34,673 bases of DNA from the NCBI GenBank assembly GCA_031372565.1, contig JANMLN010000120.1, positions 1 through 34,673 of the forward strand. The letters are read 5' to 3'. Positions 1-34,673 of the stretch are shown here, piece after piece. The translations under genes were made by a program, and so were the position numbers. The notes beneath the pieces are model-generated. The model was not told the origin of the DNA. It did not search any database and saw nothing but the letters and a program-made list of their open reading frames with translations. This stretch comes from Gemmatimonadota bacterium. GTDB lineage: Bacteria; Gemmatimonadota; Gemmatimonadetes; Gemmatimonadales; Gemmatimonadaceae. The first letter of the stretch is position 1, and every line of letters starts with the position of its first letter.

Positions 1-23
1 TCCTTCGCTCCGCTCAGGACGAC
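1..23. repeat. Partial REP/REPIN-like element (one arm), cut by the window start
   Basis: TCCTTCGCTCCGCTCAGGACGAC is the exact reverse complement of GTCGTCCTGAGCGGAGCGAAGGA found at 1580 and 1613; it lies 6 nt past the imuB stop. Confidence 0.85.
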
Positions 24-29
24 GACGGC

Positions 30-1886
30 TCAATCGATCCACCCCTGCAGGAACCACCCGCGCTCCGGTGCCTGCCGGTCGCGGAACAACACCACATCGG
101 CCCGGGCGTCGCCGTCGAGCGCGCCCTCGCCCCGCCAGTAATCCCGCTGCCACGGCGACGCCCACCACTCGCCCCCCAACCGCTCGGGGCCCTGCACGCG
201 CGCCAGCACCACGCGTCGCCCGTCCCACCAGAGCGCGCGCGGCCGCCCCTCGGCCACTTCCACCTCCACCGGCGCCGCCGGTGTGAACGTGCGCATCGCG
301 CCGAGCGCGTCACCGGTGCTCGGCGCAGCCTCGGGGGGAAAGCCGTCGGCCAAGGGCGACACGACGGCCGCCACCGGCGTGTGCGCGGTGTGGCCGTGCG
401 CCACATCCTCCCACACACCGGCCCCCTCGGGGCGGTGCGTGTCGCGCACCGCCGGGTGCACGACCGTGCCGGGCCCGAGTTCGGCGCGGAGTCGCGCGAG
501 CGCCGCGTCGGCTGCGGCCGGATCGCGCCACGCCGCATCGAGCAATCCGCCCTGTTCGCCGCCCATCGGCGCGGTGGCGGTGATGGCCACTTCCACCGCG
601 AGCACGGGCGCGGGGAGCGTCCATGTATCGAGCAGTGCGCGACACCGCTCGAAGAGCGGGGCCATGCGCGCGAGCGGCTTGGGACAGCGCACTTCGCGCG
701 TGACCGTGTGCGCGCGGTGACGTTCGGGACGCGCGGCGCGCGCATCGTCGAGGGTGAGCGTGATGGCAACCACGGCTGCTGCACGCGCATCGGCCACGAG
801 TTCGGTGACGAGTCGGTCGAGCGCGGCGCGCACCAGGAAGAGCACCGGGTCGAGCGTGGCCGCCGGCACCGGGAGCTCTGCCGCCACCGTTCGCGGGCGT
901 TCGGCGCGCACGAGCGAGGGACGGCGCGCGTCCTCACCGCGCGTGAGCCGCCACGCCACCAGCCCCTGTTCGCCCCAGCGCGCTTCGACATCGTCGGGGG
1001 CGAGCGCGGCCAAGGCGCCCGCCGTTTCGAGACCGAGCGCGATCAGGCTCTCGCGCACTTCGGCGTCCATGGGGACGAGGGCGAGCGGGGCAGGGGCGAG
1101 GTAGGCCGCGCCCGCACCGGCCTGCACGATGACGCTGCGTGTCCCGGCGCGCGTCGCCACGCCGCGCCGCACGGCGTCATCGCTGTCGCCCCACGTCGCG
1201 GCGCGCGCGACCACGCAGGCGTCGGCGATCGCCACGCGCGCCTCGGGATGCCAGGCGTGGGCAATGCGCTCGAGCGTCTCGACCAGTGCGACTTCGCCCC
1301 CCACGCCATCGAAGCCGGTCGCTCCCACCCACCAGGTGCCCGGCGCACCGGCGGCTGGCGTGACTTGCGGACTCGCGGCAACGAAGGCGGCGGTCACGCG
1401 CAGCACCGCGTCGGCGAGCACGGTGGCGTCGTGCGGCACGAGGGTGAGATCGGCGCAGCGCGCGCGGGCCTCGGCCACCGTCATGCCGGCGCGCAGCCGC
1501 TTGGCCGCGGCGGCGGCGGACACGGTGGTGAGGCGTTGTGCGTCGACGACGGCGACGGGCGTGGTATCCCAGTCGCTCCGTCGTCCTGAGCGGAGCGAAG
1601 GACCTGCTTCTGGTCGTCCTGAGCGGAGCGAAGGACCTGCTTCTTGTTCGTCGTCGTGCGTGCGCGACAAAGCAGGTCCTTCGACTGCGCGCCCCTGCGG
1701 GGCGCTCCGCTCAGGACGACGGGGGAGCGAAGGTGCCGTTGACGAGTCGGGCCTCCCCGGCTCGTCGAGCGCGAGCGCCAGCTGCCACGCGCCCACGACG
1801 TGCGCCACGGGCAGCGCCGGCCGCCACAGCGCGGCGATCGGGAACCTCGGGATGCGTACACAGGCGACGCGCCACACGGATTGCAC
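30..1886 (-). CDS. imuB: ImuB-like catalytically inactive Y-family DNA polymerase (mutasome scaffold), 618 aa
   Basis: GTG start at 1886 with GGAGGT 5 nt upstream. IMS-like segments (AAAAKRLRAGMTVAEARARC, LIALGLETAGALAAL) and the ImuB C-terminal signature GPERLGGEWW...RDYW...WFLQGWID. The catalytic acidic motifs of active Y-family polymerases are absent. Directly downstream of an imuA-like gene. Confidence 0.9.
   Translation of the reverse strand: MQSVWRVACVRIPRFPIAALWRPALPVAHVVGAWQLALALDEPGRPDSSTAPSLPRRPERSAPQGRAVEGPALSRTHDDEQEAGPSLRSGRPEAGPSLRSGRRSDWDTTPVAVVDAQRLTTVSAAAAAKRLRAGMTVAEARARCADLTLVPHDATVLADAVLRVTAAFVAASPQVTPAAGAPGTWWVGATGFDGVGGEVALVETLERIAHAWHPEARVAIADACVVARAATWGDSDDAVRRGVATRAGTRSVIVQAGAGAAYLAPAPLALVPMDAEVRESLIALGLETAGALAALAPDDVEARWGEQGLVAWRLTRGEDARRPSLVRAERPRTVAAELPVPAATLDPVLFLVRAALDRLVTELVADARAAAVVAITLTLDDARAARPERHRAHTVTREVRCPKPLARMAPLFERCRALLDTWTLPAPVLAVEVAITATAPMGGEQGGLLDAAWRDPAAADAALARLRAELGPGTVVHPAVRDTHRPEGAGVWEDVAHGHTAHTPVAAVVSPLADGFPPEAAPSTGDALGAMRTFTPAAPVEVEVAEGRPRALWWDGRRVVLARVQGPERLGGEWWASPWQRDYWRGEGALDGDARADVVLFRDRQAPERGWFLQGWID
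1580..1720. repeat. REP/REPIN-like composite palindrome inside imuB: two direct copies and one inverted copy
   Basis: GTCGTCCTGAGCGGAGCGAAGGACCTGCTTCT at 1580-1611 and 1613-1644 (33-bp period). Inverted arm AAGCAGGTCCTTCG...CTCCGCTCAGGACGAC at about 1670-1720 with an internal hairpin CGCCCCTGCGGGGCG. Same family as the window-end repeats. Confidence 0.9.
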
Positions 1887-2697
1887 GGTCTACCTCCACC
1901 GATTCGAGTCGTCCCCCTTTTTCCACGCGAATGACCACGGGGCGCTGGGCCACGCCGGGCGGGGATGTCCCCGGCGGATCCATGGGCGCCAATCGCAGCG
2001 CGGGCGGCGCGGGCCCGGTGCGCGCGAGCCGTTCCCGCGCGAGCGATCCCAGGTGCGGCCACGCCGAGCGACTCGCGCCGCGTCGCCCCGCGAGCACATC
2101 GGGGTTCACGCGTTCCACACGCAGCCGCACCGCGCCTCCCAAGTGCGTGGCCTGTCCCGGTGCGCCGCTCACGACGAAGGCCGCGTCGCGCTCACGCGCG
2201 AGCCCCATGAGGCGGACCGCAATGGCACGTGACACCGCGGGCGCGCCGTCGAGCACCACGAGGGCGAAGGCGCCACTCCGGAGCAGTACGTCGGCGCACC
2301 ACGCGCCGCGGGCCGCTTCGGGTGGGCGCACCACCACGAGCCGCGAGGCATCGGGCACGATCCCCCACGCGGCAGCGCCCGCCGCGCGGAGCTGTGCGGC
2401 CGGGATCACGCCGGTGAGGGCGCCCACGACCCAATCGCGCGCATCGAGCGTACAGCCCGCATCGACGATGGCGACCGCCGCCCCCTGCGCGATGGTGGCG
2501 GCCACGAGGCGACGGAGCACGGTGGTGCGCCCACTCCCGGCGGCGCCGACCAGTTCGGTGAGGCGTCCGCGCGGGAGACCGCCGGCCAGGAGCAGGGCAT
2601 CGAGCGCGGGGACTCCGGTGGGGAGTCCCGGCGCCGCGGGCCGCTCCGGGGCGACGACCGTGGCGAGCTGCGCGCGGAGAAGGGCGAGTGACGACAT
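1711..2697 (-). CDS. imuA: ImuA / RecA-like protein with degenerate Walker A
   Basis: LPTGVPALDALLLAGGLPRGRLTELVGAAGSGRTT (Walker A Lys replaced by Arg), AIVDAG, and WCADVLLRSGAFALVVLD. ATG at 2697 (MSSLALL) chosen; the ORF is open to 2769. Upstream of imuB. Confidence 0.85.
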   Translation of the reverse strand: MSSLALLRAQLATVVAPERPAAPGLPTGVPALDALLLAGGLPRGRLTELVGAAGSGRTTVLRRLVAATIAQGAAVAIVDAGCTLDARDWVVGALTGVIPAAQLRAAGAAAWGIVPDASRLVVVRPPEAARGAWCADVLLRSGAFALVVLDGAPAVSRAIAVRLMGLARERDAAFVVSGAPGQATHLGGAVRLRVERVNPDVLAGRRGASRSAWPHLGSLARERLARTGPAPPALRLAPMDPPGTSPPGVAQRPVVIRVEKGGRLESVEVDRAIRVARRLCTHPEVPDRRAVAAGAARGARRGRVAAGARARRAGEARLVNGTFAPPSS

Positions 2698-2781
2698 GAA
2701 CAGCGGCCGAGGAGTGCGCCGCCCTGGTGCGAGTGGAGCCTGTGTTGCGCCCGTGCGGCCCGGATTCACGCGCGGGGAAGG

Positions 2782-2809
2782 AGAATACCGAACAAATACC
2801 GAAAGTCAA
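2782..2809 (-). promoter_or_regulatory. sigma70-like promoter of imuAB overlapped by a direct-repeat operator (candidate LexA/SOS box)
   Basis: Minus strand reads TTGACT-16 nt-TATTCT. AATACCGAA occurs twice on the plus strand (2784-2792, 2795-2803), giving GAAC-N7-GAAA between the two boxes. Confidence 0.7.
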
Positions 2810-2897
2810 GCAGTAACGAAATCGTTCGTCGAGCCATGGGGATAAAGCATGACTCGTCGATTCGTAATTGTCCTAGTTATGGCTTTCTTATGGCTTC

Positions 2898-3299
2898 TTA
2901 CTGGCTCTTCACTTTCCGCCAAACGACCCAAATACAGACGGCAGCCAGAACGCCCACGACCCCCGCGCCGGCCCAGATCGCCGACACCGCATCCTTCGGA
3001 ACGTCCACAAGAAACGGCACCGACAACACGAGTGTCGTGTTCGCCACCCCCCATGCCGCCACAGCGTACGGGGCCCACGCTTGCCGCCGCCACACCGCGA
3101 GTACACAGGCGAGCGCCGTCGCGAGCGTCACGGCGTGCCAGAGCACGATTGCCCCGGGATCGCTGTCCTGTCCCCGAAGCCACTGCACGATCAGCAACAC
3201 ATCGGCCGAGGCCGCCGCCGTAAACACCGCGGCCAGTGTGTACTGCCACGGCTCACGCGAACGGGGAGAAATGGGGCTGGTCACCCCCAACGGTAGCAC
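2898..3299 (-). CDS. Small hypothetical integral membrane protein (about 4 TM helices)
   Basis: Four hydrophobic segments and a basic C-terminus (WRKVKSQ). Start uncertain (3299 or GTG at about 3284). Confidence 0.65.
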   Translation of the reverse strand: MLPLGVTSPISPRSREPWQYTLAAVFTAAASADVLLIVQWLRGQDSDPGAIVLWHAVTLATALACVLAVWRRQAWAPYAVAAWGVANTTLVLSVPFLVDVPKDAVSAIWAGAGVVGVLAAVCIWVVWRKVKSQ

Positions 3300-3723
3300 C
3301 TCGGCACGAGCGCGTCATCCCGGTCGTCCCTCGGCAGGGGTGGCTCCCCCGAACACCACGCCCATCAGGGAACCGCGAAGGGGGCTCACCGACTTCAGTT
3401 ATCCTGCCAAATCGAAGCGGTCGGGCCGACCAGAAAGCGTCCTTCCCTGATGTCGCCGGAACGCACTTTCGGAGTATCTTTCACGGCACGACGCGGCAGT
3501 CGCCCGAAACAGGCAGCGGCGGCCTGCTTCAGTCGGATCGGCGGCGCGACAACTGCGCCGTTCCAACGCAGCGTAGCTGTGTAAACATCCAGGGGCGACC
3601 GTCTCGGGCCGCCCCCTTCTGCTGCGTGGAACTTTCCGGTGCTGTCGGGACGCTCTGCGGCGGCATTCTTCGAATCTTTTTCTTCCGGTCGTTCCTCGCG
3701 AAGCCGGTTTGCGGGTTTTCAGC

Positions 3724-5346
3724 ATGAGCTTTGGTGCCGTTGGTGCGTTGCGTCCCACGACGGTCCTCCCGGTGTTCGATGCCGAGGGGATCGCGGCCGT
3801 GGTGCGTCAGGTGCGAGAGCCGGTGCACGTGGTGTATGACCCACGGCTGGCCACGCCGGCGCTTGGTCTCTGTATCGGCGGCGAGGTGCTCCCCCAGCGC
3901 GAGCAGGGCCCCACGGATTACGCCTTGCTGGCCACCCTGCCCGCCACGTACCCGGAGTGGCTCGGCGATCGCAGCTTCAACGAGGCGCACGGCGTGCGCT
4001 TCCCCTACGTGGCCGGTGAAATGGCCAACGGCATCGCGACCACCGACATGGTGATCGGGATGGCCCGTGCGGGGATGCTCGGCTTCTTCGGCGCCGGTGG
4101 CCTCGGCTACGAGCGCGTGGAAGCCGGCATTGCCACGATCAGCGAGGCACTCGGAGACGACCAACGGTGGGGGGTGAACCTGATTCATTCGCCCGCCGAG
4201 CCGGAACTGGAGGACCGCGTTGCGGACCTGCTCATCCGGCGTGGCGTCCCGCGCATCTCCGCATCCGCGTTCATGGCGCTGACCCCCTCGGTGGTGCGCT
4301 GCTCGGCGGCGGGTCTGACGGTGGATGCGGCCGGGCAGATCGTGCGCCGGCATCATGTGTTCGCCAAGATCTCCCGCGCCGAAGTGGCGGCCCAGTTCAT
4401 GGAGCCTGCGCCGGTCGAGATGCTGCAGCAGCTGGTGGCAGCGGGGAAGATCACCGCCGCGGAGGCGGAGCTGGCGCGCCGTGTGCCGGTGGCCGAGGAC
4501 ATCACGGTCGAAGGGGACAGCGGCGGACACACCGACAACCAGACGCTGGTCGCACTGGTGCCGCGGATCCTCGCGCTCCGCGACGAGCTCTGTGCGAAGC
4601 ACGGGTACACGCGTGAGATCCGGGTTGGCGCGGCGGGCGGACTGGGCACTCCCAGCGCGGTGGCGGCAGCGTTCGCCCTCGGTGCTGCGTATGTCGTGAC
4701 CGGCTCGGTGAACCAGAGTGCGGTCGAGGCCGGGCTCTCCGACGCGGCCAAGGGAATGCTGGCGCAGGCCGGCATTGCCGACGTTGCCATGGCGGCGGCT
4801 GCCGACATGTTCGAACTTGGCGTCAAGCTGCAGGTGCTCAAGCGCGGCACCATGTTCGCGGCGCGCGCCAACAACCTGTACGAGGTGTATCGGAGTTACG
4901 ACAGTCTCGAGGCGATGCCGGCCGACGTCCGCACCAAGGTGGAAACCAAGGTCATGGGCGCGACGCTGGACACGGTGTGGCGCGAGACCGAAGCGTTCTG
5001 GACCATGCGCGACGCCGGACAGGTCGAGCGGGCCAAGAGCGACCCGAAGCATCGGATGGCGCTCGTGTTCCGGTGGTATCTCGGCAAGTCCAGCCGCTGG
5101 GCGATCGAAGGCGATCCGGCGCGCCGCGCTGACTATCAGATCTGGTGCGGACCCGCGATGGGCGCGTTCAATGCCTGGGTCGCCGGGACCTTCCTCGCCG
5201 AGCCTGGCGAGCGCACTGTTGTCCAGATCGCACTCAACCTGCTCGAGGGAGCCGTCGTGGTCGCTCGCAGTCAGCAGCTCCGTGCCTTTGGTGTTCCCGT
5301 TCCTGCAACGGCGCTGAGCTTCCGTCCACGTCGTCTCAGTCTCTGA
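3724..5346 (+). CDS. pfaD: PfaD/Pfa1-type FMN-dependent enoyl-ACP reductase of a PUFA synthase
   Basis: YVAGEMANGIA, WGVNLIHSP, EGDSGGHTD, GAAGGLGTP, AADMFELGVKLQVLKRGTMF, DPKHRMALVFRWY, DYQIWCGPAMGAFN. ATG at 3724 chosen. Confidence 0.95.
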   Translation: MSFGAVGALRPTTVLPVFDAEGIAAVVRQVREPVHVVYDPRLATPALGLCIGGEVLPQREQGPTDYALLATLPATYPEWLGDRSFNEAHGVRFPYVAGEMANGIATTDMVIGMARAGMLGFFGAGGLGYERVEAGIATISEALGDDQRWGVNLIHSPAEPELEDRVADLLIRRGVPRISASAFMALTPSVVRCSAAGLTVDAAGQIVRRHHVFAKISRAEVAAQFMEPAPVEMLQQLVAAGKITAAEAELARRVPVAEDITVEGDSGGHTDNQTLVALVPRILALRDELCAKHGYTREIRVGAAGGLGTPSAVAAAFALGAAYVVTGSVNQSAVEAGLSDAAKGMLAQAGIADVAMAAAADMFELGVKLQVLKRGTMFAARANNLYEVYRSYDSLEAMPADVRTKVETKVMGATLDTVWRETEAFWTMRDAGQVERAKSDPKHRMALVFRWYLGKSSRWAIEGDPARRADYQIWCGPAMGAFNAWVAGTFLAEPGERTVVQIALNLLEGAVVVARSQQLRAFGVPVPATALSFRPRRLSL

Positions 5347-5381
5347 ATTCGCCCCTGTTTCTCGAGCATCATCACGCCCGC

Positions 5382-8300
5382 ATGACCCACTCAGCAGAGA
5401 CCGACGCGTTGTCCACCAGTCATCGCATGCATCCCATTGCCGTGGTCGGCCTGGGTGCGCTCTTCCCCGGTTCGTCGACGGTCGGCGGATACTGGCGCGA
5501 CATCATCGAAAGCCGGGACCGCCTGACCGAGGTGCCGCGCTCGCATTGGCTGCGTGACGACTACTTCGATCCCACGCCGGGCACGGCCGACAAGATCTAC
5601 GCCACGAAGGGTGGGTTCATGCCGTCGGTGGAGTTCTCGCCGCTCGAGTTCGGCATGCCGCCCAATGCGATGCCGTCGACCGATACGGCGCAGCTGCTGG
5701 CGTTGGTCGTGGCCAAGCGCGTGCTCGAAGAAGCGACGCGCGGCAAGTACGAGTCGGTGGATCGCTCGCGGATGAGCGTGGTGCTGGGGGTCGCCTCGGC
5801 CACCGAACTGGTGGCGCACATGTCGGGGCGCCTGCAGCGCCCGGTGTGGGAGTACGCGATGCGTCAGGCGGGACTGGACGACGAGGAAGTGGCGCGCATC
5901 AGCAAGGTGATCGACGGCTGCTATGTGCCGTGGCAGGAGAGCACGTTCCCCGGCTTGCTGGGCAACGTGGTGGCGGGGCGCATCACGAATCGGCTGGACC
6001 TGGGCGGGACCAACGCGGTGGTCGACGCGGCGTGCGCCGGATCGCTCGCGGCGATGGCCATGGCCGTGAACGATCTCGCGCTCGGCAACTCCGATCTCGT
6101 GATCACCGGCGGTGTCGACGCGCTGAACGACATCCTGATGTACATGTGCTTCGCGCAGACGGGCGCGTTGTCGGTGAGCGGCGATTGTCGCCCGTTCAGC
6201 GATCAGTCTGACGGCACGATGCTCGGCGAAGGGATCGGCATGCTCGCGCTGCGACGCCTCGAGGACGCGGAGCGCGACGGCGATGCGATCTATGCGGTGA
6301 TCCGCGGGCTCGGTTCGTCGTCGGACGGCAAGGCGAAGAGCATCTATGCGCCATCGGCGCGCGGTCAGACGCTCGCGCTGCGTCGTGCGTACGAGCGCGC
6401 CGGCTACGGCCCGGAAACGGTGGGCCTCGTGGAAGCGCATGGCACGGGCACGGTGGCCGGCGACATGGCGGAGTTCGAAGCGCTCAAGCAGGTGTTCGAG
6501 GAAGCGGACACGCCGGCGGGACACTGCGCGCTGGGCTCGGTGAAGGCGCAGATCGGCCACACCAAGGCCGCTGCCGGTGCAGCGGGCATGATCAAGGCGG
6601 TGCTGGCGCTGCACCACAAGGTGCTGCCGCCGACGGTCAAGGTGCGCGCCCCCAACCCCAAGCTGGGTATCGACGACAGCCCGTTCTACCTGAGCACGGA
6701 AGCGCGTCCGTGGGTGCATGCCGCGTCGTATCCGCGTCGCGCCTCGGTGAGTGCGCTGGGGTTCGGCGGCACCAACTTCCATGTGGCGCTGGAGGAGTAC
6801 ACCGGTCCCTCCGAACATCCGTTGCGTCTGCGCACGCTGCCGGCCGAGTTGCTGCTGCTGTCTGCCGACACCCCGGCCGCACTCGCCTCCTCGTGCCGTG
6901 CCATGGCCACGGCGTGCACGACCGAGGGTGCGCTGGAGCATGTGGCCAAGCGGTCGCAGGCCGCGTTCAGTGCAGCGGCGGCGGCACGTGTGTCGGTGGT
7001 CGCGAGCGATGAAGCCGATGCGCGCGAGAAGCTCGCGTTCGCGGCGGAGATGATCGAGAAGACGGTGGCGGCGGGTGGCACATCGTTCTCGTCGCCCAAG
7101 GGGGTGTCGTACGGCACCGGCGCGCCCGATGGCAGCGTCGCGTTCCTCTTCCCCGGTCAGGGGAGCCAGTACGTGGGCATGGGTGGTGAACTTGCCATGC
7201 ACTTCGATGCGATGCGCGAGGTGCTCGACGCGGCGACGGCGACGGTGGGTGACGCGGCGATCGGCGACACGCTTGCCGCGCGCCTGTTCCCGCAGCCGGT
7301 GTTCAGCGATGCCGCGCGCACGGTGCAGGGCACGCGCTTGTCGGAGACGGAGTGGGCACAGCCGGCGATCGCCGCGACCAGCCTCGGGATGTTGCGGATG
7401 CTGGACGGTCTGGGTGTGCAGCCGAGCGTCGTGGCCGGACACAGCCTCGGCGAAGTGACGGCTGCAGTGGCGGCCGGGATGTTCGACGCCGAGACGGGCG
7501 TGGCGGTGGCGCGCAAGCGCGGCGAGTTGATGGCCGCGGCCAGCGAGACGCCGGGGACGATGACGGCGGCGGCGTCGGATCCGGCCACGGTGACACGCGT
7601 GGTGGCGGGGATCGACGTGGTGCTCGCCAATCACAACAGCCCCACGCAGGTGGTGTTGTCGGGCGCGGTGACGGAGGTCGTGCGCGCAGAGCAGGCGCTG
7701 GTCGCGGCGGGGATTGATGCGCGCCGCCTGCGCGTGTCCAATGCGTTCCACTCGCCGCTCGTGCATGCCTCGGTGGAGCCGTTCCAGGAGTTCCTGCGCG
7801 GCGTTCGCGCATCGGCGCCACGTGTGCCGTACTACGCCAACGCGACCGCTGCGGCGTATCCCGTCGATGCGGTTGCGGCCTGCACGCAGCTCGCTGAAGC
7901 CATTGCGGAGCCGGTGCGGTTCGTGGAACAGATCGAGGCGATGTACGCCGCCGGTGCGCGCACGTTCATCGAAGTCGGCCCTGACGCGGTGCTGTCGCGC
8001 TTGACCGAGCGGTGCCTCGCGGGGCGTCCGCATCTCGCGGTGCCGCTCGATCAGCGTGGGAAGTCGGGGGTGACGGCGCTGTTCATGGCGCTCGGTCGTC
8101 TGGCGTCTGCCGGTGTGTCGTTCAACACGGACTCGCTCTGGCACGGGCAACGCTTGCCGGAGGACCCCGCCACGAAGCAGAAGGCGAAGTTCAGCATCGA
8201 GCTCAACGGCGCGAACTACGGCAAGCCGTATCCGCCGCGCGAACCGGAAGTGCGCGTGCCGCGCCCGGCCGCGGTGAAGGCGATTGCGGCACCGGTCGTC

Positions 8301-11300
8301 GTTCCGGCACAGGTTGCGGTCGTTGCTCCGGTCGCAGTCGCTCCTGCACCTCTCGCCGAACGGGCGCCGTCACCGGCACCGGCATCAGCCGCAACATTCT
8401 CGGCGCCGCAGACGCCCGTGGTCACGCCGCCTCGCGCGGCGACCGCAGCCGCGCGCGCGCCGCTCTCCTCATTGCATGGCTCATCGATGAACACGCCGGA
8501 TTGGATCGACTCGCTGCAGCGTCTGCAGGCTCCCGCGATTGCGGCGCAGATGGAGTTCCAGCGCCTCATGGCCGACAGCCACATGGCCTTCCTCCGTGCG
8601 GTGGAAGGGTCGTACGGCGCGGTGCTGCCGGGCGCGCCAGCGGCGCCGTCTGCGGCGCCGCTGCCTCACGCCGCTCCGGTGCCCATGCCGCAGCTCGCCG
8701 CGCCGGTGGCCGTCGTGCCGACGGCACCCATTGCGGCACCCATGGCCGCACCGGTTGTCGCGGCTGCACCAGTTGTGGTCGCAGCACCCGTGGTCGTTGC
8801 AGCGCCCGTTGTCGTCGCCGCGCCTGCTGTCGTTGTCGCGCCGCCCGCGACGATGGCGCTGCAGCCGCTGCTGCTCGAGATCGTCGCCGAGAAGACGGGC
8901 TATCCGGCCGAGATGATCGACACCGAGATGGACATGGAAGCCGACCTTGGCATCGATTCCATCAAGCGCGTGGAGATTCTCTCCGCCATGCGGGCGCAGG
9001 TGCCCGATCTGCCGCAGGTGGCCACGAGCAAGATGGCCGCCACGCGCACGCTCGCGCAGATCATCGAGCTGTTCGGCGGATCGGTCGCGACCGGGAACCA
9101 GGGCGCCGCAGCACCGACGCCCATGGTCGCGGCCCCCGTGACCGCTGCAGCCCCCGCGGCCGCCACACGGCTGCGCGACCTGCAGCCCACGCTGCTCGCG
9201 ATCGTGGCGGAGAAGACCGGCTATCCCGCGGAAATGATCGACACCGAGATGGACATGGAAGCCGATCTCGGCATCGATTCCATCAAGCGCGTCGAGATTC
9301 TCTCGGCGATGCGTGCGCAGGTGCCCGATCTGCCGCAGGTGGCCACCACCAAGATGGCCGCGACGCGCACGCTGGCGCAGATCATTGAACTGTTTGGTGG
9401 TGCCTCGGAGGGTGGTGCGCAGGTCGTCGCCAGCGCTGTGCCGGCTGTCGCGGTATCGGCTGTTGCACCGGTGGCCGCATCGCGCGTGAGCGAGCTGCAG
9501 CCCATTCTGCTCGCGATCGTGGCCGAGAAGACCGGTTACCCCGCGGAGATGATCGACACCGACATGGACATGGAGGCCGACCTCGGCATCGATTCCATCA
9601 AGCGCGTGGAGATTCTCTCGGCCATGCGCACGAGCGTACCCGATCTGCCGCAGGTGGCCACCACGAAGATGGCGGCCACGCGGACGCTGGCCGAGATCAT
9701 CGCGCTGTTCGGTGGCGCCGCCGACGCGAGTGTGCTGGCCGCGCCGACCACAGGGTCGGCGCCGGCGGTGGCTGTTGCGTCCGACGCGCTCCCGCCGGTG
9801 GCGCGCATTGCGGTCCGCGCACGTCCGGCCGCCGCAATCGGCTTTGCGGCGCCGTGGCTGCGCGGGGCCGCGCCGATCGTCGTGACGCCCGACGGGGCGG
9901 GGGTGGCGCAGTCGGTGGTGCAGCTGCTCACGGCGCGCGGCGTGAACACCGTGGAAGCGCCGGTCGATGCCGTGCCGGCAACGGCGGGCGGCGTGATCTT
10001 CCTGGGCGGGCTGCGCGCCGTGGCGGGTGATGCCGCGGTGGCGGTGAATCGCGAGGCATTCCAGGCCGCGCGCACCGTGGCGGCACACTTCCGCGAGCAT
10101 GGTGGACTGTTCGTGACGGTGCAGGATACCGGTGGCGACTTCGGCCTCTCCGGACGCGACGCGGGTCGGGCATGGCTGGGTGGCATTGCCGCGCTCACCA
10201 AGACGGCGCGCGATGAGTGGCCGTCGGCAACGTGCAGGGCGATCGACGTCGAGCGTGCCGGCCGCAGCGATGCTGCGGTGGCGGAGGTGATCGTGTCGGA
10301 GCTGTTCGGCGGCGGCCCCGAAGTCGAAGTGGGCCTGTCGGGCGCGGGCGAGCGGATCACGCTGGCCAGCGTGCCCTGTGCCGTGTCGCCGGCGCTCGCG
10401 CCGATGGCGCCGGGTGCGGTCTTCGTGGTGACGGGTGGTGCGCGCGGTGTCACGGCAGCGTCGCTCGTCGCGCTCGGGCGTGCCGCGCAGCCGCGTCTCG
10501 TGATTCTCGGACGTACGGCGCTGCTCGATGAACCCGCCGTGTACCGCGCCGCGACGACCGAAGCGGCGCTCAAGCGCACCGCGATGGAAGCGGCGAAGAA
10601 TGCCGGCCGCTCGGTCTCGCCGAAGGAGATTGGCGCCGAAGTGGAGCGCATTCTCGCGGCACGCGAGGTGCGCGAGACGCTCGCGCAGCTCGCGGCCACC
10701 GGCGCGCAGGTGCGCTACGACGCGGTGGACGTGCGCGATCCCGCGGCGCTCGCGGCGCTGTTCGCCGACGTGCGCACCACGTGGGGCCCGATTCAGGGAC
10801 TCGTGCACGGCGCCGGCGTCTTGGCCGATGCGTTCATCGACAAGAAGACCGATGCGCAGTTTGATCGCGTCTTCGACACCAAGGTGCTGGGGCTGCAGGC
10901 GCTGCTCGCCGCCACGGCATCCGACCCGCTGCAGGTGATCTGCCTCTTCTCGTCGGTGGCGGCGCGTGGCGGGAACGCGGGACAGTCGGACTACGCGATG
11001 GCCAACGAGGTGCTGAACAAGGTGGCCGCGGTCGAAGCCCGTCGTCGTGATGGAAAGTGTCGCGTCGTGTCGATCGGCTGGGGCCCGTGGGACGGCGGCA
11101 TGGTGACGCCAGCCCTGCGTGGTCACTTTGTGGAGCGAGGCGTGGCCCTGCTGCCCGTCGCGGCCGGCGCCGATGCCTTCGTGAAGGAGCTGATGGCGCC
11201 CGCGACGGATGACGTGGAGATCGTGATCGGTGGTGGCGATGCCGGACTCCATGGCGGTGAGGCGCCGGGCGGCAGCGTGCTGGCGCGCATGGAAGTCACC

Positions 11301-12089
11301 GTGACGGCCGCTTCGCATCCGCAGCTCGAGAGCCACCGCATTCAGGGCAAGCCGGTCCTGCCGGTGGTGATGGCGGTGGAGTGGTTTGCGCGGGTCGCGC
11401 GGGCCCTCTTTCCCGAACGGCCGTCGGTGCAGCTGCGCGATGTGCGCGTGGTGCGCGGCATCGTGCTCGCAGGCTACGACGGCGCGGGCGACCAGTTCAC
11501 GATGCTGGCGACCGCGGGTGCGAAGGGAGTGGAGCTCGAACTGCGCGATGCGTCGAACGCGCTGCGCTACGCCGCAGTCATCGAACCCGGCGACGGCACG
11601 GCGAAAGCCGAACCGCTCAACGGTGCGAAGCTCGGCAAGAGCCCGTGGCAGGGGGCGGAGATCTATTCTCCGAGCACGCTCTTTCACGGCCGCGATTTTC
11701 AGGTGATCCGCACGGTGGACGGCGTCTCGCCGATCGGCGCTCGCGCGACGCTGGCCGGCACGGCCGACCTGGCGTGGCCGAGTGATGCGTGGGAAACCGA
11801 TCCGGCCGCGATCGACGGTGCGTTGCAGCTGGCGATTCTGTGCGGTCTTCCCGCCATCGGACCCACGCTGCCGCTGCGCATCGGTCGGATCGGCTACGCC
11901 GGTGGTCTCGTGACCAGCCCGATCCACTGCGCGCTGCTGGTGCGCAGTCAGTCGCCGGAGCGCATCGTGTGTGACATCACGCTCGTGGGAAGCGATGGCG
12001 CCACGATTGCCGATCTGGTGGACGTGGAGATGTACGCGGTCCCGAGTGGCAACACGACGAACACGGTGTTGACGGCCGCCAACGCATGA
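5382..12089 (+). CDS. pfaA: PfaA/Pfa2-type PUFA synthase subunit: KS-MAT-ACP x3-KR-DH
   Basis: KS triad DAACAGS / EAHGTGT / IGHTK; MAT FPGQGSQ, GHSLG, AFHS; three ACPs with LGIDSIKRVEIL; KR VTGGARGVT, HGAGV, YAMAN; PKS-type DH HRIQGKPVLP and DGALQ. Start at 5382 or 5427. Confidence 0.95.
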   Translation: MTHSAETDALSTSHRMHPIAVVGLGALFPGSSTVGGYWRDIIESRDRLTEVPRSHWLRDDYFDPTPGTADKIYATKGGFMPSVEFSPLEFGMPPNAMPSTDTAQLLALVVAKRVLEEATRGKYESVDRSRMSVVLGVASATELVAHMSGRLQRPVWEYAMRQAGLDDEEVARISKVIDGCYVPWQESTFPGLLGNVVAGRITNRLDLGGTNAVVDAACAGSLAAMAMAVNDLALGNSDLVITGGVDALNDILMYMCFAQTGALSVSGDCRPFSDQSDGTMLGEGIGMLALRRLEDAERDGDAIYAVIRGLGSSSDGKAKSIYAPSARGQTLALRRAYERAGYGPETVGLVEAHGTGTVAGDMAEFEALKQVFEEADTPAGHCALGSVKAQIGHTKAAAGAAGMIKAVLALHHKVLPPTVKVRAPNPKLGIDDSPFYLSTEARPWVHAASYPRRASVSALGFGGTNFHVALEEYTGPSEHPLRLRTLPAELLLLSADTPAALASSCRAMATACTTEGALEHVAKRSQAAFSAAAAARVSVVASDEADAREKLAFAAEMIEKTVAAGGTSFSSPKGVSYGTGAPDGSVAFLFPGQGSQYVGMGGELAMHFDAMREVLDAATATVGDAAIGDTLAARLFPQPVFSDAARTVQGTRLSETEWAQPAIAATSLGMLRMLDGLGVQPSVVAGHSLGEVTAAVAAGMFDAETGVAVARKRGELMAAASETPGTMTAAASDPATVTRVVAGIDVVLANHNSPTQVVLSGAVTEVVRAEQALVAAGIDARRLRVSNAFHSPLVHASVEPFQEFLRGVRASAPRVPYYANATAAAYPVDAVAACTQLAEAIAEPVRFVEQIEAMYAAGARTFIEVGPDAVLSRLTERCLAGRPHLAVPLDQRGKSGVTALFMALGRLASAGVSFNTDSLWHGQRLPEDPATKQKAKFSIELNGANYGKPYPPREPEVRVPRPAAVKAIAAPVVVPAQVAVVAPVAVAPAPLAERAPSPAPASAATFSAPQTPVVTPPRAATAAARAPLSSLHGSSMNTPDWIDSLQRLQAPAIAAQMEFQRLMADSHMAFLRAVEGSYGAVLPGAPAAPSAAPLPHAAPVPMPQLAAPVAVVPTAPIAAPMAAPVVAAAPVVVAAPVVVAAPVVVAAPAVVVAPPATMALQPLLLEIVAEKTGYPAEMIDTEMDMEADLGIDSIKRVEILSAMRAQVPDLPQVATSKMAATRTLAQIIELFGGSVATGNQGAAAPTPMVAAPVTAAAPAAATRLRDLQPTLLAIVAEKTGYPAEMIDTEMDMEADLGIDSIKRVEILSAMRAQVPDLPQVATTKMAATRTLAQIIELFGGASEGGAQVVASAVPAVAVSAVAPVAASRVSELQPILLAIVAEKTGYPAEMIDTDMDMEADLGIDSIKRVEILSAMRTSVPDLPQVATTKMAATRTLAEIIALFGGAADASVLAAPTTGSAPAVAVASDALPPVARIAVRARPAAAIGFAAPWLRGAAPIVVTPDGAGVAQSVVQLLTARGVNTVEAPVDAVPATAGGVIFLGGLRAVAGDAAVAVNREAFQAARTVAAHFREHGGLFVTVQDTGGDFGLSGRDAGRAWLGGIAALTKTARDEWPSATCRAIDVERAGRSDAAVAEVIVSELFGGGPEVEVGLSGAGERITLASVPCAVSPALAPMAPGAVFVVTGGARGVTAASLVALGRAAQPRLVILGRTALLDEPAVYRAATTEAALKRTAMEAAKNAGRSVSPKEIGAEVERILAAREVRETLAQLAATGAQVRYDAVDVRDPAALAALFADVRTTWGPIQGLVHGAGVLADAFIDKKTDAQFDRVFDTKVLGLQALLAATASDPLQVICLFSSVAARGGNAGQSDYAMANEVLNKVAAVEARRRDGKCRVVSIGWGPWDGGMVTPALRGHFVERGVALLPVAAGADAFVKELMAPATDDVEIVIGGGDAGLHGGEAPGGSVLARMEVTVTAASHPQLESHRIQGKPVLPVVMAVEWFARVARALFPERPSVQLRDVRVVRGIVLAGYDGAGDQFTMLATAGAKGVELELRDASNALRYAAVIEPGDGTAKAEPLNGAKLGKSPWQGAEIYSPSTLFHGRDFQVIRTVDGVSPIGARATLAGTADLAWPSDAWETDPAAIDGALQLAILCGLPAIGPTLPLRIGRIGYAGGLVTSPIHCALLVRSQSPERIVCDITLVGSDGATIADLVDVEMYAVPSGNTTNTVLTAANA
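8859..9716 (+). repeat. Three near-identical tandem ACP-coding repeats (about 8859-9080, 9180-9401, 9495-9716)
   Basis: LQPxLLxIVAEKTGYPAEMIDTxMDMEADLGIDSIKRVEILSAMR...LPQVATxKMAATRTLAxIIxLFGG occurs three times, separated by Ala/Pro/Val-rich linkers. Confidence 0.95.
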
Positions 12090-15000
12090 GGTCCGCTGTA
12101 CCGTCGTTTGCACCGATTGCCATCGTCGGGCAGGGCTGTGTCCTGCCCGGCGCGCTGTCGCCGGATGCACTCTGGGAGCTGGTCCTGGCTGGGCGGTCGG
12201 CGATCGCGCCTGCCGCGGACGATCTGTGGCGGATTGATGCCGGAGCGGATCGTGCACAGTTGCACCGTGAGATCGCCAGCACCATGGGCGGCCACGTTGA
12301 CGGGTTCGATCGCGTGTTCGACGCCAACGGCTTCGCCGTGCCTGCACACGCGCTGCAGGGGCTCGATCCGGTCTTCCTCTGGACGCTGCACGCGGCGCGC
12401 GAAGCGCTCCGCAGCGCCGGGATGTCGCCGCTCGAGCGGCGGCCGCGCGCGGCACTGGTGCTTGGCAACCTGAGTTATCCGACGCCGGGGCTCGTGGACT
12501 TTGCCCTCGAACAGTGGGCGGAAGACCGCACGCGCACGGCGCACGAGGATCCGCGCAACCGCTTCATGTCGGGCTTTCCGGCGCATCTGGCGGCCGAGGC
12601 GCTCGGGTTTGGCGGACGCGCGTTTGCGATCGACGCCGCGTGTGCCTCGTCGTTGTATGCCATCAAGCTGGCCTGTGACGCGTTGCACGATGGCACCGCC
12701 GACCTCGCCATCGCCGGTGGCGTGAACCACGCCGACGACCTCTTCCTGCACGGCGGCTTCTCGGCGCTCAACGCGCTCAGCCCCACCGGGCAAAGCCGCC
12801 CGTTCCATCGTGACGCCGACGGCCTCGTGCCGGCGCAGGGTGCCGCGCTGCTGGTGCTCGAGCGTCTGGACGATGCGGTGGCCAACGGTCGCCAGATTCT
12901 CGGGGTCATTCGCGGCGTGGGGCTGTCGAACGATGGCCGCAGCCGCGGGCTCATGGTGCCCGCCGAGGAAGGACAGGTCCGGGCGCTGCGTGCCGCCTAC
13001 GAAGAGAGCGGTCTGTCGCCGCGTGACATCTCGCTGGTCGAGTGCCACGCCACGGGGACGGTCGTGGGTGATGGGGCCGAAGTGCGCAGCATGCGTGAGG
13101 TCTTTGCCGATGCGCGTGCGCTCCCCGTGGGCTCGCTCAAGTCGAATGTCGGTCATCTCATCACCGCGTCGGGTGCAGCAGCGGTGATCAAGGTGTTGGC
13201 GGCAATGCGCCACAAGGTGCGTCCGCCCACCCGCACCGCCGACGCGCCCATCGACGAACTCGCCGATGGCATGTTCCGGCTGTTGGTCTCGGCCGAGCCA
13301 TGGGACGCGCCGGTTGATGGTGCACCGCGCCGCGCCGCGATCAGCAACTTCGGATTCGGCGGAAACAACGCGCACCTGGTGCTCGAGGAGTGGACGGGTG
13401 CTGCGGCTGCGGTCGCGCCGCGCGTGCCTTCGTCGGCGCGCGCTGGTGCCATCGCGATTGTCGCGCAGTCGGTCCGCACCGGTGCCACCGGCGGACGGTT
13501 CACCGATGCCGTGTTTGGCGCGGCGGTGGCCGACGGTGCGGTCGCGAGCAGCAATGCCGAAGTCACGATTGCCCTCGACGCGGCCGGGCTGCGCTTCCCG
13601 CCCAACGATCTGAAGGCCACGCTGCCGCAGCAGACGCTGTTGCTGTCGATGGCGCTGGAGATGGGCGCGGCGCTTGAGCGGCTGCCGCGGGAGCGCACGA
13701 GTGTGCTCATCGGGATGCAGTGCGACGCCGAAGTGGCGCGTCATGCCATCCGCTGGTGTGGCGCGCGGCCGTGGGTGGCGGCGCTGCCGCCTTCCTTGGC
13801 CAACGATTCGCTCACGGCGGCGTCGGTGGTGGGGTGCATGCCCAACATCGTGGCCAACCGGCTCAGTCACCAGTTCGATTTCCGTGGCCCGAGCTACACC
13901 GTGTCGTCGGAGGAGCTCTCGGGAGTGGCTGCGCTGGAGCTCGGTGCGCGCGCTTTGCGTGCGGGGGAGATCGACGCGGCGGTGATCGGCGCAGTGGATC
14001 TGTGCGCTGAGCCCGTGGCGGAAGCCGCCGCGCGCGCCGTGCTCGGCGCGGGCCGCGCCGAGGCGGGGGATGCGGCCGCACTGATGGTGCTCAAGCGTGA
14101 AGCCGATGCGATCCGTGACGGCGACACCATCCTGGCGCTGCTCGACGCGGATGGAGCCGATCAGTCGGTGGTGCCCACGTTCAGGTTCGCACTCACGGCC
14201 ACCAGCGCCGGCCTCACGCCGCGCGTGGGGCATGCGCACGCAGCGTCCGGGCTGTTGCATGTGGCCGCCGCGATCGAGGCGTGCGCGCATCGCGCGGAGC
14301 CGTCGGCGGTGGGACCGATGCCCTGGTTGCCGCGGGACGGGGCGCGCGTGGTCGAGGTGGAGGTGGAGGCGCTCGGACAGCAGGCGCGCACGCTCGCGGT
14401 GCGCGCGGCGTCAACAGCAACGCCCTCGAGCGCGCTGTTCCTCACGTCGCAGCCGCGGTTGGCGGTCTTCGTGGCCGACACCGTTGCGGCGATGGTGGAT
14501 GTGCTGACGCGCCGAGACGAGTACATGGGGCGCACCGGGACTGACGCGGTGGTGGCCGGTGTGCGCGTGTCCATCGTGGCCGAGTCCGATGTGGAACTCG
14601 ACATGCGGGTCGAGCGCGCGATCGCGCTGCTGCGTGCCCCGGGAGGCGACGCCGTCGTGGGCACCATCGACGACGGGATTCACGTCGGGCGTGGCGCGCT
14701 CGATGGAGAACTGTCGTTCGTGTACACCGGTGCTGCCGGCGCGTATCCGCACATGGGGCGCGATCTCGCGCTGGCCTTTCCCGAGCTCGTGGACCGTTTC
14801 GCGGCGCGTGCCAACTCCGTGCGGGACGCTGCGGGATGGGTATACAGCGACGATCCCGCGTTGCAGACCACGCCGATGGACAAGCTCTGGGGCGCATCGT
14901 ACCTGAGCCAACTCCACACGGAGCTCACCCGTCACCTGCTGGGTCTCCGGCCCACCGCCGCGATCGGCTACTGCTCCGGCGAGACCAATTCGCTGTTCGC

Positions 15001-18000
15001 ACTCGATGCGTGGGGCGATCTGGACGGCTTCCGCGACGACGTCGCGAACAGTCACGTGTACGATCGCTGGTTGTGCGGCGAGCTGCGGTGTCTGCGTCCG
15101 GCGTGGCAGCTCGCGGACGATGCGCCCACCGACTGGTCCACGTGGCGCATCCGCGCACCGGTGGCCGACGTGCGCGCCGCCGTGGCCAGCGAGGAGCGTG
15201 CGCACCTGGTGATCATCAACGCGCCCGCCGACGTGGTGGTGGCCGGCGACCCGCAGGCCTGCGAGCGGATCGGCGCCATGTTTGGACGGCGTGCCGCGCG
15301 CACCCCCGGCTACGATTTCGTGATGCACTGCCCGGAAGCGCACGAGTACGAGTCCCGGTGGCGCGCGCTGCACACACGGCCCACGGTCGACGTGCCCGGA
15401 CTCCGCTTCTACACGCACGCAACGCGTTCGAGCTATCACGCGAGCACGCAGGCCGCAGCCGACGCGCTCACTGGGCAGGCCATGCACATGGTGGACTTCC
15501 CGGCGATGGTGGAGCGTGCGTACGCCGACGGTATTCGGGTCTTTGTCGAACACGGCCCGCACGCCGGGTGCACCAAGTGGATCGGCGAAGTCCTGGGCGA
15601 TCGACCGCACGTGGCGATCGCGTTGGATCGGTATGGTGACTCCTCCCTCTTGCTTGCCGTCGACGCAGCGGCTCGTCTGTTCGCGGCCGGTGTGCCGGTC
15701 GAACTCGACGCGCTGCGCACCACGTTGCGTCCTGCGCGGCGCAGCGCCGACGCGGCGCTCCCCCGCTCACCTGGTAGTCGTTCGCTGCCGCTGTCGTTGC
15801 CCGCACACCCCATTGCCGTCCCTCGGATGCCGAACGTGTTGCAGGTCCCTGTCCCGACAGCTGCTGCGTCCAAGGTGGGGCAGAACGGCGCGAATGGTCG
15901 CGCGGTGAATGGTGCGGTGAATGGTGCGTCGCACGGCGCGTCGAACGGTTCGTCGCACGGATCCGGAGAGTTCATGGCGCCCGCCCCGCGGCTGGCGTCA
16001 TCGCGGTTCAGCGTGCCGACAGCGGCGCCCGTGACGGCGGCGCCGGCGTCGGCAGCGCCCGTGACGACACGCGTGGTTGCTCCCGAGGCGTACGCGGTGG
16101 AGCCCGCGCCAGCACCGGTACTGACACCGACGACAGCGCCCAAGTCGCACGTCGCCGCATCGCCGAGCGCCGAGAGCGCCACACCGTTCGCGGCGGCCGC
16201 GAACAGCCTGGCCAGCCACCATGCACAGCTCGCCGAGCTGCACACCGCCTTCCTTCGTCAGCAGTTCGAGGCACAGGCGCGCTTCACGAACATCATGCTC
16301 GCGCCGCTGGCGCAGTGGGCCACCGGTCAGGTGGGCGCCGACGCACAGCGCGGCAGTTACGAGGTTATTGCCGCACCGGCCGTGGCCGTCGCACCCGTGG
16401 CGCCGGTCGCGCCCGTTGCAGCCATCGCGCATGCCGCACCCGTTGCGGCTCCGGTCCCGTCGCCCGTGATGCGCGCCCCGGTTGCCGCCGCTTCGGCTCC
16501 GGTGACCGCTGCACGGACGCCCGCCTCTCCTCCCGCACCAGCCCCGGCATCCGCCGCCGCCATCAAGGCGCCGCTCGTGCGCCGAGTCCCGCCGCCGCGC
16601 ACCCCGACCGGCCCCACCTTCGATCGCGCCGCGCTCGAGATCCACGCCGGTGGTGAGATCTCGAAGATCTTTGGACCGCTCTTTGCCCAGCAGGACGTGC
16701 ACGCGCGCCAGGTGCGCATGCCCGAGCCGCCGCTGCTCCTCGCCGATCGCGTGCTCGGCATCGAAGGCGAAGCGGGCACCATGGGCACCGGCACCATCTG
16801 GACCGAGACCGATGTGCGCGCGGACGCGTTCTACCTGCACGAAGGGCGCATGCCGGCCGGTGTCATGGTGGAATCGGGTCAGGCCGACCTCATGCTCATC
16901 TCGTGGCTCGGTGCCGACTTCCACAACAAGGGCGAGCGCGTCTACCGTTTGCTCGGCTGTGAACTCACCAGTCACGGCCCGCTGCCCACGATCGGCGACA
17001 CGCTGCACTACGAGATCCTCGTCGACGGTCACGCGGAACAGCAGGGAGTGCGCCTCTTCTTCTTCCACTACAACTGCTGGGTGAACGGCGAATTGCGCAT
17101 GAGCGTGCGCAGCGGGCAGGCCGGCTTCTTCACCGACGAAGAGCTCGCGAACTCGGCCGGTGTGCTCTGGTCGCCGGAGTCGGTCACGCCCACCCCTGAT
17201 GCGCGGGTTGCCGCGCCGATCGCGCTCTCCACGCGTCGCGCGTTCAGCGCCGACCAGGTGACCGCGCTGATCGAGGGACGACTCGCGGACTGCTACGGTC
17301 CCGGCTTCGAGCGGGCTGATGCGCATACGCGCACGCCGACGATCGCTGGCGGCAGGATGCGACTGCTCGACGAGGTCACGCACTTCGATCCCACGGGCGG
17401 CCCGTGGGGACGCGGCTATCTGCGTGCCACGCTCGGTCTCACGCCGGATCGCTGGTTCTTCGACGGGCACTTCAAGAACGATCCGTGCATGCCCGGCACC
17501 CTGATGCTCGAGGGTGGCCTGCAAGCGATGCAGATCTTCATGACGGGACTCGGATTCACGCTCGACCACGACGGCTCGCGCTTCGAGCCGGTGCCGGAGC
17601 AGAACTACAGTCTGCGTTGCCGCGGGCAGGCCACGCCGGCCTCGCGCGAAGTGGTGTACGAGATCTTCGTCGACGAAGTCGTCGGGGGAGACACCCCGAC
17701 GCTCTACGCCGACATCATGGGCTCGGTGGACGGCCGCAAGGCGTTCCACTGCAAGCGCATGGGGCTGCGTCTCGTGCCTGCGTGGCCGCTCGATGCAGGC
17801 CGCACGGCGGTGACCATCGCGCCCGATCCGCGCCCGGTGGCGGTCGTGGATGGCTTCCGCTTCGACTACGCGTCGCTCCTGGCCTGCGCGTGGGGGGTTC
17901 CATCGTCCGCGTTCGGCCCGATGTACCAGCGCTTCGACGGCACGCGCCGCGTGGCGCGCCTGCCCGGTCCGCCATACCACTTCATGTCGCGCGTGTCGCG

Positions 18001-18985
18001 CGTGTCGGGGCCGATCGGTGGGATGCAGGTGGGCAGCGTGGCCGAGATCGAGTACGACGTGCCGCCGACGGAGTGGTACTTCGCGAACAACAACGCGCCG
18101 GCCATGCCGTTCCCGGTGCTGCTCGAGACGGCGTTGCAACCCTGCGGGTGGCTCGCGTCCTATGTCGGCGGCGCGCTCGGATCGGACGAGAACCTCTTCT
18201 TCCGCAACCTCGATGGCACCGGTACGCAGCACATCGAGATCGGCCCGGATATCGGGACCGTCCGTGTGTCGACCACGCTCACGTCGGTGTCGAAGGCCGA
18301 GTCGATCGTGATCATGAGCTTCGACGTGGTCATGCGCGCGGGCGATCGCACCGTGTACACGCTGAAGACCGTGTTCGGGTTCTTCCCCGGCGACACGATG
18401 AAGGACCAGGCCGGACTGCCGATGACACCGGCGCACCGCGCGCGTCTGGTTGATCCGAGTGATGTGCGCGTGGAGCTCGGGACGTCGCCGGCGCAGTACT
18501 TCGACGCCAGCCTGCGCCTGCCCACCGATCGGTTGGTGATGATCGATCGCATCACGGGTCGCTGGACCGGGGGGGAGCTGGCGGGCAAGGCGGGGCTCGG
18601 TCGACTGCGGGCGGAGAAGGACGTCTCAGCGTCGCAGTGGTTCTTCAAGGCGCATTTCTATCAGGACCCCGTACAGCCGGGATCGCTGGGCATCGAGGCG
18701 TTGTTGCAGGCCGTGCAGGCGCTGGCCATCGATCTCGACCTCGGCGCAGGGCTGACGGCGCCGCGCTTCGAGACGCAGGCGGTGGATGTGCCGATGAGCT
18801 GGAAGTATCGCGGCCAGGTCATCCCGGACAATCACGTGGTCGTGGTGGATGTGGAGATCACCGAGCTGCGTCGCGAGGCGCAGGGCGTGCTGGTCGTGGC
18901 CGCGGGCTCACTCTGGGTGGACGGCAAGCGCATCTACGAAGCCACGGGACTTGGCGTGCGGATCGTGTCCGGCACGCCAGCCTGA
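12086..18985 (+). CDS. pfaBC: Fused PfaBC/Pfa3-type subunit: KS-CLF-AT-(pseudo-DH/FabA-like DH) x2
   Basis: ATGA overlap with the pfaA stop. KS DAACASS / ECHATGT / VGHL; CLF lacking the active Cys (TVSSEELSG); AT-like region (YTGAAGAYPHMG, GYCSGE, FVEHGP); FabA-like WFFDGHFKNDPCMPG and WFFKAHFYQDPVQPG, each preceded by a pseudo-DH. Confidence 0.93.
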   Translation: MRSAVPSFAPIAIVGQGCVLPGALSPDALWELVLAGRSAIAPAADDLWRIDAGADRAQLHREIASTMGGHVDGFDRVFDANGFAVPAHALQGLDPVFLWTLHAAREALRSAGMSPLERRPRAALVLGNLSYPTPGLVDFALEQWAEDRTRTAHEDPRNRFMSGFPAHLAAEALGFGGRAFAIDAACASSLYAIKLACDALHDGTADLAIAGGVNHADDLFLHGGFSALNALSPTGQSRPFHRDADGLVPAQGAALLVLERLDDAVANGRQILGVIRGVGLSNDGRSRGLMVPAEEGQVRALRAAYEESGLSPRDISLVECHATGTVVGDGAEVRSMREVFADARALPVGSLKSNVGHLITASGAAAVIKVLAAMRHKVRPPTRTADAPIDELADGMFRLLVSAEPWDAPVDGAPRRAAISNFGFGGNNAHLVLEEWTGAAAAVAPRVPSSARAGAIAIVAQSVRTGATGGRFTDAVFGAAVADGAVASSNAEVTIALDAAGLRFPPNDLKATLPQQTLLLSMALEMGAALERLPRERTSVLIGMQCDAEVARHAIRWCGARPWVAALPPSLANDSLTAASVVGCMPNIVANRLSHQFDFRGPSYTVSSEELSGVAALELGARALRAGEIDAAVIGAVDLCAEPVAEAAARAVLGAGRAEAGDAAALMVLKREADAIRDGDTILALLDADGADQSVVPTFRFALTATSAGLTPRVGHAHAASGLLHVAAAIEACAHRAEPSAVGPMPWLPRDGARVVEVEVEALGQQARTLAVRAASTATPSSALFLTSQPRLAVFVADTVAAMVDVLTRRDEYMGRTGTDAVVAGVRVSIVAESDVELDMRVERAIALLRAPGGDAVVGTIDDGIHVGRGALDGELSFVYTGAAGAYPHMGRDLALAFPELVDRFAARANSVRDAAGWVYSDDPALQTTPMDKLWGASYLSQLHTELTRHLLGLRPTAAIGYCSGETNSLFALDAWGDLDGFRDDVANSHVYDRWLCGELRCLRPAWQLADDAPTDWSTWRIRAPVADVRAAVASEERAHLVIINAPADVVVAGDPQACERIGAMFGRRAARTPGYDFVMHCPEAHEYESRWRALHTRPTVDVPGLRFYTHATRSSYHASTQAAADALTGQAMHMVDFPAMVERAYADGIRVFVEHGPHAGCTKWIGEVLGDRPHVAIALDRYGDSSLLLAVDAAARLFAAGVPVELDALRTTLRPARRSADAALPRSPGSRSLPLSLPAHPIAVPRMPNVLQVPVPTAAASKVGQNGANGRAVNGAVNGASHGASNGSSHGSGEFMAPAPRLASSRFSVPTAAPVTAAPASAAPVTTRVVAPEAYAVEPAPAPVLTPTTAPKSHVAASPSAESATPFAAAANSLASHHAQLAELHTAFLRQQFEAQARFTNIMLAPLAQWATGQVGADAQRGSYEVIAAPAVAVAPVAPVAPVAAIAHAAPVAAPVPSPVMRAPVAAASAPVTAARTPASPPAPAPASAAAIKAPLVRRVPPPRTPTGPTFDRAALEIHAGGEISKIFGPLFAQQDVHARQVRMPEPPLLLADRVLGIEGEAGTMGTGTIWTETDVRADAFYLHEGRMPAGVMVESGQADLMLISWLGADFHNKGERVYRLLGCELTSHGPLPTIGDTLHYEILVDGHAEQQGVRLFFFHYNCWVNGELRMSVRSGQAGFFTDEELANSAGVLWSPESVTPTPDARVAAPIALSTRRAFSADQVTALIEGRLADCYGPGFERADAHTRTPTIAGGRMRLLDEVTHFDPTGGPWGRGYLRATLGLTPDRWFFDGHFKNDPCMPGTLMLEGGLQAMQIFMTGLGFTLDHDGSRFEPVPEQNYSLRCRGQATPASREVVYEIFVDEVVGGDTPTLYADIMGSVDGRKAFHCKRMGLRLVPAWPLDAGRTAVTIAPDPRPVAVVDGFRFDYASLLACAWGVPSSAFGPMYQRFDGTRRVARLPGPPYHFMSRVSRVSGPIGGMQVGSVAEIEYDVPPTEWYFANNNAPAMPFPVLLETALQPCGWLASYVGGALGSDENLFFRNLDGTGTQHIEIGPDIGTVRVSTTLTSVSKAESIVIMSFDVVMRAGDRTVYTLKTVFGFFPGDTMKDQAGLPMTPAHRARLVDPSDVRVELGTSPAQYFDASLRLPTDRLVMIDRITGRWTGGELAGKAGLGRLRAEKDVSASQWFFKAHFYQDPVQPGSLGIEALLQAVQALAIDLDLGAGLTAPRFETQAVDVPMSWKYRGQVIPDNHVVVVDVEITELRREAQGVLVVAAGSLWVDGKRIYEATGLGVRIVSGTPA

Positions 18986-19013
18986 CCGCGCGAACGCTCG
19001 GCGCCATCTGAGC

Positions 19014-19742
19014 ATGACCGCATCGCGTCTCGTGCTCAGTGCAGGCCTAGTCCCGGCAGGGGTGGCGCTGTACGGACTGCAGTTGCCGGTCGCGCCTGAT
19101 GCGGCCTTGGCGGCACTCGATGATCTGCGCGGGGACGCGGCGCTCACCGAACTGCCTTCGCGTGTGGCGGGGGCCGCGCCCAGTCGGCGGGCGGGCTATC
19201 TGGCTGGGCGCTGGTGCGCGCATCAGGCGCTGCTGGTCAGCGCACCTCACGTCGCGCACATGAGCATCGGGACCGGCGAGTTCCGTGAGCCGCTCTGGCC
19301 GACTGGCATTGTTGGCAGCATCTCCCACACGGCCGGTTACGCGCTGGCCGCTGCTGCGCCTCTGGGGGCGGTGCGTGCGATCGGGCTGGATGTGGAACGG
19401 TGGCTCGACGAGGACGCACCCGCGCGTATCGGTGCCGATCTCGCGGGTGAGGGAGAGCTCGAGGCACTCGTGGCTCGGACAGCTTGGCCTGCGGAGCGCG
19501 TGCTGACCGTACTCTTCTCCGCCAAAGAGACCATCTACAAGTGTCTGTTTCCCGACGTGCGAGCGTACTTCGGCTTCGAGACGGCGTGGGTCGAGAGCGT
19601 GGAACCGCGTGACGAGGCTGCAGGGCGGTTCGTGGCGCGGCTGACGGGCCCGCTGGGGCCGGCGTTGCCAGCGGGGCTCATGCTGCACGGGCGCTTTGCG
19701 TGCCGGGATGACGTGGTGGTGACGGCGCTCGTGCGTGGGTGA
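19014..19742 (+). CDS. 4'-phosphopantetheinyl transferase (EntD/Sfp-like; functional PfaE equivalent)
   Basis: RRAGYLAGRWCA, REPLWPTGIVGSISHT, IGLDVE, FSAKETIYK. ATG 28 nt after the pfaBC stop. Confidence 0.9.
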   Translation: MTASRLVLSAGLVPAGVALYGLQLPVAPDAALAALDDLRGDAALTELPSRVAGAAPSRRAGYLAGRWCAHQALLVSAPHVAHMSIGTGEFREPLWPTGIVGSISHTAGYALAAAAPLGAVRAIGLDVERWLDEDAPARIGADLAGEGELEALVARTAWPAERVLTVLFSAKETIYKCLFPDVRAYFGFETAWVESVEPRDEAAGRFVARLTGPLGPALPAGLMLHGRFACRDDVVVTALVRG

Positions 19743-19847
19743 AGCGCCGGGAGTCCGGGCGCGTGTCGGTACTCCTCGACACACGCGCCGCACCACGCAT
19801 CGAAGTGCCGTCGAACGCCGACCGGCGACCCGCCCTGCCGCCGCCGT

Positions 19848-22800
19848 CTACCGATGCTGCGCGAGACAACGGGCGTACTCCTTCGCCGCCTCCCCCGGAT
19901 CTTCCTTGAGTCGCTCCACGCGCACCGTGGGCGGCACGCACACCCGCGTGTATCCCATGATGCGCTCGATGAGCGCGCGCGGCTCGATCGTCCAGATGCG
20001 CACCGTCCCGTCCTGCGACGTGGAGAAGACGTGTTCGTTGTCCTCGCTGAACGCGACCGAGTTGACGGCGCCACGGTGACCGTCGAGTCGGAGCACTCCC
20101 GACCGCCCTGAGCGCGCCCAGACGTTCACCGTCCCCGTGGTGTCGCCCCCCGCGAGCAGCGATCCGGCACTGGCGAAGGACAGGCTGAGGATGCGACCAC
20201 GGGCACCATGCAGCAACTGGAACGGCATGATCGACGCGCGGTGCTCGGACGGGCGCGCGTAGAGGCCGATCTGGTTGTCGCTGAAATTGACCGCGATCGT
20301 GTCGCCGTGCGCGTCGAAGGTCATGGCGGTCCCGGTTGCACCAACGAGCTCATCCACCAGACTCGTCCCGTCCTTCGTGGACCAGAGGAAGGCCGTGCCG
20401 TCGAGAAAGGACGTGGCGCGGGTCGCGAGCGCCCAGCGGCCGTCGTCGCTGACCCGTGCGCGCAAGTCGTCCAGCGGATGCCCCTCGTCCTGTGAGAGCA
20501 CGCGCGGGACGGTCGTGGACGCTCCAACACGCCACGCGCCGCCGAGCCGCTCGTCGTCGAGGTACGTGACCATGGTCCCACTGGAGTCGAGCCATCGAGG
20601 CTTTCCGCCCAGCGTGATGTTCGCGATCGGCGCTGGCGGACCTCCCGCTGGCCACTCCCACACCGTCGTCGTGTTCTTGTCGACGGTCACCACGCGCATC
20701 GACGATCCCATGAACCGGAAGTCGCGCGCCCAGTGGGACGCCGAGTCGAACGTGGTGCGCAGCCGATCCGGATGTGCCTCGAAATCATGCGAAGCTTCGC
20801 GATCAGTCAGCGGCAAGACGGCAAGCCGCCCACCGCGCGAAATCGTCGCGATCGCGCTGTCCCCCGGACCCACGCGTAGCCGACCAAGTGAGCCAAGGCC
20901 GAGCGGCACCGTGAGCGGTTCCGGATCGTGGAACGTGCCCCAGATGCGCCCCGTCCCGTCGTCCGAGACGGTCACCAACGCATCGCCCCTGCCACTGACA
21001 TTCGCCCACGTGACGGCGCCCGCGTGCCCGGTGAACGGCAGGTAGGGGCACGGCACGTTGTGGTCGCTGCACTCATCGGCGATCGACCAGAGGTGTGCCG
21101 TGCCGTCGAGCGCGCCGGAGATCAGGGAGTCTCCGCCGAGGGTGAACTGCACGTTGGCGACAGCGCCACGATGTTGCCGATACCAGCGGATGCGCGACGC
21201 CCTCGCCACGTCGAGCACGGCCACGCCAGTCTCCGTTGCCACGGCCACGCGCGTGCTCTGATCGTTGAGCCGCACGCGCTTGATCTCGCTTCCGAGCTCC
21301 TGGTCAACCAGCACCTTCTGGCTGCCGACGCTCCAGACCATCACGCGTCCCGTGATGCTGCCCGCGACCGCGAGTTCACCGTCGGCGCTGAAGCGGATGT
21401 CGCGCCAGCCGCTCAAGTCGCTCATGGGAAGCCTGACGACAGGGTCTGCGGCATCCGGCGTCCACAGGAGGGCCGGCTCCGACCAGCAGGCGAAGATCAC
21501 GCGACGTCCGTCGCGACTCATGTCGGTGCCCGTCACCGAGCACGGCACCGAGGGCGGGAGCATCTGCCGTGTGGCCGATCCCGGAGCCGTCCCGAACCGG
21601 CAGATCGAAATCGTATCGGCGGACGCCCGACACCCACCAAGCACGAACCGGCCGTCCTGACTGATGCGCGGTTGTTCGACGGATGCGCCCACGGAATCTC
21701 CAATGGGGCGCGGTGCGCTCCTTCCGGAGAGATCGACCAGATGCAGCATGCCGACCGAGTCCGACACCACCGCATGTCGTGCCGACGGGTCGGCCGCCAA
21801 CCTGCTTCCTCCACGCGCGCCAGTGGCGACCACGCGCACCCCTGCGCCCGCAGAGTCCCAGACGCGCAGCGAACCGTCGCGCTTGAGCATGACCATGCGG
21901 GTCCCGGCAGCATCGCGCGCCACCTGCGCATCGGTGACGGAATCCTCGATGAAGATGGCCACCTGGGCATCGGCGATGCGACGCAGTGCTTCGATGTCCG
22001 GCCATTCGAAGGTGGCCTCGGTCGTCGCGCCGAGCTCGGCAACAAGTGCCGCGGCGATGGACGGATCGGTCACGGAGAAGTCGCGGATCGCCGCGCGCAA
22101 GTTCGCCGCCTTGGCCTCGTCGAGCGAGTCGCTGGTGACCGCGAGCAGGACCGCGGTGAAAAAGAGCGCCACGAGCCCGCCGGCCGCCGCTCCGATCATC
22201 CAGCGGCGTCGCGTGCGCCGCGTACGCTCCTGCCGGGCGCGCTCGTCCAGTTCACGTTGTTGCCGTTCGAGTCGTTCGTCCTCGACTGCCTGCTTGCTCT
22301 CTTCGAGGAACTGCTGCACCACGTCGAAGTCGTCCGACGCACGCGCATAGCGCTCCGCCCAGCCGCGCGTTGCGCCCAACGCCTCCCACTTGTCGCGCTG
22401 CGTGGTGTACTCGAGCCCGACCATGAGACCTCGCTCTCCGGCCATGGCCGAGCGCGCCGTCTGCACGAGCCACAGATAGGTGTTGCGCGCGCGGCGTTCC
22501 GTGTCCACCCACTCGGCGAGCCGCGGCCATTGCCGGATCAGACTCTCGTGCGAGATGTCGACGCGCGGGTTCGCCGGATCCCCGTCGCGTGACAGGTACA
22601 GGAAGTTGCGATCGTGCGCGCGAAAGGCGGCGATGACACGCTCCACCTCGGCACGATCCGCCCCGGTGGCCGCTGCCAGCGCGTTGATGCGACAGGGACG
22701 CCGTACGCTGCGCTGGCTGATGTCCGTATCCGTGAGCGCGCGGAAGATCTGCTCTGCGAGCGTGGCGTCCACGGTCGCGAGTGCATCGTTGGCGTCCTTC

Positions 22801-23717
22801 GCGAGTGCCCCTTCGAGTCCATCCGCGAGCAGGTAGTGCTCGATGTCGATCGGACCGGTCGCGCCGTTCGCGGCCCAGTGGTCGTACGTACGCTGGAGGG
22901 CGTGCTGCAGCACGGGCAGACGATCCGCACGATCTCCCAGCGCGTTGGCCAACCGGTCGACCAGGCGTGCCGTGAGTTTCGCGCCGGTCATCATCGCAGG
23001 ACCTTCGTTGGCCTGCCGGAGTTGATCGCGTGAGAGCCGCGGCACGAGGTAGCGCGCCTTGTTCATGGCTTCCGGCAGGCCGTGAAAGAGGTCGCAATCG
23101 CCGAGGAAGTCGCTGCGCATGGTGAGCGCCACGAATACGGGGGCGGTGCTCTCCGAGAGGCCGAGCAGCAGGTCGACGTAATCCGCGGCCTCGGCGCGCC
23201 GACGCGCCAGGTGCGCCCGGACCTCCACGGGCATCCGGTCGTCGTCACTCTCGGTTCCGCGGAACGCGAACAGCTCCTCGAACTGGTCCACGAGGATGAA
23301 CACGCTCGCCTTGGGATCGCGATGCTGTTCGATGAAATCGACCGCGCCTCCAGCAAGCGCCAGACGGATGGAGGCCTCGAGACCGTCCTCGCCCTCGACG
23401 GCCTCGGGGTGCCCGAACGCCCTGGCGAGTTCCGTCGCGAAGTTGTTCATCGGTGCGTCGCCCGGCTTGCAGATCACGGTGACCCACTGGTCTGCGCCCG
23501 CCACCAGGAACCCCGCGGCAAGCCGCGGGATGAGGCCGGCACGCACGAGCGACGACTTGCCGCTGCCAGATCCGCCAACCACCGGGAGGAAACGCGTCGT
23601 GTGCAGGATCTCCTGCAGTTCTGTGATCTGCTCGTCGCGACCGAAGAAGAGGTGCGAGTCGGTATCGAAGAACGGCCGGAGCCCGACGTACGGGTTGGGC
23701 GTCGTGGCGCGCGTCAC
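19848..23717 (-). CDS. nSTAND1-type NTPase + TM helix + WD40 beta-propeller sensor (about 1289 aa)
   Basis: GTG start overlaps the upstream TGA (GTGA) with SD GGAGGA. NPYVGLRPF..FFGR, Walker A GGSGSGKSS, Walker B ILVDQFEELF, MRSDF, LPVLQHAL, DISHESLIRQWPRL; coiled coil, then TM WMIGAAAGGLVALFFTAVLLAV; WD40 repeats such as GHRGAVNSVAFS...SQDGTVRIW. Confidence 0.9.
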   Translation of the reverse strand: MTRATTPNPYVGLRPFFDTDSHLFFGRDEQITELQEILHTTRFLPVVGGSGSGKSSLVRAGLIPRLAAGFLVAGADQWVTVICKPGDAPMNNFATELARAFGHPEAVEGEDGLEASIRLALAGGAVDFIEQHRDPKASVFILVDQFEELFAFRGTESDDDRMPVEVRAHLARRRAEAADYVDLLLGLSESTAPVFVALTMRSDFLGDCDLFHGLPEAMNKARYLVPRLSRDQLRQANEGPAMMTGAKLTARLVDRLANALGDRADRLPVLQHALQRTYDHWAANGATGPIDIEHYLLADGLEGALAKDANDALATVDATLAEQIFRALTDTDISQRSVRRPCRINALAAATGADRAEVERVIAAFRAHDRNFLYLSRDGDPANPRVDISHESLIRQWPRLAEWVDTERRARNTYLWLVQTARSAMAGERGLMVGLEYTTQRDKWEALGATRGWAERYARASDDFDVVQQFLEESKQAVEDERLERQQRELDERARQERTRRTRRRWMIGAAAGGLVALFFTAVLLAVTSDSLDEAKAANLRAAIRDFSVTDPSIAAALVAELGATTEATFEWPDIEALRRIADAQVAIFIEDSVTDAQVARDAAGTRMVMLKRDGSLRVWDSAGAGVRVVATGARGGSRLAADPSARHAVVSDSVGMLHLVDLSGRSAPRPIGDSVGASVEQPRISQDGRFVLGGCRASADTISICRFGTAPGSATRQMLPPSVPCSVTGTDMSRDGRRVIFACWSEPALLWTPDAADPVVRLPMSDLSGWRDIRFSADGELAVAGSITGRVMVWSVGSQKVLVDQELGSEIKRVRLNDQSTRVAVATETGVAVLDVARASRIRWYRQHRGAVANVQFTLGGDSLISGALDGTAHLWSIADECSDHNVPCPYLPFTGHAGAVTWANVSGRGDALVTVSDDGTGRIWGTFHDPEPLTVPLGLGSLGRLRVGPGDSAIATISRGGRLAVLPLTDREASHDFEAHPDRLRTTFDSASHWARDFRFMGSSMRVVTVDKNTTTVWEWPAGGPPAPIANITLGGKPRWLDSSGTMVTYLDDERLGGAWRVGASTTVPRVLSQDEGHPLDDLRARVSDDGRWALATRATSFLDGTAFLWSTKDGTSLVDELVGATGTAMTFDAHGDTIAVNFSDNQIGLYARPSEHRASIMPFQLLHGARGRILSLSFASAGSLLAGGDTTGTVNVWARSGRSGVLRLDGHRGAVNSVAFSEDNEHVFSTSQDGTVRIWTIEPRALIERIMGYTRVCVPPTVRVERLKEDPGEAAKEYARCLAQHR

Positions 23718-25930
23718 GTGTTCCTCCCCGCGAGCAGCGCGTCGACGGCCGCGGGATCGAACCCGGCGGCGCCGCTGGCAACGGGCGACATGTTCGCGAA
23801 CTGCAACTGTTCCGGCGTGCGTGCACTGGCCACATACAGCCCGAGCCGCGTGGGCAGATTCTCGTTCATCTTGAGCTTCATCGCCATCCAGTAACGCGAC
23901 TTGATCCACTGGTCGTTCACGGCGCCAAAAAAGAAGATCACGTTCGCGCTGTCGGTGATCCACTTGCGGAACTGTTGCTCGGCGGCCTGCGGGCCGTCGG
24001 CGCTCGTCGCCTGCGCAGCCTCATCCATCGGGTCGGTGTAGATGACGGGCGTCCCCTTGGACTTGAGGTACCGGATGAGCGGGATCGCCTGCTTGAGGTC
24101 GTCGACGTGGACATCCACGAACACCGAATGCGCCGCGTGGACTGCCGTTGCCGCCGCGTCGGCCGCGCGGGTCCGCTCGGCCAGCATGCGATCGCGGTGG
24201 ACAACAATGCGATCCGCCATCCTGGCGAAGCGCACGCGATCGAACGCGAGCTCGTGCCGCTCGCGGTCGGTGTTGTCGAGCTCGGCGACGAAGCGGCCGT
24301 ACGCCGTGGTGGCGGGAATCGTCGCCGCGTCGTTCACCAGGACCAGCTGCGGCTTCTGGAGCTGTGCGCCGAGTTGGAGCTGTCGCACGGGGAAGGTGCC
24401 GGGCGCGCCAGGACCATCGGCAGTTGCGCCGTCGAGCACGTCGCCCGCGTCCTCGTTCAAGATGTGCACGAACAGGTCGGCGTTCGCCGCGATCTCGCGC
24501 ACGCGCCGTTCGTGGCCCGTTTCGGTGAACTCGTCGGGCGCGTCCTGGTTCGGCACGGCCGGCAGGACCTCGATCCCCTTGGAGGCCAGGACGCGGATGA
24601 GCTGCGGTCGCATGCTGAGCTGGAAGCTCGGCGTGATGGCCGTCGCGGCGAGGAAGACGCGGAACGGCGGCTCGCCCGAGGCGGATTGCGCCACCATCGT
24701 GGCCGATGGCGTCGGGCGCCCGGCGTCCGCAGGCGGCGGTGTCGCCGCAGCCATGGTTGCCAGCTCCGGTTGCGCCGGCGACGCGAGGGTCACCAGCTCC
24801 GGTTGCGCCGGCGTCACCGACTCGATGCTGAACAGCACGCCGTGCTTCGGTCGCAGATAGAGTACCGGTGTCGCCCACTCGCTCGTTTCGCCATCGTAGA
24901 GCATGCGACGCGCGTCGGCCACGGCTTCGTCCACCGGCACGCCGGTGGCGAGCCGCTTGTAGAAGAGCGCGGCGAACTTGATCGCCGCGATGTCCGAGAT
25001 CGGATACTGCATGGCCAGCACCGCAGGAATGCCGCCGGCAAGCAGCGATGCGGCCACGCCACCGAACGGATTGATCGCGCCGCGCGCGCTCGTCTCCGCC
25101 GTCTTGCACGCGTTGAGGAAGACGAGCTGCGGCAGCGGCTTCGAATTGGCGATCATCTTGCGCACCTGATCGCCCTCCATGCGGTGCGCCGACTCATCCG
25201 CATTCTCCATGAGCAGCGCCCCGCGCCCCGTGTCCGGGTCGAAGTCGCCGTGCCCCATGAAGTGCACGATGTGGTACCCCGGGCGCGCGTTGGCGAGCGC
25301 GTCAGCGATCGCCTCCTCGGTGGCGGTCTCGAGCACGTCGATCTTCCAGCCGATCTTCACGAGTCCGAACGCATCCTCGATGCGTCCCTGCTCCTTCTTG
25401 AGGTTGAGCGGAGCGGTGCCCGTCGGGTTGCTGACGATGAGCAGGATCTTGAGCGTGGACTGGAACGAGATGGGCGGCGTTTCCTTCGCGACGTCGATCG
25501 TGCGCACCAGCACGGTGCGGTCGCCGAACGCGAGCGGGGGATCGCTCGGCGTGCGATTGGGCGTGAGGATCTCCCACGGCAGCGCGGCCAGGACCGCGGC
25601 CTCGTCGTCGGCCGTGATGTTGAGGCGAACGCGCACCCCCTTCTCGGCGCCGCCCATCAGCTCCATCAACAGGTCGCGGATGTTGCCGGAGAACAGATTC
25701 TGGAAGAGCTTGACGCCGAGGGCGCGCACATCGGGCTTCGGCGCGCTCACGGCGGGGGTTTCGGGTTCGGGTTCGCGCATCACGCCGATGCCGCGTGCCA
25801 GGCCCGTGAGGTTCATCAACTCGTCCGGCAGCGTGAGCGTCCCCGTCACGGAAGCCGCGTCGTCCGTTTCTGCGATGACCGTGAACGTCGGCTTCTTGCC
25901 GACGATGCGAATGGTCAGGTTCTTGTCCAT
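23714..25930 (-). CDS. CHAT (caspase HetF-associated) protease with two C-terminal TIR/DUF4062-like alpha/beta domains (738 aa)
   Basis: LAALPWEIL, catalytic HIVHFMGHG and LVFLNACKT, GIPAVLAMQYPISD..A..FAALFY, EWATPVLY. C-terminal FRVFLAAT...ADLFVHIL and SVFVDVH...ANVIFFFG; the TIR-like assignment is tentative. ATG at 25930. Confidence 0.85.
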   Translation of the reverse strand: MDKNLTIRIVGKKPTFTVIAETDDAASVTGTLTLPDELMNLTGLARGIGVMREPEPETPAVSAPKPDVRALGVKLFQNLFSGNIRDLLMELMGGAEKGVRVRLNITADDEAAVLAALPWEILTPNRTPSDPPLAFGDRTVLVRTIDVAKETPPISFQSTLKILLIVSNPTGTAPLNLKKEQGRIEDAFGLVKIGWKIDVLETATEEAIADALANARPGYHIVHFMGHGDFDPDTGRGALLMENADESAHRMEGDQVRKMIANSKPLPQLVFLNACKTAETSARGAINPFGGVAASLLAGGIPAVLAMQYPISDIAAIKFAALFYKRLATGVPVDEAVADARRMLYDGETSEWATPVLYLRPKHGVLFSIESVTPAQPELVTLASPAQPELATMAAATPPPADAGRPTPSATMVAQSASGEPPFRVFLAATAITPSFQLSMRPQLIRVLASKGIEVLPAVPNQDAPDEFTETGHERRVREIAANADLFVHILNEDAGDVLDGATADGPGAPGTFPVRQLQLGAQLQKPQLVLVNDAATIPATTAYGRFVAELDNTDRERHELAFDRVRFARMADRIVVHRDRMLAERTRAADAAATAVHAAHSVFVDVHVDDLKQAIPLIRYLKSKGTPVIYTDPMDEAAQATSADGPQAAEQQFRKWITDSANVIFFFGAVNDQWIKSRYWMAMKLKMNENLPTRLGLYVASARTPEQLQFANMSPVASGAAGFDPAAVDALLAGRNT
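24760..24813. repeat. 33-bp-period tandem duplication in the CHAT protein linker (PAQPEL x2)
   Basis: CCAGCTCCGGTTGCGCCGGCG at 24760-24780 and 24793-24813. Confidence 0.8.
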
Positions 25931-25958
25931 GCGGGTGCCGGTCGTGAGGTCCGCGTGC

Positions 25959-28900
25959 CTACGCGGTGAGCCACTGCAGGAGGTGCGCGTGCACGTCGGG
26001 ATTGGCCAGATACGCGACGTGTGAGATGCCCTGCGGCCCCGTGAGCGCAAGCGAGTCGGCAATGGGGAACATCGCCGCGCCGTTGCTGCCGGCGGTGCCG
26101 GCCGAGGGTACCACGAGGTCATGTCCGTCGCCAAAGAGCGAATTCAGTGACTTGTCGAGCACGAGGTTCAACAAGGCACCCGGGCTCGCGGTATAGTGGG
26201 AACTGACCGCGAAGTAGCGCGTGTCGGCTCCGGTCGTGCGCGGCCCCGCATTGAGTCCCGTGAGAAAGGTGCTGCCGTTCTGCATGGCCATGAGGCCATC
26301 GAGGCCCTTGGCGGCGCCCACGCCAACCGTCTTGACGGTGGTGATGATGCCGTCGAGCACCTCGGTGGTCGGCATCCCGGGCACGCAGCAGATCGCGGTC
26401 GAAAGCACATCCACCATGGTGCCCGCGCGGGTTGGATCAAACAGCGCACTCCCCGCATTGGGCGTGCCGAGCATGGCCACGCGGCGCACCATCACCGAGC
26501 GCGCACCCATGCCCAGTTCGGACTGTCGCTCCGCCAGTGCGCGTGCCACGAGGCCGCCGCGCGAGACGGCGAGCACGTCGAGCTCGAGCGCGATGTCGGC
26601 CGGGAGCCGTTTGACGAACTCGCGCGCGTTCTCGAGCGGATCCTGCGAGAGCGTGGTGTGGTCGAAGGCAAGGACGCGGCCGCCGTAGGCCGCGTCGAGA
26701 CTCGCCATCACGGTCGCTGGCAGCACGCCAAATGTGCCGGCGGCTCGGCCGAACGGCTGGTGGAGCAGGAGCAGTGCGCGTCCCTGCCGCATGCGCGCCC
26801 AGTCGTCGGTGGTCATCTCGGCGTCGCGGATGGCGTCCGGACTCGCCGCCCGCACGGGCCGAAGCGCATAGGGGCGGTACCGCGATTCCCACTGGAACGA
26901 GAGGTAGGTGCCCGCAGCGCTCAAGATCGGGTTCACGAACGGTGCAAGCAACACGGAGGCCGCCTTGAGCACGGCGCCCGTGACGCTCACGCCGCGCGTG
27001 CCGGCCTCGGTGGCCGGGCCCGTCGTGTTGGCGGCGCCGACGGGGAGCACGAAGCGCTGCATCGTGGGAGGCGCTCCGCTGGCGTCGCGTGTTGCGGCCT
27101 CTGCGGTCGGCAGGTGCCATCGCACGCCGCCGAGCGAATCGGTGGTGACGACGATCTGCATCATGTCGCGCGGTGGCGCCGGAAGGTCGATCGACACGCT
27201 GGCCGAGCCCTGCGTGTCGCGTGTGGCGCTCGTGGCCTGCAGCTGATCCAGCGTGATCGTCTTGGCGACGGTGATGCCCTGATCCGTGAGCGCGCGGAAG
27301 AGCGGCGCGTTCGCGCCACTCGTGGCTGAGGCGCCGTCGGTGATCGTGGCGACCCCGGTCGCGCCCTCCGTGCTGACGGTGGCACCGGAGAGAATCGCCG
27401 GCGCGCCGCTCAGCGCGGCCGAACGCTTGCGTCGGATCGTGAACGACCGATCCACCGTGGTCCAGTCGCCGAGTGCGGCGATCGGCGTCTCACTCTCGGG
27501 TTCTCGCGTGGCCGGCGCCTTGATGGCGGTTTCGAACAGCAGCTGCAACGCCGACATGCCCGCGATGGCGCGCACGCCTGCGGTCTTGAGGAAGTCGAAC
27601 GACGTCTCGGCTGTCGTGGCGTAGAGGCGGATCGTTTCCGTTCCCTCGGACTGCACGACCCCCGGTCCCTCCAACTTGAACGGAAATGCATCCGGGAGCT
27701 TGAAGCGCTGCCGTTCGCCGGGCTTGGTCAGGACGTCCACCGTCTTGCCTGCAGCGAGACGCTCCTGGGCGCCCTCCTCGGACGGCCAGAGCCGCGAAAT
27801 CGAACCGCCGACGCCGAAGTCGAGCAGGTTGACCCACAGGTCCGCGGTGTGGTTGTTCGTCAGCCGCACGCCCACGAACTCGCCGCGATCCTCGATGACA
27901 ATCGCACCGCCGTCCTCTGGGCGCGGCGTCGCCACTTCCCACGACGTGTCCGATGTCGAGCGCAGCAGCTCCATCGTCACCTTGCCTGCCAGCGCCGATG
28001 TCCGATCCGGATTGCGCAGCTCCATCGCGAGCCGATAGCGTGCGCGACTCGCAAGATTGTCGGCCACGGCGCGCCACTCGGACTCGCGCTTTGGCGGGAG
28101 CGCCACCTGCCCGCTGCTGCCTGTCACGATCCACGTCGGGTCGGCGAGCGCGCCGAGTTCGGCGCCGACGTCGCTCGGAGCAGCCAAGGCGCGCGCCGGA
28201 GCGAGCTGCACGCGCAGCGTCCACGCTTCGTCGTCCTGCACCACGCGCACCAGCGGCGACTCGTCCAGTGCGGTGCGGAGCTTCGAGGCGGTCTCGCTCG
28301 CGCTCGGCACCAGCTGGACCGCGAGTCGCTGGTCGCCGGCCGCGTAGCGCGTGAGCACCGCGCGCGCGCTCGCGGCGATCGCGTTGGGTGTTACCTCGCT
28401 GACGACCTTCGCCTGGCTGGTGAATGCGCTGACGCTCGTGACCTCCAGTTCGCCGATCGGCGTGGCCCCTTCGGTCGTGCTCGTGCCGGCCGCATACACG
28501 GCGTATCGCGAGCCGACCGTGGTGCCGAGCGCGGCGCCGGCGGCCAGCGTGGCCTCGACTGCCCCCTCGTCGCGCACCGACACCACGACGTACGCCATCG
28601 GGCGCACGTCCTCGGTGCCGAACAGCTTCCGATCAATCGTCCCCTCGATCTGCGGATGCTGCTTGCCCTCGCGAAACGCCACGACCTGCGCCGCGGCCCG
28701 TTCGAACAGGTCCCGGTAGGTGACCGGACCGCTCGCCTCGGCGAGCGCCTGGGTGAGGTAGTAGGTGAGCGCACCGTGATGGGCCGGCGTGGCCGTGGGA
28801 ATGATCAACTCGCCCGAGAGTTCGTCGTGTCGGCAGCCCGCGATGAGCACATAGCGGCTGCCCAGCGGCAGCCAGCCGCTCGGCCCGATGACCGCGGCAG

Positions 28901-29459
28901 GGCCGCGCGCGGCGGCGGGCGTTGGGGACTTGGGCAACTGCTCCACGGGGCGCGGATCGTCCGGCACACCGCGCGTGCCCACCAGCGTCGGGTCGACGTC
29001 GCGCGTGATGTTGCCCGAGTGGCACGCGTCCACGATGAGCGTGATGTGTTCGGTCTTGGTGCCGAGCGCCACGAGCCAGGCGTGGATCTCGTCGTCGGTG
29101 ATGTCGATGCTACCCTCGCCGCTGCCGTCGTGCGCGGTCCCGTCCACCGGCACCAGCGTGCAATCCCAGCCGCTCGGCTTGTCGCCCTCGCGGTCACGGA
29201 TGCGCGAGCCGTGACCGGCGTAGTAGAACGCCACGATGTCGCCGGGCTGGGTGGACGCCTCGAAGGTGGCGAGCGCTCCGAGGATGCCGTCGCGCGTGGC
29301 GGCTTCGTCGAGCAGCGTGGTGAAGACGGTAAAGTCGAACTTGGATCGGAGCAGGTCCTGCATCACCTGCACGTCGTTCGTGCAGCCCTCGAGTTCCTTG
29401 ACGCGCTGGTACTTGTTGATGCCGATCAGAAGCGCACGCTTGGTGGGTATGGCGGACAT
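25959..29459 (-). CDS. Caspase-like peptidase C14 + DUF4384-like domain + C-terminal alpha/beta-hydrolase fusion (1166 aa)
   Basis: KRALLIGINKY, LEGCTNDV, catalytic FYYAGHGS and IVDACHSG, HGALTYYL, QHPQIEG; middle VRLTNN..DLWVNLLDFG..GSISRLWP..GTETIRLYAT; hydrolase FDHTTLS.DPLENA, AVSRGGLVAR, LGTPNAGS, DLVVP, SHVAYL. ATG at 29459. Confidence 0.88.
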   Translation of the reverse strand: MSAIPTKRALLIGINKYQRVKELEGCTNDVQVMQDLLRSKFDFTVFTTLLDEAATRDGILGALATFEASTQPGDIVAFYYAGHGSRIRDREGDKPSGWDCTLVPVDGTAHDGSGEGSIDITDDEIHAWLVALGTKTEHITLIVDACHSGNITRDVDPTLVGTRGVPDDPRPVEQLPKSPTPAAARGPAAVIGPSGWLPLGSRYVLIAGCRHDELSGELIIPTATPAHHGALTYYLTQALAEASGPVTYRDLFERAAAQVVAFREGKQHPQIEGTIDRKLFGTEDVRPMAYVVVSVRDEGAVEATLAAGAALGTTVGSRYAVYAAGTSTTEGATPIGELEVTSVSAFTSQAKVVSEVTPNAIAASARAVLTRYAAGDQRLAVQLVPSASETASKLRTALDESPLVRVVQDDEAWTLRVQLAPARALAAPSDVGAELGALADPTWIVTGSSGQVALPPKRESEWRAVADNLASRARYRLAMELRNPDRTSALAGKVTMELLRSTSDTSWEVATPRPEDGGAIVIEDRGEFVGVRLTNNHTADLWVNLLDFGVGGSISRLWPSEEGAQERLAAGKTVDVLTKPGERQRFKLPDAFPFKLEGPGVVQSEGTETIRLYATTAETSFDFLKTAGVRAIAGMSALQLLFETAIKAPATREPESETPIAALGDWTTVDRSFTIRRKRSAALSGAPAILSGATVSTEGATGVATITDGASATSGANAPLFRALTDQGITVAKTITLDQLQATSATRDTQGSASVSIDLPAPPRDMMQIVVTTDSLGGVRWHLPTAEAATRDASGAPPTMQRFVLPVGAANTTGPATEAGTRGVSVTGAVLKAASVLLAPFVNPILSAAGTYLSFQWESRYRPYALRPVRAASPDAIRDAEMTTDDWARMRQGRALLLLHQPFGRAAGTFGVLPATVMASLDAAYGGRVLAFDHTTLSQDPLENAREFVKRLPADIALELDVLAVSRGGLVARALAERQSELGMGARSVMVRRVAMLGTPNAGSALFDPTRAGTMVDVLSTAICCVPGMPTTEVLDGIITTVKTVGVGAAKGLDGLMAMQNGSTFLTGLNAGPRTTGADTRYFAVSSHYTASPGALLNLVLDKSLNSLFGDGHDLVVPSAGTAGSNGAAMFPIADSLALTGPQGISHVAYLANPDVHAHLLQWLTA

Positions 29460-29490
29460 GACGTGGAGGGGAGGGGCGGGGGGAGAACGA

Positions 29491-29540
29491 TCACCGTGTG
29501 AACGAGCGTGGCGCTCAGCCCCGCTCGCTCCCACGTGTGA
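29491..29540 (-). other. Intergenic stem-loop between the peptide gene and the caspase gene
   Basis: Minus strand TCAC-a-CGTG-g-GAGCGAGCG-g-GGC-[TGAGC]-GCC-a-CGCTCGTTC-a-CACG-GTGA gives about 20 paired bases. No U-tract follows. Confidence 0.6.
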
Positions 29541-29565
29541 CTTCAACGTGCGGTGCGCGCCGTGC

Positions 29566-29721
29566 TCAGCCGCGACCGCCGCCCCCCGACGAGGGCTTCG
29601 CGCCGGGATCACGGTCGCCACCCTTGACGGGCTTCGGTGCCGGGTCGCGGTCACCGCCGCGCGTGGGCTTGGGCGCCGGGTCGCGGTCGCCGGCCTTGAC
29701 GGGCTTGGGGGTCGGGTTCAT
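29566..29721 (-). CDS. 51-aa repeat peptide MNPTPKPVKAGDRDPAPKPTRGGDRDPAPKPVKGGDRDPGAKPSSGGGGRG
   Basis: ATG 4 nt after the kinase stop, with GGAG 7 nt upstream. Three 12-aa (36-bp) repeats in which GDRDP is invariant while its codons differ synonymously (ggc/ggt, cgc/cgt, gac/gat, ccg/ccc). Confidence 0.75.
   Translation of the reverse strand: MNPTPKPVKAGDRDPAPKPTRGGDRDPAPKPVKGGDRDPGAKPSSGGGGRG
29593..29706. repeat. 36-bp tandem repeat, about 3.2 copies, encoding the GDRDP peptide
   Basis: GGGCTT recurs at 29593, 29629, 29665 and 29701 with similar sequence between. Confidence 0.9.
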
Positions 29722-29725
29722 GGGA

Positions 29726-32647
29726 TCACTCCGAAAGAAGGGTGGGGTCACGCACGATGGCGCCGCCGCGAAGCGCGACAGCGCGGGGAGAAGCCAGTGC
29801 GGCAAGCCGGCGCCGGAATGCTGCGGCGCCGCGCGTGTCACCGATAGCATCCGCAATCTCGGCGCGCAGCGCAAGAGACGGACGCAGATAGAACAGGAAC
29901 GACACGGGCGTCGGTCCGTCCAGCCCGTTGGCCACCACCTGTGCGGCGGCCGCTTCGCGATGTCGCAGCAGCAATCGTGCATACAGCAGTCGCTCCGCCG
30001 CCAAGGCGCCGCCCGGATCCCACGCCAACTGTGGGCTCGGAGGGAGCGGCGTGCTCAGGAGCGCCGCCAGTTGCGCTCGCGCCTTGGCCGTGTCGCCCTG
30101 AGCAAGCGTGGCGTGCGCCGCGGTGGCCTGCGCAAAGAGCGCCGTGGCCCTGCTCGTGTCCGTCGCAGCGCGCTTGGCCAGCGCCGCGGCGATCGCGATG
30201 GTGGCGTCGGGGCGCCCGTGCGTCGCGCCGTACAGCGCGAGGATCCAGCAGCGCTCCGCGGTGGAGCAGCGGGCGTAGTCGTCGCCAAAGCGGCGCTGGT
30301 CGCTCACGGCAACATCACGTGCGACCGAGTCGAGCGCCGGTGTCACCGTGGCACCCAGCAACAGGAGTGATGCACCGCCGTCGCCCCGAGTCATGGACCG
30401 GGCGATGTACTTCGGGATGTCGCCTGAGCGATCCTGCGCCATCAGCACGGCGACGAGACCCATCAGGGCGCTCTCGCGTTCAGGGCCCGCCCCCGCACGC
30501 CCCGCGACGGTATCGAGTTCGGTCACGGCCTCGAACGCCGCAGCCGCACAGGCGAGGTTCGCGCCGCGCCCGCCGAGCACCATCGCCGCCGAGAGGGTCG
30601 CGAACGGATCCGTACGCTCCGCCTTGGCCCAGTTCATGCGCGCGGCACCGTCCCGCACGCAGGCGGTGGCGAAGGTGAGGTGCGAGGCGAGGACCGAGTC
30701 CGGCACCGCCGCGAGCATGCGATCGACGAGTGGCGCGGCGCCCACGGCGTCGCCGCGGCGCAGGCGAATCTCGATCGGGTGCAGCAGCCCGTGGACCGCC
30801 GATGGATCGAGCGCACGGGCGCGCGCGAACGCGACATCGGCCACGCTGTCCGCGTCTCCCGCCGACGTCACGAGATGGATGTGCGTTTCGCCGAGCTGCA
30901 TCCATGCCGCCGCGAACTCCGGATCGAGCGCGACCGCGCGTTGCAACTCGGCACTTGCGGAGTCGGCCGACCCGTTCAGATACGCGGCATAGCCGCGCGC
31001 GTAGTGCGCATACTGCGCCGGCATCGGCTTGCCAATCGCGGCGCGTACCAGCGTCTGGGCTTCGGAGGGGCGGTGATCCCAGCTGGCGGCCTGCGCGCCG
31101 CGCAGCGCCGCGAGTGCGAAGAGCGAGTCTGACCGGACCGCCTCGCGATACAGCTCGAGCGCGCGCGCTGGCTGCGCACGGCGGAACGCCGCTTCGGCCG
31201 CGAGGAAGCTGGCGACCGCCGAGGGATCTCGATCGCGCCAGGCGGCTGCCAGGTCCTTCGATTCGCCCCCCGGTACGAGGCGCGGCAGCAGCTCGTTGAC
31301 CGCGCGCAGGCCCGCACGCCAGAGGTCGTTCGGTACACCGCTCGCGCGCGGGCGCAGCACGACGCTGTCGCTCCCGACATCGACCAGTTCGAGGAGCACG
31401 TCGGCGGAATCGCCGCGCAGGACGACCCGCCCGGTGACGTAATAGCCGGCCCGCTGCTCGATCGCGATCCGGCGCGCGAGGGCAGGGTCGAGTCGCGCAC
31501 CGCCGGCGCGCTGCAGCTCGGGTGGCATCAGCCGCCAGCCATCGATCCAGCGCAGCGCGCCGCGCTTGTCGAGCGCGCTGCCGATCATGGTCGCCACGTC
31601 CTCGCCAGCGCCCGTGCTGCCGCCCACGGAACCGGGTGCTTCGAGGGGGAATCCGACGATGCGATTGCGATCGAGACCCGAGGCGCTGGCCGTGCCTTGC
31701 CGCAGCACGAGTGCGATGACGCCGAGTGTGACCACGGCAAGGCCGCCCGCGACGAGTCGTCGCGCCGTGCGCGTCGGCGGCACCACGGGCACGGACGAGG
31801 AGATCGTGCCGGGGGTGCGCTCCGCCTCCCGCAGCGCATCCCGCAGCGCGCCCGCCGTGGGGAAGCGATCGGCCGGTGTCTTTGCCAGCGCACGTTCGAT
31901 GACCGCCGCGAGCGCCGGCCCGACCGACGGGCGCACGGTACGGATGCTCGGTACAGGGTCGACCGCGTGGCGCGCACGAATCGCCTGCGTCGTGGGTCCG
32001 GTGAACGGTGGGCCGCCGACGAGCATTTCGTAGAGCACGCACGCGAGCGAGTAGATGTCGCTCCGTCCGTCGAGGCGGTCGGCCGACGCCTGTTCGGGGC
32101 TCATGTACGACGCCGTGCCCACGGTCACGCCCGTGGCGGTCAGCGATTCGTCGTTCTCGGCGTCCGTGGCGCGCGCCACGCCGAAGTCGGCGAGCACGGC
32201 GCGACCATGATCCAGGAGGATGTTGCTCGGCTTGACGTCACGGTGCACGAAGCCGGCCGCGTGTGCATGGTCGAGGGCATCCGCCACTTCGCAGGCGAAC
32301 TGCACGGCCTGCGGCACGCTCAACTGTCGTTCGCGCACGAGCAGGTGCTGCAGCGTGTCGCCTGCCACGACCGGCATCGTGAAGTACGGCACGCCGTGGA
32401 ACTCGCCCGTGTCGAGCACGGGAAGGATGCCGGGGTGCGTAAGCCCGGAGACAATGCGGATTTCGCGCGTGAAGCGAGCGAGCCCGACCCGGGCGGCGAG
32501 CTCCGGCTGGAGGAGCTTCAGGGCAACGTCCTGACCCGTGGTACTGTCGCGTGCGAGGTACACCGTGGCCATGCCACCGCGACCGAGCTCGCGCTCAAGG
32601 CGATACCGGCCCCCCACGAGCTCATCCATTGGCAGGACGACGTCCAT
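29726..32647 (-). CDS. Hanks-type Ser/Thr protein kinase + TM + TPR-like helical repeats (about 973 aa)
   Basis: LGRGGMATVY, VALK, HRDVKPSN, DFG, GTASYMSPEQ, SDIYSL; TM LVAGGLAVVTLGVIALVL; TPR-like segments (ELQRAVALDPEFAAAWMQLG). ATG at 32647 (or 32629). Confidence 0.92.
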   Translation of the reverse strand: MDVVLPMDELVGGRYRLERELGRGGMATVYLARDSTTGQDVALKLLQPELAARVGLARFTREIRIVSGLTHPGILPVLDTGEFHGVPYFTMPVVAGDTLQHLLVRERQLSVPQAVQFACEVADALDHAHAAGFVHRDVKPSNILLDHGRAVLADFGVARATDAENDESLTATGVTVGTASYMSPEQASADRLDGRSDIYSLACVLYEMLVGGPPFTGPTTQAIRARHAVDPVPSIRTVRPSVGPALAAVIERALAKTPADRFPTAGALRDALREAERTPGTISSSVPVVPPTRTARRLVAGGLAVVTLGVIALVLRQGTASASGLDRNRIVGFPLEAPGSVGGSTGAGEDVATMIGSALDKRGALRWIDGWRLMPPELQRAGGARLDPALARRIAIEQRAGYYVTGRVVLRGDSADVLLELVDVGSDSVVLRPRASGVPNDLWRAGLRAVNELLPRLVPGGESKDLAAAWRDRDPSAVASFLAAEAAFRRAQPARALELYREAVRSDSLFALAALRGAQAASWDHRPSEAQTLVRAAIGKPMPAQYAHYARGYAAYLNGSADSASAELQRAVALDPEFAAAWMQLGETHIHLVTSAGDADSVADVAFARARALDPSAVHGLLHPIEIRLRRGDAVGAAPLVDRMLAAVPDSVLASHLTFATACVRDGAARMNWAKAERTDPFATLSAAMVLGGRGANLACAAAAFEAVTELDTVAGRAGAGPERESALMGLVAVLMAQDRSGDIPKYIARSMTRGDGGASLLLLGATVTPALDSVARDVAVSDQRRFGDDYARCSTAERCWILALYGATHGRPDATIAIAAALAKRAATDTSRATALFAQATAAHATLAQGDTAKARAQLAALLSTPLPPSPQLAWDPGGALAAERLLYARLLLRHREAAAAQVVANGLDGPTPVSFLFYLRPSLALRAEIADAIGDTRGAAAFRRRLAALASPRAVALRGGAIVRDPTLLSE

Positions 32648-32875
32648 CCCTTCCCGAACCAGGGTTTGGCCCCGAGTCGAGCACGTCGCGCGCACCCGGC
32701 GGGGCGCGCAGACTCCCGGGATGTGGTGCGTCGGCCCCTCCGTGGGCCGTAGCCTTGGAAAAATAGGGCTGGTGGCAGGGGGCCGCTAGGCAAATACCGC
32801 GCTCGCGGGGTATTCATCGGCGCGCACGCACGCTCGGTGCTTACTTGCAGCATCCCCAAGCGGAGTTCACCGCTC

Positions 32876-33847
32876 ATGCGATCGCTTCTCCGTGCGTCCG
32901 TGCTCGTGCTCTCCACGCTGGCCGCCGAACGCGTCGGGGCGCAGCCGCCATCGGCGAGCGCGGCGACCGGCGCCACCACCGCCAATCAGCCCTCCGCCGC
33001 CGACCTGCAGCGTGCGGCCGCCCTGTTCAACGCGAGCGACTGGACAGCCGCGCACGCCGCGTACGCCGCGCTCGCGGCGCGCTTTCCGGCGCACCCGCAG
33101 TCCCGCTTCCGCACCGGGGTCACGCTCACGGAGCTCGGGCGAGCGCGAGAGGCGGAGCCTCTCCTGCGTCAGGGGGAACAGCTCGGCATTCCAGCCGGAC
33201 AGGCGGCCTATCGGTTGGCCGAGTCGTTGGCCGAGCAGCAGAAGGGCGACGCCGCGCTCCTCGAGCTCGAGCGCGCCCTCCGCGGCGGCGTCGTGTTCCC
33301 GTCGCAAACGCTCATCGCCAACGTCCATCTGGCGTCGCTCAAGCAGCACCCGCGCTGGCCCGCCGTGCTGCTGGCGTTCGACGCCGTCACGCAGCCGTGC
33401 CAGGCGGACCCCCGCTTCCGGCAGTTCGACTTCTGGGTCGGCGACTGGGAGGTGCGCGGCACCGGAGCGCCTGCTGGGTCCCCCGCCTCGCGCAACCGCA
33501 TCACCCTCGAGGAAAACGGCTGTGTGGTGCAGGAGCATTGGGAGGGCCAGAGTGGTTCCACGGGACAGAGCTTCAACCTGTTTGACCGCAGCATCGGCAA
33601 GTGGCGGCAGACCTGGGTGGACAACGGCGGCGGCCAGCATGACTACGTCGGCGAACTCAAGGATGGTCACATGGTCTTCGAAGGGACGACGCCGGCGCCG
33701 CGGGGCGCACTCGGCCGCATCCCGACCAGGCTCACGCTGTTTCACCTCCACGCCGACACCGTGCGGCAGTTCGCGCAGGTGAGCAACGACGGCGGCACGA
33801 CGTGGACGACGTCGTACGATCTCACGTACGTGCGACGGAAGCCGTGA
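32876..33847 (+). CDS. Secreted protein: signal peptide, TPR repeats and a C-terminal beta-rich domain (DUF1579-like)
   Basis: GGAG upstream of ATG 32876; signal-like MRSLLRASVLVLSTLAAERVGA-Q; TPR-like helices; FRQFDFWVGDWEV, WRQTWVDN, SNDGGTTW. Confidence 0.8.
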   Translation: MRSLLRASVLVLSTLAAERVGAQPPSASAATGATTANQPSAADLQRAAALFNASDWTAAHAAYAALAARFPAHPQSRFRTGVTLTELGRAREAEPLLRQGEQLGIPAGQAAYRLAESLAEQQKGDAALLELERALRGGVVFPSQTLIANVHLASLKQHPRWPAVLLAFDAVTQPCQADPRFRQFDFWVGDWEVRGTGAPAGSPASRNRITLEENGCVVQEHWEGQSGSTGQSFNLFDRSIGKWRQTWVDNGGGQHDYVGELKDGHMVFEGTTPAPRGALGRIPTRLTLFHLHADTVRQFAQVSNDGGTTWTTSYDLTYVRRKP

Positions 33848-33926
33848 CCCGACACGCGGCGCGTCGCCAGCACAGGGCGTAGCTGCCACCCTTCACCGTT
33901 CGTCAGCCTCGCGCCCGCCACCGACC

Positions 33927-34592
33927 ATGGCCGACCACCCCTTCGTGTCGCTCGCGTTCGATCGCCTCCCGAGCGACGAGTCGCTCTCCCGTGCGCGGGA
34001 CTTCCACGCGCAGATGCAGCGCCGCCGCACGACGCGCCACTTCTCGCGCGAGCCGGTACCGCGCGAATGGATCGAACTCGCCATCCGCACCGCAGGCACC
34101 GCGCCGAGCGGCGCGCATCAGCAGCCGTGGACCTTTGTGGCGGTTTCCGATGAGGCGCTCAAAGCCGAGATCCGTCGTGCGGCGGAGGAGGAAGAGCAGC
34201 AGTTCTACCGCGGGCGAGCGCCGGAGGAGTGGCTGAGCGCGCTGGCACCGCTCGGGACCGACGAGCACAAACCGCATCTCACCGACGCGCCCTGGATCGT
34301 GGTCCTCTTTCGGCAGGCGCACGGACTCGAGGCCGATGGTCGCAAGCGCACCTTCTACTACACGCAGGAGTCGTGCGGCATCGCGGCAGGCCTCTTCATC
34401 GCGGCGGTGCACACCATGGGATTGGTGTCGTTGACGCACACCCCCAACCCGATGGCCTTTCTCGGCGAGTTGCTGGAGCGGCCATCGAACGAGAAGGCGA
34501 TGCTGGTGATGCCGGTCGGCTTTCCGGCAGCCGACGCACGCGTCCCCGACATTCAGCGCAAGGCACTCGAGGAGATCGCGATCTGGAGGTAG
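33927..34592 (+). CDS. Nitroreductase-family flavoprotein, iodotyrosine deiodinase (IYD)-like
   Basis: RRTTRHFS, TAPSGAHQQPWTFV, lid AAEEEEQQFY and KPHL, YYTQESCGIA, LTHTP, MPVGFP. Confidence 0.85.
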   Translation: MADHPFVSLAFDRLPSDESLSRARDFHAQMQRRRTTRHFSREPVPREWIELAIRTAGTAPSGAHQQPWTFVAVSDEALKAEIRRAAEEEEQQFYRGRAPEEWLSALAPLGTDEHKPHLTDAPWIVVLFRQAHGLEADGRKRTFYYTQESCGIAAGLFIAAVHTMGLVSLTHTPNPMAFLGELLERPSNEKAMLVMPVGFPAADARVPDIQRKALEEIAIWR

Positions 34593-34601
34593 GCGACGCA
34601 C

Positions 34602-34673
34602 GTCGTCCTGAGCGAAGCGAAGGACCTGCTTCTCCCGACGCGACCCGACGAAAAGCAGGTCCTTCGCTTCGCT
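34602..34673. repeat. REP/REPIN-like inverted-repeat element cut by the window end
   Basis: GTCGTCCTGAGCGAAGCGAAGGACCTGCTT, a spacer of about 22 nt, then AAGCAGGTCCTTCGCTTCGCT; 9 nt after the nitroreductase stop. Confidence 0.9.

Follow-up and report, generated by a model that had tools for sequence, protein, structure and literature searches.

The window, by which we mean the whole analysed stretch of 34,673 nt from a Gemmatimonadota bacterium (GCA_031372565.1, contig JANMLN010000120.1), carries a cluster of five genes at 19848..32647. Listed from the kinase end, these are:

29726..32647, minus strand: receptor-type Ser/Thr kinase, 973 aa
29566..29721, minus strand: tandem-repeat peptide, 51 aa
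25959..29459, minus strand: C14 caspase-hydrolase, 1166 aa
23714..25930, minus strand: CHAT protease with a C-terminal tandem module, 738 aa
19848..23717, minus strand: nSTAND1-TM-WD40 protein, 1289 aa, GTG start

An ORF check returned exactly these coordinates, with all five ORFs on the minus strand and intergenic gaps of 4, 106, 28 and -4 nt in the order kinase, peptide, caspase, CHAT, STAND, just as had been claimed in an earlier reading made from the DNA letters (the sequence-only reading). The catalytic motifs are intact in all enzymes of the cluster; the caspase and CHAT dyads, the kinase motifs and the Walker motifs, which that reading had already called intact, held up in the sequence, and the CHAT dyad and Walker motifs also in homologue alignments. 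In a crude scan, to which we give little weight because G+C is 70%, the single terminator-like site lay inside the kinase gene and none fell between genes of the cluster. Pfam and domain scans of the window ORFs detected no cas genes and no cyclase domains, and the window contains neither a CRISPR-like array nor an Rfam match, in agreement with the CRISPR independence proposed before. The cassette was found to encode neither sigma nor anti-sigma factors and no transcription factor, and the window neither a MoxR ATPase nor a vWA protein. The flanking genes are of housekeeping type, including a pfa-type synthase, without a defence island; those of related loci (PS decarboxylase, MCP and others) are likewise housekeeping. 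At two related loci (L033 and L039) a TCAD7-CHAT plus DUF7379 pair adjoins the cassette.

The last gene starts with GTG inside a 4-nt overlap with the CHAT stop and encodes a STAND NTPase matching Pfam nSTAND1 (PF20703, 1.2e-82; aa 9-422, nt 22452-23693). Walker A K54 and Walker B D144, in the motifs G-x-x-G-x-G-K-S and D-Q-F-E-E, are invariant in 23/23 sequences. The NTPase is followed by a single TM helix (aa 507-525, nt 22143-22199), a TM-like segment being present at this place in 16 of 17 homologues, and by a WD40 beta-propeller region (aa ~620-1289, nt 19851-21860; Pfam and PDB WD40 matches). In other loci the C-terminus is an RDD membrane domain or nothing recognisable. Identity to the closest relatives is 71-83% for the NTPase and 24-55% for the sensor region, indicating that the latter is fast-evolving. 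The sensor is probably located outside the cytoplasmic membrane, a placement that, for this protein and the kinase alike, follows only from hydropathy and the positive-inside rule. The NTPase begins at residue 9, so that no N-terminal effector is fused to the STAND protein; the candidate effector is the product of the upstream CHAT gene.

The CHAT protein matches Pfam CHAT (2.4e-30; aa 72-354, nt 24869-25717), with H227 and C275 invariant in 26/26 aligned homologues. The best Foldseek match of its AF2 model was SAVED-CHAT (8tl0, 1.7e-10), and matches to SAVED-CHAT, DdvA, Craspase and separase all reached a probability of 1.00. Pfam found no SAVED domain in the protein, and the PADLOC SAVED_CHAT model covers the CHAT part only (aa 159-386 against profile positions 102-298 of 498). 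Similarity to HetF is weak (85.6 bits, the cut-off being 1200). Fusions to NACHT or AAA_16 occur among close CHAT relatives.

The protein's C-terminal part (aa 423-733, nt 23732-24664) was modelled as two tandem alpha/beta/alpha domains (pLDDT 85) and belongs to a module family of 1462 representatives. The description of the protein as CHAT-TIR-like in the sequence-only reading is partly borne out, by these two domains and by relatives that exceed the DUF4062 cut-off of 24.7 bits (P0171, 26.2; P0176, 29.6; P0181, 29.6; an ORF of L019, 30.1), but not by the window protein itself, which has no TIR or DUF4062 Pfam match. Among 23 module members, Pfam matched TIR_2 in two (best E 0.02) and DUF4062 in one. 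The ESM Atlas placed the module at 0.95 to a DUF4062 cluster, which we treat as a lead only, and a single TIR domain (from L058) compared by hhalign reached a probability of 5.6%. Foldseek against the PDB returned generic two-domain Rossmann-like matches (TM 0.2-0.3, with the TIR-NLR RPP1 at rank 14), a PDB profile search with the module retrieved no relative, and the module contains no invariant Glu. Partner domains were scanned in 56 of the top 150 module relatives, picked by length class: the N-terminal partner was TIR_2 in 25 (one with a ParA-like domain), DUF4062 in eight, CHAT in five and EAD11 in one, with none assigned in 17. These partners indicate that what stands N-terminal to the module is exchangeable. 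Relatives of ~500 aa match FxsC_Nterm below its cut-off. A search for longer proteins retrieved, at E<=0.001, none in which module and STAND are fused, which is weak evidence.

Upstream of the CHAT gene, the caspase-hydrolase begins with a Peptidase_C14 domain (7.1e-29; aa 7-279, nt 28623-29441) whose H83/C146 dyad reads as intact. The nearest solved structures in a PDB comparison are metacaspases, and C26..D29 and D144 align with the metacaspase motifs C-x-N-D and D-x-C-H-S-G; these residues would form the acidic S1 pocket for Arg/Lys specificity. The caspase is probably Arg/Lys-specific, as orthocaspases cleave after basic residues according to the portion of the source drawn on here (PMC6426788). 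The linker contains a DUF4384 match below the Pfam cut-off (1.5e-4; aa 526-616, nt 27612-27884) and an uninformative ESM Atlas score of 0.78. At the C-terminus lies an alpha/beta-hydrolase of the DUF7379 family (PF24096, 6.6e-43; aa 896-1166, nt 25962-26774) with the triad S966, D1114 and H1147 invariant in 17/17 homologues; it is predicted to be lipase-like solely from precomputed labels of its homologues (PGAP1, LCAT, abhydrolase). A literature search for DUF7379 returned nothing. A membrane anchor in front of the hydrolase was considered and discarded, as the hydrophobic segment of the window protein is not conserved among homologues. The NCBIfam model caspase_w_EACC1 scored 42 bits against a cut-off of 140, and no small EACC1 TM gene lies beside the caspase. 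In seven of the nine loci with kinase and peptide (the window counted among the nine), the caspase comes without the hydrolase; the release of a lipase by cleavage, suggested before as what the system delivers, therefore cannot be its general output.

The kinase (Pfam Pkinase 1.7e-45; domain at aa 15-265, nt 31853-32605) retains K44, the HRD D137 and the DFG D154, as read from the sequence. A single TM helix with an Arg-rich N-flank (aa 298-316, nt 31700-31756) separates the kinase domain from a C-terminal region of ~640 aa (nt 29729-31660) with TPR repeats supported by weak Pfam matches, which is predicted to lie outside the cytoplasmic membrane. With both sensors predicted outside this membrane, the STAND protein and the kinase would be receptor-like, not cytosolic. 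The single TM helices of the two proteins had been overlooked in the sequence-only reading. Kinase orthologues from ten Gemmatimonadota loci are 52-90% identical. For the kinase sensor (KINC), identity is 80% with L001 and 44-55% with seven further loci, parallel to the kinase domain; with L009 the alignment was confined to 191 residues, at 28%.

Between kinase and caspase lies a proline-rich 51-aa peptide gene whose ATG is placed 4 nt past the kinase stop, with a GGAG motif 8 nt 5' of it. The peptide consists of three tandem units with the core [DE]-R-D-P-x-[PA]-K-P, and a repeat search detected a corresponding 36-nt tandem repeat of 3.5 copies at 29593-29717. D-R-D-P is kept between units through synonymous changes. 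An in-frame repeat ORF also occurs between kinase and caspase in eight other loci, with two to nine units across loci and a unit length of 36 or 39 bases, always a multiple of three. Even close relatives, whose neighbouring proteins are 80-90% identical, differ by three versus seven [DE]-R-[DE]-P motifs. As reading frame and core are preserved despite this variation in repeat number, the comparison indicates that the peptide gene is real and protein-coding. A CRISPR-like or RNA element was rejected on account of the head-to-tail repeats without spacers, the period divisible by three and the synonymous differences; a role as kinase substrate was rejected because the repeats of L026, L031 and L048 lack Ser, Thr and Tyr. 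Pfam, NCBIfam and PADLOC gave no match to the peptide.

Each unit contains one invariant Arg and one near-invariant Lys. Taken together with the two to nine copies and the constant position between receptor kinase and caspase, this could mean that the peptide is a polyprotein precursor, cut by the caspase once per unit to yield many copies of a 12-13-aa proline-rich signal that is perhaps read by the kinase TPR region. The repeats devoid of Ser/Thr/Tyr would suit such a role, as would the peptide-processing sub-systems known as accessories of conflict systems from the parts of Kaur et al. covered here (PMC7159879/PMC8195603). However, no conserved signal peptide, leader, Cys or exporter was found in or beside the cassette, and a peptide in the cytoplasm would be separated from the kinase TPR region by the membrane as long as the cell does not lyse. 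We consider this explanation very unlikely.

Conservation was evaluated over 78 CHAT-seeded loci. In an HMM recount, nSTAND1 directly followed the module gene in all 24 loci with downstream sequence; two further module loci (L001 and L068) end at a contig edge and were left out. By tblastn, module and nSTAND1 were adjacent in 21/21 loci, and an adjacent nSTAND1 was scored in none of 55 loci without a detected module; one locus negative for the module by tblastn (L053) has by HMM both the module and a directly following nSTAND1. In each of 22 loci measured, the STAND gene begins directly at the CHAT stop, and we read the two genes as translationally coupled. The module protein of L019, which lacks CHAT, still precedes an nSTAND1-WD40 gene. 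Where module loci have 3.5 kb or more of upstream sequence (15 loci), a caspase-type gene lies upstream in the same orientation in 12; of the other three, L004 has its caspase downstream of the STAND gene, while L006 and L047, with full flanks, have none within 10 kb. The combination of caspase-DUF7379, CHAT-module and nSTAND1 is found in Variovorax brevis (L011), an alphaproteobacterium (L058) and Sulfotelmatobacter (L004), so that the trio of caspase (with or without hydrolase), CHAT-module and nSTAND1 is seen in Gemmatimonadota, Acidobacteriota, Alpha- and Betaproteobacteria. Kinase and peptide were seen in Gemmatimonadota loci only. All five genes are present in six loci, with two more cut by contig ends, and their order is identical in these eight although the proteins are only 31-60% identical to those of the window. 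Adjacency and order thus recur elsewhere, and with a conserved, co-oriented cassette the lack of co-located homologues that the sequence-only reading had named as the finding that would speak against it was not observed. The five-gene set that it took for the unit is not what is shared, however: across phyla, gene content indicates a three-gene core, to which kinase and peptide are a Gemmatimonadota add-on.

This distribution also bears on whether the cluster is one system. Kinase, peptide and caspase on the one hand, and the CHAT-module/nSTAND1 dyad on the other, might be two separate neighbouring modules without any hand-over from CHAT to caspase. Kinase and peptide are indeed absent from all loci outside the Gemmatimonadota, the dyad occurs without a caspase in L006 and L047, and L061 combines a kinase, a different repeat peptide and a caspase-DUF7379 with a CHAT protein that lacks the module, and has no nSTAND1; in the window itself, 106 nt separate the peptide and caspase genes. 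Yet the caspase, with or without DUF7379, adjoins CHAT-module/nSTAND1 in kinase-free proteobacterial and acidobacterial loci, and a caspase-type gene is present in 38/78 CHAT-seeded loci. The same order in six complete and two truncated loci despite the low protein identity, as well as the absence of terminator-like sites in the crude scan, likewise argue for a single unit, and we judge two independent modules to be unlikely.

In our preferred reading, which we hold to be moderately likely, the cassette is a self-contained, horizontally shuffled STAND-NTPase/caspase conflict system acting in cell death or defence, with a proposed cascade from CHAT to caspase. The fast-evolving STAND sensor would meet a ligand outside the cytoplasmic membrane, upon which the cytoplasmic NTPase would oligomerise. 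The TIR-like module may then dock CHAT on the oligomer, and proximity would activate CHAT as the initiator protease. CHAT would cleave and thereby activate the second, probably Arg/Lys-specific, caspase, in parallel to the action of SAVED-CHAT on PCaspase, and the cell would be damaged by the caspase, here possibly also by its lipase-like hydrolase domain. In the Gemmatimonadota, a receptor kinase and a repeat peptide of variable unit number would have been gained upstream, the kinase providing a second, conserved input and the peptide, with one conserved Arg per unit, possibly serving the caspase as a multivalent pseudo-substrate or a buffer. Comparative support for a STAND protein driving a clan-CD protease comes from L012, L014 and L064, in which a Peptidase_C14-nSTAND1 fusion has as neighbours a CHAT gene and another caspase gene, of the caspase-DUF4384(-DUF7379) type, and from L067, where TIR_2 is fused to nSTAND1. 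These loci fit the proposed order STAND, CHAT, caspase/lipase. The weak TIR-likeness of the module, the lack of a module-STAND fusion, the hydrolase-free caspases in seven of nine kinase/peptide loci, the caspase-free loci L006 and L047 and the housekeeping flanks speak against the preferred reading. So do the peptide's conserved residues, Lys being followed by Pro and Arg by an acidic residue, which makes neither site an obvious one for a protease.

CHAT proteins of the HetF and DdvA types act in differentiation or anti-sigma control. The cassette could similarly serve non-immune transmembrane signalling (envelope stress, development or cell-cell communication), with two receptors controlling regulatory proteolysis and regulation rather than death as the output. 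Both sensors are predicted to be extracytoplasmic, that of the kinase is conserved and not diversifying, the flanks are housekeeping, and in fold CHAT is as close to the transmembrane anti-sigma factor DdvA as to SAVED-CHAT, next to the weak HetF similarity. On the other hand, divergence is far quicker in the STAND sensor than elsewhere in the protein, as in immune receptors, and the cassette occurs in unrelated genomic contexts in four phyla or classes, a sign of mobility. Relatives of the module have TIR, EAD11 and ParA-TIR partners typical of conflict systems, a TCAD7-CHAT plus DUF7379 pair sits next to two of the loci, and regulators of the sigma, anti-sigma or transcription factor type are missing from the cassette. 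On balance we regard such a regulatory role as unlikely.

An extension of the preferred conflict-system reading, which we regard as a long shot, would have the STAND-triggered cascade cut the peptide at Arg, so that a dying cell releases many identical proline-rich peptides of 12-13 residues which the kinase TPR region of its neighbours reads. If true, this would amount to a bacterial alarm coupled to death, with the architecture of a polyprotein pheromone or cytokine precursor of eukaryotes. A protease cascade under an oligomerising NTPase is the logic of the animal apoptosome, and the cassette is a candidate for a CRISPR-independent, NLR-type protease cascade in several phyla. The apparent position of NTPase and propeller on either side of the membrane, the swappable adaptor always preceding nSTAND1 and the copy-variable peptide are directly testable features, and the catalytic residues, the three-gene core and the optional two-gene add-on offer clear targets for mutagenesis.

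The only bacterial CHAT-to-caspase cascade that we found reported, in the part of the source consulted, is CRISPR-linked (bioRxiv 10.1101/2023.06.23.546230): in a Haliangium ochraceum type III-B locus, a CHAT protease activated by sensor-driven oligomerisation cleaves PCaspase, with a kinase (PCk) and a small inhibitor (PCi) alongside. The sequence-only reading had invoked this background correctly. Both loci group the genes for CHAT, for a C14 caspase of its own, for a Ser/Thr kinase and for a small protein. Unlike the Haliangium locus, the window has no SAVED domain, cyclic-oligoadenylate source, cas genes or sigma factor. Its sensor is a separate nSTAND1-TM-WD40 protein linked through the tandem DUF4062/TIR-like module, its small protein a tandem-repeat peptide instead of a CI-2-like inhibitor, its caspase carries a hydrolase domain and its kinase is a TM receptor. 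Among WD40-sensor STAND NTPases controlling a caspase-family protease, Apaf-1-like and Avs/NLR-like receptors share this principle in what is covered of PMC13581612; in the window, by contrast, protease and STAND are different polypeptides, NTPase and propellers are parted by a TM helix, and there is a second protease gene. The FxsC/FxsT-type dyads, as portrayed in the accessible part of bioRxiv 10.64898/2026.10.19.760177, comprise an upstream effector TIR with an inactive TIR-like FxsC-C and a downstream NTPase-sensor gene; other effectors can take the place of the effector TIR, and a peptide system frequently lies close by. The window differs in having no ParA, CHAT as effector and nSTAND1 as NTPase, and it is by description that we set the module beside FxsC-C.

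None of the PADLOC-DB 2.0.0 system models fits the cassette, consistent with the sequence-only reading, which did not recognise the architecture as a named system; matches were generic (PD-T4-6/mad6 kinases, the 'caspase' model, the CHAT part of SAVED_CHAT and BovA) or, for the STAND protein, negligible (DpdH). We found no literature description of the cassette, the neighbourhood of which may be listed in the supplements and source data of Kaur et al. and the bioRxiv preprints. The sections of Kaur et al. 2020/2021 covered here likewise describe neither the dyad of CHAT-module and nSTAND1, nor a WD40 sensor with TM anchor, nor the repeat peptide. The same sections name nSTAND1 in NTP-dependent conflict systems (Kaur et al. 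2020, PMC7159879; 2021, PMC8195603) and describe an obligatory pairing of caspase superfamily peptidases with an alpha/beta-hydrolase, together with kinases, TIR domains, peptide-processing accessories, repeat sensors and variable effectors on a constant adaptor as building blocks. These blocks recur in the window without the MoxR-vWA, VMAP, GAP1 and EACC1 core or a recognised EAD, and the pairing of caspase and alpha/beta-hydrolase of the MoxR-vWA (VMAP/iSTAND) systems is present as a fusion. Since this pairing and nSTAND1 are already known themes, the system, which the sequence-only reading had put forward as a candidate undescribed operon, is not wholly undescribed, although PADLOC 2.0 has no name for it: the cassette is a variant of the STAND/caspase conflict systems whose components have in part been described before.

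Re-reading of the window gave, for the five minus-strand open reading frames (ORFs) of the cassette, exactly the coordinates (within 19848 to 32647) and gaps (4, 106, 28 and -4 nt) of the sequence-only reading. Because the G+C content of the window is approximately 70%, spurious long ORFs are plentiful on both strands; despite this background, the five ORFs are genuine genes. The anatomy first proposed for their products was borne out as well, with Pfam domains and catalytic residues present in all named proteins. The kinase matched Pkinase (1.7e-45), with weak TPR matches; the caspase protein matched Peptidase_C14 (7.1e-29) and DUF7379 (6.6e-43), with a sub-threshold match to DUF4384; the CHAT protein matched CHAT (2.4e-30), and the STAND protein nSTAND1 (1.2e-82) and WD40. 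Sequence and comparison with homologues together establish the gene set and the intactness of its active sites. Neither a CRISPR-like array nor cas genes were found in the window, and an Rfam search of the window returned no match.

Catalytic and nucleotide-binding residues of the cassette proteins.
Kinase: K44, D137, D154; present
Caspase: H83, C146; present
CHAT protease: H227, C275; invariant in 26/26 homologues
STAND: K54, D144; Walker motifs invariant in 23/23 homologues
DUF7379 hydrolase: S966, D1114, H1147; triad invariant in 17/17 homologues

The genomes closest to the window are Gemmatimonadota MAGs. Around the cassette, the window carries the following features.

30-2769, minus strand: two ORFs with sub-threshold similarity to Y-family DNA polymerase IV (42 bits) and ImuA/RecA (52.9 bits), which may be an imuA-imuB-type mutagenesis pair
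1580-1652: 33-nt tandem repeat
3709-19742, plus strand: pfa-type polyunsaturated fatty acid/polyketide synthase set, convergent with the cassette
8859-9712: 315-321-nt tandem repeat of 2.7 copies in the PfaA-like gene, corresponding to repeated phosphopantetheine-binding (ACP) domains
32837-33847, plus strand: TPR-containing ORF, divergent from the kinase gene
33927-34592, plus strand: nitroreductase-family gene

The pfa-type set encodes a PfaD-family enoyl reductase (664.8 bits, over the cut-off), a PfaA-type KS-AT-ACP-KR-DH protein (1501.6 bits), a KS/CLF-AT-FabA-type dehydratase protein and a PPTase. Neither the TPR ORF nor the nitroreductase gene is kept beside the cassette in other loci.

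To follow the cassette across genomes, 26 full-length CHAT homologues were aligned, and the alignment was then used to fetch 78 loci (designated L), one genome per species. These were searched by tblastn, using ten query segments taken from the window proteins, and all their ORFs were scanned with profile HMMs of the NTPase (alignment A3) and of the C-terminal module of the CHAT protein (aa 423-733; alignment A2). The HMM scan detected the module in 26 of the 78 loci: complete behind a CHAT domain in 24, broken by the contig end in L068, and on a non-CHAT ORF in L019. An nSTAND1 gene directly followed the module gene in all 24 loci with downstream sequence (L001 and L068 were left out of this count because the contig ends there), and the CHAT stop and STAND start touched or overlapped in 22 of 22 loci measured. 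The comparison shows an obligate module-nSTAND1 adjacency, with translational coupling. By tblastn, none of the 55 loci in which that search detected no module scored an adjacent nSTAND1; the HMM scan gives one of them, L053, both a module and an nSTAND1 gene after it. At L019 (1905-7537), the DUF4062-like module comes after some 250 N-terminal residues with no assigned domain, and an nSTAND1-WD40 gene lies directly after, so that the module-STAND link holds without CHAT.

A caspase-type gene lay upstream on the same strand in 12 of the 15 module loci whose upstream sequence extends for 3.5 kb or more, which makes the caspase a recurrent partner. It was found downstream of the STAND gene instead in L004, and was absent within 10 kb in L006 and L047. 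Caspase-DUF7379 (about 1080 aa), CHAT-module and nSTAND1 proteins were found together by Pfam in Variovorax brevis (L011), an alphaproteobacterium (L058) and Sulfotelmatobacter (L004). The complete kinase-peptide-caspase-CHAT-STAND order was detected by tblastn in six Gemmatimonadota loci (L007, L026, L031, L033, L039 and L048), and the five-gene order also in L001 and L008, both cut by contig ends; the flanks of the five-gene loci vary between genomes and hold housekeeping genes. Among the 78 loci, only those from Gemmatimonadota carried kinase and peptide. From this conservation pattern, the unit that travels is a three-gene core, of which the five-gene form is a lineage-specific elaboration. 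The earlier view of all five genes as the unit has to give way to a cross-lineage core of three, with kinase and peptide seen in Gemmatimonadota only.

Among PDB structures, the p20 region of the caspase aligned best with metacaspases, and the C-x-N-D and D-x-C-H-S-G motifs are kept; these motifs would build an Arg/Lys-specific S1 pocket. Orthocaspases cut after basic residues, according to the available text of PMC6426788. DUF7379 is an alpha/beta-hydrolase whose homologues are labelled PGAP1, LCAT or abhydrolase, and the domain also occurs fused to CHAT; a literature search on DUF7379 returned no papers. In the ternary systems of Kaur et al. 2020 (PMC7159879), as far as the available text describes them, caspase domains always occur with a neighbouring alpha/beta-hydrolase. 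The sequence-only reading had proposed release of a lipase as the output of the cascade. In L007, L008, L026, L031, L033, L039 and L048, however, the caspase measures some 670-690 aa and has no hydrolase domain, which makes lipase release a branch-specific output at most. Two of these loci have a separate convergent gene pair instead: downstream of the cassette in L033 (16129-20229, minus strand) it encodes TCAD7 (ternary-complex-associated domain 7)-CHAT and then a stand-alone DUF7379 hydrolase, and in L039 tblastn again detected DUF7379/CHAT segments at about 16.2-18.3 kb (minus strand).

The AF2 model of the CHAT protein (pLDDT 78) resembled, in Foldseek, SAVED-CHAT (8tl0, 1.7e-10), the anti-sigma factor DdvA, Craspase TPR-CHAT and separase. 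In a separate model of the last 320 residues of the protein (pLDDT 85), two three-layer alpha/beta/alpha domains lie in tandem with a long helix between them. Evidence for the TIR-like character first ascribed to this module is mixed. A profile search against 1.84 billion representatives yielded 1462 relatives, with E<=1e-30 for 205; some relatives pass the DUF4062 cut-off on the first domain, a few show weak TIR or DUF4062 matches on the second, and the ESM Atlas lead was to DUF4062 and TIR clusters. On the other hand, the module of the window protein had no Pfam match, hhalign against one TIR domain stayed below significance, and Foldseek with the module model gave generic matches only. Since the module has no invariant Glu, an adaptor or oligomerisation role would be expected over NADase activity.

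N-terminal partners of the module, scored in 56 of the top 150 relatives, which were picked by length class and not randomly.
TIR_2: 25/56 (one also ParA-like)
Nothing assigned: 17/56
DUF4062: 8/56
CHAT: 5/56
EAD11: 1/56

The domains preceding the module are interchangeable, which marks them as swappable effectors. One relative (P0245, 862 aa) carries the module behind a 'SAV_2336 N-terminal domain-related' region (380.6 bits), a partner of unassigned role. The TIR-bearing relatives match NCBIfam FxsC_Nterm, under its cut-off. According to the available text of bioRxiv 10.64898/2026.10.19.760177, FxsC joins an active TIR to a TIR-like FxsC-C domain that is inactive, and its partner is an NTPase-sensor gene lying downstream; a possible equivalence of the module to the FxsC-C domain is a lead.

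One strong hydrophobic helix, preceded by an Arg-rich stretch, was found in each of the kinase (aa 298-316) and the STAND protein (aa 507-525); the sequence-only reading had not noted them. By the positive-inside rule, the NTPase and kinase domains are predicted to be cytoplasmic, and the WD40 propellers and TPR region to lie outside the cytoplasmic membrane, a topology that calls for correction of the sequence-only reading as regards the location of the sensors. A TM-like segment came straight after the NTPase in 16 of 17 STAND homologues examined; other lineages carry an RDD membrane domain, or nothing recognisable, in place of the WD40 region. Identity of the STAND protein to its two nearest full-length relatives, those of L002 and L003, was 71-83% over the first 400 residues and 24-55% over the sensor region; the remaining cassette proteins showed 55-84% identity to these genomes (tblastn). 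The comparison shows a fast-evolving sensor, and such a drop in identity is what one expects when a receptor is under diversifying pressure.

Peptidase_C14 is fused to the nSTAND1 N-terminus in L012 (14853-18815), L014 (2261-6679, minus strand) and L064 (17224-20442), with WD40-type matches in L012 and L014; these genes adjoin a second caspase-DUF4384(-DUF7379) gene and a CHAT gene. TIR_2 is fused to nSTAND1 in L067 (1163-3244, minus strand), and NACHT or AAA_16 NTPases are fused to close CHAT relatives. These fused architectures give the best comparative support for the CHAT-module protein as a putative detachable 'N-terminal effector' of STAND, and the same architectures support the free caspase as a probable second tier. 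An acidobacterial locus (L034, 15462-19497) holds a CHAT-nSTAND1(RDD) dyad with a vWA protein upstream; after the dyad come a PD40-repeat kinase and a C11 peptidase of the clostripain family.

The peptide gene contains a 36-nt repeat of 3.5 copies encoding three units, whose D-R-D-P core is preserved through synonymous changes. The ORF recurs in frame and at the same position in eight other loci, with 7, 6, 7, 5, 4, 2, 6 and 9 [DE]-R-[DE]-P motifs compared to 3 in the window, in units of 12 or 13 residues. Motif number differs (3 in the window, 7 in L001) while the neighbouring proteins share 80-90% identity. Among 43 units, selected with a pattern in which R, P and the final P were set in advance, Asp followed Arg in 43/43 and Lys was kept in 42/43. 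The peptide has neither signal peptide nor Cys, and no model in Pfam, NCBIfam or PADLOC matched it. A role as kinase substrate was rejected because the repeats lack Ser/Thr/Tyr in several genomes. By analogy with PCi, the small inhibitor of the SAVED-CHAT/PCaspase cascade, we read the peptide as putatively buffering the caspase, which is probably Arg/Lys-specific, or serving it as a multivalent pseudo-substrate; a bolder alternative would be a precursor cut into many identical peptides. In L061 (15182-15560), a different tandem-repeat peptide, with Gly/Pro/Lys-rich units of about 11 residues, lies between kinase and caspase-DUF7379; nSTAND1 was not found in this locus.

The mechanism originally proposed is plausible: its first step gained comparative support from the fused C14/TIR_2-nSTAND1 relatives, while its unit, lipase output and sensor location need correction. 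In the corrected form, the STAND sensor would bind a ligand outside the membrane and the NTPase would oligomerise in an NTP-dependent manner; CHAT would dock, be activated by proximity and cut the caspase, and caspase and hydrolase would then harm the cell, with kinase and peptide modulating the cascade. Three features are worth experiments: the membrane-split STAND receptor, the tandem TIR-like adaptor always preceding nSTAND1, and the variable repeat peptide.

PADLOC-DB 2.0.0 gave only generic domain matches for the cassette, and no description of it was found in the literature searched. The cassette is real, conserved and uncharacterised. It falls in the broad STAND/caspase conflict-system class of Kaur et al. 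(PMC7159879, PMC8195603), but the sub-system cores named in the available text of these papers (MoxR-vWA, GAP1, EACC1) are missing from it. It has no SAVED domain and no signal source of the CRISPR or CBASS kind, and for this reason does not belong to the SAVED-CHAT/PCaspase family; it would work most like that cascade, described from the type III-B CRISPR locus of Haliangium ochraceum (bioRxiv 10.1101/2023.06.23.546230).

Follow-up and report, generated by a model that had tools for sequence, protein, structure and literature searches.

To our knowledge, only a small number of bacterial Ser/Thr receptor kinases have been matched to a cognate ligand. The plant precursor PROPEP1 is reportedly leaderless and cut after arginine, and RiPP precursors with repeated cores, for example those of graspetides, carry a leader peptide and are accompanied by an adjacent modifying enzyme. 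The wound circuit of PROPEP1, AtMC4 and PEPR1-2 joins a precursor and a metacaspase to a single-pass Ser/Thr receptor kinase (PMC12629630). In RRNPP systems, as delineated in PMC10075063, a small peptide gene (10-100 aa) that varies between loci lies directly beside the gene for an intracellular TPR receptor of 250-500 aa, and the LCP/RopB pair sets a precedent for a leaderless signal (PMC10518010). In the Haliangium SAVED-CHAT/PCaspase/PCi/PCk cascade, genes for CHAT, a caspase-like protease, a Ser/Thr kinase and a small protein are clustered together (10.1101/2023.06.23.546230). In a caspase plus alpha/beta-hydrolase death module, the hydrolase is cleaved at conserved R↓G positions by its partner, a related bacterial caspase (10.1101/2025.11.14.688446; the arrow marks a cut or predicted cut), and nSTAND1 proteins belong to described conflict systems (PMC8195603). 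Danger signals between bacteria are characterized as poorly defined (PMC9992862).

Here, we describe a 51-aa repeat peptide whose gene belongs to a family of small, Pro/Gly-rich genes found beside a single family of membrane receptor kinases in Gemmatimonadota. The following features were assigned in the window, that is, the whole stretch of 34,673 nt that was analyzed:

19848-23717, minus strand: nSTAND1 NTPase with a hydrophobic segment and WD40 propellers (domain matches)
23714-25930, minus strand: CHAT-domain protease, located downstream within the same run of genes (domain matches)
25959-29459, minus strand: metacaspase-type C14 protease with DUF4384 and the alpha/beta-hydrolase-like DUF7379, no signal peptide (domain matches, alignment, structure)
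29566-29721, minus strand: repeat-peptide gene, 51 aa (ORF translation, repeat finding, orthologue comparison)
29729-29732, minus strand: ribosome-binding site GGAG, formed by the last kinase codon (orthologue comparison)
29726-32647, minus strand: Ser/Thr kinase with one transmembrane helix, a small alpha/beta domain and a TPR solenoid (Pfam Pkinase and TPR matches, model); the start at 32647 may be a few codons further in
29783-31687, minus strand: predicted extracytoplasmic sensor domain of the kinase (alignment, model, structural matches)

Elsewhere in the window, a large PKS/PUFA-synthase-like cluster (3709-19742) lies beside the operon, with genes of 2314 and 2299 aa that contain repeated carrier-like units, a phosphopantetheinyl transferase and a gene that we take to be PfaD-like. 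RecA-like and IMS-family genes stand side by side on the minus strand at 30-2769, a pair that presumably resembles the ImuA/ImuB mutagenesis cassette.

By analogy, the kinase-peptide-caspase module would work like the plant wound circuit outlined in PMC12629630, with the differences that neither peptide nor receptor is homologous to its plant counterpart, that the sensor consists of an alpha/beta domain and TPRs rather than the LRRs of PEPR, that each precursor holds several units and that the genes form one operon. The gene logic of RRNPP systems is shared, but the module falls outside that group on receptor type and secretion signal: the receptor is a membrane kinase of 973 aa, the peptide has no Sec signal, the phylum is Gram-negative and maturation is predicted to depend on an intracellular caspase (compare the criteria given in PMC10075063). 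Unlike in the Haliangium cascade, no SAVED, CRISPR or sigma factor genes were seen in this cluster, the kinase has a membrane helix and a TPR sensor, and the peptide reads as a low-complexity repeat, apparently unlike PCi, a predicted CI-2-like folded inhibitor (10.1101/2023.06.23.546230); nor does the peptide accompany the caspase everywhere, as would a PCi-type inhibitor. The protease arm belongs to known kinds (10.1101/2023.06.23.546230; PMC8195603): an nSTAND1-WD40 gene is in the cluster, and the hydrolase-like domain is preceded by conserved R↓G linkers as in the death module, although caspase and hydrolase are fused here. The words kinase and CHAT are missing from the main text of 10.1101/2025.11.14.688446, and no kinase-peptide pair appears in the accessible parts of that source or of PMC8195603. 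A literature search, with most subscription journals and preprint supplements outside its reach, found no description of such a pair. A RiPP precursor is not a good match either, given that the repeats start at residue 1-6 and the neighbors are a kinase, a caspase, a CHAT protease and a STAND protein; no ATP-grasp enzyme was found among the ten window proteins scanned.

Translation of 29566-29721 yields the peptide that a sequence-only reading of this DNA had pointed out, with three PKPxxxGDRDP repeats in 51 aa; in the mechanical ORF list, it is hidden at the end of an ATG frame of 138 aa. The peptide can be divided into four units of 12-13 residues ending at Arg13, Arg25, Arg37 and Arg50, the predicted cut sites, followed by Gly51; at the DNA level, the period is 36 nt, with 3.5 copies at 29593-29717 (Tandem Repeats Finder). 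The gene lies between the kinase-TPR gene and the caspase gene, with the CHAT and nSTAND1-WD40 genes beyond. GGAG (29732-29729) directly adjoins the kinase TGA, the peptide ATG follows 4 nt past that stop, and the reading's claim that the gene has its own Shine-Dalgarno (SD) sequence is borne out by the retention of GGAG in three genomes of the genus despite different kinase stops (TGA, TAG, TAA). The proposed coupling to the kinase stop holds within this genus (offsets of 4, 4 and 5 nt) but not elsewhere (14-68 nt). Orthologues of 99 aa and 75 aa occupy the same place in two relatives of the genus; one of the two has 5 repeats and the other 7, and copy number spans 3-7 across the genus.

Selection on the peptide, which had been proposed from synonymous differences between repeat copies, is likewise upheld: 9 silent versus 6 non-silent codon differences separate the three copies of the 51-aa peptide, with 80 versus 37 in the G001 orthologue and 27 versus 8 in the G003 orthologue. 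The units were chosen by the pattern KPxxxxDRD, so that the constancy of those residues is by construction, which does not hold for the codon variation. Because the same silent bias is seen in the antisense mirror frame (330 versus 185), the strand is assigned from the conserved SD, ATG and stop. The 51-aa peptide has no hydrophobic segment (best 15-residue Kyte-Doolittle mean, -1.27) and hence no Sec signal by hydropathy, in agreement with the reading. The peptide, a low-complexity repeat, produced no Pfam, PADLOC or NCBIfam match, and the triple PKP..GDR pattern occurs nowhere else in the six frames of the genome. Between 29300 and 33000, no sigma-70-like promoter was found, and the spacer that separates the peptide and caspase genes has no terminator-like site. 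The ORF is a real, selected small gene, and it is almost certainly translated.

A search of 401 genomes of the phylum with a tandem-GDRDP DNA pattern, as the reading had suggested, recovered this genome (G000) and G003, along with a wrong-frame match in G099, and nothing else. The family is missed by sequence search and was found by position. A profile of the kinase C-terminal part had matches in 39 of 301 genomes of the class; with further loci added, 103 kinase ends were assembled (91 distinct at 95% identity), and the small ORF at each was chosen by position and SD only, after which it was checked for tandem repeats or a Pro-rich window. Two peptides were set by hand (for L194, the ORF at +137 nt was used; L192 was followed as far as residue 80 because of an apparent frameshift). 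Of the 34 family kinases with a caspase directly downstream, 31 are followed by a small ORF that is repetitive or Pro-rich, as are 26 of the 45 with no caspase within 1.6 kb and 7 of the 12 near contig ends; among the controls from this genome, the same signature was found beside none of 49 other kinases and at 17 of 410 long frames that do not encode kinases. The three caspase-linked failures still show peptides by eye: L111 and L136, each a helix with one GDRDP, and L245, with GREGG repeats. The signature failed at 19 of the 45 caspase-free kinases, and at 17 caspase-free kinases without a downstream peptide, none was found upstream either (9 of these had no recognizable kinase start in the locus).

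On the caspase side, the closest 55 of 80 caspase loci were examined. A family kinase lies directly upstream at 27, and an SD-led small ORF separates kinase and caspase at 25 of these, the other two showing repeats on inspection. Among the 28 loci without an upstream kinase, 23, spread over several branches of the caspase tree, have no such peptide; three of the remaining five have a peptide on contigs cut before the kinase position and two have a divergent layout. Because the peptide follows the family kinases with or without a caspase and is missing from these 23 kinase-free caspase loci, it goes with the kinase, not with the protease. The positional homologues that the reading had made a touchstone thus exist in dozens, in addition to the two orthologues, and the peptide is very probably a functional partner of the family kinase.

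The kinase (973 aa) has its membrane helix ahead of the TPRs, and a hydrophobic segment follows the kinase domain in 77 of the 80 family members scored. In the structure model (pLDDT 93.6), the region past the helix folds as a small alpha/beta domain and a TPR solenoid. A Cys pair in the sensor domain is invariant in 78 of 78 sequences, which suggests a disulfide and hence an extracytoplasmic location. The best structural matches of the sensor model are peptide-binding TPR domains such as that of PEX5 (Z 17-19, rmsd 3.7-5 A, about 205-220 residues aligned), a generic TPR likeness that shows no function; Foldseek returned only generic TPR matches and weak matches to the CadC periplasmic domain, and the ESM Atlas, unnamed TPR clusters. 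TIGR04510 ('putative peptide modification system cyclase') is matched weakly, far below the cut-off, by 46 of 78 members; as a side observation, this match (29783-31687) suggests that other enzyme-membrane-TPR receptors beside peptide genes may share this sensor. The G000 genome (4.4 Mb) has 50 frames with a Ser/Thr kinase catalytic-loop motif, and only this one has a partner peptide beside it.

The caspase is predicted from its sequence to be of the Arg/Lys-specific metacaspase type, with acidic S1-type motifs and an intact His83/Cys146 dyad. GCxND is kept in 21 of 22 sequences and DxCH[SA]G (here, DxCHSG) in 20 of 22, and both motifs match S1 residues named in PMC4357240. The closest solved structures are AtMC4 (the top match), Yca1 and TbMCA2; the nearest caspases (88-91% identity) are in Gemmatimonadetes/Gemmatimonadota records. 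Linker arginines of the caspase are conserved, for example Arg153 in 22 of 22 sequences and Arg822, followed by glycine (R↓G), in 13 of 13, and the P2 residue is Gly or Asp in the peptides versus mostly Thr or Ser in the caspase linkers. CHAT is not in every homologous locus, and the nSTAND1-WD40 gene varies between loci; its product is likely the upstream sensor of the protease arm. In some loci, the caspase-hydrolase gene ends early or is split while the peptide is intact (L154:8854-10230; L170, L192), possibly owing to assembly error. The same caspase-hydrolase family also occurs without kinase or peptide beside caspase-nSTAND1 fusions (L157, L163, L167, L172, L193), four of these records being from Acidobacteria, Vicinamibacterales or Rubrivirga and one from Longimicrobium.

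The partner peptides are built in two ways. Most of the caspase-free ones consist of a Trp-rich helix that leads into a single DPxxPPP-like tail, and their helical cores gave 18 pairwise BLAST matches, compared to none in any of 20 shuffles. A hydrophobic N-terminal segment is present in 8 of 30 caspase-free partners, in some cases lipoprotein-like, and these lipoprotein or membrane anchors suggest that the family acts outside the cytoplasm. No hydrophobic or export segment was found in any of the 33 caspase-linked peptides, 27 of which have tandem repeats, compared to 4 of the 30 caspase-free partners. The repeat sequences differ wholly between loci, and differ greatly even between close kinases. 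Forms that look, from their sequences, like intermediates, with Arg appearing before the tail, are L252 (no caspase, GDPPPKPP) and L184 and L259 (caspase, RGDKTPPPPPP). In several loci, partner peptides are fused to long Lys/Ala/Arg-rich, histone-H1-like tracts (L175:7845-8840; past the kinase stop in L241, L235 and L260; ahead of the caspase in L181).

Arginine punctuates the caspase-linked peptides. A small residue-Arg-[DEG] motif before a Pro, defined on the caspase-linked set itself, is present in all 33 scored and in 4 of the 30 peptides without an adjacent caspase (4 of 26 under uniform picking); three of these four fall in the caspase clade, one of them with a caspase-like frame upstream. 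In 32 caspase-linked peptides (L175 excluded), Asp, Glu or Gly follows 163 of 199 arginines and Gly or Asp precedes 149, and the spacing between arginines is 12-13 residues in 110 of 136 cases. Arg or Lys lies within the last three residues of 26 of 32 caspase-linked peptides (L192 excluded) versus 11 of 30 caspase-free ones. The sequence-only reading had singled out TRG in the second repeat as a match to TR motifs in the caspase: TRG and, in the caspase, TR[G/D] are indeed there, but this is not the key motif, since the orthologues have TSGG or other residues, Thr precedes only 3 of the 199 arginines and the conserved arginine is that of DR↓DP, not Arg21 of TRG.

The association of the motif with the caspase has to be read against phylogeny. 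In trees from which rows under 450 aa and, later, L126 were excluded, nearly all caspase-linked kinases form one clade (35 rows, support 93-94), leaving only 4 independent caspase/no-caspase pairs, so that Fisher values overstate the association; a sign test on these pairs was not significant. A second case is provided by two loci with a proline-free, acidic EDDEGGR↓G-type repeat and a divergent caspase:

L199, 2998-3228, minus strand: proline-free Arg/Gly repeat peptide, upstream of the kinase
L197, 2517-2831, minus strand: proline-free Arg/Gly repeat peptide, upstream of the kinase

Their kinases lie outside the caspase clade (AU p 1.4e-5, the clade having been named after seeing the tree), but their caspase groups with the kinase-linked caspases of L151 and L154, so that this case may have been acquired together with the caspase instead of originating a second time. 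L197 and L199 appear to be a partly independent case of Arg punctuation beside a caspase.

The reading that we favor, although we put it slightly below an even chance, is that the 51-mer is a four-unit precursor that would be cut by the metacaspase into 12-13-residue ligands of the extracytoplasmic TPR domain of the kinase. Once activated, the Arg-type metacaspase would cut the 51-mer after each DR↓DP-type arginine, releasing 12-13-mers ending in Arg; the STAND/CHAT/caspase/hydrolase arm would damage the membrane or lyse the cell, and the cut units would thereby reach the outer sensor and act on the TPRs of the kinase, in the same cell or a neighbor, as a warning. The motifs make cleavage of the peptide by the caspase probable, and the processed-precursor idea, which the sequence-only reading had ranked last, comes closest to the best-supported account. 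Binding of the peptide to the TPR domain, as judged from the model, has an even chance; the proposal that cut units reach the sensor after damage or lysis and so warn the same or neighboring cells is tentative. That the caspase which kills an attacked cell also chops the precursor into alarm peptides sensed by the TPR kinase of neighboring kin, a bacterial cytokine with the repeat sequence as a kin-specific code, is more doubtful. The main gap in the precursor-ligand model is topology: peptide and caspase, neither with an export signal, would be inside and the sensor is predicted outside the inner membrane, so that the route is unexplained except by damage. The divergence of repeats between close kinases counts against the model as well, given that a strict ligand would have to track them, and so do the difference in P2 between peptides and caspase linkers and the 19 caspase-free kinases at which the signature failed.

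Alternatively, the intact repeat protein might be the active, multivalent ligand that clusters the kinase, with caspase cleavage destroying it and flipping the kinase state in the manner of a guard or tripwire. We consider this unlikely: multivalency would come from tandem repeats as well as from a single tail carried by a coiled-coil-like helix, the caspase-free repeat peptides L109 and L128 imply that repeats need no cutting, and copy number varies within the genus, but an uncut protein would have no export signal, and the conserved unit length and terminal Arg/Lys better suit defined products. Topology would be no obstacle if the peptide acted in the cytoplasm on the kinase domain or juxtamembrane part, as an inhibitor, scaffold or substrate whose cleavage releases control, because peptide, kinase domain and caspase would then share one compartment. 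Despite the peptide-kinase linkage and the Thr/Ser in this genus's repeats, such a role is improbable, considering the lipoprotein-like or hydrophobic N-termini of several relatives, the 49 other kinases without a partner (the distinguishing mark of the family being its sensor domain) and the 8 of 29 multi-Arg peptides with no Ser/Thr in any internal unit, which also tells against the earlier suggestion of a general kinase substrate. The same low probability is assigned to a multivalent, PCi-like molecule that, as a decoy substrate or an inhibitor, would determine the threshold at which the caspase or CHAT acts. The Arg-[DEG] motifs track the caspase, with many sites per molecule, the L197/L199 peptide drops the Pro motif yet keeps R↓G, and PCi is reported both to inhibit and to be cut by PCaspase (10.1101/2023.06.23.546230). 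The sequence-only reading had put a decoy, inhibitor or activator of the proteases foremost, but as a primary role, this conflicts with the kinase-free caspase loci that have no peptide, with the occurrence of the family without any adjacent caspase and with the many kinase-peptide-caspase loci from which CHAT is missing.

A cis-acting leader, through which proline pausing or mere translation of the ORF would tune expression of the downstream caspase, is very improbable. PPP is present in 23 of 33 caspase-linked peptides, and the caspase start has a pyrimidine-rich region upstream and no obvious SD, but PPP is absent from the 51-aa peptide, in many relatives the opposite strand carries the next long gene, folding of the 121-nt spacer does not exceed that of shuffled sequences (z -0.15) and the conserved Arg spacing would be left unexplained. 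Least probable of all is an untranslated DNA repeat or chance ORF. The exact sequences of all five repeat peptides looked up, this one included, are absent from a collection of 15 billion proteins (one helical partner peptide is present as a 'hypothetical protein'), and the silent bias is common to the antisense mirror frame; against this stand the third-position bias, the conserved SD-ATG-stop and the dozens of positional homologues with in-frame 12-13-codon units.

What is new here is the kinase-first linkage with its controls, the caspase-free helical partners, the caveat of a single caspase clade and the proline-free second case. The repeat peptides represent a class of genes that is missed by gene callers, and the dozens of natural pairs of kinase and peptide in the family, some accompanied by a protease and some not, make cleavage, binding and pair specificity directly testable. 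If the alarm-peptide reading is true, Gemmatimonadota would possess a dedicated peptide-sensing family of eukaryote-like receptor kinases, one lineage of which is wired to programmed death, and the repeat peptide would amount to a bacterial cytokine that is encoded by a gene and matured by a caspase, in convergence with the PROPEP-metacaspase-PEPR design of plants.
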